A stretch of 32,000 nt of DNA. It comes from Haloplanus pelagicus. Its GTDB lineage: Archaea; Halobacteriota; Halobacteria; Halobacteriales; Haloferacaceae. The position numbers and the translations under genes were made by a program. The notes beneath the pieces are model-generated. The model worked only from the letters and a program-made list of their open reading frames with translations, was not told the origin of the DNA and searched no databases. How positions within the stretch are numbered: the first letter of the stretch is position 1; each line of letters begins with the position of its first letter. This document shows positions 1-32,000 of this stretch, piece by piece. The stretch covers positions 92,229 to 124,228 of the forward strand of contig NZ_CP098519.1 in the NCBI RefSeq assembly GCF_023703795.1, written 5' to 3'.

Positions 1-257
1 CGGAGTCGTCGTCGGAGTTCGATAAGGAGCCAGAGTGCCTCATCCGCGTCAAAGTCAGTTTCAGTAGCTTGGAGGTTTTGGACTGCTTCGTCAAGTGTAG
101 TTCGCGTCGTGGCTACGCCTAGCTCGGTAGAGGGTGACTCGTAGGGTGGATAGGACTTGTAGGGTCCCATCAAATAGACCAAAAGTCGGGGCTTGGAGAT
201 CTCTGTCTCGCTGAGGTAGGGGCTTGTATCGAGTGCCTCGATCAACCGCTCTTCCAT
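1..257 (-). CDS. Hypothetical protein, N-terminal part only (the gene runs off the left edge of the window)
   Basis: Hand translation of the reverse strand from the ATG (complement of 255-257) gives 85 stop-free codons down to position 1: MEERLIEALDTSPYLSETEISKPRLLVYLMGPYKSYPPYESPSTELG... The composition is acidic. It is absent from the ORF track because it has no stop inside the window. No family recognised. Confidence 0.35.
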   Translation of the reverse strand, partial: MEERLIEALDTSPYLSETEISKPRLLVYLMGPYKSYPPYESPSTELGVATTRTTLDEAVQNLQATETDFDADEALWLLIELRRRL

Positions 258-288
258 TATCCGTTACTCAATTCGGTGGACCAAATAG

Positions 289-807
289 TTGGATGGTCTC
301 GCCGCAACCATAGTAAAAAATCTTAAGATGGTAGGGAACCAACTGACTTATATGACTAACTCGCCCGACCGAACGTCAATTCCTGACGGCGGTTCGCTCC
401 GACGGCGTGACGACCCTAATGAGGGCGATAACGGGTTCGACCTTGACGTTGAACTCCCTGAAGACAGCCTGTTCGATCTTGACGATTACTTGAAGATGTA
501 CGAAGTGGCGTCTAAGCCCAAGCAATATCTGATCCTTGAGGCGCTTGCGGAGAATAATCAACTCAGCACCAGCGAACTGTCAATGGTACTTGGTGAGGAG
601 GATAATGCGCTCCACTATCCGCTCCGGACGCTCAAAGATGTCGCACTCATCAAGAACCGACGCGATCCGAATACGGGGACTGAAGAGACCTATTCGTACT
701 ACGAACTGACGGAGCTAGGACGGATCGTGTTGACCGAGGGGATCCGCGAGGGTGTCCAAATACTGGCTCGGCAAGAAGCATCTCTCGAAGACAAATATAG
801 CAAGTAA
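289..807 (+). CDS. Winged helix-turn-helix transcriptional regulator (ArsR/MarR-like fold) with an acidic N-terminal extension
   Basis: The segment KQYLILEALAENNQLSTSELSMVLGEEDNALHYPLRTLKDVALIKNRRD...YYELTELGRIVL reads as helix-turn-helix followed by a wing. The ORF-track start at 289 is TTG. In-frame ATGs at 328 and later are alternative starts. Confidence 0.6.
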   Translation: MDGLAATIVKNLKMVGNQLTYMTNSPDRTSIPDGGSLRRRDDPNEGDNGFDLDVELPEDSLFDLDDYLKMYEVASKPKQYLILEALAENNQLSTSELSMVLGEEDNALHYPLRTLKDVALIKNRRDPNTGTEETYSYYELTELGRIVLTEGIREGVQILARQEASLEDKYSK

Positions 808-840
808 ATCGCCCCGAGGCCCTCGACAGTTTTTGTACAT

Positions 841-1497
841 TCACCCTTCACTAATCACTGGGTCAAGCGATTTCATCGAAAAATCTGATTTCGAGCAGTA
901 TCGTTCGGCGACGTCCATCAGCGCTCGTGTGCGGCGAATATCGGCGACGTTGTGGAGTACGACCGCTTCGAAATCACCAGTCTCCCACGCGTCGACGGCC
1001 TCGCTACTTTTCCCAATTGGATCGACTGTGCCGTGGCCGGAAGCCACGAGCTCGTCATACACTCCAGTGAGGCTGTTCTCGCTCGTGTTGAATCGTGAGG
1101 AGAAGACCTCCATCACGTCGATGTACGGCAGCTCGGTGAACGGCCACTCGCGTTCATGATGACTCAACCGCGTTCGAAGAAATGGCAGATCGAATCCTCC
1201 CTTCCAGGTTTCCCCGTTGTAGGCAACGAGCTTGACATCTCGCTGTGCGATCGTGGCGTCGACGAACGTCTTGACTGCGTCCAACAGTGCGCCCTCATCG
1301 TCATGAACAGAGAGCGTTACTGGCGTGGCGAGATGCTCATTCACGCGCTGTTCGATATCTGCGGCACACGCACTCCCGTCTGTATTGAGGAACACTCTCG
1401 AGCCGATCTCGGCGTCGAAGCCGACGACGGTCAGCTGGTCAGTCGTCGAAAACCCCGTCGTCTCGATGTCGAATGCGATCGTCGCGAGTGTACTCAT
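841..1497 (-). CDS. RNase H-like / DEDD-type 3'-5' exonuclease domain protein
   Basis: FDIETTGF is an ExoI-like motif, YNGETWKGGFDLPFL is ExoII-like, and HNVAD is a C-terminal His/Asp motif. Its start overlaps the upstream gene's stop in an ATGA arrangement at 1494-1497, indicating an operon. Confidence 0.65.
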   Translation of the reverse strand: MSTLATIAFDIETTGFSTTDQLTVVGFDAEIGSRVFLNTDGSACAADIEQRVNEHLATPVTLSVHDDEGALLDAVKTFVDATIAQRDVKLVAYNGETWKGGFDLPFLRTRLSHHEREWPFTELPYIDVMEVFSSRFNTSENSLTGVYDELVASGHGTVDPIGKSSEAVDAWETGDFEAVVLHNVADIRRTRALMDVAERYCSKSDFSMKSLDPVISEG

Positions 1498-1811
1498 TGG
1501 GGTGGCTCGCTGGTTTCTTCATCGGATACTTGCGCATCGGTGTGCTGTTCGTCGAGCCAGTGTTCGAGCGCTTCGAGGCGTTCCTCGTGGTCTTCCAACG
1601 TGGCCTCCTGTTCGAGATCGATACTGAATAGCGCCGGCACCAGTGGATTCTGATGGTTCAACAGCCCGCTCGCGTCAGCGTGTTCGCGAGCGTACTCGAA
1701 CAGTTGGTCGAAGCGTGGTTGGTCGCGACGACGGAGCGCCCGTCGGAACTCCGCCCAGCGGTCTTCGATAGCCCGCAGTGCATCCCGATATGTCGGATTC
1801 GTGCGTCCCAT
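1494..1811 (-). CDS. Hypothetical acidic protein (middle gene of the three-gene operon)
   Basis: The ORF-track entry is 1494..1838. The internal ATG at 1811 (MGRTNPTYRDAL...) lies 2 nt after the upstream gene's TAA (1814-1816) and is the more likely start. The tail is acidic and helical (LEDHEERLEALEHWLDEQ). No family recognised. Confidence 0.5.
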   Translation of the reverse strand: MGRTNPTYRDALRAIEDRWAEFRRALRRRDQPRFDQLFEYAREHADASGLLNHQNPLVPALFSIDLEQEATLEDHEERLEALEHWLDEQHTDAQVSDEETSEPPQ

Positions 1812-1813
1812 TG

Positions 1814-2752
1814 TTAGCGCCCCCCAGGTGCTGTCCACGCATCGAGGAGCGGACTCGCGGTGAGCGACGTCGTCTCGCCGTCAGCGGTCACGCTTGTTCC
1901 AACAACTGCCGGACTCGACGTCGACGACGGGGGTGTCGCCGGTTCGAGGCCAACCTGCGTCGCCCGCGTAGCGAGTAGCTGTCGCCAGTAGGCAAATGTG
2001 GTCTGGTAGTACGAACCGTCATCAACGGGATAGACGAGTGTCTCGAACTCGTCACCGACGAGTCGCGGCCCCATCCGTGTTTGCTCACACTCAAGATGGT
2101 GATTGGCGGCCGTCGCGACCGCTGCTGTGAACTCATCGATCGTACTCCGAGTAACGAGTACCGGGATGTCATAGCTGTCAGCGTACGTCGCTAGCCGAGC
2201 GAGAGTTCTCGCTTGTAGTGTTTCTGCGTGGTGCTCGCTGAGCGTCTCGTCGCTGCGGTACTGGGCGTCGACGGCCGGCGCGACGATGAGCGACGGGGTG
2301 TGTGGAGACGAGTCATCGTCTTGACCCATTGAATGTCGATCGGATGTGCTGGTGACAGCGGTCGATTTCTGGATGGCCTGGTTTACTGCTGTCGGGAGAT
2401 CGTCGACAGCGCCGTAGTGCTGGTACGCGGTAAATCCGCGTGCGACGTGGATGCGGTCGAGCAACCGCTGGCTCGGTGTGATCTGAGCCAGCGTCGTCGT
2501 CGTCGCGTGGCCGTTCGCATCAACCCAGAAGGCGGGCCCATCGTGTAACAAGAGATGGTCAAGCACGAGCGACTGGAGGATTGGGACGCCACGCCCCCCG
2601 TCTATGTCCAGCAGCGTGATGCCGTCGTCGAGTGACGGTAGCAGCATCGCTTCTGTGGCTGGGTCGGCTTGATCAGCCAAGGTCCGATTGCGGTCAGCCC
2701 CCCGTGTCGGCTTGTCGGCCGCCATTCGGTTCGATGGTGGGTGGTCTCCCAT
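1814..2752 (-). CDS. RecA/RadB-fold protein with a degenerate Walker A (predicted inactive ATPase)
   Basis: By-eye similarity to the RecA/RadA core: DIDGGRGVPIL sits where GxxGxGKT is expected, FWVDANGHATT resembles 'yIDTEG', IHVARGFTAYQ resembles 'i.vaRa.n..hQ', SLIVAPAVDAQYRSDE resembles 'vvDSv.alyR.e', and IPVLVTRS resembles 'vvvtNq'. No GKT/GKS is present. Confidence 0.5.
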   Translation of the reverse strand: MGDHPPSNRMAADKPTRGADRNRTLADQADPATEAMLLPSLDDGITLLDIDGGRGVPILQSLVLDHLLLHDGPAFWVDANGHATTTTLAQITPSQRLLDRIHVARGFTAYQHYGAVDDLPTAVNQAIQKSTAVTSTSDRHSMGQDDDSSPHTPSLIVAPAVDAQYRSDETLSEHHAETLQARTLARLATYADSYDIPVLVTRSTIDEFTAAVATAANHHLECEQTRMGPRLVGDEFETLVYPVDDGSYYQTTFAYWRQLLATRATQVGLEPATPPSSTSSPAVVGTSVTADGETTSLTASPLLDAWTAPGGR

Positions 2753-3036
2753 ACTCGATAACTAGTCACCCTCTCAATAAGCGACGGCGCGGTGCTTCCG
2801 TGTTTCAGGGAATAGCCTCTAGTGGCTACAGAATGGCCCAGTAAGCGTATATTTGGCCTGGCTGTTGCTTCCGAGAAAACTTCCACAGTTCTGACTCTGT
2901 TGAAATTCTCGACTGATGATTGTTCGGAAAGGGCATGCTGAATACAACGCGCGTATCCTGTGTAGAATTGCTCCAGTATTGAGCGAACATACCATGGCTA
3001 ACTCGACTTCAAAACCGAGAGTAGCTACCAATAAGA

Positions 3037-4074
3037 TTATTTTACGTACCTATCCACGACATCGTGTAGGTTTTCGTCATTAATGAATTCAGTTAGTTCT
3101 ATGCCATCGATCAATTCAACATCCAAATCCTGAGCAGCTTTTCGTGCATTTTCTGTGAATTGAGCAGTAGTTACTAGAAATGACTTGTCACCATCCACCA
3201 TTTTATCAATTGCTCCATAGTTCCTTATCGTACCTAGATTAATAGTGCTATCTGGTTGATATCGCTTGACTTGAATAGCATGTTTTTCACGCCAAGGATC
3301 CTGCCGTTGAGCAATTACATCTATGCCCAAGTCATCTTCATCTGGAACCACATTAGCACTAAATCCTATCTCCTTCCAACAATCCGCTATGAAGTGTTCA
3401 AATTCGGTAGGATCCATGGCATATAGTTTTTCTAATAATTCTTTATTAGGCAACGCTTGGTATTGCTTGCCTTCTTCTACTCTTTGAATAAAAGTGTCAT
3501 ACCAAGATAAAACTCCCAAATCACTCAAATTAATTATATATCTGCCGATAGCATTGTCTTCCCCATCTCTAACGGACGTACGAAGTCCTTCCATTAACTC
3601 ATATGCATCCTCCAAAAGGTCTATTGAGGGTTTCCCAAGCAGATGATATACAGAAAACCAATCCATCTCATCTCTTCTAATACAAAAACGCAACATTTCT
3701 CTAGCATTGAGAATTTTATCGTGATCTAAGTCATTAGCAGAGGGATTAGTATAATCAGGGAGTTCTATTACATATCTTGAAGCCTCAAGAAATCTATCTT
3801 TGTTCCCTCCCAATTCTTTCATTCCAAAATCGTCCGCCGACACGTGGAGTTCGTTGTTTTTTCGGCTTACTCGGTATACGTGGGCATCCAAGGGCCTATT
3901 GAGCTCAACAGGCTGTCGGTTCGATAGACGAATATCCCACTCATTATCAAGATCGTCAGGCCTCTCGCATTCGTATACTGTGAAACTTCCACGTTCAGTG
4001 CTCTTCTTAACAGGGATTACAGTTACCTGTTCACCTATTAGATCAGATCGGGGGTGGGATACATTAATCACCAT
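3037..4074 (-). CDS. Mrr-family (type IV-like) restriction endonuclease with an uncharacterised N-terminal domain of about 220 aa
   Basis: The C-terminus FEHFIADCWKEIGFSANVVPDEDDLGIDVIAQR...AIQVKRY...FLVTTAQFTENARKAA...ELIDGIELTEFI matches the Mrr catalytic-domain pattern (FE..., D-GIDv, (Q/E)xK, vTt..Ft..A). It lies in a low-GC islet. Confidence 0.8.
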   Translation of the reverse strand: MVINVSHPRSDLIGEQVTVIPVKKSTERGSFTVYECERPDDLDNEWDIRLSNRQPVELNRPLDAHVYRVSRKNNELHVSADDFGMKELGGNKDRFLEASRYVIELPDYTNPSANDLDHDKILNAREMLRFCIRRDEMDWFSVYHLLGKPSIDLLEDAYELMEGLRTSVRDGEDNAIGRYIINLSDLGVLSWYDTFIQRVEEGKQYQALPNKELLEKLYAMDPTEFEHFIADCWKEIGFSANVVPDEDDLGIDVIAQRQDPWREKHAIQVKRYQPDSTINLGTIRNYGAIDKMVDGDKSFLVTTAQFTENARKAAQDLDVELIDGIELTEFINDENLHDVVDRYVK

Positions 4075-4399
4075 GATGATTCGTTATCCGCTAATAACTA
4101 CAGTATTTCGCCGGCAAATTCTCTGAGCGGTTGCCTAGAGGTCTGAGAATAAGTAGTCTGTACTAGACAATATTACACAATACAGTCTGATGAACCTACC
4201 CTCTACATTTAGCAACGGTACCTATCATTACCAAAACATTTTAACAGAGTCTAAATCCTCGTTCTTGTTGATCCAGCTTAACCAACATTAGCACTAATCT
4301 TGTTGGTTAATTCGGCACGTGTTCTGGATCTAGCGGGATTCCGAGACAGAAGAGTTCGAGGGGGGGAACGCTTTTATTCGGCCTCTATTATCCGCATGT

Positions 4400-5107
4400 G
4401 TGACTAATTCCGACCAATCTGCTTTTGAGACTTTGATTGACGAGATTCATACTGATTTCTCCGACAATCCGGTTAACTACGGAAACGAGGATCCAGTCAT
4501 TCCGGAGTTGATCCACCGGCTTCGACAGAAAATAGATGTAGACTATCTCCCAGTAGAGTATCGTCAAGAGTACGCCGATAACGAACAGTGGCGAGTCCGT
4601 GATTTTTCGACTCGTGTTGATAACATTGGCCAGGCAACTCGAATCCGTCCAGAAGTTCTCTTTGTACATGAGGGAGAGCGGTGGAAGTACGAGCGAACAC
4701 TTGCTGGGGAAATCAAATCGACAGTGCCAAAATTTGATCTCGTTGTTTTCAACCCAGAACCACCGCTGATTGCGCAGAGCAAGGCGGAAGGCCCTGGTAA
4801 TTATTGGGATACTGAGAACGACATCTCGGTGCTTTGTGAGGTTAAACACTCAAAAAACGAATCCTCGAACTTCTTTGCTGAATCAAATGGTGCCGATGAT
4901 GTACAGGCGCTATCGCAGTATCCCGGCTCTGTAGAGCGGCGGGTATTCTTGTTCTTCGACTGGTGGCCAATCGATGGGAACCAATCCCATCGATACGAGC
5001 GCCACCGAGACCGATTGATAGAGAATGTCGGAGTGATATCAGAGCCAGTAGATGTTATTTTTCTCTCCCGTATTGGCGACTACCACACATTCACTATCGG
5101 ATACTGA
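4400..5107 (+). CDS. Hypothetical protein, possible PD-(D/E)XK nuclease fold
   Basis: GTG start. FDLVVF ... VLCEVKHS gives a D...ExK arrangement, with unusually long spacing of roughly 34 residues. Low GC, divergent from the Mrr-like gene. The fold assignment is inference only. Confidence 0.5.
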   Translation: MTNSDQSAFETLIDEIHTDFSDNPVNYGNEDPVIPELIHRLRQKIDVDYLPVEYRQEYADNEQWRVRDFSTRVDNIGQATRIRPEVLFVHEGERWKYERTLAGEIKSTVPKFDLVVFNPEPPLIAQSKAEGPGNYWDTENDISVLCEVKHSKNESSNFFAESNGADDVQALSQYPGSVERRVFLFFDWWPIDGNQSHRYERHRDRLIENVGVISEPVDVIFLSRIGDYHTFTIGY

Positions 5108-5264
5108 AGCGTCTCAGTTGGGCTTTTCAGACTATTATCGGCTGAAACGTCTGATCGCTGGAGACTGTGTATTGAACATAACTGGTCAGAATGTAACCCG
5201 TGTTGAGGATTTCAACAGAGCTGAATTAGCGTATTTACACTCCTACTACCGACTTAACAGATTG

Positions 5265-6293
5265 TTACGAAACTGGCGACGCAGCTGCTGAATCAACGAG
5301 TGAGTACTCGCGGTCTCGACTCGTGCCTTCTGCTTCGAGGAGATTGTACTGTGCCATCTTCGAAAGGTAGGTCCGGACAGTGCGTTTCGTCCGCGGATCG
5401 TCGACCGCCCCAGTATAGTGGTCGTGAATCTCGCTGGGTCCAAGTGGCCCGTGGTCGCGAACAATATCGTATACGACCCGCTGGTGTGGCGTAAGCGAGT
5501 CAAGGCTCTTCTGCTTAATTTGGGCCCGAGCATCTTCAGCGGCATCTAGGAGGATGTCGTTAGTGATCTCCTCGTGATTTTCGCGATCAGCCGTGCTGGC
5601 TGCGCTGCGAAGCATCCCGATAGCCAGACGAGCATCACCAGCGGCCGCATCGGCGATCTGATAGAGCTGCTCGTCGGTGATGACGTCGTTTTCAAGGCCC
5701 CATTTCGTTCGAGCACTCAGAATATCGTAGAGTTGCTCGTTGTGGTACTTGTCCATCCGGACGTGTTCGCTTGAGCGCAGCCGACTTACGAGCCGGTCGT
5801 CGACGCGGCTGAACAGCTCTTCTTCCTTGTTCGCGATACAGATCACCGCGAACTGCTCCATACTGTGGAGGTCGTAGATGAGGCTCGGGTCTTCGAGTTG
5901 GTCGACCTCGTCGAGGATGACAACGGTTCGAGGACCGTCGTACTGTTGGAGCCGATCAATGAGCTCGTCGTGGGGTGTCGACTGCCGATGAATGTCTATC
6001 GTCGCGCCGATGTCGTCGAGGATCTGGTACAGCGTTCGGAAGCGGCTGTAGTTTCGCCAGCAGTTGACGTAGGTGGCCTCGACGTCGAGCACTTCCTCGC
6101 GGAGCCGTTCGGTAACGAACTTCGAGACACAGGTTTTACCGACACCGCTCGGACCGGTGACGATAGCCGTGTCAGCTGGCTCTCCGTTCGTGATCGGTTC
6201 GAGAACGCTCGAGAGGTGGTTGACTTCGGCGTCGCGATGCTCGACTTCTCGAGGGACGAACCCGGCGCGGAGGACGCGAGCATCACGGATCAT
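5265..6293 (-). CDS. orc1: Orc1/Cdc6 replication initiator (AAA+ plus C-terminal winged helix)
   Basis: N-terminal VPREVEHRDAEVNHL, Walker A GPSGVGKT (about 6135-6155), Walker B VVILDEVDQL, sensor region ICIANKEE..., and a C-terminal wHTH (RTVRTYLSKMAQYNLLE). The length of 342 aa is typical. Confidence 0.93.
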   Translation of the reverse strand: MIRDARVLRAGFVPREVEHRDAEVNHLSSVLEPITNGEPADTAIVTGPSGVGKTCVSKFVTERLREEVLDVEATYVNCWRNYSRFRTLYQILDDIGATIDIHRQSTPHDELIDRLQQYDGPRTVVILDEVDQLEDPSLIYDLHSMEQFAVICIANKEEELFSRVDDRLVSRLRSSEHVRMDKYHNEQLYDILSARTKWGLENDVITDEQLYQIADAAAGDARLAIGMLRSAASTADRENHEEITNDILLDAAEDARAQIKQKSLDSLTPHQRVVYDIVRDHGPLGPSEIHDHYTGAVDDPRTKRTVRTYLSKMAQYNLLEAEGTSRDREYSLVDSAAASPVS

Positions 6294-6343
6294 TTGTTTC
6301 TGACAGACTAATTTCCGGTCAGGTTATAAAAACCTCACCGGGT

Positions 6344-6439
6344 CAGTTCCGGAAAATTCCTCATCGCCGTTGAATTGCTTCTTCTATAGTGTCGCTGTCT
6401 CCCGATTCTGATTGTGGAAACGCTCCACTTCCGGAAACG
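6344..6439. other. Candidate origin-recognition-box (ORB-like) motifs upstream of orc1/cdc6
   Basis: TTCCGGAAA occurs twice, at 6347-6355 (caGTTCCGGAAAa) and 6429-6437 (cacTTCCGGAAAc). GTGGAAAC at 6414-6421 matches the conserved core of archaeal ORB elements and sits in a GTGGA-N5-TCCAC palindrome (6414-6428). A short AT-rich patch, GGTTATAAAAACC, lies at 6322-6334. No G-string and no flanking inverted ORB pair were seen. Confidence 0.3.
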
Positions 6440-6617
6440 TCCAAAAACTCACTCGGCTCTCTCTAGCCCGGCGTCTTCACCGTCAACCTCGATGACATCA
6501 CCGTCGCCAACGTTCAGCGCGTTACGAAGCTTCTCGAGATGGTCATCTGCCTCCTCGCGGATCTCCTTCGCGGTGGTGAGATCAACCTCTCCATCTTCGA
6601 GTGTCTCGGCGGCCTCT

Positions 6618-7415
6618 TCAACAGCGTCCTGTGATGAACGACGAAAGGACGTGGTTGAACCGCTCAGGCTCCTCTAAGAAGGGACAATGACCACTATTGG
6701 TGAAGCGCTCAAGCTCGGCGTCAGGTGTATTGTCGGCAACGTATTCGACACCACCATTCTCTAGCATCGTTTCGTCTTCACCAAGACACACGAGGGTAGG
6801 AACATCCACGTCGGGAACCATTTCCCGGTAGTCGCGTACTGATTGGTCGAAAAGAATCGCGCTCGTGATCGGTGGTGGGACTCGTGTGATCTCGTCGAAG
6901 AGCGTCTGTTCGACAGTATTCGGTTCATCCACGAGCATCTCGTCAATGAGGGACCACGCCAGCTCGTGTGGATTTGTTTGTGCGAGCTCCATGAGTCCAC
7001 GAAGTTCATCAAAGCCGAACACACCGTGCTCGTAATCCTCCTGTTCAAGATCCAGTGGCTGTTGTTCGACACTTACGAAGCCGCGGAATCGGTCTGTCCC
7101 AAACTGACGAACGTATTCCCATGCCACGAGCGACCCCATCGACCAGCCGACCAGAATAACATCAGAAAGACCCTGTGCGTCAAGGAACGCCTCCAGGTCA
7201 CGAGCATACTGAGGCAGGGTATGTCCGGTTTCGGTTTTCTCGGAACGACCATGGCCTCTGAAATCGAGGGTGATCACCCGATACTCGTCGCTGAGAGGCT
7301 GCTGTTCGCTGAAGAACCGGCTACTCATCAACACTCCGTGAAGGAAGACAACCGGTACTCCGTCTCCATCCGATTCGTAGTACAACTCCGCCCCGTTGAC
7401 CGATTCAGTTGGCAT
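6618..7415 (-). CDS. Alpha/beta-fold hydrolase
   Basis: Oxyanion-region FLHGVLMSS, nucleophile elbow GWSMGS (GxSxG) and a C-terminal SGHCPFLEEPE (catalytic His region). The size of 265 aa is typical. Confidence 0.85.
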   Translation of the reverse strand: MPTESVNGAELYYESDGDGVPVVFLHGVLMSSRFFSEQQPLSDEYRVITLDFRGHGRSEKTETGHTLPQYARDLEAFLDAQGLSDVILVGWSMGSLVAWEYVRQFGTDRFRGFVSVEQQPLDLEQEDYEHGVFGFDELRGLMELAQTNPHELAWSLIDEMLVDEPNTVEQTLFDEITRVPPPITSAILFDQSVRDYREMVPDVDVPTLVCLGEDETMLENGGVEYVADNTPDAELERFTNSGHCPFLEEPERFNHVLSSFITGRC

Positions 7416-7587
7416 ATCGGAAGATATGTATGATCGCTGTTAGTTGTTGTGCCGAATGCTGCTGATATCCAGTTGTTCCACTCTAGTATAGCACATTATG
7501 CCTCAGAACAGGGTATCCGCTATTGACTCTCCTCAGTCGCTTCCGTTGACGCCACCTTCTTGACGATATTGACCGAACATCGATTGT

Positions 7588-8223
7588 ATGAATGTTCTCG
7601 TCGCTGGTTCGCATGGACAAGTTGGCCAACACGTGACCCGTCTGCTTGCTGAGAGCGATCACAGCGTTCAGGGGATGGTGCGTGTGGAATCGCAAGCACC
7701 AGATATCAGGGATTTGGATGCTGAGCCGGTTGTAGCGGATCTCACCGGTGATGTCTCACACGCCGTTGAAGAAATTGACGCGATCATTTTCGCTGCGGGA
7801 TCGGGTGGTGAAGACGTGTGGGGTGTTGACCGCGACGGTGCGATTAACATCATTGACGAGGCGGTATCTGCGGGGGTAGAACGGTTTGTGATGCTTAGTT
7901 CGATTAATGCCGATCAGCCTGAGAATAGCCCCGAGGCGTTGCGAGAGTATCTCCGCGCAAAGGGTGAGGCCGACGAGTATCTCCAACAGAGCAACCTGAC
8001 GTACACTATCGTTCGTCCTGGACCGCTGACAAACGAAGGTGGTACCAAACGAATCAAAACAGGTACTGATCTCGACAGAGACGCGATTGAGATCCCGCGA
8101 GAAGATGTCGCCCGGACACTGATCGCGACGCTCGGGGCTGAGAGTACGTATGATGAAACGTTCGAACTTGCGGCCGGTGAGGTGTCGATCGGTGAGGCGT
8201 TAGAGACGCCACACCATACGTAG
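7588..8223 (+). CDS. NAD(P)-binding Rossmann protein, atypical SDR / NmrA-like
   Basis: The N-terminal MNVLVAGSHGQVGQHV is a GxxGxxG dinucleotide-binding motif. ...FVMLSS... and YLRAKGEADEYL (a YxxxK-like region) also fit, as does TIVRPGPLTNE. Confidence 0.85.
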   Translation: MNVLVAGSHGQVGQHVTRLLAESDHSVQGMVRVESQAPDIRDLDAEPVVADLTGDVSHAVEEIDAIIFAAGSGGEDVWGVDRDGAINIIDEAVSAGVERFVMLSSINADQPENSPEALREYLRAKGEADEYLQQSNLTYTIVRPGPLTNEGGTKRIKTGTDLDRDAIEIPREDVARTLIATLGAESTYDETFELAAGEVSIGEALETPHHT

Positions 8224-8388
8224 TCTGACGACCGGATTCGTGGACGGCTATCCTTTTTGATGGTGTCCGTACGGGTGTTGAAGTCCTTTGGCTGTACCAC
8301 ACCCCTCTGTCGACGCTATCGCCAAGCGCATCCGGATTGCCGGGGTGGTTTGACGCATGTTTCGCCGTTGGCGGCGACCCCCTCGTGA

Positions 8389-8628
8389 ATGAGTTGCTAC
8401 CGGACGGCCGGCCGCTTCTTGTTGCTGGGTGCGGTCTGGGGGACGGCGTTCATGGCGACGGACGTCGGCCTCGCAGATCTCCCCGTGGTACCGTTCGCAG
8501 CCGTGCGCTTTGATGTCGCTGCCGCGCTGCTGTTCGCCGCCGTTCTCGTCTCTGGTTCGGATGTCTATCCTCGGACTCTTCTGGTTTCAGTTTCACCCTC
8601 CTTGACGAACTCTTTTGTCGGTCTTTAA
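8389..8628 (+). pseudogene. Truncated EamA/DMT-family transporter gene (only the first one to two TM helices remain)
   Basis: LLLGAVWGTAFMATDVGLADLPVVPFAAVRFDVAAALLFAAVLV looks like the N-terminus of a roughly 300-aa EamA permease. After about codon 58 the sequence loses the family pattern and stops at 8628, which coincides with a drop in GC. No remainder of the gene was found downstream. Confidence 0.45.
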
Positions 8629-8640
8629 CGGTGTGGCAGT

Positions 8641-10014
8641 ATGCGACGATACGGTATCATTCTGCTACTTATCATTGTAGTCGTGGCCGCTGGCACTACG
8701 GCTACAACGGGTCAACAAGTCCAAGACAGAGCCCCCGAAAGTTGCATAGATGCTTTTACAGCCCAACAGTGGGAGTCGGCTCAGCTTACGGGAGAGATAC
8801 GACTCGCTGAGGATGACACAGTCCAAATCACATACGATGGCCACGGTGAATTGACCCCATTCGAGGTTGACCCACCGACTGCGGCTACCGTTGTCAACAC
8901 GACTGGGTTCTCGAACACTGCGGATGGGACCTACACCTTTGGTGGACGGCAGGCAACACCGACCCTCACGTATCGCGTACAAACTGGATTATCCACCAAT
9001 GAATCTTATGCGAGCGGTGAGTCGTGGCTTCATACTCCGCTCCCTTCGTACATTCAGACCCGCGTCCACCACATCACCCCCGAAGGCGGCCACGTTGGTA
9101 CGCAATTCGCCTATCTTGGAAATTATTCAGCTGTAACGCTTCAAGATGGATGCCACGAAGTCACGGGCATCATCGCTGACGAGAGCCGGTCGGCGGTTGA
9201 CAGTGAGCAAATCGAGCGGCAGCTCCGATACGCGATGACTGAGTACGATGTTGGACACCGTTACAGCAAGACAACAGTCTTCGTAACACCGGGAAAAGTC
9301 GATCCCACTTCCAGTGGTGAAGCACACAAAGCGGACGCGTGGGCGTCCAGTCGACATGGGCCATCGAATACCACCCATATCGTACTCCACGAGTACTTAC
9401 ATACGAGACATTCTTTCGGTGATGCTTCACTAGGCGAGATGAGTTGGTTCAATGAGGGGACAACGGAGTATATGTCTCTACGACTAATGCTGGGCGCTGG
9501 GACACTTTCGCCACGAGAATACAACAACCGATTGGAGAACGCCGCAGGGGGGCGTGCTGTCCTATCGAACCGGTCAACGTGGACCGATCATCGTACCCCA
9601 TACCAGCGGGGAACGTTGTTTAATGCCCATTTAGACCACCGTATCCGAAACGCTACAGACGGCGAGAGTACGCTCGAAGATGTCGTCGCTGTCGCGAACG
9701 CTAAACAGGGGAGCCAGTTCCTTCCGTCTGAACGTGCGGTATTCGATATTGTCGCAACTGTTTCCAATACAGACACAGCGACATGGGCAAACAGTACTGT
9801 AGATAGCAGTCAGGCTTTCGGAATTTCACCAATCCAACAAAAGACCACTCCTGAATGGGAGTACCGGATCTCAATCGCTCACGAAAATCTAAGCGAACAA
9901 CCTCTACTTGGTGTCTTCTTCGGATTGGTGCTTGGGGTTCTGCTGATGACAATTTCCGAAGAGTACGTCAATGGGTCGGAGGATGACAGCCCAGAAAAAT
10001 CAGAAAACAGCTAG
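8641..10014 (+). CDS. Secreted, C-terminally membrane-anchored zinc metallopeptidase (gluzincin / M1-like HExxH...E)
   Basis: N-terminal signal/TM MRRYGIILLLIIVVVAAG. Zinc site IVLHEYLHTRH followed 17 residues later by WFNEGTTEY, which resembles the M1 'W(L/F)NEG' third-ligand motif. C-terminal TM LLGVFFGLVLGVLLMTI plus an acidic tail. There are many NxS/T sequons. Confidence 0.7.
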   Translation: MRRYGIILLLIIVVVAAGTTATTGQQVQDRAPESCIDAFTAQQWESAQLTGEIRLAEDDTVQITYDGHGELTPFEVDPPTAATVVNTTGFSNTADGTYTFGGRQATPTLTYRVQTGLSTNESYASGESWLHTPLPSYIQTRVHHITPEGGHVGTQFAYLGNYSAVTLQDGCHEVTGIIADESRSAVDSEQIERQLRYAMTEYDVGHRYSKTTVFVTPGKVDPTSSGEAHKADAWASSRHGPSNTTHIVLHEYLHTRHSFGDASLGEMSWFNEGTTEYMSLRLMLGAGTLSPREYNNRLENAAGGRAVLSNRSTWTDHRTPYQRGTLFNAHLDHRIRNATDGESTLEDVVAVANAKQGSQFLPSERAVFDIVATVSNTDTATWANSTVDSSQAFGISPIQQKTTPEWEYRISIAHENLSEQPLLGVFFGLVLGVLLMTISEEYVNGSEDDSPEKSENS

Positions 10015-10183
10015 TTAGTAGGCGGCTAAGTCCTCTATTAAAGAAGGCGCTCATTCAGGGTATCCGAATCTGTCAGTACACGCTGCGAGAGTGAGCATTG
10101 GTTCTGTAGGGCCGAGACTGACTGGGCGAAGTCACCCTGATGCTGAATAATATTGGTGAAGCGCCGTACTGTCCGCCTTCTGG

Positions 10184-10453
10184 TCACTTGTCCGGCTTCG
10201 TCCCGGTTCGCAGATTCTCGCGGTACTCAGCCCACGCCTCGTACATTTCGATCTGATCGTTTTTCGACATTGTCTCATCGGTGTCCGGGTCGAAGAACGG
10301 AAGTTCTTCTTTCTCCGGCATCGCCATCACTTGGCTGAGCGGATAGAGCTCAGAGTAGTAGTTTTCGAGGACCCATTCTTCACCGTGATCTTCGACAGCT
10401 TCGGTAATGAATGGGGCTGCTTCCGGGTACTCGTCGGCAAGGGTATCGGGCAT
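10184..10453 (-). CDS. Hypothetical small acidic protein
   Basis: An 89-aa ORF with a strongly acidic, haloarchaeal-type composition. It is co-directional with and 29 nt downstream of 10483..10839. The overlapping plus-strand ORF is basic and Arg/Ser-rich, as expected for an antisense frame. Confidence 0.55.
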   Translation of the reverse strand: MPDTLADEYPEAAPFITEAVEDHGEEWVLENYYSELYPLSQVMAMPEKEELPFFDPDTDETMSKNDQIEMYEAWAEYRENLRTGTKPDK

Positions 10454-10482
10454 TGTGAACTGTAGTGGGAAGAGTGGCCGGC

Positions 10483-10839
10483 CTACGCGTCGGTGAACTC
10501 AGCAAGCGAGTGGTTGGGACTGCTGTGGTTCCACTTTCCGATCTGAATGAGATCGAAGGTCTCGATGTCGTCTTCAACAGCGGCGTCAAGTGTGGCAGTA
10601 ATGTCGGCAGAGAGACTGTCGACACGGATCGCCGTCACTGGGTGACCTCCAAGCTTGTAGCCGGTTGCGAGACTCGTGGGAGAGACGACGATTACCGCAC
10701 CACCATCGACAGCGTCGAGGGCGAGTTGGGCATCCCGATGCTGGAGGACGGTCGCATCCAGCTCATCGACAGGGAAGAGACAGACTGCTGTCCCGTACTC
10801 AATGCTCGCCCCCGCTGTGTAGAAATGCCCTATAGACAT
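10483..10839 (-). CDS. Hypothetical acidic protein
   Basis: A 118-aa acidic ORF (MSIGHFYTAGASIEYG...). It competes with the 5' part of plus-strand ORF 10465..11775. I prefer this one because the plus frame must cross an obviously non-coding low-GC stretch (10840-10950). GC3 is similar in both frames, so the call is not firm. Confidence 0.5.
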   Translation of the reverse strand: MSIGHFYTAGASIEYGTAVCLFPVDELDATVLQHRDAQLALDAVDGGAVIVVSPTSLATGYKLGGHPVTAIRVDSLSADITATLDAAVEDDIETFDLIQIGKWNHSSPNHSLAEFTDA

Positions 10840-10874
10840 AATCAGCTGCTACTATATGCCCTATGGACATTAAT
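10825..10874. repeat. Imperfect tandem duplication of the start region of gene 10483..10839
   Basis: ATGCCCTATAGACATAAT (10825-10842) and ATGCCCTATGGACATTAAT (10856-10874). On the minus strand both copies read ATG TC(T/C) ATA GGG CAT, which encodes MSIGH. Confidence 0.75.
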
Positions 10875-10953
10875 ATTGCGGCTCCAATCAATACCGAGTC
10901 ATGCGACTCGGCCAGCCCGTAAGTTGAATATCCAGCCCGTTTCAGCGCTGTGT

Positions 10954-11775
10954 GTGGCTCGAAATCTGTACGAGAGTACCGCGGCGGCACTCGCGACTGG
11001 ATCTGTGGAACACATTTCGTACGAGACCCCACCGAGCACTGCTGCCGAGTGGCTCGTGACGAATGGCTACGATGCGGCGCCAGTTGACCGGGACGGCGAC
11101 CCAGTTGGATTCATCCACGAAGATGACGTCGACACCGACGATACTGGTGACACGCTTGAGGCGGCGCTCACACCGCTCACTATTGACTACATGATTAGCG
11201 GTGACACGTCGTTCGCGGAGAGTCTCGCAGCGCTAATCGAGGAGCCGGTCTATTTCCTTGGGGGCCACAACCGGATCACCGGCATCCTCACCCGTGCGGA
11301 TCTGAATACCCCACCCGCACGGATGTATCTCTTCGATCGGATCACGTACTTGGAAGAACATCTGCGAGAGATCATCTCGTCGGAGGTTTCCGATTGGAAG
11401 CAGACTCCTGTGAGTACCGACGAAATCGATGGTATCGAAACCCGGTATGCGGATGCCAAAGCCGCTAACGTGGAATTATCAGAGATTCACTACGCCCAAT
11501 TTTCGACACTCAGTACGATTGTGTCGAGCGTCGAGGCCTGTTGGCAAGAGTGCGGGTTTTTAATGGCAGGTGAGGCGCAGTCGCGGCTTCACGACATTAC
11601 GGAACTCCGGAACGATGTCGCCCACGCCAATCTCCTCGTTGAGCATACGGAAGATGATAAGTTTCTGAGTAGCGGCCGGACGACTGAGAATCTGTATACT
11701 CTCCTTGCGGACATCGAACAGATCCTGACCAGCCTACAGGGTGCGGGGTACGCGCCGGAGACTGCCACAGAGTAG
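10954..11775 (+). CDS. CBS-domain pair fused to a C-terminal HEPN-like domain (putative ligand-regulated RNase)
   Basis: CBS-like segments are ...WLVTNGYDAAPVDRDGDPVGFIHEDDV and ...PVYFLGGHNRITGILTRADLN. The C-terminal ITELRNDVAHAN carries an R-x4-H HEPN motif. I place the start at the in-frame GTG at 10954 (MARNLYEST...) rather than the ORF-track ATG at 10465. The start is uncertain. Confidence 0.62.
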   Translation: MARNLYESTAAALATGSVEHISYETPPSTAAEWLVTNGYDAAPVDRDGDPVGFIHEDDVDTDDTGDTLEAALTPLTIDYMISGDTSFAESLAALIEEPVYFLGGHNRITGILTRADLNTPPARMYLFDRITYLEEHLREIISSEVSDWKQTPVSTDEIDGIETRYADAKAANVELSEIHYAQFSTLSTIVSSVEACWQECGFLMAGEAQSRLHDITELRNDVAHANLLVEHTEDDKFLSSGRTTENLYTLLADIEQILTSLQGAGYAPETATE

Positions 11776-11826
11776 CAATCCGTCGGACGTCCAACTACTA
11801 TCATCCCTCGCTGATTCGTCTGATCT

Positions 11827-12807
11827 ATGAGTGACTCAGCGGCAGGCGTCCTCCTTGGTCTCGCCTGCGGTGATGCCCTCGGCCGTCCGGTAGAGTTCCA
11901 GCAAACAACCTCCATCCAGCGCCGGCACGGCTGCGTTACGGAGATGCTGGCCAACGGGACCCATGGCCAACCGGCTGGCACGATCACGGACGACACCGAG
12001 ATGGCGCTGTGTGTGGCTCGAAGCCTCGTTGGTTCGGGCCACTTCGACCCCGTTGACGTCGCAGACCGATTCGTTGAGTGGTATCAATCAGACCCGTTTG
12101 ACATTGGACTACTCACTAGCACAGTCCTCAGGCGACTCCGAGATGGTGACGCGTGGGATGAGGCTGGGATCGATGAGTGGAAACACCTCCCAGAGGGATC
12201 CAATGCGGGCAACGGCAGCGTCATGCGATGTGCCCCGTACGGGATCGCGTTTGCTGGTGAGTCCGATGTACTCGTGACTGCGAGTCGTGTGTCGTCGGCG
12301 ATCACGCATGCCGACCCGCGCTGCCAATGGGGATGTGTGATTCTAAACGCGACGCTCGCTGGCCTGCTCGGGGGTAAGGAACAGCCGCTTGCGTCCGCGC
12401 TTGAACTCGCAGTGAATGCGCCTGCTGAACTCCGGAGCGCGTGTGAAGCTGTTCAGGCAATTGTGGAAGGGTCTGAGTCTGCGGCGGATCTTGAACTCGC
12501 TAATTCGGGCTATGTCGTCACAACACTTCAGGCGGGGCTCTATCACGGATTGACTGCTGAGAGTGCGGAGGACGCCATCGTCGATGCGGTGATGCTGGGT
12601 GGTGATACAGATACGATTGCGGCCGTTGCTGGGGCTGTTGCGGGGGCACGGTTTGGCGCGTCCGGGCTTCCCGATCGTTGGTTCCGGGCAATCGATGAGA
12701 CGGCCGAACTCACAAAGTTAGGCCAGCAACTCGATACGATGGATTTGTCGCTTCCTGAGTCAGTCGCTGAGAATCTTTCGAGTAGCCAATTTGATTTACA
12801 AGCCTAA
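11827..12807 (+). CDS. ADP-ribosylglycohydrolase family protein (DraG/ARH-like)
   Basis: N-terminal GLACGDALGRPVEF, central TDDTEMAL, and C-terminal GGDTDTIAAVAGAVAGARFG are the characteristic family motifs. Confidence 0.88.
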   Translation: MSDSAAGVLLGLACGDALGRPVEFQQTTSIQRRHGCVTEMLANGTHGQPAGTITDDTEMALCVARSLVGSGHFDPVDVADRFVEWYQSDPFDIGLLTSTVLRRLRDGDAWDEAGIDEWKHLPEGSNAGNGSVMRCAPYGIAFAGESDVLVTASRVSSAITHADPRCQWGCVILNATLAGLLGGKEQPLASALELAVNAPAELRSACEAVQAIVEGSESAADLELANSGYVVTTLQAGLYHGLTAESAEDAIVDAVMLGGDTDTIAAVAGAVAGARFGASGLPDRWFRAIDETAELTKLGQQLDTMDLSLPESVAENLSSSQFDLQA

Positions 12808-12863
12808 TTTAGAATTTTTAACCAACAACTGGGGATATTTCGAGCTATTGTAGGTTAAAGTGA

Positions 12864-13046
12864 CTACTCTACTTCATCAGTTTCGGCCCGTCCGTGCCGT
12901 CTATCTATCTCATCAAACATATCGAGTGTCTTTCGGATTGATGCCCGAACCGCATCGCTTCGATTGACGAATTTTCCCTCGTCACCGACGTGTTCATCGA
13001 GGTCATCAAGCAGTTCTTGGGGGATCTCGACGCTGACCTTCGGCAT
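12864..13046 (-). CDS. Ribbon-helix-helix (CopG/NikR-type) DNA-binding protein
   Basis: The 60-aa MPKVSVEIPQELLDDLDEHV...FVNRSDAVRASIRKTL shows the beta-strand, helix, helix pattern of RHH proteins. Confidence 0.7.
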   Translation of the reverse strand: MPKVSVEIPQELLDDLDEHVGDEGKFVNRSDAVRASIRKTLDMFDEIDRRHGRAETDEVE

Positions 13047-13155
13047 ACCCTATAATCGCAGAGGAATCTCTTCAGAATGTCGCACAGTACAACGGTTCCC
13101 TTCACACCTAGGATGACCCACAGTAGATAGCGAACCAAGCGTGCTGATTAATAAA

Positions 13156-13845
13156 CTACGAGAACTCCGGCCGTTCCGCGTACGCAATCGGATCGCGTGA
13201 CTCGGCATTCCGGAATGCTTCGAGTCGGAACGCACACGCATCACACGTTCCGCACGCCGGTTCCTCATCCCGGTAACACGACCACGTCATGTCGTATGGC
13301 ACACCGAGCTCCAACCCCCGCTCGGCGATCTCCGTTTTCGACCATTCGACGAACGGCGCTTTCAACTCGATCTGTGTCTCCGGTTTTGTCCCGACATCGA
13401 TCACGTTCTGAAAAGCGTCGAAAAACGCCGGGCGACAGTCAGGGTATCCGGAGAAATCCTCCGAATGTGCGCCGATAAACAGCGCCTCTGAATCAGTCGC
13501 CTCCGCGTACGACGTCGCCATCGACAACAAATTCGCATTCCGGAAGGGGACGTACGATGTCGGAATGTCGTCACTCTCAAGATCTGCGTCGGCCACGTCC
13601 ATCTCCTCGTCGGTCAAACTCGACGCACCGATCTGGGAGAGATGTCCCGTTTCGATATGGAGGAAGTCAGCCGCATCAACTTCCTCCGCGAGCGCTTTCG
13701 CACACTCGTACTCCTTGTCTTCGGTGCGCTGACCGTACGACGTATGGAGGAAGTACGGCTCGTAGCCCTGCACGATCGCCTCGTAGACAGCCGTCGCACT
13801 ATCCATCCCACCAGACACCAGAATCACCGCGCTTTTGTTGCTCAT
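13156..13845 (-). CDS. queC: 7-cyano-7-deazaguanine (preQ0) synthase
   Basis: PP-loop AVILVSGGMDSATA, YVPFRNANLL, and a C-terminal zinc cluster WSCY...CGTCDACAFR. The length is 229 aa. Confidence 0.95.
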   Translation of the reverse strand: MSNKSAVILVSGGMDSATAVYEAIVQGYEPYFLHTSYGQRTEDKEYECAKALAEEVDAADFLHIETGHLSQIGASSLTDEEMDVADADLESDDIPTSYVPFRNANLLSMATSYAEATDSEALFIGAHSEDFSGYPDCRPAFFDAFQNVIDVGTKPETQIELKAPFVEWSKTEIAERGLELGVPYDMTWSCYRDEEPACGTCDACAFRLEAFRNAESRDPIAYAERPEFS

Positions 13846-13939
13846 ATCTGCTTGGTTGCGTCGAATCGATTATCGCTCTGTTCACCACACCGCACTCGCG
13901 GCACCGTGCTCTTCTGACCGGCCTCTAAGGATAACGTGC

Positions 13940-14716
13940 TCATGTCCCCGGTGCGTCGTTCCATAGGTCCACGTGGAGTCGCGGCGTGTACCGGTAGCCG
14001 TACTCCATCGCCAGCTCGGCGACCTCGCTTCGCGTCCCGTCGAGTTGCTCGCGCGTCATGCCCTCCGGCATCAACAACACGTCATCATCGGCGACAGTCG
14101 TCGCCGTCGCTTTTTGTACTCGGTCAACCAGGTCCGTAATCTCCGGGAGGTCCGTCTCGTCGGTCACGACGAACTTGAGTTGCGTCTCGTACGTATCGAC
14201 CATCTGGGACAACGCATCCATGTCAATTCGATTCTGTTCGTGTTTCTCCTCCCACTCGCCCTCCCCCTTCGGGTCACGATCGGGTGTTGGCGTGCTGCTC
14301 GCCAGCTTCGGGCTGATACTCGCTAAATCGATCGGCGCGTCCCGGTAGATTGTCCCGTTCGTTTCCACCGTCGTGTGATAGCCGTCTGCGGCGAGTCGTT
14401 CGAGGAGTTCGACTGACTCCTCATGGATGAGTGGCTCCCCACCTGTGAGGACGACGTGGCCAGCCTGTTCGTGGGACTGTACTTCTTCCACGATCGAGTC
14501 GATGTCGCGCCACGCCCCGGTCGGCTCCCACGAGGTATGGTACGAATCACAGAACCAACACCGCAGATTACATCCAGAGGTCCGTACGAAGACGGAGGGG
14601 ACGCCTGCGAGCGTTCCCTCGCCCTGTAACGAGTAGAACACCTCGTTGATCGGGAGGCCCTCACCAGTCGCGTCAGCGTCTGTTGCGGGCTCTTCGATAT
14701 CACTAGCAACCGGCAT
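13940..14716 (-). CDS. queE: 7-carboxy-7-deazaguanine synthase (radical SAM)
   Basis: INEVFYSLQGEG, FVRTSGCNLRCWFCDS (Cx3Cx2C) and VVLTGGEPL. Its start overlaps the queD stop (TGATG at 14714-14718). Confidence 0.93.
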   Translation of the reverse strand: MPVASDIEEPATDADATGEGLPINEVFYSLQGEGTLAGVPSVFVRTSGCNLRCWFCDSYHTSWEPTGAWRDIDSIVEEVQSHEQAGHVVLTGGEPLIHEESVELLERLAADGYHTTVETNGTIYRDAPIDLASISPKLASSTPTPDRDPKGEGEWEEKHEQNRIDMDALSQMVDTYETQLKFVVTDETDLPEITDLVDRVQKATATTVADDDVLLMPEGMTREQLDGTRSEVAELAMEYGYRYTPRLHVDLWNDAPGT

Positions 14717-15177
14717 CAGTACGACGCACAGAGCTCCTTGGTCTCGCTCACCGACACCGACACATCCGTCACGGTATCCGGGAACTCATCGAGCATGCGT
14801 TGTTCGAGGAGGAGGCTCATCACCTCCGCCGTCGGCGGGTGTTCCAACACCACGAGCGCGTCGCCGTCACCAGACGCCTCGAACGCATCTACAAGCGGGT
14901 CGCCCTCCTCAACCAGGAACCGGTGATCCCACGCGTCGATGACGTCCGTGACGTCGCCTTTGTCGACGACCCAGCCCTCCTCGGTGAGTTCACCGGTCAC
15001 TTCGACAGTGATCTCGTAGTTGTGGCCGTGTGGCCGCGAACACTTCCCGTCGTGATGTAGGATTCGATGACCCGAACTGATCCGGATTGGATTGTCGCCT
15101 CCGATTTTGAGTGTCCGCTGGCCTGCCTCGACCAAGTTTTCAGCCGTAGAATCATCTTGTGATATGCTTTGAGACAT
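14716..15177 (-). CDS. queD: 6-carboxy-5,6,7,8-tetrahydropterin synthase
   Basis: SSGHRILHHDGKCSRPHGHNYEITVEV carries the His/Cys/HGH catalytic and zinc motif of QueD/PTPS. It is translationally coupled to queE. Confidence 0.92.
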   Translation of the reverse strand: MSQSISQDDSTAENLVEAGQRTLKIGGDNPIRISSGHRILHHDGKCSRPHGHNYEITVEVTGELTEEGWVVDKGDVTDVIDAWDHRFLVEEGDPLVDAFEASGDGDALVVLEHPPTAEVMSLLLEQRMLDEFPDTVTDVSVSVSETKELCASY

Positions 15178-15416
15178 ACTCGAAGATTACCAATCGCAGA
15201 TATAAATATTAGGATCCAGCTTAATTATCGAGTACGGGCCTGTTCACTAGTTTTGGATTATGAACACTTATTCACAAAGTATGGCACCTTTCACACGGAT
15301 TTTCGCCGGATTGGTGAGAGACACTTTTCCGCCAAATGTTGAGGAGCTCTCGACCGATCAAGAAGATGAACAACACCATCCAAGATTACAAATATACACT
15401 ACGATAAGAATAGACA

Positions 15417-15788
15417 ATGAGTAAACGAGAAGATCAACGAGAGAGTAGCTTGTCCTTGAGTGAAATAGACTCCACGCGAGCCCCTGATGAAAAGCAAATG
15501 GACGGCAAATCTGGAGAGATGCTGTATCAGCTCAAATTTCACAAAAGGCAGGGAGCAACCACCGAGGTGGGAAAAGTAACTGAAATCGGATCGTTAGAGG
15601 ATTCGCCTCCCGTTGATCTTCAGGCACTTCAGACAGATACCTATACTCACTATGCTATCTTCCGTTTGAAAGATCGATCAACGACACTGATTGTACAAGA
15701 CGAATCTGGAAATACGCACAAAGCGCTTTCACTTGGCAAAGATACTGTGAAAGTACCTTACAAAGTGAGTATTACCATCCAATCTTAG
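15417..15788 (+). CDS. Hypothetical protein
   Basis: A 123-aa ORF at the left end of the island with no recognisable motif. It is the only sizeable ORF in a 960-bp stretch. Confidence 0.4.
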   Translation: MSKREDQRESSLSLSEIDSTRAPDEKQMDGKSGEMLYQLKFHKRQGATTEVGKVTEIGSLEDSPPVDLQALQTDTYTHYAIFRLKDRSTTLIVQDESGNTHKALSLGKDTVKVPYKVSITIQS

Positions 15789-15946
15789 TAACAGTTCCCA
15801 GCTGATAGACCCCAAAGTGGTCTTGCTACTTCCAGTCTCTGAGAAGTAATGCTCCGTTCGCTGAGCAGGTTGTGGCTCATTGTAGTATCGCAAAATTTTC
15901 GCGTATATTGTTAGCTACACTAGAATAAATGAAATAGTCTCGTGAA

Positions 15947-15970
15947 ATCACAAACATAGATCACAAACAT
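15947..15970. repeat. Direct repeat ATCACAAACAT x2 (13-bp period) upstream of the TGT-like gene
   Basis: ATCACAAACAT occurs at 15947-15957 and again at 15960-15970, about 170-190 bp upstream of the ATG at 16138, in an AT-rich non-coding region. Confidence 0.6.
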
Positions 15971-16137
15971 TCCACTCTATATTCGAACGTAGCATCGGTT
16001 ACTCACCTTCTGTGGATTCAACGGAACAAGAATCGGGATAATAGTAATGTTATCATAATATATCTGTGCTTACACTCACTGTATTGAAGACACAAATGAT
16101 ATGACGAGTGAGGTAGGGTATCTGAGTAAGTAGCTTC

Positions 16138-17205
16138 ATGCGACGATACCAATTCGATGACGTCGGCGAGATAGAATTCGTGGCGTCTGTCGCGCAAATC
16201 AATCGTTCTCAGCTTATCGATATCGTGGAGGACCTCGAGGAATACAACCTTGTAGAGTATGCTCTTGGTCGGATGATGTTTTGTCCGCTTACCTCCTCAG
16301 AGATTGCGGTTGATTATCTTGAATCGCTTTCATCGTCCTACGATCTCACATTCGCTTGTGATTCGGGAGGGTATGAGTCTCAAGTCAACGATGAATATAC
16401 GATGAAAGACATCTATACATTTGATCGAGAATACTACTTGTCGACAGACTGGCCTGACGAATTAGTTCTGCCCGACCAAGTGCCCGTAGAAGGAGACGAC
16501 GAGGCAACGATAGAGCAGAAGGTCCAGGACACAATCTCTCTCTCTCGAATGCTCTATAATGAACTACCAAGCGACAAGCAAGAGCGCGCAGTGCCAGTAA
16601 TCCAGGGGCATACTAAACAACAAATCGTTGAGTGTCTCGATGTTTATAGGAAGTTTGACAAAATAAATAAAATTGGGTTTGGGAGCTTTGGTACCGGAGG
16701 AGTAAATGGGGGTGTGAATTATTTGAATGAGGAGAATCTCGAACTACTACAATTCGTTGTGAAAGAGGCTCGGAAGTATGATCTAGACGTCCATGCATTC
16801 GGAATTGGCGGGCCAACTTCAATTCCTATCCTATATCAGTGTGGTGTTGATACGTTCGATTCGACTGGCTGGATACGATCTGGGGGTTATGGAAATATCT
16901 TTTTCCCATTTAAAAGTCGGCTTAATGTTACGCACCTTCGCAATCGGTCCGGTCCTACAGTCTTCCGAGAGGAATTGAGGGAAATAAAAGAGGAGACCGG
17001 ACATGAATGTCCGTACTGTCGGTCATTCGAATCCCTGCAAAACAGTCGTCAACATCGAATTTTACATAATCTTATTGTCATGCGTGAGATGACAGACATG
17101 ATCCTAGAATATTCGCTCGAAGAACTCATCGAGATGATGAATCCTAACTCAAAGTATACCGGCTACCTAAAGAAATTTACATCAACCGAGTCGGTCCGGA
17201 ACTGA
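16138..17205 (+). CDS. Queuine/archaeosine tRNA-ribosyltransferase (TGT) superfamily protein, short and PUA-less: DpdA-like candidate DNA-guanine transglycosylase
   Basis: CDSGGYES (D75 at 16360-16362) matches the TGT 'DSGGFQ' catalytic Asp. VPVIQG matches 'ivQGg', HAFGIGGP matches 'l.GvG.P', and GVDTFDS matches 'GvDmFDc' (second catalytic Asp). The zinc site GHECPYC...RILHNL is HxCxxC...HNL where canonical TGT has CxCxxC...HNL (17002-17067). At 355 aa it has no PUA or tRNA-binding extension. Confidence 0.82.
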   Translation: MRRYQFDDVGEIEFVASVAQINRSQLIDIVEDLEEYNLVEYALGRMMFCPLTSSEIAVDYLESLSSSYDLTFACDSGGYESQVNDEYTMKDIYTFDREYYLSTDWPDELVLPDQVPVEGDDEATIEQKVQDTISLSRMLYNELPSDKQERAVPVIQGHTKQQIVECLDVYRKFDKINKIGFGSFGTGGVNGGVNYLNEENLELLQFVVKEARKYDLDVHAFGIGGPTSIPILYQCGVDTFDSTGWIRSGGYGNIFFPFKSRLNVTHLRNRSGPTVFREELREIKEETGHECPYCRSFESLQNSRQHRILHNLIVMREMTDMILEYSLEELIEMMNPNSKYTGYLKKFTSTESVRN

Positions 17206-17252
17206 TTATCTAGAGGTAGATATTTGTTTGAGGTGTCTAATTGAATGACGAG

Positions 17253-18101
17253 ATGAGTCATTACACTTCAAAATTCCATATTAGTGACCCTGGCCCACAG
17301 GAGTTGTATGAATATTTGGATACTGTGGAGGCAACATCGCCATCATCGAATCCAGAACTTCTTGAATCGGCCAGAGACCTTGGCCACTCAATCGGGAGCA
17401 AGGAGAAATCTACAGAAGGTTCGGTGCTTGGCCGGCTCGGGATTGTAGATCCCACCGATCAATTTCAGTTTACTGAACTCGGTGACTCCCTGGTCGATAT
17501 CATGTATAGGGATCGGAACCTGTTTAATACGGTACTTCATTTTCTTTATTACTCTGCTTTTGAGAGATACCCAGACAGATATGTATTTATGTCGTATACA
17601 TACAGAGAGATGACCAACTATCTCTATGATAATTCCCCGTTTAGCACTTTTCGGGGAGAGCGTGGAACAATTGTTGGTGAAGTCACCGAATTAGCAGAAC
17701 AGAGTCCAGATGTCGACGTTTCCAAGACACGAAGCGGCGTGTCACTTAGTACAAAGAGTTTCAATAATTATCTGCAGTATCTTGCGGAACTATCCCCCGA
17801 GGTGCTAGTGGAGGATGACTCTGGGAGTCCCGGATTCGAGCGACGTGCGTTCTGCCCTCCGGAACTTATGATCTTGGCCGTGGATCATATCTATAAGCAA
17901 AACGAGACAGATTATGAGACGCTCCTCAGAGTGACAGATGATACCAAAGTTCGAATTCAACAGATGTGCCTCCTCTCTGATGATGGGTTCGATGAGGTAA
18001 CCGAGTACGCTGAACAGGCGTATCCATTCTTCTCAAAGAAACATGACTTTGGTCTCAACCTTCGATTAGACCGAGAAGTAACTCTTGATGACCTCCAATA
18101 G
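17253..18101 (+). CDS. Hypothetical protein (second gene of the island operon)
   Basis: The ORF-track start is TTG at 17241. The first ATG is at 17253 (MSHYTSKF...). No catalytic motif recognised. Its stop is followed within 1 nt by the next gene's ATG. Confidence 0.6.
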   Translation: MSHYTSKFHISDPGPQELYEYLDTVEATSPSSNPELLESARDLGHSIGSKEKSTEGSVLGRLGIVDPTDQFQFTELGDSLVDIMYRDRNLFNTVLHFLYYSAFERYPDRYVFMSYTYREMTNYLYDNSPFSTFRGERGTIVGEVTELAEQSPDVDVSKTRSGVSLSTKSFNNYLQYLAELSPEVLVEDDSGSPGFERRAFCPPELMILAVDHIYKQNETDYETLLRVTDDTKVRIQQMCLLSDDGFDEVTEYAEQAYPFFSKKHDFGLNLRLDREVTLDDLQ

Positions 18102-18102
18102 C

Positions 18103-18504
18103 ATGTCGTCACCTGTTGCAGAACTACTACAGAAATCTAATGAGGCAAAGCGGCGACTACAAGATGACCTCCTGACCGACGATCAGATCGCAGTACGCTC
18201 GAAACTTTTGGAATTTGCTGATCAGGACGGCGGTCATTACAACTTGTATGGAGCAAGAGGTGTTGGCAAGACCACGCTGGCTAAATATATGATGGTTCAT
18301 CAGAACGGGTGGGGATACGCTCCATGGCTACCCGTGAAAAATGCCTCAACACGAGTCCTCTTCGTCGATAATGTACCGGCAACCAGGACAGCGTCACGCA
18401 GAGCGCGTGAAATTATTGGATTTGACACTCCAGACACGGTGATTTCAGTTTCGCGCAAACCGGTTCCGGAAACAAAAGCGCGTGTTACACTCTCTGACAA
18501 CTGA
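18103..18504 (+). CDS. Small P-loop NTPase-like protein
   Basis: Walker A YGARGVGKTTLAKYM and a possible Walker B RVLFVDNV. The ORF-track start at 18085 overlaps the upstream gene by 17 nt. The in-frame ATG at 18103 lies 1 nt after the upstream TAG. Confidence 0.6.
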   Translation: MSSPVAELLQKSNEAKRRLQDDLLTDDQIAVRSKLLEFADQDGGHYNLYGARGVGKTTLAKYMMVHQNGWGYAPWLPVKNASTRVLFVDNVPATRTASRRAREIIGFDTPDTVISVSRKPVPETKARVTLSDN

Positions 18505-18591
18505 TACTTACAGGAGATATTCCCCTTCTCTACTCTCTGTCGATCATCCAATAATTTATTAACAGAGAAGTGCCAGAAGGGTATAGTTACT

Positions 18592-21500
18592 ATGGGACAG
18601 GCGAATGCGCAAAATATCGAGTCCTCTCTTCGAGAACTCAATGACACGCTGAACAAAGATGAGGGGATTGTCAATACATCAAGCGCTCACCGATTTTTAG
18701 ACCAGCCGAGCGATATCGAGACCGAATACATTGAGTACGCTCGGACTCACCTGATCCAGCCAGACATTCAACGGTTTATCGATTCGTTGACTGGAGCCCT
18801 CGAAGATGAAGATCTGAATAAATCTGTTCCTGGATACATTGTGGGCCCCTACGGGTTTGGGAAGACCAGTACAACGGGAAAAGTTTGGTACCTTCTTGAC
18901 CAGGAAGACAACTACATTACTACCCCTCCGATCTATTTCGATGAACTACAGTCAATTGTCGACGCCGTGTACGGATGGATGCGGTTCCGCTTGAGGGACC
19001 GAGAAGAGCATCTAGAAACCCTCGAACAGCGGTACCAGGCCAAAGTGACCAGTAACGTCGAAGATATTGTTGACCAAACTGGATTCGATGACAAAGATCA
19101 AACCCGGGAAGAGTTCGAGCGACTAATCGAGTCGGGATCGATTGATATCGAATTCTCGGTCCAACACGTTCTGGATTTCCTTTCTGAATGTAATCAGATC
19201 GCAAAAGACGCTGGGTACAAAGGCCTCGTCGTTATTGCCGACGAACTTCAGCAGTTCATATCCAGTCACTCGTCTGACAAAGAAGCATACTCTAAGCTAC
19301 GTGATATTGCAAAAAGCACAGCCCTCGGCCTGAACGAAGGCGACGGCTTGGGTCTTCTGTTCACCATGGACGATGGTCTCCACGGAGACCTGGACGTGAA
19401 TGCAGACGATGTTCTTGCGCGGTTAGCAGAACAGAACGTTCAACTCAACTTAGCGAATGTTTACAACCGAGATTTCCCGACTAAGCTGTGGGAAAGTCTG
19501 GCTGAAACTTACGGTTTCAAGGACAGACGCTACGAAGTAATTACCGAGGATACGCTAGACGCAATTGGTCAGATCTGTGAACGTGGACCTCCTCTTTCAA
19601 ACGGCCCTCGTTCAGTTGTGGACATTCTCACGATCGCTATCGAGCACTACCTCTCTGAGTCGGAGGCGTTTGATGCTCTTGACCTCGCCAATGCGTACTA
19701 TAATGGCGTTGTCCGATTCAAAGGAGACCACATCAAAACCGCAATCACAGAGGCGATTAATTCTGATCAAATAAGTACCCCCGATCGTGAGAATTTCATC
19801 AAGCTGTGTGGGGTATTCCCTCGAGGAGTCTCAGATGACCTACTGAAGCAGTATGGGGTTCACGAGGCGAAAGAACAGGTCAAAGGAGAACTTCACGGAC
19901 AGCTCATCATCACACACGAGGAAGGGCGCACGCTCAAACGTCTTGAGCGGGAAGGAGAGGATCGTGGGATCAAAGACGAACTGTTCACACAGTTCTATCG
20001 GGATTATGACACCACAGACATCTACGATTCGAACGCTTCTGAGACGTTCCGAGAATTTGTTGTTTCGGAAGAACTCTTCCCCGCTGTTCGAGGAAAGAGT
20101 CTGAGCAGCTGGGTTACCGAACACGCCTTTGAACCCGAAACTGGAGGAGTGTACGCGGCAGTCTTTCGTGGGTCATTCAACGGGCAAGAGTACCCTGAGC
20201 GGCTTATTGAAATCCGAATGGGCACGGATGCTACATCAGTTAAATCGCCCGATGAAGGCACAGATACTGACCTCACGATTGGCTTTGCCGTTAACATGGA
20301 GAAGCAGACTGAAGTCACCCCTCACATCGAACGGGTATCTACTGACGAGGTTCTTCTACATCTAGACTTAGCTGATTCTTTCGACAGCCTCCCGAGCAAT
20401 ATCGTTATGTTGGAAGATTACATGAGTCCGGAAGATGTCAGCCCCCATCTGCTGCTCTCCTTACATCACTTCATGCGTAATTGGGAGGAGAACCAAACAG
20501 TCAATCCCAACCAGGAGACACAGTTGGAATATATCCGTGACCAGTTAGTCACGCAAAGCATTCAGAAGGCGTTTGGCCCTCCCCTGAATGGGGACGACTT
20601 CCTCGATGAATCAGGGAGTAGTCGCCGGACCGTTGATCCGTCAAAGGTCGTCGAGAAAATCTTCAACCGTGTAATCGAAGAGGTCTATCCTGATTATAAA
20701 ACTCTCTTCATCTCGGACAATTACCAGACCTTCTTAGATGACTATGAATCTCTCCTAGTAGGAAACGATCCGAATATCCGGATCTCACAAAAGCGGGGTA
20801 ATACCCCAATTGAAGGGACAAAAAGCGATATTTCCAACGCGATCGGGGTATCTAGTAACTCGACAGCAAAAACACGTCTTGATAAACAATTTGAAGATCT
20901 CGTTGACACTGAAGTCTGGCAGGGCAAGGATGCCAGGGTTCGATTGACCCTTCATCCCCTTGAGGAACTTCTTAAAGACCATATCGAGGAGCAAGAGAAG
21001 GAAACTGTCGCCGTCAGTGAGTTATATGATGTAGCCGGGGAGAAAGGGTACCGGCAGGAAGAAGTTGACTGGGCAGTCCGCCTCCTTGTTGGTCGAGATT
21101 TCATCAAGCATGATCAAAACGATGAAACGGTCGAACTGAGCGACATTGCTATCGACATCGACCAAGTCAAATCTCGGCTGGAATCACTCCGAAACACGGC
21201 TGCGGAGCTCAACGAAATCTCGAACGAGTGGAGTGAGTATGACTCGATCACTAATGAGTTGAATCGCCTTGAGGAGGAACTCAGCGGAACGACGAATGAC
21301 GACATTGAGATACTCGATGATCTTAACGCCGAGCTAGAAGAGGTAGATTCGCAGATCTCGACGCAGATCAAGGCCACAAGTGCGACCCTTCGTGAACGTG
21401 CCCGAGGAACAATAGACAGACTCAAAGGACTTTCATCCAGCAACAAGCCTCGCGATCTGAAAAAGACTGTCGAGAAGTCTAATGTTCCGTTCGGCCTCCA

Positions 21501-22683
21501 TATCAAAGACATCGAGACTGAACTATCATCCAACTTTACAAAAGCAACTACAGAGGCCGACTCTGCCCGCTCAGATCTTGATACAGATCTCGAGATTGCA
21601 TCTGGCACGGCAGCTCTGAGTGAGATTAATACTCTACAGGACTCAATTGAGGAGGCGAAAGAAATCGCTGAGCAGGTTGATGAAGAATTAGAGGATATCA
21701 AAGAGGACGCGGCTGACTACGCGGATTGGTGTCGACTTGCAAATGACATGGACGCTGCTCGTTCGGATATTGTTCAGTATGCAAATACTCATCCTGACAA
21801 CAGTGCCGCGATGTCAATCAGGGATGAGCTTACCGCTCTGATGAGTGAGATTCAGACTGAGTTCCAGAAGGGCAGTGACCACGATGACTTCCCTCAGGCA
21901 CTGCGGAATGCCGAAATGTATCGGCAGCAGTTCGAAGACCTCAAAGACCAATTCGAGGAGATAACTCAGGGGGACGAAGAGAACTTCAATTACCGGAAGA
22001 ATGTGCTTGAGAACACGCTGAAGATTGGTACTTCCGGCCACCCAAGTATCAGACAAAACTTGAGTCCTAACAATGCTGAGAAGTCACGTAATGACCTCAA
22101 GCATGAGTTCCGCCGCCAGCTGGTTGAGAACAGCGATGGAATCGAAGATGTAAAGTCCGATATCAAATCGATTGAGACCAGCATTGAGTATGCTGAGTTG
22201 TTGAATCAGGTTCCGGATGAAGCTGACCCGACTCCGGCTGATATCCGCGATCAGATAGTCGATTTCGAATCTACTATTGAAGATATCCATCAGGCTGTCA
22301 GTCAAATGGATATCACTTCGGCTATCCGACTTCCGACTGAGGGTGGCCGTTCGAACTCGTTCCCCAACACCGATGAGAAATTGAGTCTCTCGATTGACAA
22401 CCGCGAGGTGAACGTCGGCGAACGAATCGACGAAATCCGAGATTCAATTGAGGCACTCCATCAAGACGTTCGTGAGTGGCGACAGGTTACTGAGACTCCC
22501 CCAGAAGATCTTGAATATATTATGGATGAACTGGACTATCGGGATCAGTCTGACTTGGAGAGCGTCCTAATTTCAGTCTCTGAAAAGAAAGGTGACACCG
22601 ACGTTGCAGAGTTCTTTGCCGATCTGGAAACCTTATTCGAGGGGAACCACATCACGGTCTCGATCAAAAGCGAACATAGGTAA
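18592..22683 (+). CDS. Large P-loop ATPase, BrxC/PglY-like (DUF499-type), with a long coiled-coil C-terminal half
   Basis: Walker A VGPYGFGKTS (18841-18867) and Walker B LVVIADELQQF (DE at 19240-19245). The size (1363 aa), N-terminal ATPase position and gene order immediately before a PglZ gene match BREX BrxC/PglY. Residues from about 845 to 1290 (about 21127-22460) are E/D/L/I-rich and heptad-like (…LRNTAAELNEISNEWSEYDSITNELNRLEEELS…). The family assignment is inference. The P-loop call is read directly from the sequence. Confidence 0.8.
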   Translation: MGQANAQNIESSLRELNDTLNKDEGIVNTSSAHRFLDQPSDIETEYIEYARTHLIQPDIQRFIDSLTGALEDEDLNKSVPGYIVGPYGFGKTSTTGKVWYLLDQEDNYITTPPIYFDELQSIVDAVYGWMRFRLRDREEHLETLEQRYQAKVTSNVEDIVDQTGFDDKDQTREEFERLIESGSIDIEFSVQHVLDFLSECNQIAKDAGYKGLVVIADELQQFISSHSSDKEAYSKLRDIAKSTALGLNEGDGLGLLFTMDDGLHGDLDVNADDVLARLAEQNVQLNLANVYNRDFPTKLWESLAETYGFKDRRYEVITEDTLDAIGQICERGPPLSNGPRSVVDILTIAIEHYLSESEAFDALDLANAYYNGVVRFKGDHIKTAITEAINSDQISTPDRENFIKLCGVFPRGVSDDLLKQYGVHEAKEQVKGELHGQLIITHEEGRTLKRLEREGEDRGIKDELFTQFYRDYDTTDIYDSNASETFREFVVSEELFPAVRGKSLSSWVTEHAFEPETGGVYAAVFRGSFNGQEYPERLIEIRMGTDATSVKSPDEGTDTDLTIGFAVNMEKQTEVTPHIERVSTDEVLLHLDLADSFDSLPSNIVMLEDYMSPEDVSPHLLLSLHHFMRNWEENQTVNPNQETQLEYIRDQLVTQSIQKAFGPPLNGDDFLDESGSSRRTVDPSKVVEKIFNRVIEEVYPDYKTLFISDNYQTFLDDYESLLVGNDPNIRISQKRGNTPIEGTKSDISNAIGVSSNSTAKTRLDKQFEDLVDTEVWQGKDARVRLTLHPLEELLKDHIEEQEKETVAVSELYDVAGEKGYRQEEVDWAVRLLVGRDFIKHDQNDETVELSDIAIDIDQVKSRLESLRNTAAELNEISNEWSEYDSITNELNRLEEELSGTTNDDIEILDDLNAELEEVDSQISTQIKATSATLRERARGTIDRLKGLSSSNKPRDLKKTVEKSNVPFGLHIKDIETELSSNFTKATTEADSARSDLDTDLEIASGTAALSEINTLQDSIEEAKEIAEQVDEELEDIKEDAADYADWCRLANDMDAARSDIVQYANTHPDNSAAMSIRDELTALMSEIQTEFQKGSDHDDFPQALRNAEMYRQQFEDLKDQFEEITQGDEENFNYRKNVLENTLKIGTSGHPSIRQNLSPNNAEKSRNDLKHEFRRQLVENSDGIEDVKSDIKSIETSIEYAELLNQVPDEADPTPADIRDQIVDFESTIEDIHQAVSQMDITSAIRLPTEGGRSNSFPNTDEKLSLSIDNREVNVGERIDEIRDSIEALHQDVREWRQVTETPPEDLEYIMDELDYRDQSDLESVLISVSEKKGDTDVAEFFADLETLFEGNHITVSIKSEHR

Positions 22684-22688
22684 CTCCC

Positions 22689-23864
22689 GTGTCTACCCGC
22701 ACTATTGAGTCACTGTCTGCCTTGGCTGAAGCGACACGTGACGGACCAGTTGTCGCAAATATCGGAGGGCTCGAGTCTCGAGTACTACAAAACAGGCATG
22801 GTATCGATACCCTTGAATCGCTTGAAGAGTTTTACCGCCTCTATGAGTCTCCGACTAATTTGTTTGAAACCGATGTGATCATTCGGGATCAGGGATCTAA
22901 GCCGTCCTTTGATAGGTCACTTACGCTCTACAACCCACCTTCGATAGAACAGGTCGAATACACTGGCACCGTGTACGATAGGTCGCTTAATGGACTCATA
23001 TCAGAAGGGTCGATTTCTTGGGACGATGTGGAGAGCACAACCACTTGTCAATCAGAGGTCGGCGATCTCATCACGGAGGCGGCATCTGATGTTGATGTTA
23101 TTGCGCTGGTTATTGTTGATGGCCTCTCCTATCAGGATTGGACAGACTCAGGCTATGAGGCAGAGCCAATCTATGTTGATTGCCCAACACGTACAGATTG
23201 TGGCTACCCAAATGTCGTCCGTGGGGCATCCAACGGGAAGCATCTCCAATATCGGCTTTTCAACGAGGGATATAAAACCCGGAAGGCGTTCACCTACTGG
23301 GAACGTAAGGATAACGACCTTTCTGACGAATTGCACGATGGTTTCTCCAAGAACGACGTAATCGGAAACATCCAGGACTTTGCTGATTCCATCTCATATT
23401 TACAGACCCACGATTGGTATCGACCGAAGACCTATCTCCAGTTCACTCTTACCGGTCCTGAACGTGTAGCGCACCGAATGAAGGAGGATCCTGTGATCCA
23501 GAGTGAGGTAGACGCAGTTCATCAAAAGTTGTCTGACCTCCGTGAAACAATCAGCAAAGAAACGGACTCATTCCGTATTTTCGCTGTTGCCGACCATGGT
23601 ATTCTCTGGCGGATGGATACTGACTTTGAGGCACTTGATGAAAAGTGGAAGCAGGGAATTCGTCGGGACTATGAAGACCCTCCAGCCAGCGCATCTGTTC
23701 CTGAGTCCGTTGGTGAAACATCCTTCTGGGCTGGTCAGCAATATCTCCGGCTTTATCACCCACACATATTCAATAACCTACGAAGTAACGAACCAGGAGT
23801 ACACGGTGGCTTTTCGTACCAAGAGTCCATTGTTCCGTTAATTGAATACGAGGATCTGAAATGA
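22689..23864 (+). CDS. pglZ: PglZ-domain (alkaline-phosphatase superfamily) protein, short form
   Basis: GTG start 5 nt after the upstream stop. VIALVIVDGLSYQDW (D144 at about 23118), FAVADHGILW (DH at about 23592) and the C-terminal GVHGGFSYQESIVPLI (about 23802) match the three metal-ligand and terminal motifs I associate with PglZ ('iDg(l/m)r', 'sDHG', 'HGG.s..E..vP'). At 391 aa it is shorter than typical BREX PglZ. Confidence 0.68.
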   Translation: MSTRTIESLSALAEATRDGPVVANIGGLESRVLQNRHGIDTLESLEEFYRLYESPTNLFETDVIIRDQGSKPSFDRSLTLYNPPSIEQVEYTGTVYDRSLNGLISEGSISWDDVESTTTCQSEVGDLITEAASDVDVIALVIVDGLSYQDWTDSGYEAEPIYVDCPTRTDCGYPNVVRGASNGKHLQYRLFNEGYKTRKAFTYWERKDNDLSDELHDGFSKNDVIGNIQDFADSISYLQTHDWYRPKTYLQFTLTGPERVAHRMKEDPVIQSEVDAVHQKLSDLRETISKETDSFRIFAVADHGILWRMDTDFEALDEKWKQGIRRDYEDPPASASVPESVGETSFWAGQQYLRLYHPHIFNNLRSNEPGVHGGFSYQESIVPLIEYEDLK

Positions 23865-25030
23865 CACAAGAAATATTCATTGGCGAGGAACGTGATAGCG
23901 GCGAGGAAACGCTTATTGACACTTCGAAGGCCCGTGCTCTCTTCGTTTGTGGGAAGCGAGGGACCGGCAAGAGCTATTCGTTGGGAAACGTCATCGAGGA
24001 GGTCAACCGAGAGATGCCCGACACAGTTCCCCTTGTTGTTGACCCGATGGGGATTTACTGGACGATGGCCGAACCAAATGACGAACAGCAAGATCTCCTC
24101 TGGGATTGGGGAATGCAGCCGACTGGGTTTGACACTACACTCCTCGTTCCGGGCGATCCAACAGAACGTTACGGACCTGAAGTCTACGATGAGATGATGC
24201 GCCGCGGTATCGAAATCGAGAGCCTGCGTCTCAATCCTTCTGACATTTCTCCCGATGGGTGGTGTGAACTCTTCGATCTCAATATAAACAAACCGATGGG
24301 TATTGCGTTGTACCGAGCTGTCCGTTCGCTAAACGAATCTCAAGACTTCTTTGACCTGGACGAGCTCATCGAAGAAGTTGAATACGACGAAAAAGCAAAC
24401 GAGCGGACTGTGGACGCTCTTGTCAATCGTCTGGAGATGGCACACGAATGGGGCATCTTTAGTGACTCATATACAGACATCTGGAACAATCTCGATCCTT
24501 CTCGGGTTAATATTCTCGACGTGAGTGTTCTCGACCCAGGGAAGTACGGTCTTCGTAATTTGGTCGTCTACGTACTGACAAAAAAAATATTTGATGAGCG
24601 ATCGAAAGCGCGCCGTCGAGAGGAACTACAGTTGTCCTCTGATATTCCGAAGGTCTGGCTATTCATCGATGAAGCACACAATTTTGCACCGTCCGGGTCG
24701 TCCTCGCTTGCGAAGGATATCTTGATTCGATGGATCAAGGAGGGACGTCAGCCGGGGCTGTCGCTCGGCATAGCAACTCAACAGCCAAGTGCTGTATCCT
24801 CAGATGTCGTGTCCCAAATGGACTTGATTTTCTGTCACAAAATCACTACTCGCACTGATATTCAGTCGCTGAACGAACTAAGTCAGGAGTACATGGGGAG
24901 TCAGCTGAAGACCTATATCAAGAAAATCGATAAAGTTGGTGAAGCAGTCTGCGTCGATGACGAAAGAGAAGTAGTAACGCAGGTTCAAATGCGACCACGT
25001 ATGAGTCAGCATGGTGGCAGCGGGGCATGA
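23861..25030 (+). CDS. HerA/FtsK-type (DUF87-like) ATPase
   Basis: Walker A FVCGKRGTGKSYS (23951-23974), Walker B VWLFIDEAHNFAP (DE at 24668-24673) and GIATQQPSAV, which fits the 'TQRP' motif of HerA/FtsK/VirB4 ATPases. ATGA overlap with the pglZ-like stop at 23861-23864. Confidence 0.82.
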   Translation: MTQEIFIGEERDSGEETLIDTSKARALFVCGKRGTGKSYSLGNVIEEVNREMPDTVPLVVDPMGIYWTMAEPNDEQQDLLWDWGMQPTGFDTTLLVPGDPTERYGPEVYDEMMRRGIEIESLRLNPSDISPDGWCELFDLNINKPMGIALYRAVRSLNESQDFFDLDELIEEVEYDEKANERTVDALVNRLEMAHEWGIFSDSYTDIWNNLDPSRVNILDVSVLDPGKYGLRNLVVYVLTKKIFDERSKARRREELQLSSDIPKVWLFIDEAHNFAPSGSSSLAKDILIRWIKEGRQPGLSLGIATQQPSAVSSDVVSQMDLIFCHKITTRTDIQSLNELSQEYMGSQLKTYIKKIDKVGEAVCVDDEREVVTQVQMRPRMSQHGGSGA

Positions 25031-25563
25031 CAACAAATATTCAACGATCAAACAATTCTACGGCAGTGCCAACTACAGTCGACCTCCAGATCTCTGACTT
25101 CCTTGTCAAATCAATTAGTAAAAGTGAGAGATCGGTATCAGAATTGAATTCTTTTTTTAATTCTAATCAGATCAAATCTGAACTCCATTGGTTCACTCAT
25201 CGGGACACCCTGGAACGTGCAGCGTCACGGCCTGACCGACGGTTGTTTTATTTTGCACCCCACGATGCGATCATCGGCGGACTCATGATTTGGTGTGAAT
25301 CGAGAGTGCTTGACCAAACGGAAGCACAAATACGCCTTGTTGCTGTTTCACCAGATTATCGAGGCTATGGAATCGGACAGTACTTAGTGAAAAAGGCTAT
25401 TGAATTTGCAAAAGAGCATAATAAGGAATCAATAATCGCGGACGTTGCAGCCGAAGCTCCCGCAGTACAATTCTGGGAGGCTATCGGGTTTCACAAAGTT
25501 GATTCGTACTTTACAAATGGTGGTCGAGAAATGTATCAGATGGAACGGCACCTGAGTAAGTGA
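25027..25563 (+). CDS. GNAT-family N-acyltransferase
   Basis: IRLVAVSPDYRGYGIGQYLVKKAIEFAKE is the acetyl-CoA-binding motif A (R-G-x-G-x-G/A). The downstream FWEAIGF matches motif B. ATGA overlap with the HerA-like stop at 25027-25030. Confidence 0.8.
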   Translation: MTTNIQRSNNSTAVPTTVDLQISDFLVKSISKSERSVSELNSFFNSNQIKSELHWFTHRDTLERAASRPDRRLFYFAPHDAIIGGLMIWCESRVLDQTEAQIRLVAVSPDYRGYGIGQYLVKKAIEFAKEHNKESIIADVAAEAPAVQFWEAIGFHKVDSYFTNGGREMYQMERHLSK

Positions 25564-25597
25564 GAGCGTTTATTAGAGGGGACCCATAGATTGTACT

Positions 25598-25996
25598 ATG
25601 TCACAGTCCTCTTCCAGTTCTGAACGAAGTTCCTTACTGGACTCTTTTGAAGCCCCGGAGACGTCAGTCGCTCAGGTGTATACGTTTGAAACAGACGAGG
25701 TAACAGCACTCTGTCCGTTCGACTTCGGAGGGCCTGATTACTATGAGTTCACTCTAAAATACGTTCCTTCCGAAGACTGTGTCGAGAGCAAGAGCCTGAA
25801 AAAGTTCCTTGAATCGTATCGTGATGTTGAGATCACTGCCGAAGGACTTGGTGCCGAGATGTATGAAGAAATCACCGAGACAATATCTCCTAAAAAAATG
25901 TACATCCGGCTCGAACAGGCACGGCGAGGTGGGATTGAAGAAACTGTTGAGTTCGGTGATATAGAATTGAAGTCCGCAAGAGAGCAGGTACAATAA
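25598..25996 (+). CDS. queF: QueF-family protein (preQ0 nitrile reductase or QueF-like amidinotransferase; the subtype cannot be decided by eye)
   Basis: TALCPF carries the catalytic Cys (C39, about 25712). GGPDYY carries the preQ0-binding Asp. VESKSLKKFLESYR fits the QueF motif E(S/L)K(S/A)hK(L/Y)(Y/F/W) at 25784-25810. The unimodular size is 132 aa. Confidence 0.83.
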   Translation: MSQSSSSSERSSLLDSFEAPETSVAQVYTFETDEVTALCPFDFGGPDYYEFTLKYVPSEDCVESKSLKKFLESYRDVEITAEGLGAEMYEEITETISPKKMYIRLEQARRGGIEETVEFGDIELKSAREQVQ

Positions 25997-26568
25997 AATA
26001 AATAAAAGGAAATCATCCCTATATTCGAAGGACTAGTCAACCAAACCGCCTCCGCCCAGACGACCAAGCGCAACTCTTCGAGGTCTAAGTCCTCTTCTGA
26101 TTCATCAATAAGTTCGAAGGCCCACAAGACCACAGTTTGTCTTCCAAGCAATATAGAGGGGTTGGCAGAAAGTCGCACGGATGGACGGGAAAACTACGTC
26201 GCTGAGGATCGTCCTGACAGTCACCGTCAGCGTGTTTTTGAGTCTCAGAGTATTCGAGGTAAAACATCCGAATCACGTAGACCACTTCGCTCATAGACAA
26301 GTCTTGAGGGGGTGATCTCTTGAGCTTAAGCATTGCGAGAATCTAGCCCTTTTCGAATTATTCGCAAACCTCCGCTATTTATGTACACCTCGAGTGGGCC
26401 AGAACTCGGTCGTATTGGCCCAATCTACGATTCTCAAAGGGCCCAGATTATTAGCAATCACTACTAGTTCGAGGAGCAATCTCGATATGAGAATCCGAGG
26501 GCATCGCAGATACGCAGAGTGAATAGTATCTAACAAAGATTTAACCGATACCGCGGACTCCACGTGAT

Positions 26569-29154
26569 GTGCCATTTCCCCGCGCTAAATCATCCCGTCA
26601 ACTCTACGACGAAGTCAAATCGTATGACCGAGTGATTACCCCAGACGGACCGCTCGCGAGTGCCCTCAACCGCCAGCTTGATCGGTCACACCTCGGTCCG
26701 TTTGCTATACCCCCACGTCGCCTTGCGGTCGGTCGCCGGCAAGAATCTGAGGACCGCCTCGCGTTTCTCGGCATGATCGCAAATGAAGATATTTCGTGGA
26801 AACGGTGCGCCTACGCAGTCGGGAATATCCTCCAGTGTTGGGAACACCAAGGATCCCACGAGGCTATCTTCGAGTACGACGCATACATCGACGAGGCTAC
26901 CGAACGAGCTGTTGAGCGAATCGGTGACCTTGAGACGGCCTCGATGAAGCTCACAACCGACACTATCGATTCAGATCTCGATGTGGTCGTTGTCGAGCCG
27001 GAGATGCTTACAAAACTCGAACGAGCGTATCTGCCTACTGAGTACGATACGGTCAGTCTCTTTGCCGACACAGAGTTTGAGCTGCCCCCGTTTCGGATCC
27101 ATGATTCACCGACAGCGATCATCGAAACGGTGGTGAATGCGGTCACCGAAACAAACGCCGAAAACGTCGGGATCGTCCTCGATCAGGAAAGTGAGTACTC
27201 GCCGCTTATTGAGTCCGCACTCGAGGCAGCCGACATCCCGTTTTTCGGCGGACCGGGCTTTACTGATCGCAGCGAACACCGCTTGTTTCTTCATTTCCTC
27301 CGGACTGCCCACCGTGGAACTGACACTCGGATCAGCGAGATTCGGTCGCTGCTGACAGCTTTTGACTGTGATGTGGCCGACCGTGAGGCAGACAAGCGGC
27401 TCCACGAACTCGATGATGAACAATTGTCGTGGCTGATCGACTTCTGTCACGAGATCCAGGAGTACACGTTTTCGGACGCGCTCTCGGTGTTCGAACACCG
27501 CACCGACGACGTGCTTGATGCCTTTCGAACGGAGCTTGATGAGCTTGGTATCGCCGACGAGACTGTCACGGAAGCGCGCCTCGACGAACTGTCGTTCTAT
27601 CTACAGACGTATGAGGTCCCTGTTGACCGGGATAACGAAGGCGTCCTGCTCGCCGACGCAAAGTCAGCATCATACGTCGGTCGTGAGGTTGTCTTCTATC
27701 TTGGCCTCGATGACCGGTGGACGCATTCGGCACCGCGTCGTCCGTGGGTTGATCAGGATGCTCAGTTCACGCGGAATCTCAAGAGCTTCCAGTTGCTGTT
27801 ACAGAGTGGGAGTCAACAACACTATCTCGTTCAGGATGCGACCGGCGGATCACCCGTCACCCCATGTCTGTACTTCGAAGAGCTCCTCGAGCAAGAGTAT
27901 GATCGCTTCTCAGAGCTGCCGTCTACCACCCATCAACTCCGATCTGAATCACACGATGGGGCTGTATTCAACACAGAGGCAGTTGACGTGTCTTCTGAAC
28001 CAGTAGAGACGATTAGTAAGTCGAGTCTCAACACCTACGTGAACTCACCCCGAGACTACTACTTCAGCCGGATCGTCGACGGCCCAGAGAAAGACTATCT
28101 CACTGAGGGTACCCTACTCCATGACTTTGCGGAGTTCTACGTTACCCATCCAGCGGTCGTCGACGACGCGGCGCTGACAGACGTCGTTGATCTCATGCTT
28201 GATGAAGTCCGTCCCCTGATCCGCTCTGTTGATGAACAGACTCGCCGGACGGAGTACCGTCTAAGCCTCGAAACAATCGTCTCGTACCTTGATGACAACC
28301 CTCCGACAGACGGAGCGTTCCTTACGCCCTCCAGCAGTACTGAGAACGCTATTGCCGACTACTTCGGGTATGATATCGAGTCGTCGGTAACTGAACGCCG
28401 GTTTGTTGATGAGGATCGTGGTATCAACGGAATGATCGACCTTGTCCAGTCGCAAACCGAGCTGCTGGATTACAAAAGCGGGAGCGAGAACGACGCCAAT
28501 TCGATCGTCCAAGACGCCGCGATCGACGAACTCTCCAACGAACCTGACTTTCAGGCGTTGCTATATCTCACTTACTGGAGCTCACAAACGCCCGCTCAAC
28601 AGCTTTCGTTCACGTTCTTCTACGTTACTGAACTCGTCGACGACGCCATCGCCGGTGACGTCGATATCGACGACGTGCTGACGACGGTGACGTATTACCC
28701 CGGATCTCTCACAGATCACGTCCGAACAGAGGAGTTCTTCGAGTACCTTTGTGAGGAGGGGGCTAACGACTGCCAGAAGACCCTCTCGAAGATCGATTAT
28801 CAGACGTACGCTGCTCTCTTCGATGCCGCACCACTCGTCGAGACAACTGACAGCGACGAACTCATCGAGTCAGAGTTTGGCCGGACGATGATCGAACGAC
28901 TTGAGGCGGAGATTAGTGACTTCGTCTATGTAACGACGGGAAGCAAACAGGTCATGCGGGAAATCGCCCGGAAACAGAAGGGTGCGTTTTTTGAACCTGA
29001 CCTAGATGCGTTTGAGTCGTTTGTTGAAGAGCGGCTAACAGAGCTCAACCGACGTCGCACCGGCGACGAACCGTTTCCCATCGAGGGACTTGCCGGCGAG
29101 CCGAATTACCGGCGGGTAGACAATCGGGATTTGCTCTTGGAGGGTGAACAATGA
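26569..29154 (+). CDS. AddB-like subunit: helicase-like N-terminal region without a P-loop, plus a C-terminal RecB-family PD-(D/E)XK nuclease
   Basis: GTG start. Nuclease motifs are INGMIDLVQSQTELLDYKSG (28423-28482; D...D/ExK) and FQALLYLTYW (QxxxY, about 28549-28578). No GKT/GKS was seen anywhere in the 861 aa. Its stop overlaps the next gene's ATG (ATGA at 29151-29154). Confidence 0.72.
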   Translation: MPFPRAKSSRQLYDEVKSYDRVITPDGPLASALNRQLDRSHLGPFAIPPRRLAVGRRQESEDRLAFLGMIANEDISWKRCAYAVGNILQCWEHQGSHEAIFEYDAYIDEATERAVERIGDLETASMKLTTDTIDSDLDVVVVEPEMLTKLERAYLPTEYDTVSLFADTEFELPPFRIHDSPTAIIETVVNAVTETNAENVGIVLDQESEYSPLIESALEAADIPFFGGPGFTDRSEHRLFLHFLRTAHRGTDTRISEIRSLLTAFDCDVADREADKRLHELDDEQLSWLIDFCHEIQEYTFSDALSVFEHRTDDVLDAFRTELDELGIADETVTEARLDELSFYLQTYEVPVDRDNEGVLLADAKSASYVGREVVFYLGLDDRWTHSAPRRPWVDQDAQFTRNLKSFQLLLQSGSQQHYLVQDATGGSPVTPCLYFEELLEQEYDRFSELPSTTHQLRSESHDGAVFNTEAVDVSSEPVETISKSSLNTYVNSPRDYYFSRIVDGPEKDYLTEGTLLHDFAEFYVTHPAVVDDAALTDVVDLMLDEVRPLIRSVDEQTRRTEYRLSLETIVSYLDDNPPTDGAFLTPSSSTENAIADYFGYDIESSVTERRFVDEDRGINGMIDLVQSQTELLDYKSGSENDANSIVQDAAIDELSNEPDFQALLYLTYWSSQTPAQQLSFTFFYVTELVDDAIAGDVDIDDVLTTVTYYPGSLTDHVRTEEFFEYLCEEGANDCQKTLSKIDYQTYAALFDAAPLVETTDSDELIESEFGRTMIERLEAEISDFVYVTTGSKQVMREIARKQKGAFFEPDLDAFESFVEERLTELNRRRTGDEPFPIEGLAGEPNYRRVDNRDLLLEGEQ

Positions 29155-32000
29155 GCAACCTCGAACCGAATCCGGCACAGCGCGAACTCATCAACGCAAT
29201 CGAGGGGCTGTACCTCGTCGATGCGGGCGCTGGCACTGGGAAGACCTTCACCGTCACCCGCCGATACGCGCATATCGTCGAACAGGATGGGGTAGCTCCG
29301 TCCGACGTCCTGTTGGTCACGTTCACGAACAACGCTGCCGAGGAGATGCGCGACCGGATTGTGCAGAACAGCGAGTACGGTATGCGGGAGCTCTCGAACG
29401 CCCCAATTCAGACGTTCCACTCGTTAGCACACGATATCCTTGACGAACACGGCCATGATGCTCCGACATATCTCGGCGTGGAGGAGACGATCACCGGATC
29501 GACGCGGATCATCGAAGACGACATCATCGAAGAGGCGCTGTTTCGAGAGTTCATCGGCCAGTTCATCGACTCGCACCCTGAGTACAACGAGTTCTTCACA
29601 GCGATTTCGGAGACGACAGAGCTGCTCGATCTCATCAAAGAGCTGTCTGCGAAGGGTGTCTTTCCCACCGCAAACGGCTGGTACCGCGACGGTGAGTCAC
29701 ACCTCGACGGTGACGTTGCGGCGTTCGAGACGTTGTTCGCCGATATAAACGAACCTCGAAACGGTGGCAGCAAGCAGTCTAAGCTCCGCAAGAAGCTCAA
29801 CGACTACGGGGATGAGAAAACCTACCTCCCAGACGCCCCTGAAAAGTGGGAGCTTCGGGGGGACGGCAAGCAGATCCCAGCGGATGTCGCAGAACGCGTC
29901 TTTGAGGACGATCGAACGGCACTCAAGCAGTTCGTCCATGACGTGTATCACGCCTATCTTGAGTTTGCGCTTCGACGGAATTACCTGAACTTCGGGTTCC
30001 TTCAGCTGTTCGCGTTCGTCCTGCTGTGTGAAGACCACGACCTCCGAGAACGGCTAGGATACGAGTACGTGATGGTCGATGAGTTTCAGGACTCGAGTGA
30101 AATCCAGTTCAAGCTGATGCTTCTTCTAGCCGGCACAGATAACATCTGTGTGGTCGGTGACTGGAAACAGAGTATCTACAGCTTCCAATACGCCGATGTC
30201 GACAACATCCGTGAGTTCGATGATCGACTCCACCGATTTGTCGATGAACTCAACCGAGACGCAGAGCGAATCGCGTTCTCGCCGACGAAGGCTGCCGGCA
30301 AACGGTTGACGCGAAACTATCGGTCGACACAGTCTATCTTGGAGTTCTCCACACATGCGCTGACGGCGCGCGCGACGAAAAGCGAGTCGCTAGATACTGA
30401 AGCAATTTCTGAGACAGTCACACCGTTGGAGGCTGATACGGACCGTGATGATAGTCGTATCGAGGCGCTCACGAGCGAAGACGAACACGAGGCGATCCTC
30501 GCGAAAATCGACGACATCGTCGATAATGACGACTACGCCGTTGAGGGTGACGACGGCGAGTACCACGCGCCAAAATACGGCGATATCGCCGTATTGACCC
30601 GAACTCGCGATTTCGGTCGGGACCTACTCGACACGGCGAACGCGTACGACCTCCCGATGGCGTATGAAGGTGGCATTGAGGTGTTCCGAACGGACGCCGC
30701 AAAGCTACTGTTAGCGTGGCTTCGGATCCTCGAACGTGACGCCGATCGCGGCTGGGCGCTCGTCTTAGAGGAGGCTGGGTACACGATCGACGAGGTGAAG
30801 GCGATCATCGATCGCGACGCGTACCCTGACGCGATGATTACCTTCCGCGAAGACCTCCAAGAGATGGAGACATTCGGCGGTGTCGCCCGTCGCGTGTTCG
30901 ATCGATACGACCGGAGCGGCCCAACTGCGGACGTCGTTCTCGACACTATTCAGTCAGTCTATGGGACGACAACGTTCACCCGTGGAGAATTGATTCAGTT
31001 CATCGAAGCAGCGATCGAAGATGGCAGTACCCACGAGGTAGACGCTGGTGCGGGGACAAATGCGGTGACTGTTCAGACAATCCATGCGACGAAAGGACTC
31101 GAATACCCGATCGTCATCCTCGCGAATATGAACACGAACAAGTTCCCATCGACGGGCGGTAGTGGGAGCGATATTGCGTACACCGATCCGATCGGACTCC
31201 GACAGCGAAAGGTGTACTCTGAAGAGGCTCACGATGTTCCACACGTCTACGACAACTGGCAGACAGACGTTCTCAACAAGTGTCTCCCTCCGAACTATGA
31301 TGAGGAACGCCGACTCCTCTACGTCGCTATTACGCGCGCTGAGAGCCACGTCATTTTGACCGGCGGTGAGGATCCGAATGTGTTCCTCGATGACCTTCCA
31401 GTTGACATCGAACCAGTTGATCCAGATCTGTCGACCTTCGACCCGATAGAGGACGAGCATTCACCGTTTACGGTTGATATTCCGGATCCAGATGGGCCGG
31501 CACGCTACTCTCCTCATACGTTCATTGACGACGCGGTATTCGAAGGGAACACCGGTGGTCGTGGAATGGAGTTTGGGTCGGAAGTCCACGAATTCGCGGA
31601 ACAGTATGTTCTCGATAAGGCTGTCGACACCGAGGGCAACCCTGACAAAGAGAATGTGAAGGAATTCTTGGATTCACTTGATGGCGAGAGGAAAGCTGAG
31701 ATCGACGCGTTTCTTCCGCTGACCGTCGATGACAAGGAGGTGACGATCGGTGGGATCATCGATTTACTCCATATTACGTCTGACCAGATCGATATCATCG
31801 ACTACAAAACTGACCTCACGACCCACGCCGAAGACGAGTACGAGAAACAGCTCAGTATTTACTACCACGTCGTTGCCGACCAATATCCAGATCGAGAAGT
31901 CACTGCCTCAATCTTCTACACCAATGATGGTAACCAGCGCAGGATCACCCATCTCAGCAAATCCGAACTCAAAGACCTGATCCGAACTCACCGTACCTGA
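29151..32000 (+). CDS. UvrD/PcrA/AddA-type superfamily 1 helicase with a C-terminal RecB-family nuclease domain
   Basis: Q-motif NPAQRELI, motif I DAGAGTGKTF (29226-29246), Ia LLVTFTNNAAEEM, II VMVDEFQDSS, III VVGDWKQSIYSFQYA, IV LTRNYRS, V/VI VQTIHATKGLEYPIV and LLYVAITRAE. The C-terminal nuclease is GGIIDLLHI...IDIIDYKTD plus QLSIYYH (about 31750-31870). The stop TGA is at 31998-32000. Confidence 0.92.
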   Translation: MSNLEPNPAQRELINAIEGLYLVDAGAGTGKTFTVTRRYAHIVEQDGVAPSDVLLVTFTNNAAEEMRDRIVQNSEYGMRELSNAPIQTFHSLAHDILDEHGHDAPTYLGVEETITGSTRIIEDDIIEEALFREFIGQFIDSHPEYNEFFTAISETTELLDLIKELSAKGVFPTANGWYRDGESHLDGDVAAFETLFADINEPRNGGSKQSKLRKKLNDYGDEKTYLPDAPEKWELRGDGKQIPADVAERVFEDDRTALKQFVHDVYHAYLEFALRRNYLNFGFLQLFAFVLLCEDHDLRERLGYEYVMVDEFQDSSEIQFKLMLLLAGTDNICVVGDWKQSIYSFQYADVDNIREFDDRLHRFVDELNRDAERIAFSPTKAAGKRLTRNYRSTQSILEFSTHALTARATKSESLDTEAISETVTPLEADTDRDDSRIEALTSEDEHEAILAKIDDIVDNDDYAVEGDDGEYHAPKYGDIAVLTRTRDFGRDLLDTANAYDLPMAYEGGIEVFRTDAAKLLLAWLRILERDADRGWALVLEEAGYTIDEVKAIIDRDAYPDAMITFREDLQEMETFGGVARRVFDRYDRSGPTADVVLDTIQSVYGTTTFTRGELIQFIEAAIEDGSTHEVDAGAGTNAVTVQTIHATKGLEYPIVILANMNTNKFPSTGGSGSDIAYTDPIGLRQRKVYSEEAHDVPHVYDNWQTDVLNKCLPPNYDEERRLLYVAITRAESHVILTGGEDPNVFLDDLPVDIEPVDPDLSTFDPIEDEHSPFTVDIPDPDGPARYSPHTFIDDAVFEGNTGGRGMEFGSEVHEFAEQYVLDKAVDTEGNPDKENVKEFLDSLDGERKAEIDAFLPLTVDDKEVTIGGIIDLLHITSDQIDIIDYKTDLTTHAEDEYEKQLSIYYHVVADQYPDREVTASIFYTNDGNQRRITHLSKSELKDLIRTHRT

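Follow-up and report, generated by a model that had tools for sequence, protein, structure and literature searches.

The operon at positions 16138 to 25996 of the window (the whole stretch of Haloplanus pelagicus DNA analysed, 32,000 nucleotides long) is, judged by protein homology, a haloarchaeal member of the BRC (BREX-Related Capture) family, which Rakesh & Krishnan (Nucleic Acids Res 2026; bioRxiv October 2025) described from computational prediction only (PMC12839542). It would be a haloarchaeal copy of a predicted anti-virus system, in which BREX-type proteins are combined with enzymes expected to replace guanine in the cell's own DNA. The most probable explanation, at about 0.6, is a BREX-like, methyltransferase-free system that distinguishes self from non-self by a preQ1-derived 7-deazaguanine, possibly N-acetyl-preQ1. 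It is the QueF of the operon that suggests a base made from preQ1, perhaps in an acetylated form.

A 7-deazaguanine self-mark had been put forward in the preliminary description of this DNA. It is the most economical reading, and the only paper on BRC proposes it too (PMC12839542). The accompanying statement that no described system has this combination of genes was mistaken, since seven of the eight components have been published as BRC, haloarchaeal homologues included: PglZ, a BrxC-like 'DUF6079' ATPase, a small STAND-type NTPase, a protein in the DUF4007 position, HerA/FtsK, GNAT, and TGT. The locus is directly homologous to the haloarchaeal members in that paper (PMC12839542), and differs in its eighth gene. 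QueF belongs to the operon in every haloarchaeal locus, whereas neither QueF nor queCDE appears in the published text and supplements examined ('QueF' occurs 0 times). What goes beyond the published account is the presence of QueF in the haloarchaeal operons, the coupling of GNAT to TGT, and the link of GNAT and QueF to haloviruses.

Operon, island and conservation

The preliminary description of an eight-gene, plus-strand operon inside a low-GC island was confirmed in its open reading frames, spacing and GC edges. The genes are tightly packed: the first two lie 35 nt apart, the second and third overlap by 17 nt, spacers of 87 and then 5 nt come next, the two following junctions overlap by 4 nt each, and 34 nt separate the last two genes. 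The features of the locus are as follows:

13156-13845, minus strand: queC, preQ0 synthase (PF06508, 3.8e-72); GC 0.59, host-like; adjoins the island
13940-14716, minus strand: queE, radical-SAM 7-carboxy-7-deazaguanine synthase (Radical_SAM and Fer4_12 matches); homologous to queE beside related loci
14716-15177, minus strand: queD, 6-carboxy-tetrahydropterin synthase (PTPS, 4.6e-21); divergent from the island, with homologues beside related loci
about 15180-26500: low-GC island (GC 0.41-0.52 vs 0.54-0.62 in both flanks, from composition profiles)
15417-15788, plus strand: small acidic ORF, 123 aa, in the island upstream of the operon
16138-17205, plus strand: TGT (BRC-type, stand-alone), 355 aa (PF01702, 1.4e-10)
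17241-18101, plus strand: 286-aa protein in the BRC 'DUF4007/BrxA-like' DNA-binding position; probable start 17253, giving 282 aa
18085-18504, plus strand: small P-loop NTPase, 134-139 aa, counterpart of the BRC 'STAND NTPase / BrxB-like' protein
18592-22683, plus strand: BrxC-like P-loop ATPase, 1363 aa (PF10923 BrxC_BrxD, 27.3 bits, cutoff 22.2)
22689-23864, plus strand: short PglZ-type phosphodiesterase of the alkaline-phosphatase superfamily, 391 aa (PADLOC PglZ, 3.9e-6)
23861-25030, plus strand: HerA/FtsK-type ATPase, 389 aa (DUF87, 4e-12)
25027-25563, plus strand: GNAT acetyltransferase, 178 aa (Acetyltransf_1, 2e-14)
25598-25996, plus strand: QueF-family protein, unimodular, 132 aa (PF14489, 6e-17)

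The borders of the island are sharp, one lying immediately past the queD start and the other shortly before the start of an addB-like gene; no tRNA gene or flanking repeats were found at the island. The system is carried on a horizontally acquired island. The 123-aa acidic ORF has no match in a Pfam scan. Halorubrum sp. SY-15 (L002, 3e-56) and Halohasta litchfieldiae (L077, 1.5e-45) have a homologue of it immediately ahead of their operons, and it may be an accessory protein or regulator.

A survey seeded on the TGT yielded 50 loci with enough flanking sequence to be counted. Partners in these loci include GNAT (47), the 286-aa family (48), the BrxC-like ATPase (48), and PglZ (34), and the full set of six partners is found in 29. 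Of the 16 loci from which PglZ is missing, 13 keep GNAT, TGT, the 286-aa family and BrxC and also lack STAND and HerA, and three have other combinations. The TGT loci span Chloroflexota, Poribacteria, Armatimonadota, Bacillota, Acidobacteriota, Methanococcales, and Halobacteria. The gene string reflects more than chance, since dozens of loci share it across several phyla of bacteria and two classes of archaea. The published survey was seeded on PglZ and reported HerA as universal, with TGT and GNAT in a subset (PMC12839542); seeding on TGT instead brings out GNAT, the 286-aa family and the BrxC-like ATPase as near-invariant partners.

QueF is an operon member in all seven distinct haloarchaeal loci examined, in two gene orders, and is absent within 10 kb of about 60 bacterial and three Methanococcales loci (six-frame search, to E = 1). 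Domain profiles run over the operon detected no methyltransferase, PAPS reductase, Dnd genes, BrxL, restriction endonuclease, or helicase domain. Domain scans bear out the earlier reading of a methyltransferase-free operon in which a stand-alone TGT without PUA domain, together with QueF, is joined to a BrxC/PglZ core, and the neighbourhood comparison shows this operon to be conserved.

The predicted marking enzymes

The TGT is predicted, by analogy with DpdA, to exchange guanine for a 7-deazaguanine base in DNA. Its residues D75 (DSGG), D241, H289-x-C291-x-x-C294 and H310-N-L are invariant among 16 family members, and its homologues number 109, GNAT-TGT fusions among them. It matches DpdA, ArcTGT and general TGT models about equally weakly (22-26 bits), scoring 23.5 bits against the DpdA equivalog (cutoff 200) and 23 bits against that of ArcTGT (cutoff 350). 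The earlier label 'DpdA-like' is therefore apt for the inferred function only, as the sequence is equally far from DpdA, ArcTGT, and bacterial TGT. Since the enzyme falls outside every characterised DpdA family, we infer its DNA substrate from other features: it has no PUA or other C-terminal domain, its ArcTGT score is low, and in a Thermocrinis virus a homologous GNAT and TGT pair lies amid clamp, helicase, nuclease and PolA genes, that is, in a replication module. Together these favour DNA over tRNA.

QueF scores 81.9 bits against TIGR03139, slightly below the cutoff of 86.9. Its best PDB match is B. subtilis QueF (9e-8), with QueF-L at 1.5e-4, and neither the catalytic Cys, Asp and Glu nor the NADPH motif ExKSLK varies. 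On sequence, it is nearer to the true reductase than to QueF-L, and is predicted to convert preQ0 to preQ1 with NADPH. Against this activity, the otherwise conserved His96 (B. subtilis numbering) is Ala in this clade of QueF. Archaeal tRNA modification takes preQ0 directly (PMC6884629), so an archaeal system that uses preQ1 would need a QueF of its own. Genes for preQ0 are adjacent in four of the seven haloarchaeal loci, namely the window and L075 (divergent), and L002 and L001 (same strand). In the window queCDE lie outside the island and have host-like GC, and the adjacency in the window, L075 and L002 may in part stem from insertion at a common site, between addAB-like genes and queDEC. Precursor supply is the likely role of the queC beside the island.

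The GNAT retains the R-G-x-G-x-G acetyl-CoA motif, and its homology to the GNATs printed for haloarchaeal BRC loci in the published supplement is clear. In the 47 loci that have it, GNAT adjoins TGT, ends the operon, or is fused to TGT. Outside BRC, it aligns along its entire length, at 37-38% identity, with gp90 of HVTV-1 and the homologous proteins of HVTV-2, HCTV-1, HCTV-5, and HCTV-16. The GNATs of these Druskaviridae haloviruses are the closest relatives of those in haloarchaeal BRC loci and stand as their sister group. All five viruses also encode QueF, queC/D/E, FolE, and DpdA4/DUF6610. Their dPreQ1 pathway (in HVTV-1, FolE, QueD, QueE, QueC, QueF and DpdA4; PMC6884629, PMC10516641) shares with the locus a QueF-family protein, the preQ0 genes and a full-length GNAT homologue, but between the viral DpdA4/DUF6610 and the BRC TGT no relationship is detectable (hhalign probability 0.1%), and the viral context is one of anti-restriction, without BrxC, PglZ, or HerA. 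About 30% of G in HVTV-1 DNA is dPreQ1 (PMC6884629). N-formyl- and N-methyl-dPreQ1 are known from phage DNA (PMC10516641), which gives a precedent for acylation of the preQ1 amine. The viral GNAT goes unmentioned in both deazaguanine papers, where 'acetyl' and 'GNAT' occur 0 times (PMC6884629, PMC10516641).

Marking might then proceed as follows. Synthesis of preQ0 by FolE and queD/E/C is an established pathway, and the adjacent queD/E/C, with FolE encoded elsewhere, would provide preQ0 for the operon's QueF to reduce to preQ1 with NADPH. At particular sites of double-stranded DNA, the TGT would put the 7-deazaguanine base in the place of guanine, by analogy with DpdA, and GNAT with acetyl-CoA would acylate the 7-aminomethyl group before or after insertion, giving 7-(acetylamino)methyl-7-deazaguanine. 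That GNAT acts on preQ1 is suggested by the GNAT-TGT fusions, the near-constant co-occurrence of the two genes, and the halovirus link between GNAT and QueF. To our knowledge, N-acetyl-preQ1 has not been reported in DNA.

The BREX-type proteins and related systems

Next to the TGT lies the 286-aa protein, whose close homologues begin at M5 (17253) and whose family follows TGT in 48 of the 50 loci. Pfam and PDB profile scans gave it no match; its AF2 model is poor (pLDDT 52), with only a C-terminal, winged-helix-like part confident, and Foldseek matches to this part were not significant. The 139-aa protein after it matches the AAA_25 P-loop at 4.6e-6 (26.8 bits, slightly below the Pfam cutoff of 27), with GARGVGKTT as Walker A and LFVDN as a Walker B-like motif. 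It agrees with the consensus of the published BRC STAND alignment, haloarchaeal sequences included, and its family is present in 47 loci. The preliminary description counted BrxA and BrxB as absent, whereas the BRC paper treats the counterparts of these two proteins as BrxA and BrxB homologues (PMC12839542). Profile and structure comparison of the 286-aa and 139-aa proteins neither reproduced nor contradicted these assignments, and single-sequence HMM scans did not reproduce the paper's DUF4007 and DUF6079 Pfam assignments.

The large ATPase had been called DUF499-like, but none of 22 family members matches DUF499, while 11 match PF10923 (BrxC_BrxD). Its Walker A (G88, G90, K91, T92) and Walker B (D217, E218) residues are invariant, and its C-terminal half, with a long coiled-coil region, gives only matches of coiled-coil type. 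The PglZ assignment stood up to the profile check (the PADLOC match listed above) and to fold comparison. The AF2 model (pLDDT 91.3) matches PorX, which has a PglZ domain (4e-10), NPP enzymes (about 1e-8) and Acinetobacter BREX PglZ (9zn5_B, 7.8e-7) in a Foldseek search of the PDB. Many of its homologues have a precomputed PF08665 match, among them the two proteins of Halohasta litchfieldiae and Haloplanus salilacus that are named as BRC PglZ (E about 1e-37 to 1e-38). D144, T169, D302-H303 and H372 are invariant, and the metal and nucleophile residues intact. The HerA/FtsK ATPase has PADLOC matches to HerA (1e-19), mad8 (1e-18) and DndH (3e-7); its best match to NCBIfam HerA models is 8.7e-18, with every one under its equivalog cutoff. 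Walker motifs are found in all three operon ATPases, and from these and the catalytic residues the operon enzymes look active.

By analogy with BREX and in line with what is proposed for BRC, the 286-aa protein, of DNA-binding type, would join the BrxC-like ATPase and the small P-loop NTPase in a surveillance complex. Unmarked DNA would be translocated by HerA/FtsK, the presumed DNA translocase, and nicked, or blocked in its replication, by the PglZ phosphodiesterase, the presumed effector. Canonical BREX of type 1 (BrxA, BrxB, BrxC, PglX, PglZ, BrxL) and type 4 (phosphorothioate-based) has the same core of BrxC-family ATPase and PglZ, and presumably the same logic of an epigenetic self-mark and exclusion of unmarked DNA. 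The locus differs in lacking the PglX methyltransferase, BrxL, PAPS-reductase and Dnd genes, in its shorter PglZ (391 aa vs 879 aa for the Acinetobacter BREX chain), and in its added HerA/FtsK ATPase and predicted 7-deazaguanine mark.

With the bacterial Dpd system (DpdA/DpdB/DpdC and DpdD-K, with dPreQ0 and dADG in DNA) the locus shares adjoining preQ0 synthesis genes and a TGT-superfamily enzyme predicted to insert a preQ0-pathway base as a restriction-modification-like self-mark. It differs in that its TGT fails the DpdA equivalog model, and in that DpdB (ParB-like), DpdC (DUF328) and the DpdD-K restriction genes are absent; QueF and GNAT, which it has instead, point to a preQ1-derived base rather than dADG. 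Haloarchaeal Dnd-PbeABCD (Xiong et al. 2019, PMC6459918) is alike in concept only, as a modification-dependent antiviral system without DNA degradation. Its mark is a phosphorothioate, PbeA has helicase motifs, PbeC resembles SMC proteins, and the small PbeB and PbeD have 66 and 152 aa; the earlier statement that it includes DUF499 and PglZ proteins does not agree with this primary paper, which mentions neither these nor DUF4007 (PMC6459918).

Alternative explanations

The same BRC-type defence could use plain dPreQ1 as its mark (or dPreQ0 reduced in place), with GNAT acting elsewhere: it might switch the complex by acetylating one of its proteins, or modify another nucleobase or a small molecule. 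This is a tentative alternative, less likely than the favoured reading. It draws on HVTV-1, which has a homologous GNAT and yet abundant dPreQ1 with a free, unacetylated amine in its DNA (PMC6884629). Either the viral GNAT is inefficient on DNA-bound preQ1, or an acetylated fraction was overlooked. The three Methanococcales loci have GNAT with no QueF within 10 kb, and we know of no preQ1 synthesis in that group, so N-acetyl-preQ1 cannot be assumed as the general product of GNAT-TGT loci. The BRC authors, for their part, allow that GNAT and TGT are possibly separate modification activities and that the base, preQ0, is 'perhaps restricted to dPreQ0 alone' (PMC12839542). However, fusion of GNAT to TGT in many lineages, and their near-constant pairing, is a pattern typical of two steps in one pathway; GNAT accompanies QueF even in haloviruses whose transglycosylase is unrelated; and with plain dPreQ1 as the mark, viruses like HVTV-1 would already pass as self.

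More remote from the favoured preQ1-derived mark are readings with no self-mark or no defence. TGT, GNAT and QueF might act on tRNA or the free base pool (translation reprogramming, precursor depletion or poisoning), or TGT might attack guanines of the invader, with BrxC, PglZ and HerA working independently of any mark. Every biochemically characterised non-DpdA TGT does act on tRNA, the locus TGT is in no DpdA family, and some BRC loci lack both TGT and GNAT (PMC12839542). This is still improbable, given a TGT without PUA or other tRNA-binding extension that in over 45 loci strictly shares an operon with proteins that handle DNA, and that has a homologue within a viral DNA-replication module; the 13 loci that keep GNAT, TGT, the 286-aa family and BrxC without PglZ, STAND and HerA look as expected of a modification-only module. 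Slighter still is the chance that the island is a module of a mobile element, which would hypermodify and handle its own DNA so as to be maintained, partitioned or transferred, with segregation or transfer motors in HerA/FtsK and the coiled-coil ATPase. The low GC of the island would fit, as would the integrases flanking the Halapricum locus and the integrated-element genes adjoining the Halorubrum locus and locus L003. Yet the conserved string contains no replication, conjugation or partition genes, the HerA and DndH models matched in PADLOC are those of defence systems, and PglZ with a BrxC-type ATPase is a BREX-class defence signature.

The locus as a member of the BRC family

An ORF check recovered eight plus-strand genes at exactly the coordinates of the preliminary description (16138–25996). 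They encode, in order, a TGT, a 286-aa protein, a 139-aa P-loop protein, a 1363-aa BrxC-like ATPase, PglZ, HerA, a GNAT, and QueF. The tight packing and 4-nt overlaps reported there also stand, with the actual spacing consisting of gaps of 5–87 nt plus one 17-nt overlap. The operon does lie in a low-GC island, as had been proposed: the composition profile gives a GC of 0.41–0.52 across approximately 15180–26500 versus 0.54–0.62 outside, with sharp edges. Neither att-like repeats nor tRNA genes were found when both island edges were searched. The features that accompany the operon are as follows.

Features around the eight-gene operon (window positions, strand, description)
3037–4074, minus strand, Mrr-type restriction endonuclease (Mrr_cat, 1e-22), in a second low-GC patch (GC 0.40)
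11827–12807, plus strand, ADP-ribosylglycohydrolase, further upstream of queCDE
13156–13845, minus strand, queC, preQ0 pathway gene directly upstream of the island
13940–14716, minus strand, queE, preQ0 pathway gene upstream of the island
14716–15177, minus strand, queD, preQ0 pathway gene upstream of the island
15417–15788, plus strand, 123-aa acidic ORF inside the island, upstream of the operon, with no family match
26569–29154, plus strand, AddB-like gene (PD-(D/E)XK and UvrD_C), downstream of the island, GC host-like
29151–32000, plus strand, AddA-like UvrD helicase-nuclease (with PD-(D/E)XK), downstream of the island, GC host-like

The combination of genes had been thought to match no described system. 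However, seven of the eight belong to an already published family, BREX-Related Capture (BRC), which was predicted by computation only (Rakesh & Krishnan, NAR 2026, preprint October 2025; PMC12839542). BRC systems comprise PglZ, a BrxC-like DUF6079 ATPase, a STAND NTPase (BrxB homologue), DUF4007 (BrxA homologue), HerA/FtsK, GNAT, and TGT, and they are recorded from 45 taxa, three archaeal classes among them (PMC12839542). A full-text literature search found no other papers that use the term BRC. The window locus is very probably a member of this family. Its PglZ matches the listed BRC PglZ proteins of Halohasta litchfieldiae and Haloplanus salilacus at E values of approximately 1e-37 to 1e-38, and its GNAT is plainly alignable with the haloarchaeal BRC GNAT sequences printed for that study. 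In addition, Halogeometricum sp. S1BR25-6, a strain named in PMC12839542, encodes a homologue of the window TGT (P0086). The family is published, and what is undescribed is the QueF-bearing haloarchaeal subtype, its linkage to queCDE, and the connection of its GNAT to haloviruses. Together, these three elements change the mark that would be predicted for the system.

Profile searches reproduced the earlier domain calls for the TGT, P-loop, PglZ, HerA, GNAT, and QueF proteins; the label ‘DUF499-like’ for the 1363-aa protein was not supported. PF04465 matches none of the 22 members of this family at E ≤ 0.01, in contrast to PF10923 (BrxC_BrxD), which matches 11 of the 22 and scores 27.3 bits against the window protein (cutoff 22.2); the DUF499 identity was therefore dropped. 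Walker A and Walker B are invariant in the family, and its C-terminal half is coiled-coil-like. A profile search of the PDB returned coiled-coil look-alikes alone (apolipoproteins and designed bundles), and Pfam DUF6079 gave no match at E ≤ 0.01. On these profile matches, the protein corresponds to the BRC ‘DUF6079’ ATPase at the level of the BrxC family.

The identification of PglZ is well supported by several lines of evidence. The PADLOC PglZ model matches the 391-aa protein (3.9e-6), and its homologues, published BRC PglZ proteins among them, bear PF08665. An AlphaFold (AF2) model from an alignment of 35 homologues (pLDDT 91.3) finds its best PDB folds in PorX, a PglZ-domain response regulator (4e-10), and in NPP phosphodiesterases (approximately 1e-8), with the Acinetobacter BREX PglZ at 7.8e-7. 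The catalytic residues D144, T169, D302-H303, and H372 are invariant in the family alignment. The HerA gene matches DUF87 (4e-12), PADLOC HerA (1e-19), and the C-terminal region of DndH (3e-7), and the GNAT gene matches an acetyltransferase profile at 2e-14. The 139-aa protein carries a Walker B-like motif besides its P-loop, scores just below the AAA_25 cutoff (4.6e-6; 26.8 versus 27 bits), and fits by eye the published BRC STAND consensus NLxG..GKT...D....R. The 286-aa protein has no profile hit at all; none of 26 members of its family matches Pfam DUF4007, and the PDB profile search gave no match to BrxA. Its AF2 model is poor (pLDDT 52), since the available homologues are all close (at least 57% identity), and its winged-helix-like C-terminus gave non-significant winged-helix matches in Foldseek.

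Clear homologues of the 123-aa ORF directly precede the operon in Halorubrum sp. SY-15 (L002 8893–9258, minus strand, 3e-56) and Halohasta litchfieldiae (L077 2612–2965, minus strand, 1.5e-45). The ORF could encode a regulator or a ninth component that has so far escaped notice.

The transglycosylase and its partners

The TGT matches Pfam PF01702 (1.4e-10). In a 16-member alignment, D75 (in DSGG), D241, and the zinc site H289-x-C291-x-x-C294...H310-N-L are invariant, with no further domain after that site, which agrees with the earlier reading of a PUA-less enzyme that retains both catalytic aspartates. Its description as ‘DpdA-like’ holds for the predicted function but not as orthology: the protein scores 23.5 bits against NF041059 DpdA (cutoff 200) and 22 bits against PADLOC DpdA. 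Similarly, TIGR00432 gives 23.3 bits against a cutoff of 350, which rules out ArcTGT, and the 355-aa protein carries no C-terminal C1, C2, or PUA domains. Indeed, the DpdA, ArcTGT, and general TGT models all score it alike, at approximately 22–26 bits and far under every curated cutoff. Sequence and profile searches of the PDB returned weak matches to bacterial TGT and ArcTGT alone and did not recover any DpdA structure. The enzyme is thus best regarded, by profile comparison, as a putative separate clade of the superfamily that is neither ArcTGT nor DpdA in the strict sense. A large protein collection contains 109 homologues, N-terminal GNAT fusions among them, and the nearest relatives come from metagenome assemblies (TGT 94% identical, PglZ 98% identical).

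A BRC-type TGT is also found in a virus. The replication module of the Thermocrinis Great Boiling Spring virus includes this gene together with a GNAT, which supports DNA as the target of the enzyme. The gene order there (L073 3195–5130) is a SAVED-domain protein (8e-15), GNAT, and TGT, with sliding clamp, helicase, PD-(D/E)XK nuclease, and PolA genes as neighbours. The annotated viral TGT ORF (257 aa) ends before the zinc site and the tblastn match runs further, suggesting a possible frameshift.

A TGT-seeded scan of one genome per species yielded 68 loci. These were annotated with HMMs built here, including a domain-level GNAT HMM that keeps GNAT apart from GNAT-TGT fusions. Partners were counted in the 50 non-redundant loci with enough flanking DNA, the window included.

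Partners of the TGT in 50 non-redundant loci
GNAT (upstream, downstream, or fused): 47/50
286-aa family: 48/50
BrxC-like ATPase: 48/50
PglZ: 34/50
All six partners (GNAT, 286-aa family, STAND, BrxC, PglZ, HerA): 29/50
GNAT, 286-aa family, and BrxC-like ATPase alone (sometimes duplicated): 13/50

The constant partners of the TGT are therefore GNAT, the 286-aa protein, which keeps the same operon position in all 48 of its loci, and the BrxC-like ATPase. Seen from the TGT, PglZ, HerA, and STAND are a frequent yet dispensable addition. This pattern differs from the PglZ-seeded picture of the BRC paper. The 139-aa family was found in 47 loci. The gene co-conservation for which a test had been suggested includes the eighth gene, QueF, in the haloarchaeal loci (7/7), but not elsewhere, where QueF is not found within 10 kb.

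Some Chloroflexota have minimal variants that keep the GNAT, TGT, 286-aa family, and BrxC-like ATPase (sometimes duplicated, with a shorter copy of approximately 1170 aa) and lack PglZ, HerA, and the small NTPase. Their gene order is GNAT-TGT-286aa-BrxC-286aa-BrxC in L016, L017, L021, L023, L025, and L041, and TGT-286aa-BrxC-GNAT in L018, L051, L052, L053, and L060. These could be subtypes that only modify, or subtypes that are distinct in another way. In an Anaerolineales MAG (L072 9947–19002), many short ORF pieces of TGT, BrxC, PglZ, and HerA stand in place of an intact operon, which is either pseudogenised or badly assembled.

QueF, GNAT, and the predicted mark

QueF is recognised by its Pfam model (6e-17; 62 bits versus a cutoff of 27.3) and falls slightly below TIGR03139 (81.9 versus 86.9 bits). 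The catalytic residues C39, D47, and E82 are present, as is the NADPH motif, ESKSLKKF. This motif, defined as E(S/L)K(S/A)hK(L/Y)(Y/F/W), separates true QueF reductases from the amidinotransferase QueF-L (PMC10516641). The window protein departs from it at position 7, which is K rather than L/Y. QueF-L, which would lead to dG+, was ruled out by the presence of the motif and by the closer similarity to B. subtilis QueF. In the window and in two further haloarchaeal loci (L001 and L075), the His before the conserved Glu is replaced by Ala (TAE), with the other catalytic and NADPH-motif residues kept; the same site reads FHE in B. subtilis, YHE in the other haloarchaeal clade (clade B), and SHE in HCTV-5.

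All seven distinct haloarchaeal loci have QueF within the operon, as the final gene in the same three loci that carry the Ala substitution and as the first in Halorubrum sp. SY-15, Halorientalis regularis, Halohasta litchfieldiae, and Halapricum desulfuricans, where it overlaps the TGT start in most cases. No QueF was detected within 10 kb of any bacterial or Methanococcales locus by a six-frame HMM search with E values down to 1. In archaea, preQ0 is used directly in tRNA modification, and bacteria make preQ1 via a housekeeping QueF (PMC6884629). Given this difference and the restriction of operon-borne QueF to haloarchaea, the simplest explanation is that the system needs preQ1, which haloarchaeal hosts do not otherwise make. 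In three of three Methanococcales loci (L028 7702–9455, L036 7851–9466, and L045 7739–9367), all without QueF, a gene resembling the D component of 2-hydroxyglutaryl-CoA dehydratase and a BcrAD/BadFG-type activator ATPase lie immediately upstream of GNAT-TGT, overlapping and on the same strand. These two genes might be native to the site, or they might form an alternative reductive module.

A possible second link to preQ1 comes from the GNAT. The window protein is 37–38% identical over its full length to proteins of HVTV-1 (gp90), HVTV-2, HCTV-1, HCTV-5, and HCTV-16 (tblastn E approximately 1e-27 to 1e-28; pairwise E 9e-39). In a neighbour-joining tree, the viral GNATs form the sister group of the haloarchaeal BRC GNATs, and both are well apart from bacterial and methanococcal sequences. 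Each of the five viruses carries this gene at the 3' end of its family-B DNA polymerase gene or beside that end (an HNH endonuclease gene separates the two in HCTV-16), no more than approximately 12 kb from QueF, QueC, QueD, QueE, FolE, and DpdA4.

Viral GNAT genes, annotated as hypothetical or acetyltransferase (comparison locus, positions)
L079, 10992–11489, HVTV-1 gp90
L074, 2121–2618
L080, 12007–12510
L081, 11992–12489

DpdA4 is a DUF6610 protein with no detectable kinship to the BRC TGT, and so GNAT and QueF travel together beside two different transglycosylases. Approximately 30% of G in HVTV-1 DNA is dPreQ1 (PMC6884629). The eight known 7-deazaguanine derivatives in DNA include N-methyl- and N-formyl-dPreQ1, and the acetyl form is not among them (PMC10516641). 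Neither of these papers mentions an acetyltransferase. The shared GNAT is a candidate explanation for the uncharacterised HVTV-1 gp90, encoded beside the viral DNA polymerase.

From these components, the following pathway can be proposed. The queCDE genes would supply preQ0, QueF would convert it to preQ1, and the TGT would swap G for the deazapurine in DNA. The GNAT would acetylate the 7-aminomethyl group, either before or after insertion. The BrxC-like ATPase, the small NTPase, and the 286-aa protein would read the mark, HerA would translocate unmarked DNA, and PglZ would act upon it. We consider it somewhat probable (roughly 0.6) that the locus uses a preQ1-derived deazapurine as its DNA mark and restricts DNA lacking it. 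That the product is specifically acetylated is a much more tentative proposal. It is motivated by the operon-borne QueF, the near-constant and often TGT-fused GNAT, and the halovirus association of GNAT with dPreQ1, which together point to a preQ1-derived mark that is possibly N-acetylated. In its fullest form, the proposal is speculative: haloarchaeal BRC would write N-acetyl-preQ1 (7-(acetylamino)methyl-7-deazaguanine), a base previously unreported in DNA, as its self-mark, from host preQ0 via QueF, the BRC-type TGT, and GNAT, and the Druskaviridae haloviruses would be copying this chemistry or would be its source. If so, HVTV-1, HCTV-1, HCTV-5, and their relatives, with their sister GNAT and QueF, would be engaged in an arms race with their hosts over one modified base.

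Several observations count against this mechanism. Methanococcales loci have GNAT with no QueF within 10 kb, which also defeats a simple rule that GNAT occurs only where preQ1 is available. Furthermore, free-amine dPreQ1 is abundant in HVTV-1 DNA despite the GNAT, and QueF of the window's clade carries the His-to-Ala change. The BRC paper, which presumed preQ0 (a base ‘perhaps restricted to dPreQ0 alone’), offers no explanation for the GNAT; QueF is nowhere mentioned in its text or the supplements searched (PMC12839542). QueF, GNAT, and the halovirus link turn BRC into a concrete chemical hypothesis about the predicted mark.

Related systems and the surroundings of the island

BREX-class systems are known to label self DNA with methylated adenine or, in type 4, with phosphorothioates. 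The window locus shares the BrxC and PglZ core of canonical BREX (types 1–6) and is predicted to work in a BREX-like manner. However, canonical systems have a PglX/BrxX methyltransferase or the type 4 PAPS-reductase/PT module. As first described, the operon encodes no methyltransferase, PAPS-reductase, or helicase in domain searches of its eight proteins; profile searches extended the absence of methyltransferase and PAPS-reductase domains to the 123-aa ORF and found no BrxL or nuclease domains within the operon. Lacking PglX, BrxL, and a PT module, the locus is not BREX. Its predicted chemistry is similar to that of Dpd, but domain searches of the operon and its immediate flanks found no DpdB (ParB-like), DpdC (DUF328), or DpdD-K, and consequently, in the additional absence of a DpdA orthologue, it is not Dpd. 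The suggested resemblance to Dnd-PbeABCD was rejected, since it rested on the mistaken view that this system includes DUF499 and PglZ proteins. The published set is different (PMC6459918): dndCDEA phosphorothioation genes are coupled to proteins such as PbeA, with helicase motifs, and the SMC-like PbeC, and the window has no Dnd or PAPS-reductase domains. A BREX-class member marked with 7-deazaguanine would join the BREX and the Dpd/phage deazapurine fields, which have so far been studied separately.

The queC, queE, and queD genes of the window have a host-like GC of 0.59, and were therefore ruled out as part of the island. The queD/E/C genes adjoin four of the seven haloarchaeal loci: those of the window and L075 are divergent, and those of L001 and L002 share the operon's strand. 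Since addA-like genes are near three of those four (the window, L075, and L002), this adjacency may partly stem from a shared insertion site. Because the GC of the addAB-like flank is host-like, this flank could reflect either shared synteny, in which queDEC and the addAB-like genes border a common site of insertion, or a functional DNA-end-processing link.

The AddB-like/AddA-like pair also flanks the island in L075 (13395–18807, minus strand), and an AddA-like gene is near the Halorubrum locus (L002 1–1031, plus strand); the flank of L001 is instead Mre11-Rad50-NurA-HerA. The ADP-ribosylglycohydrolase gene adjoins the queCDE/island/addAB-like block in both the window and L075 (18855–19757, minus strand), on opposite sides, which indicates local rearrangement around the island. 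An Orc1/Cdc6 gene lies further upstream in the window; it indicates, as do TFIIE-alpha and the named relatives, that the DNA belongs to a member of the Halobacteria. The Mrr-type endonuclease, in its separate low-GC patch approximately 12 kb upstream, suggests that the region as a whole accumulates defence genes. Elsewhere, integrase/recombinase genes flank the Halapricum locus (L078 6214–7221 and 20529–20996) and a bacterial locus (L003 5702–7288), and a primase-polymerase-like gene lies beside the Halorubrum locus (L002 2167–4911). These neighbours are consistent with movement of the system on integrative elements.

What the first reader, a model, noticed from the sequence alone, without database searches (positions are those of the whole stretch)
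16138..17205. TGT-family enzyme with a variant zinc site and no tRNA-binding domains
The protein keeps the TGT catalytic signature (CDSGGYE, GVDTFDS, VPVIQG, FGIGGP, HNL). At 355 aa it has no C-terminal PUA or C2/C3 domains. Its first roughly 70 residues do not resemble the canonical TGT N-terminus. The canonical CxCxxC zinc knuckle reads HECPYC, so the first Cys is replaced by His. Euryarchaeal tRNA ArcTGT is much longer and carries a PUA domain. The short form fits a DNA-directed (DpdA-type) or otherwise non-tRNA substrate.
Basis: partly seen in the sequence, partly recalled or inferred. Interest (0 to 1): 0.6.

Follow-up and report, generated by a model that had tools for sequence, protein, structure and literature searches.

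The report
Defence-island guanine-swapping enzyme, odd zinc site
This intact gene encodes a small, unusual member of the guanine-exchanging (TGT) enzyme superfamily that heads a BREX-like anti-virus gene island in a salt-loving archaeon. It most likely marks the cell's own DNA with a 7-deazaguanine base rather than modifying tRNA; nobody has tested this at the bench.

Summary

- **What it is.** It belongs to a small, sharply separate clade of the TGT superfamily: only 102 clusters at E<=1e-30 among 1.84 billion representatives.
- **Conserved residues.** All members keep the three catalytic or base-binding Asp (D75, D113, D241).
- **Zinc site.** All members keep HxCxxC...H (H289, C291, C294, H310), so the Cys-to-His change is a family signature, not decay.
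- **N-terminus.** The "odd" first 70 residues fold as the normal start of the TIM barrel. Only the N-terminal lid and the C-terminal tRNA-binding domains are missing.
- **Not DpdA.** It scores 23.5 bits against a cut-off of 200, lacks the DpdA insertions and has no DpdB or DpdC partner.
- **Not the tRNA enzyme.** A canonical TgtA (604 bits) sits elsewhere in the genome.
- **System.** It is the TGT component of the BREX-Related Capture (BRC) system, described only in silico (NAR 2026, PMC12839542).
- **Not mentioned in that paper.** A near-obligate GNAT partner (52 of 69 loci, sometimes fused). QueF in all 7 haloarchaeal loci. The genome's only queC next door. A virus carrying the GNAT-TGT pair alone.

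The same island was noted earlier in this scan on this same window. Most likely role: DNA self-marking with a preQ1-derived base. This is unproven.

The parts
16138..17205 (+). TGT-superfamily transglycosylase of the BRC clade (355 aa). D75 is the general acid/base, D113 and Q156 bind the base, D241 is the nucleophile. The zinc site is H289, C291, C294 and H310.
17241..18101 (+). 286-aa protein with no Pfam hit. It holds the position of the BrxA/DUF4007-like DNA-binding component of BRC.
   Evidence: No family hit. A homologue lies directly downstream of the TGT in 64 of 69 loci by a local profile search. The role comes from PMC12839542 and was not tested here.
18085..18504 (+). Small P-loop NTPase (139 aa), the BrxB/STAND-like component of BRC.
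   Evidence: AAA_25 at 26.8 bits. A homologue is found in 40 of 69 loci in the same position.
18592..22683 (+). BrxC-like (DUF6079-type) ATPase, 1363 aa.
   Evidence: Pfam BrxC_BrxD at 27.3 bits, cut-off 22.2. Syntenic in most loci.
22689..23864 (+). Short PglZ-like protein, 391 aa.
   Evidence: PADLOC PglZ, E=3.9e-6. Syntenic.
23861..25030 (+). HerA/FtsK-type ATPase, 389 aa.
   Evidence: Pfam DUF87, E=4.2e-12. PADLOC HerA, E=1.2e-19. 46-67% identical in related loci.
25027..25563 (+). GNAT acetyltransferase, the near-obligate partner of the TGT.
   Evidence: Pfam Acetyltransf_1, E=2.3e-14. This GNAT family is present in 52 of 69 TGT loci. It is fused to the N-terminus of the TGT in about 10.
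25598..25996 (+). Unimodular QueF-type preQ0 reductase (132 aa). It is the only QueF in the genome.
   Evidence: TIGR03139 at 81.9 bits, cut-off 86.9. The catalytic Cys (ALCP) and the ESKSLKKF QueF motif align with B. subtilis QueF 4f8b. It is the sole copy. QueF flanks the operon in 7 of 7 haloarchaeal loci.
13156..15177 (-). The queC-queE-queD cluster for preQ0 synthesis. Its GC content is host-like, and queC is the genome's only copy.
   Evidence: Pfam QueC E=3.8e-72, Radical_SAM, PTPS. Sole queC. GC 57-61% against 44-49% in the island. The same cluster adjoins the system in two other genomes of the genus, in different arrangements.
15417..15788 (+). Unknown 123-aa protein at the island edge, conserved beside the system in related haloarchaea.
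   Evidence: No family hit. 66-74% identical ORFs lie next to the operon in L011, L090 and L091.

Best explanation
The gene encodes the base-exchange (transglycosylase) subunit of a BREX-Related Capture (BRC) defence island.

**The enzyme.** It is a catalytically competent single-domain TIM-barrel enzyme from a small clade of the TGT superfamily.
- It has lost the N-terminal lid and all C-terminal tRNA-binding domains of ArcTGT.
- Its zinc knuckle reads HxCxxC(x15)H instead of CxCxxC(x22)H.
- It works with a dedicated GNAT acyltransferase.

**Proposed mechanism (inferred by analogy with TGT and DpdA).**
1. D241 attacks C1' of a target deoxyguanosine in double-stranded DNA.
2. D75 protonates the leaving guanine, giving a covalent enzyme-DNA intermediate.
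3. A free 7-deazaguanine resolves the intermediate.

**Supply of the base in this archaeon.** The adjacent queCDE genes (the genome's only queC) make preQ0. The operon's own QueF reduces it to preQ1. So the inserted base is most likely preQ1 or a GNAT-acylated derivative of it.

**Role of the mark.** The modified base would be the 'self' mark. It replaces the PglX methyltransferase, which is absent from this BREX-like system. The BrxC-like, PglZ and HerA proteins would then act on unmarked invader DNA.

**Shown here:** family membership, residue conservation, fold, gene context and the distribution of the pathway genes.

**Inferred only:** DNA as the substrate, the identity of the base, the role of the GNAT, and self-marking.
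For: **Catalytic and zinc residues.**
- D75, S76, G77, G78, Q82, D113, H219, D241, H289, C294, H310 and N311 are invariant, and C291 is kept in 101 of 102, across 102 homologues.
- The same residues are kept in 68 of 70 rows of the genome-locus alignment.

**Fold.** The confident model (pLDDT 90.8) matches the ArcTGT core (Z 27.1), bTGT (24.2) and DpdA (22.5).

**A separate tRNA enzyme exists.** TgtA is on contig 1 at 603.8 bits.

**Operon order.** The order TGT, ~280-aa protein, P-loop protein, BrxC-like, PglZ, HerA (with or without GNAT) recurs in Halobacteria, Methanococcales, Chloroflexota, Poribacteria, Armatimonadota and others.

**Same system as published.** The BRC paper lists TGT and GNAT as the presumed modification module, with no methyltransferase. 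Its supplement names taxa that also hold my homologues.

**GNAT partner.** GNAT is present in 52 of 69 loci and is fused to the TGT in about 10.

**Deazaguanine supply.**
- QueF flanks the operon in 7 of 7 haloarchaeal loci. Archaeal tRNA uses preQ0, not preQ1.
- QueF here keeps the catalytic Cys and the NADPH motif.
- The genome's sole queC lies 961 bp away.
- queCDE adjoins the system in three genomes of the genus in different arrangements, although their TGTs are only 47% identical to the window's.

**Viral precedents.**
- Thermocrinis Great Boiling Spring virus carries GNAT plus this TGT next to its clamp, helicase, nuclease and PolA genes, with no BRC genes.
- Halovirus HVTV-1 has QueF and dPreQ1 in its DNA (PMC10516641).

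**Accessory island.** The island has low GC. The gene is patchily distributed: 2 of 15 other genomes of the genus and 4 of 48 of the family.
Against: - No experiment exists for any member of this clade. DNA as the substrate rests on gene context and analogy only.
- The enzyme lacks the DpdA-specific insertions that form DpdA's DNA-binding crescent. It also has no DpdB-type partner.
- Of 50 other host genomes, a true QueC is found in only 14 and QueF in 11, although 46 have a bacterial Tgt. Most Chloroflexota hosts would therefore depend on salvaged deazaguanines, or the family's substrate is something else.
- Methanococcales loci carry the GNAT but their genomes have no QueF. An acyl-preQ1 product therefore cannot be general, unless their operon-linked HGD-D/BcrAD pair replaces QueF.
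- The GNAT's substrate is unknown.
- The viral TGT copy is frameshifted in the deposited genome.
- I could not inspect the model's coordinates, so the zinc geometry and the surface charge are untested.
Confidence: 0.6

Rival explanations
1. It acts on invader DNA as an effector or sensor, not as a self-marker. For example, it might excise or exchange guanine or phage 7-deazaguanines in incoming DNA. That would leave abasic sites or covalent adducts for the PglZ and HerA proteins to process.
For: - Most bacterial hosts lack de novo preQ0 and preQ1 synthesis, which is awkward for an obligatory self-mark.
- The TGT covalent-intermediate chemistry could in principle end in hydrolysis.
- Per the BRC paper, TGT and GNAT occur in only a subset of BRC loci, so the core system can work without them.
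Against: - QueF and queCDE are linked to the operon in haloarchaea. That points to a supplied incoming base.
- The virus carries the GNAT-TGT pair without any nuclease partner of the system. This fits protective modification of its own DNA.
- The system has no other candidate self/non-self marker.
Confidence: 0.15
2. It is an RNA- or tRNA-directed paralogue. It would insert a deazaguanine at a non-canonical tRNA position, in host or viral tRNA, as part of the defence response.
For: - The nearest solved structures are tRNA enzymes: ArcTGT Z 27.1 and bTGT Z 24.2.
- Bacterial TGT binds tRNA without a PUA domain.
- The DpdA-type DNA-binding insertions are absent.
Against: - A canonical TgtA is present in this genome, with an ArcS-like gene beside it, and a canonical Tgt in 46 of 47 bacterial hosts.
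- The gene is strictly embedded in a BREX-like operon of DNA-acting proteins.
- The viral copy sits among DNA-replication genes.
Confidence: 0.1
3. It is a true member of the DpdA family. It would insert preQ0 into DNA exactly as in the Salmonella Dpd system.
For: - There are weak DpdA profile hits: NF041059 at 23.5 bits and PADLOC DpdA at 22 bits.
- The three catalytic Asp residues are shared.
- The BRC paper draws the Dpd analogy.
Against: - The score is far below the family cut-off of 200.
- The distance from the nucleophile Asp to the zinc His is 69 residues, against 139 in DpdA, so the four-helix Ins8 bundle is absent.
- The loops after strand 1 (5 residues) and strand 2 (6 residues) are too short for Ins1 and Ins2.
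- The zinc motif is HxCxxCx15H, not CxCxxCx22H.
- There is no DpdB or DpdC.
- QueF in the operon argues for preQ1 rather than preQ0.
Confidence: 0.05
4. It works like Cap10. The TGT would bind a nucleobase-protein conjugate made by a partner enzyme, and would regulate or tether a system protein rather than mark DNA in bulk.
For: - Cap10 (9ntn) appears among the structural matches, Z 18.8.
- Cap10 shows that TGT folds have been recruited for protein-linked deazaguanines in defence systems.
- The obligate GNAT partner could be a protein-modifying enzyme.
Against: - Cap10 has lost the zinc site, whereas the zinc site is invariant here.
- There is no QueC-like Cap9 paralogue and no CD-NTase in the operon.
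- Cap10 is the weakest match among the TGT-family structures.
Confidence: 0.05

Closest known systems
TGT component of the BREX-Related Capture (BRC) system (Rakesh & Krishnan, Nucleic Acids Res 2026, PMC12839542; in silico only)
   Same: The gene set is the same: TGT, DUF4007/BrxA-like, P-loop/BrxB-like, BrxC-like DUF6079, short PglZ, HerA/FtsK and GNAT. The taxa overlap (Haloprofundus halophilus, Halogeometricum sp. S1BR25-6, Halorubrum). The paper also notes that GNAT is sometimes fused to the TGT.
   Different: The paper treats the TGT as a Dpd-like preQ0 insertase present 'in a subset' of loci. It does not mention QueF, preQ1, the HxCxxC zinc site, the missing DpdA insertions, the near-obligate TGT-GNAT pairing, or the viral GNAT-TGT pair. 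The window locus adds QueF and lies beside the genome's only queC.
Bacterial DpdA (Salmonella Montevideo, PDB 7UI4; Dpd restriction-modification system)
   Same: TIM-barrel TGT fold (Z 22.5, 290 residues aligned). Three invariant Asp residues. No N-terminal lid and no PUA domain. Set in a defence island. Draws on the preQ0 pathway.
   Different: No Ins1, Ins2 or four-helix Ins8. The zinc motif is HxCxxCx15H rather than CxCxxCx22H. There is no DpdB ATPase or DpdC. It scores 23.5 bits against a cut-off of 200. Its partners are GNAT and QueF, set in a BREX-like rather than a Dpd restriction module.
Archaeosine tRNA-guanine transglycosylase (ArcTGT/TgtA, PDB 1IQ8)
   Same: It is the best structural match (Z 27.1, rmsd 3.2, 309 residues). 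The catalytic and base-binding residues are equivalent: D75/D95, D113/D130, Q156/Q169, D241/D249. Profile searches point the same way, because short ArcTGT-like proteins are the nearest family with a canonical zinc site.
   Different: It lacks the N-terminal lid and the C1-C3/PUA domains. The first zinc Cys is replaced by His. An hhalign comparison (probability 77%) places a 3-residue insertion in the Gly-rich loop around the invariant GFGSFxTxG motif, which would line the 7-substituent pocket. It scores 23.3 bits against a cut-off of 350. The genome keeps a separate, true TgtA.
Viral DpdA subfamilies (DpdA1-4), especially the preQ1 system of Halovirus HVTV-1 (DpdA4 plus QueF)
   Same: A TGT-like enzyme is combined with QueF in a haloarchaeal setting. 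dPreQ1 has been demonstrated in HVTV-1 DNA. Phages also tailor the preQ1 amine, by DpdM methylation and DpdN formylation.
   Different: No DUF6610 (DpdA4) match was found. The family is almost absent from viruses: 1 of 2.9 million IMG/VR contigs and 1 of 50,697 phage records. It is encoded by cells within a defence operon. The tailoring enzyme would be a GNAT.
Cap10 of type IV CBASS (PDB 9NTN)
   Same: A TGT fold recruited into an anti-phage system (Z 18.8).
   Different: Cap10 has lost the zinc site and binds a protein-linked deazaguanine. Here the zinc site is invariant, and no Cap9 or CD-NTase is present.

Membership tests
BRC-system TGT (PMC12839542) | A TGT-domain protein encoded in one operon with BrxC-like DUF6079, short PglZ, HerA/FtsK, a BrxA-like protein and a P-loop BrxB-like protein. 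| tested here: met
   Pfam and PADLOC hits for BrxC_BrxD, PglZ and HerA. The same gene order recurs in about 40 of 69 loci.
BRC-system TGT (PMC12839542) | Homology to the TGTs of taxa in which BRC was described. | tested here: met
   Homologues P0077 (Haloprofundus halophilus, 41%) and P0086 (Halogeometricum sp. S1BR25-6, 44%). Both taxa are listed in the paper's BRC alignments.
BRC-system TGT (PMC12839542) | Association with a GNAT acetyltransferase. | tested here: met
   GNAT at 25027-25563. The GNAT family is present in 52 of 69 loci.
Bacterial DpdA | Scores above the NCBIfam NF041059 cut-off (200 bits). | tested here: not met
   23.5 bits, covering only residues 78-247. PADLOC DpdA gives 22 bits.
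Bacterial DpdA | DpdA-specific insertions Ins1, Ins2 and the enlarged Ins8 with its four-helix bundle. | tested here: not met
   In the model the loop after strand 1 is residues 18-22 and the loop after strand 2 is residues 49-54. D241 to H310 spans 69 residues, against 139 from D256 to H395 in DpdA.
Bacterial DpdA | Structural zinc site CxCxxCx22H. | tested here: not met
   HxCxxCx15H (H289, C291, C294, H310), invariant in the family.
Bacterial DpdA | Partner genes dpdB (ParB-like ATPase) and dpdC (DUF328). | tested here: not met
   Neither domain appears among the window's ORFs. The BRC paper also reports none.
Bacterial DpdA | Exchanges guanine for preQ0 in dsDNA. | not testable with these tools
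   This needs a biochemical assay or DNA nucleoside mass spectrometry.
ArcTGT / TgtA | Scores above the TIGR00432 cut-off (350 bits). | tested here: not met
   23.3 bits. The genome's true TgtA scores 603.8 bits.
ArcTGT / TgtA | C-terminal C1-C3 domains including PUA. | tested here: not met
   The protein is 355 aa with a single TGT domain. The model is one barrel that ends with helices 304-345.
ArcTGT / TgtA | Catalytic Asp pair and base-binding Asp and Gln. | tested here: met
   D75, D113, Q156 and D241 align with D93, D130-equivalent, Q-G and D249 of the genome's own TgtA.
Bacterial tRNA Tgt | Match to TIGR00430. | tested here: not met
   TIGR00430 is not among the hits at E<=0.01. The best PDB sequence match, to Z. 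mobilis TGT, is E=5e-4 over residues 162-295 only.
DpdA4 of archaeal viruses | Match to DUF6610 (PF20314), the profile by which DpdA4 was recognised. | tested here: not met
   PF01702 is the only Pfam family at E<=0.01. tblastn against 50,697 phage records finds no halovirus homologue.
Cap10 (type IV CBASS) | Loss of the zinc site, and an operon with the QueC-like Cap9 and a CD-NTase. | tested here: not met
   The zinc-site residues are invariant. No CD-NTase or Cap9-type gene is in the operon.

The most novel reading that the evidence does not exclude
The TGT-GNAT pair would install a DNA base not yet observed in nature: an N-acyl derivative of preQ1, for example 7-(acetylamino)methyl-7-deazaguanine. 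It would do so in the chromosome of cells, archaea included, as the self-mark of a methyltransferase-less BREX-like system. QueF (haloarchaea), an HGD-D/BcrAD-type reductase pair (Methanococcales), or host supply and salvage (bacteria) would provide the amine precursor. The remodelled Gly-rich pocket loop and the Cys2His2 zinc site would be adaptations of this clade.
Probability: 0.25. Interest if true: 0.8.

Novelty: new variant of a known kind. Interest (0 to 1): 0.55.

Why it matters
BREX-type systems are defined by a methyltransferase self-mark. Here the methyltransferase is replaced by a base-swapping enzyme.

If the inference holds, three things follow:
- It would be the first 7-deazaguanine self-mark in cellular archaeal DNA.
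- It would be the first functional assignment for the TGT-GNAT module of BRC systems.
- It may reveal a new acylated deazaguanine in DNA.

The clade also shows that the structural zinc site of TGT enzymes can be rebuilt as Cys2His2 and then kept invariant across archaea, bacteria and a virus.

The locus makes the question directly testable. Relatives of this archaeon are culturable haloarchaea. Haloferax volcanii has queCDE but no QueF, so three genes plus DNA mass spectrometry would settle it.

Tried and rejected
I used the genome-contig scan and the genome search instead.
- **Foldseek against the PDB** was filled by about 50 Z. mobilis TGT entries at TM ~0.55. It could not rank the families. 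The VIA-align wide search did.
- **PDB sequence search** gave only weak partial matches.
- **Sister clade.** These proteins keep HxCxxC but lack the GFGSFGT motif. The alignment was too diverse to build scan patterns. The cluster look-up gave no names. The Atlas search gave only vague TGT, DpdA and viral neighbours. Its context stays unknown.
- **The first local iterative profile script timed out**. I reran it for the short proteins only, so presence of PglZ, HerA and BrxC rests on tblastn and may be undercounted.
- **Pfam does not recognise DUF4007** in the 286-aa protein or its bacterial homologues. That label rests on the paper.
- **Rejected: 'decayed ArcTGT paralogue'.** All functional residues are invariant.
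- **Rejected: 'housekeeping tRNA enzyme'.** A canonical TgtA is present.
- **Rejected: 'GNAT needs QueF everywhere'.** Methanococcales have the GNAT but no QueF.
- **Not done.** I built no tree that includes DpdA or bTGT, because no sequences for them were at hand by reference.
Full report
**Observation**

The window holds an uninterrupted ATG ORF at 16138-17205 on the + strand, 355 aa. All quoted motifs are present:

| Motif | Residues |
|---|---|
| CDSGGYE | 74-80 |
| VPVIQG | 152-157 |
| FGIGGP | 221-226 |
| GVDTFDS | 236-242 |
| HECPYC | 289-294 |
| HNL | 310-312 |

Pfam finds only the TGT domain, at residues 111-320 (E=1.4e-10, 41.2 bits, cut-off 26.3). The NCBIfam models for tgt_general, TgtA and DpdA all score 23-26 bits, far below their cut-offs of 47.6, 350 and 200. 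The gene is real and conserved. A word-indexed search found 109 homologues of 195-622 aa, reaching 94% identity. They come from hypersaline metagenomes and from Halorubrum, Haloprofundus, Halapricum and Halogeometricum genomes.

**The zinc-site variant is a family signature**

In an alignment of 102 homologues, these residues are invariant: D75, S76, G77, G78, Q82, D113, H219, D241, H289, C294, H310 and N311. C291 is kept in 101 of 102.

I aligned the window with the family ORFs from 69 loci of the species-representative genome collection, which includes many bacteria. In 68 of the 70 rows the three Asp residues and H-x-C-x-x-C...H-N are kept.

A profile comparison with the genome's own TgtA aligns GHECPYC with PCECPIC column for column. 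The His therefore sits exactly where other TGTs have the first zinc Cys. The spacing also differs:
- HxCxxCx15H here.
- CxCxxCx22H in TgtA (C279, C281, C284, H307).
- CxCxxCx22H in DpdA (C368, C370, C373, H395; PMC10164549).

That the His binds zinc is an inference. I could not read the model's coordinates.

**Fold and N-terminus**

An AlphaFold2 model built on the 102-sequence alignment is confident (pLDDT 90.8, pTM 0.91). A search that aligned it to 48,161 representative PDB chains gave these matches:

| Structure | PDB | Z | Aligned residues |
|---|---|---|---|
| ArcTGT catalytic domain | 1iq8 | 27.1 (rmsd 3.2) | 309 (model 6-355 on chain 12-359) |
| Bacterial TGT | 3unt | 24.2 | 303 |
| QTRT2 | 6fv5 | 22.9 | 304 |
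| DpdA | 7ui4 | 22.5 | 290 |
| Cap10 | 9ntn | 18.8 | 269 |

Generic TIM barrels follow at Z 16 or less.

Residues 13-74 form strand, helix, strand, helix, strand, and D75 sits at the end of the third strand. So the sequence-divergent first 70 residues are the ordinary start of the barrel. The protein is about 18 residues shorter than TgtA before the DSGG motif (D75 against D93). That fits loss of the N-terminal beta-lid, which is an inference.

The loops after strands 1 and 2 have 5 and 6 residues. The segment from the nucleophile to the zinc His has 69 residues, against 139 in DpdA. The DpdA-specific insertions Ins1, Ins2 and the four-helix Ins8 bundle that build DpdA's DNA-binding crescent are therefore absent.

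**How separate the clade is**

A full HMM search of 1.84 billion representative proteins with the family profile found few hits:
- 627 at E<=1e-3
- 232 at E<=1e-10
- 102 at E<=1e-30

Ordinary TGT, ArcTGT and DpdA proteins evidently do not reach significance.

Below the family proper lies a second tier (E 1e-48 to 1e-29). It keeps HxCPFC...HN but lacks the family's invariant GFGSFxTxG motif. A third tier (E about 1e-16 to 1e-18) is made of short ArcTGT-like proteins with the canonical CxCxxC. The Cys-to-His switch therefore marks a clade that is wider than the BRC enzymes and is nearest to ArcTGT-like proteins.

**Genomic context in the window**

G+C drops from 57-61% to 44-49% between about 15.0 and 26.0 kb. 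The genes inside the island are:

| Coordinates | Gene | Evidence |
|---|---|---|
| 15417-15788 | Unknown 123-aa protein | no family hit |
| 16138-17205 | TGT | see above |
| 17241-18101 | Unknown 286-aa protein | no family hit |
| 18085-18504 | 139-aa P-loop protein | AAA_25 |
| 18592-22683 | 1363-aa ATPase | BrxC_BrxD, 27.3 bits |
| 22689-23864 | 391-aa PglZ-like | PADLOC 3.9e-6 |
| 23861-25030 | 389-aa HerA-type ATPase | DUF87 4e-12; PADLOC HerA 1e-19 |
| 25027-25563 | GNAT | 2e-14 |
| 25598-25996 | QueF-type protein | TIGR03139, 81.9 bits |

No methyltransferase is present.

Immediately to the left, on the other strand and with host-like G+C, lie queC, queE and queD.

**The published system**

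I read it. It describes, purely in silico, a 'BREX-Related Capture' (BRC) system in 45 taxa. Its components are PglZ, BrxC-like DUF6079, a STAND NTPase, DUF4007, HerA/FtsK, GNAT and TGT. The paper says TGT and GNAT occur 'in a subset' of loci, and it proposes preQ0 marking of host DNA.

Its supplementary alignments list Haloprofundus halophilus, Halogeometricum sp. S1BR25-6 and Halorubrum species. These taxa also hold homologues of the window's TGT. The window gene is therefore the TGT of a BRC system.

The paper does not mention QueF, preQ1, the zinc-site variant or any structural feature of the TGT.

**Conservation of the context**

tblastn with the window's proteins against the 69 loci shows a recurring order: TGT, ~280-aa protein, ~170-aa P-loop protein, ~1330-aa BrxC-like, ~370-aa PglZ, ~390-aa HerA. 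It is found in Halobacteria, Methanococcales, Chloroflexota, Poribacteria, Armatimonadota, Acidobacteriota and others.

A shorter layout also exists: TGT, ~280-aa protein, BrxC-like and GNAT, without PglZ or HerA. It occurs in about 14 loci and on an Oscillatoria plasmid.

A local profile search finds the GNAT family in 52 of 69 loci. It lies directly upstream of the TGT, is fused to its N-terminus (ORFs of 460-533 aa), or follows HerA. Most of the remaining loci are truncated contigs. TGT and GNAT are thus a near-obligate pair, which is tighter than the paper states.

**Not the tRNA enzyme; an accessory gene**

- The genome (3 contigs, 99.9% complete) encodes a canonical TgtA on contig 1 (497 aa, TIGR00432 603.8 bits, CECPIC). 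An ArcS-like gene (weak TGT-domain match, 702-aa frame) lies about 2 kb from it.
- Among 80 relatives, the window's family is found in 2 of 15 other genomes of the genus, 4 of 48 of the family, and 0 of 32 from other families of the order.
- It is nearly absent from viruses: 1 of 2.9 million IMG/VR contigs and 1 of 50,697 phage records.

**Link to 7-deazaguanine supply**

- The queC in the window is the only queC in the genome. The QueF is the only QueF.
- QueF aligns with B. subtilis QueF (4f8b). It keeps the catalytic Cys (ALCP) and the ESKSLKKF NADPH motif that marks reductases rather than the archaeal QueF-like amidinotransferase.
- All seven haloarchaeal loci examined carry a QueF flanking the operon (window, L010, L011, L089-L092).
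- In three genomes of the genus, queCDE is adjacent in different arrangements. The que genes are 80-93% identical to the window's, while those two TGTs are only 47% identical to the window's.
- Archaeal tRNA uses preQ0, so a QueF makes sense only as a supplier of preQ1 to this system. The precedent is halovirus HVTV-1, which has QueF and 30% dPreQ1 in its DNA (PMC10516641).

**Caveats from the wider family**

- Of 50 other host genomes, only 14 have a true QueC and 11 a QueF, although 46 have a bona fide bacterial Tgt. Most Chloroflexota hosts therefore rely on salvaged deazaguanines, or the family's substrate is not what I infer for haloarchaea.
- The three Methanococcales genomes with the system have the GNAT but no QueF. 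Instead, an HGD-D-like gene and a BcrAD/BadFG-type ATPase gene lie tightly upstream of GNAT-TGT. They belong to the block conserved between Methanocaldococcus and Methanothermococcus, whose flanks are unrelated. Whether this pair replaces QueF is speculation.

**A viral copy**

Thermocrinis Great Boiling Spring virus (BK013347.1) encodes a GNAT (150 bits to the family's GNAT profile). It is followed by a TGT of this family (276 bits). The pair lies next to a sliding clamp, a helicase, a PD-(D/E)XK nuclease and PolA, with no BRC genes. In the deposited genome the TGT is broken after profile position 250, and its CLFC...HNL tail is in another frame. The virus paper does not discuss it. This suggests that GNAT-TGT is a self-sufficient module used on DNA.

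**Pocket**

In the profile alignment with TgtA, the invariant GFGSFxTxG...VN segment has a three-residue insertion in the Gly-rich loop. Going by my recollection of the published ArcTGT and bTGT structures, this loop lines the 7-substituent pocket. The alignment probability is only 77%. In the pairwise match to Z. mobilis TGT, the position of Val233 is Gly in the window enzyme. A larger or remodelled pocket is a lead, not a result.

**Verdict**

| Question | Answer |
|---|---|
| Observation | Correct, except that the N-terminus is a canonical barrel start. |
| DpdA-type label | Fails the membership tests. |
| DNA-directed role | Best-supported reading (about 0.6), as the self-marking module of a BRC island, probably with a preQ1-derived base in this archaeon. 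|
| Novelty | The system was published in silico in 2026. The gene is a new variant of a known kind, not a new category. |
| Not in that paper | The conserved Cys2His2-type site, the obligate GNAT pairing, the QueF and queCDE coupling, and the viral copy. |

Noticed in passing
L033:7702-9455, L050:7739-9367, L041:~7820-9460: In all three Methanococcales loci, an HGD-D-like gene (PF06050) and a BcrAD/BadFG-type ATPase gene (PF01869) sit tightly upstream of GNAT-TGT. They belong to the block conserved between genera, whose flanks are unrelated. Those genomes have no QueF. The pair may be a non-orthologous base-tailoring reductase.
   Followed up: partly
L012:2786-5272, L020:7126-9369, L048:7300-9927, L036:4381-6147: In Chloroflexota loci, the gene upstream of the TGT encodes a large protein of 588-875 aa. 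It combines Sigma70 regions 2 and 4 with RNA polymerase alpha-CTD and HARE-HTH domains. The BRC paper does not mention it.
   Followed up: partly
L082:3953-5285 (Thermocrinis Great Boiling Spring virus BK013347.1): A virus carries the GNAT-TGT pair of this family beside its DNA-replication genes, without any BRC gene. In the deposited genome the TGT is split by a frame change just before the zinc knuckle.
   Followed up: yes
L016, L017, L019, L021-L023, L026, L028, L030, L046, L057, L058, L065, L067; L083 (Oscillatoria plasmid NC_019763.1): A shorter layout exists: TGT, a ~280-aa protein, a BrxC-like ATPase and GNAT. tblastn detects no PglZ or HerA in these loci.
   Followed up: partly
proteins P0175-P0212: A sister clade of 345-390-aa TGT-like proteins, known only from metagenomes, shares the HxCPFC...HN zinc motif but lacks the GFGSFxTxG motif. 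Its gene context is unknown.
   Followed up: partly
host genomes G006-G052: 46 of 47 bacterial hosts of the system encode a canonical Tgt. Only about 11 have QueC and QueF, so most appear to be deazaguanine salvagers.
   Followed up: yes
window 15417-15788: An unknown 123-aa acidic protein at the island edge has 66-74% identical counterparts next to the system in L011, L090 and L091, and a 42% identical one in L092.
   Followed up: partly
window 3037-4074 and 5265-6293: An Mrr-type restriction endonuclease gene lies in a 40% G+C patch. An Orc1/Cdc6 gene is nearby. This suggests that this part of contig 2 collects accessory and defence genes.
   Followed up: no
window 26569-32000: An AddB-like gene (PD-(D/E)XK nuclease) and an AddA/UvrD-like helicase-nuclease gene pair directly follows the island.
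   Followed up: no
window 10465-12807: A 436-aa protein with a weak CBS match is followed by an ADP-ribosylglycohydrolase (PF03747, E=2.6e-77).
   Followed up: no

Follow-up and report, generated by a model that had tools for sequence, protein, structure and literature searches.

A candidate preQ1-level DNA-marking module of QueF, a transglycosylase and a GNAT acyltransferase in a BREX-Related Capture operon of Haloplanus pelagicus

A low-GC island of nine genes (15.4–26.0 kb) in a 32,000-nucleotide stretch of the Haloplanus pelagicus genome (NZ_CP098519.1:92229–124228; this whole stretch is the window) carries what is, by its gene content, a BREX-Related Capture (BRC) system, in which a QueF-family protein, a TGT-superfamily transglycosylase (TGT) and a GNAT acyltransferase probably form a DNA-marking module that works at the level of preQ1, with the GNAT tailoring the base; we hold this reading with moderate confidence. 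The three proteins are assigned to a single module because QueF is kept, the GNAT tracks and fuses with the TGT, and haloviruses share the same set. Three of the observations behind it are new here: QueF is a constant eighth gene of haloarchaeal BRC loci; the GNAT tracks the TGT, as quantified below, and is also fused to DUF6610/DpdA4; and, among viruses, a full-length GNAT homologue is confined to the HVTV-1 group, together with QueF and DpdA4.

All nine island genes lie on the + strand, with those for the GNAT (acetyltransferase, acyl-CoA N-acyltransferase; 25027–25563; 178 aa) and for QueF (25598–25996; 132 aa) at the 3′ end. The HerA-like ORF upstream ends in ...GGGGCATGA, which encloses the ATG of the GNAT gene; this 4-nt overlap (ATGA) bears out the coupling of the GNAT to the HerA-like ATPase that was claimed in a preliminary description of the locus. 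QueF follows the GNAT gene after a gap of 34 nt. Both are real genes and not chance ORFs, since each has more than 100 conserved homologues. Neither a preQ1 riboswitch nor a tRNA turned up in Rfam and tRNA scans of the window. GC content is 0.44–0.49 in the island vs. 0.57–0.61 in the region of host GC that directly adjoins it (13156–15177, − strand), which encodes QueC, QueE and QueD (Pfam QueC, Radical_SAM, and PTPS) and is presumed to supply the substrate, preQ0. In Halorubrum SD683, QueD/QueE/FolE/QueC likewise adjoin the island.

The operon contains a TGT of the BRC type (16138–17205; 355 aa; Pfam TGT, 41 bits). It is followed by a DUF4007/BrxA-like DNA-binding component (17241–18101; 286 aa), for which a Pfam search gave no match, and a small STAND/AAA NTPase that is the counterpart of BrxB (18085–18504; 139 aa; weak AAA_25 and AAA_16 matches); both keep their positions, the former in all loci, and both are named in the description of BRC (PMC12839542). 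Next come a BrxC/DUF6079-like large ATPase that is kept in all loci (18592–22683; 1363 aa; Pfam BrxC_BrxD, 27.3 bits), a short PglZ-like protein (22689–23864; 391 aa; PADLOC PglZ, E = 3.9e-6) whose homologues match Pfam PglZ, and a HerA/FtsK-type translocase (23861–25030; 389 aa; Pfam DUF87, 47 bits; PADLOC HerA and mad8). In most of 80 metagenomic loci the translocase is 45–98% identical; a single divergent group stands at 37%.

BRC has been described in silico only, in a 2026 NAR paper that lists both TGT and GNAT among its components (PMC12839542). The five components by which the system is recognized (HerA/FtsK, DUF6079/BrxC, short PglZ, DUF4007, and STAND NTPase) stand together in one operon of the window (17241–25030), and the optional modification module of TGT and GNAT is present as well. 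The operon is called BRC because all seven published components are there, the same in kind and order: TGT, DUF4007, STAND NTPase, DUF6079/BrxC, short PglZ, HerA/FtsK, and GNAT (PMC12839542). It is collinear with loci named in that paper, whose alignments take in the haloarchaeal sequences of Halogeometricum, Halorubrum SD683, Halovivax, and Haloprofundus and whose listing also covers Methanosarcina barkeri and Methanotrichaceae (PMC12839542); seven further named haloarchaeal genomes share the cassette. The BRC identity of the operon had been missed by the preliminary description. QueF is not mentioned in the main text or in six supplementary files of the BRC paper, where the mark is guessed to be "perhaps restricted to dPreQ0 alone" (PMC12839542).

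The ORF at 25598–25996 matches Pfam QueF (PF14489) with 62 bits (cutoff 27.3), and its score against the NCBIfam preQ1 synthase model TIGR03139 (81.9) lies 5 bits under the cutoff of 86.9. Among solved structures, B. subtilis QueF (YkvM, 4F8B; HMMER, E = 9.4e-8) matches best, and the QueF-L structure 5JYX is a weaker match (E = 1.5e-4). QueF enzymes are judged by Cys55, which forms the thioimide, Asp62 as general acid/base, Glu97 as substrate anchor, and the NADPH motif (PMC5372742). Cys39 of the query aligns with Cys55 of 4F8B, the Asp of its GGPD with Asp62 of GQPD, and the Glu of its TAE with Glu97 of FHE, each of these residues being present in 120 of 120 homologues; E-S-K-S-L-K aligns with the QueF motif and is invariant in the clade. 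Pfam and the 4F8B alignment thus uphold the earlier identification of a QueF with its Cys, Asp, and ESKSLKKF in this ORF. The octapeptide fits seven of the eight positions of E(S/L)K(S/A)hK(L/Y)(Y/F/W); position 7 is Lys and not Leu/Tyr, and varies within the clade among K, Q, L, E, and R.

The T-fold, Cys, Asp, anchoring Glu, and E-S-K-S-L-K are thus shared with YkvM, whereas Phe95-His96 of that enzyme is replaced by Thr-Ala throughout the "TAE" clade (query "itaE" opposite "dfHE" in the HMMER alignment). A reading by eye had already set "TAE" against the "FHE" of B. subtilis, and rightly so; Ala stands at the His position in 117 of 120 homologues and is therefore a feature of the clade, not a one-off. 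Further differences from YkvM are one extra residue following the Cys (CPFDFGGPD vs. CPKTGQPD), a shorter C-terminus, and Lys/Gln instead of Leu/Tyr at motif position 7. In the comparison with QueF and QueF-L that the preliminary description had proposed, the E-S-K-S-L-K of the NADPH motif and the Glu are kept but the His of the His/Glu dyad is absent. Because the clade lacks this otherwise universal His and the preceding Phe, canonical activity is not guaranteed; on its conserved residues, the TAE-clade protein is probably an NADPH-dependent preQ0 reductase that supplies preQ1. Phage QueFs with the same motif make preQ1, and a DpdA (DpdA2) from such a phage inserts it into DNA (PMC10516641).

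In a comparison set of about 100 related loci (designated by L numbers), QueF lies in or beside the operon at all haloarchaeal BRC loci that permit a judgement: all 12 complete haloarchaeal-type loci have it, and so do the window, L003/4, L005, L100, and L101. At the operon level it occurs in none of the 12 bacterial BRC loci that contain a TGT. The haloarchaeal genes belong to two clades in two different operon positions, with about 29% identity between the clades in the A1 alignment and 37–40% over the aligned core. In variant-A loci QueF closes the operon at its 3′ end; in variant-B operons a QueF of the canonical clade is translationally coupled to the TGT. In L019, where an IS disrupts QueF, a second, intact copy is present. 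The earlier notion of a GNAT-QueF gene pair at the operon end therefore describes the window correctly but does not extend beyond one operon variant, to which the adjacency is confined; what is conserved is that both genes belong to the operon with the TGT. The idea that QueF here does not serve tRNA metabolism is supported, since the gene shares its defence island with a transglycosylase of DNA type and is kept in every haloarchaeal locus.

The TGT presumably exchanges guanine in DNA. DSGG, LPD, QG, GFGSFGT, FDS, and HxCxxC..HNL are invariant in 13 BRC TGTs, haloarchaeal and bacterial; the Asp of FDS falls on the nucleophile region of ArcTGT (1IQ8) and the zinc motif on its counterpart there, so that the superfamily's catalytic Asp residues and zinc site are present. 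Bacterial Dpd systems (DpdA/DpdB/DpdC with DpdD–K), which place dPreQ0 and dADG in DNA, resemble BRC in having a TGT-superfamily enzyme within a restriction-modification-like island, and share with haloarchaeal BRC the use of the preQ0 pathway. Their partners are DpdD–K with neither QueF nor GNAT, whereas the partners here are BREX-like and are joined by both. Identity with Dpd was rejected: the TGT scores 23.5 against the NCBIfam DpdA cutoff of 200 and reaches only E = 1.5e-5 with PADLOC DpdA, and PADLOC found neither DpdB nor DpdC among the nine operon proteins.

The GNAT matches Pfam Acetyltransf_1 with 54.1 bits (cutoff 20.7), and Acetyltransf_10 and _7 also match. Its CoA pyrophosphate motif, RGYGIG, occupies residues 112–117, of which R112, G115, and G117 are nearly invariant. 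The AF2 model (pLDDT 88) has the GNAT fold, and Foldseek places it nearest to PaiA (1TIQ, TM 0.70), SpeG, Ard1, and RimI. These are generic neighbours, among which protein N-terminal acetyltransferases reach similar scores to the others, and the acceptor therefore cannot be read from the fold. PaiA and SpeG acetylate primary amines of polyamines.

In the unbiased, HerA-seeded set, 18 loci have both GNAT and TGT, one has TGT alone (L027, a complete locus), none has GNAT alone, and four have neither (Fisher p = 5.6e-4, phylogeny ignored). The GNAT gene lies directly upstream of the TGT gene in L036 and L037 and is fused to it in L075 and L077. Among the best 150 representatives of the GNAT family, at least 10 are fused to a BRC-type TGT, in both domain orders, and four to DUF6610/DpdA4; none of these 150 is fused to QueF. 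A plasmid of Oscillatoria PCC 7112 carries a GNAT-TGT fusion and a Thermocrinis virus a GNAT and TGT pair; the Bathyarchaeia contigs with a GNAT are too short to show the presence of TGT or QueF.

Full-length GNAT homologues in viruses are restricted to the HVTV-1 group (HVTV-1, HVTV-2, HCTV-1, HCTV-5, and HCTV-16), all of which also encode QueF and DpdA4; the homologue in HVTV-1 is gp90 (38% identity). A GNAT-like gene of Dinoroseobacter phage R5C, two genes past QueF and DpdA, is half-size, scores 47 bits, and was rejected as a family member. HVTV-1 DNA contains dPreQ1 at about 30% of G (PMC6884629); the assay was targeted, and acetyl and other acyl derivatives were invisible to it. Because plain dPreQ1 is abundant in HVTV-1 despite the GNAT homologue, acylation there can be partial at most. 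The viral dPreQ1 pathways, exemplified by HVTV-1 with QueF and DpdA4 and by phiSM and its relatives with QueF, DpdA, and the tailoring enzyme DpdM or DpdN, thus resemble haloarchaeal BRC in combining QueF with a DNA transglycosylase. They differ in that they are anti-restriction devices, whereas the module here is cellular and tied to a defence machine, and in that viral tailoring adds methyl or formyl groups, whereas the enzyme here would be an acyl-CoA transferase. N-formyl and N-methyl dPreQ1, modified at the aminomethyl nitrogen, exist in nature (PMC10516641), and the literature holds no report of an acylated product of such tailoring.

These observations suggest the following scheme. PreQ0 would be made by the host QueC, QueD, and QueE, the established route to this compound. 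The island QueF would then reduce preQ0 to preQ1 with NADPH, a step that we infer from its conserved residues and from the presence of QueF in every haloarchaeal operon. Judging by its family and context, the TGT would next replace guanine of chromosomal DNA by the deazaguanine. The GNAT, as obligate partner of the TGT, may tailor the base with acyl-CoA; its target would most likely be the nitrogen of the 7-aminomethyl group of preQ1, before or after insertion and maybe at only some sites, and this would be the weakest step of the scheme. By analogy with BREX, the BrxC, PglZ, HerA, DUF4007, and STAND proteins would treat unmarked DNA as foreign. N-acylation of preQ1 by the GNAT is plausible. 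A more particular version, which we advance tentatively and regard as possible, is that the GNAT acetylates the preQ1 amine to give N-acetyl-dPreQ1 (predicted nucleoside [M+H]+ ~338.1), which would be the ninth natural 7-deazaguanine base of DNA and a BREX-related self mark in haloarchaea and, by way of a host QueF, in bacteria; the GNAT of the HVTV-1 group would imitate this mark at the sites that the host checks. Bacterial operons lack QueF, and the bacterial systems, and hence their GNAT, might instead use preQ0, a base devoid of the aminomethyl group.

The competing explanation that survives best, although we think it rather unlikely, is that the mark consists of dPreQ1 as such, produced through QueF and inserted by the TGT, and that the GNAT acetylates a protein (the TGT or another BRC subunit) or regulates the exchange. 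The abundant dPreQ1 of a virus with a GNAT homologue fits this view, as do the protein N-terminal acetyltransferases Ard1 and RimI among the structural neighbours, and fusion to the enzyme would also be expected of a regulatory or auto-modifying domain. The GNAT is nevertheless fused to two transglycosylase lineages, the BRC TGT and DUF6610, in both orders, which would be easier to understand if the enzymes had a small substrate in common than if the GNAT acted on one particular protein; in HVTV-1, acyl derivatives lay outside what the assay could detect, and the same nitrogen is known to receive formyl and methyl groups.

Improbable, by comparison, is a dPreQ0 mark, with the haloarchaeal QueF either in a side role (salvage, detoxification, or regulation of preQ0 levels) or altered in its catalysis. 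The first characterized DpdAs, from bacterial Dpd systems and from phage, do insert preQ0 (PMC10516641), bacterial BRC operons have no QueF, and the QueF of the window lacks the conserved His and falls just below the TIGR03139 cutoff; the pocket motifs of the TGT, however, are identical in haloarchaeal and bacterial BRC systems. Moreover, no haloarchaeal locus lacks QueF; the gene comes from either of two clades, of which one is fully canonical and coupled to the TGT, and its disruption in L019 is made good by a second copy. We know of no other use of preQ1 in haloarchaea.

It is more doubtful still that the TAE-clade protein is a QueF-L-like amidinotransferase, which would turn preQ0, whether free or already in DNA, into the archaeosine base and so yield dG+. 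The host is an archaeon and QueF-L the archaeal branch of the family, 5JYX is a detectable relative, and the substrate pocket is remodelled from FHE to TAE; but QueF-L has lost NADPH-dependent reduction activity (PMC10516641), and the alignment reads it as without the QueF NADPH motif and with the very His that the TAE clade is missing. The invariant E-S-K-S-L-K, the better match to B. subtilis QueF, and the canonical QueF that fills the same role in variant-B operons weigh on the same side, and on the retained NADPH motif the reading of the window protein as QueF-L was rejected. That the GNAT acts on its own as an effector or toxin (an acetylating toxin, for example) with no link to deazaguanines, an alternative once offered in the preliminary description and in keeping with the GNAT toxins known from other defence and toxin-antitoxin contexts and with the coupling of the gene to HerA and not to TGT in the window, is now the least credible of all and largely refuted, because the GNAT co-occurs with the TGT (never found without it and absent wherever it is absent), relocates next to it, and fuses to it and to DUF6610/DpdA4, and because PADLOC gave no meaningful match for it, the sole hit being marginal (PDC-M11A, E = 0.0036, 14 bits).

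BREX-type systems are widespread, and the marks by which they tell self from foreign DNA are known for few of them, being adenine methylation and phosphorothioation. A preQ1-derived mark, if the proposed module is real, would be a third self-recognition chemistry for systems of this type and the first evidence that archaeal cells, and not just their viruses, place 7-deazaguanines in their own DNA. Should the GNAT acylate the base, both the resulting natural nucleobase of DNA and the enzyme activity would be new, and the occurrence of the same GNAT in HVTV-type viruses would be explained. The hypothesis is directly testable, since the LC-MS method is established and the mass shift known, in the cultured carriers Haloplanus pelagicus, Halovivax cerinus, Halorubrum sp. 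SD683, HVTV-1, and Oscillatoria PCC 7112.

Beside the operon lies a small conserved ORF (15417–15788; + strand; 123 aa) that recurs next to QueF or the island and whose membership of the system is uncertain. Searches of Pfam, PHROG, and PDB gave no match to it, and a single-sequence AF2 model (pLDDT 54) was too poor for a fold search; its homologues adjoin QueF in L002, L003/4, L005, L021, L025, and L101.

The window is from Haloplanus pelagicus, a protein of which is 100% identical to its QueF. The GNAT and QueF genes stand at the end of a low-GC island (~15.4–26.0 kb of the window; GC 0.44–0.49 vs. 0.52–0.61 in the flanks) that encodes, in order, a 123-aa ORF, a TGT-superfamily transglycosylase (TGT), a 286-aa protein, a small AAA/STAND NTPase, a BrxC-like ATPase of 1363 aa, a short PglZ, HerA, GNAT, and QueF. 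By its gene content, this operon is a BREX-Related Capture (BRC) system, an already known kind of defense operon that has been described in silico only (NAR 2026; PMC12839542) and has seven published components: PglZ, DUF6079/BrxC, STAND, DUF4007, HerA, GNAT, and TGT. The GNAT orthologs that we recovered independently are present in the GNAT alignment of that study; QueF is mentioned neither in its text nor in six of its supplementary files, and its authors suggest that the mark "is perhaps restricted to dPreQ0 alone" (PMC12839542). The full-length match (65.6 bits) of the window HerA (23861–25030) to the PADLOC model "mad8" of the MADS defense system suggests that BRC and MADS may be related.

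Directly upstream of the island, at host GC, are the preQ0 synthesis genes queC, queE, and queD (13156–15177, minus strand). Such genes adjoin the island in two genera, the other case being Halorubrum SD683, where folE is present as well (locus L005, 11653–14188; coordinates of compared loci are their own); the cassette is inverted relative to these flanking genes. Beside the island on its other side, on the plus strand, lie genes for an AddB-like PD-(D/E)XK protein (26569–29154, 861 aa) and an AddA/UvrD-like helicase-nuclease (29151–32000). A complete pair is present near the island of Haloprofundus (L101, 1824–7294), and the end of an AddB-like gene falls within the Halorubrum SD683 locus (L005, 1–165); these genes could mark a conserved insertion site or encode an associated nuclease.

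GNAT (25027–25563, plus strand) is a 178-aa ORF whose ATG is contained in the stop region of the upstream HerA-like ORF (...GGGGCATGA), giving a 4-nt overlap, and a spacer of 34 nt separates it from QueF (25598–25996, plus strand; 132 aa). GNAT matches Pfam Acetyltransf_1 with 54 bits, above the Pfam threshold, contains the CoA motif RGYGIG, and is predicted by AlphaFold, from an alignment with 71 homologs, to adopt a GNAT fold (pLDDT 88). QueF scores 62 bits with the Pfam QueF family (above threshold) and 81.9 with the NCBIfam preQ1-synthase equivalog, 5 bits under the cutoff of 86.9. Its best HMMER alignment is to B. subtilis QueF (4F8B, E = 9e-8), with a weaker match to QueF-L (5JYX, E = 1.5e-4); in the former, Cys, Asp, E-S-K-S-L-K, and Glu align to catalytic positions and "TAE" stands opposite "FHE." The ORF limits, the translational coupling of GNAT to HerA, and the Cys, Asp, and ESKSLKKF assignments of the preliminary description are confirmed by these data, as is its by-eye reading of "TAE" against "FHE." Among 120 QueF homologs, little or no variation is seen at the Cys, Asp, Glu, and E/K/S/L/K positions, and 117 have Ala in place of the His; the substitution is thus a feature of the clade. 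The "TAE" clade lacks both the Phe and the His ahead of the anchoring Glu and has an insertion of one residue following the Cys; the His is kept by all other aligned QueFs, among them QueF-L, HVTV-1 QueF, Dp-1 QueF, and the variant B QueFs described below. Its strong conservation argues that the clade is functional, and the substitutions point to a remodeled pocket; such an enzyme could, for example, use DNA-bound preQ0 as a substrate.

In haloarchaeal BRC loci from named genomes and metagenomes, QueF occurs in two main layouts. In variant A (TGT...HerA-GNAT-QueF; the window, Halogeometricum, Halorubrum SD683, and L018–L021), QueF is of the "TAE" type, whereas in variant B (QueF-TGT...HerA-GNAT; Halorientalis, Halovivax, L010, L012, and L022–L025), it overlaps the TGT start and has the canonical "(Y/W)HE" and a fully canonical motif, ELK(S/A)LK(L/Y)Y. 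The two clades share ~29% identity in the A1 alignment and 37–40% over the aligned core. The GNAT-QueF gene pair that had been proposed from the window is thus adjacent in variant A but separated in variant B and in Halovenus, where QueF lies ~8 kb downstream of GNAT, past a second BREX-like gene set; in Haloprofundus, QueF and GNAT are convergent. The second set in Halovenus halobia (L100, 2015–9853) encodes proteins of 268, 191, 1325, and 813 aa, of which the 813-aa one has PglZ/Phosphodiest matches, and was not recognized by our BRC profiles.

Among 80 loci that were collected with a HerA profile and then annotated, QueF was found in all 12 complete haloarchaeal-type loci, where on this gene content it is obligatory, and in 0 of 12 non-halophile TGT-containing loci. 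The latter are bacterial, as indicated by a sigma-70/alpha-CTD fusion gene directly upstream of TGT. This large ORF, with sigma-70 region 2/4 and RNA polymerase alpha-CTD (L033, 37–2613; L035, 3–2402; L036, 2–2050; L057, 1–2340), ends at the start of TGT (or GNAT) and is apparently outside the seven published components. In L019 (11211–13468), which is closely related to the window (HerA 97% identical), the QueF after GNAT is a degraded 53-aa fragment broken by a transposase-like IS insertion, and a second, intact "TAE" QueF lies 1.7 kb downstream of it. Archaea do not synthesize queuosine, and Euryarchaeota make archaeosine from preQ0 without QueF (PMC6884629); therefore, the simplest reading is that the product of QueF is required by the system, which has to supply the enzyme itself when its host lacks one. 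Halovivax cerinus (L003/L004, 8844–10895 and 12496–14211) has two types of QueF next to each other: the canonical type, coupled to TGT, and a divergent "TGE" type, accompanied by a homolog of the 123-aa ORF. With GmrSD (a type IV restriction gene) and ApeA nearby, this region is a defense island.

The presence of GNAT follows that of TGT. In the unbiased set of HerA-seeded loci, among those complete on both sides, 18 had both genes, 1 had TGT alone, none had GNAT alone, and 4 had neither (Fisher p = 5.6e-4, for counts that are not phylogenetically independent); loci from other routes raised the first class to 23 and left the others the same. GNAT does not always accompany HerA: it lies directly upstream of TGT, which it overlaps, in L036 and L037, and is joined with TGT into one protein in L075 and L077. 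Of the best 150 matches of a GNAT family profile searched against 1.84 billion representatives, at least 10 are fused to BRC-type TGT (with either domain first), four to DUF6610, one to DUF4007, and none to QueF. DUF6610 was identified by Cui et al. (PMC10516641) as DpdA4, which serves as the transglycosylase in archaeal viruses that have genes for preQ1 synthesis as well. A GNAT-TGT fusion annotated as GNAT only lies beside DUF4007 and a BrxC-like gene, with neither HerA nor PglZ nearby, on plasmid pOSC7112.01 of Oscillatoria nigro-viridis PCC 7112 (L103, 11551–17707), a cultured cyanobacterium that offers an experimentally accessible minimal version; the reduced layout of L014 resembles it. 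In a bacterial hot-spring virus, the Thermocrinis Great Boiling Spring virus (L098, 3953–5130), a BRC-type GNAT (111 bits) overlaps a BRC-type TGT (222 bits), so viruses outside haloarchaea use the module too. Given this co-occurrence, adjacency, and fusion, the fallback first offered for GNAT, that of an effector with no link to the base, is unlikely. The DSGG, LPD, QG, GFGSFGT, FDS, and Zn motifs are invariant in haloarchaeal and bacterial BRC TGTs, which can be aligned to ArcTGT in the FDS and Zn regions and which score well under the DpdA equivalog cutoff. By alignment, the catalytic and cofactor motifs of GNAT and TGT are intact, as are those of QueF apart from position 7 of ESKSLKKF, where Lys replaces Leu or Tyr.

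The window GNAT also matches PHROG 23962, a family with no assigned function (113 bits), and among 50,697 phage records full-length homologs were found only in five Druskaviridae (HVTV-1, HVTV-2, HCTV-1, HCTV-5, and HCTV-16), all of which also carry QueF and DpdA4. HVTV-1 gp90, encoded between DNA polymerase and N6-adenine methyltransferase genes, is 38% identical to the window GNAT and scores 127 bits on the family HMM. HVTV-1 DNA, analyzed in 2019, contains dPreQ1 at ~30% of G and traces of dADG and dG+ (PMC6884629), which links the GNAT family to DNA chemistry at the preQ1 level. The only MRM transitions monitored in that analysis were fixed ones for dADG, dQ, dPreQ0, dPreQ1, and dG+, so it could not have registered an acetyl derivative; the result shows that acylation in HVTV-1, if any, is not quantitative. 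Phage QueFs with the NADPH motif convert preQ0 to preQ1 experimentally, and VH7D DpdA2, the sole testable DpdA from a QueF-encoding phage, inserts preQ1 (PMC10516641).

We propose that QueF would reduce host preQ0 to preQ1, TGT would place a preQ1-level base into chromosomal DNA, GNAT would acylate the aminomethyl group, either before the base is inserted or afterward, and the mark would be read by BREX-like proteins. Operation at the preQ1 level is probable; acylation by GNAT is a tentative suggestion that we hold with some doubt, and one conceivable rationale for it, that it would yield a base left alone by tRNA enzymes and so keep the DNA mark apart from tRNA metabolism, is speculation. The original idea that QueF and GNAT tailor a DNA base is supported in part, by the constancy of QueF in haloarchaeal loci and the association of GNAT with TGT. 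The literature searched held no earlier description of a BRC QueF component, of the preQ1-derived mark that it implies, or of the GNAT family's fusions to DpdA4 and presence in HVTV-type viruses, and, the BRC paper aside, no report of acyl-dPreQ1 or of a GNAT working with DpdA.

In Dinoroseobacter phage vB_DshS-R5C (L099, 4520–7306), the genes for QueF and DpdA stand in a row with a pair of GNAT-like ORFs of half size. Mycobacterium phage Rinkes (532–1652) has a QueF-like gene 2 next to gene 1, whose annotation is ParB-like nuclease but which has a match to the DUF6610/DpdA4 region. The small conserved 123-aa ORF (window 15417–15788, plus strand; homologs of 121–125 aa) has an invariant GIFR.xDRSTT motif and no matches in Pfam, PHROGs, or PDB. 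Its homologs (L002, 10473–10811; L003, 10530–10895; L005, 10644–11018; L021, 11426–11770; L025, 513–878; L101, 9076–9450) recur directly beside QueF in both variants of the haloarchaeal BRC island; in the window, the two genes lie at opposite ends of the operon.
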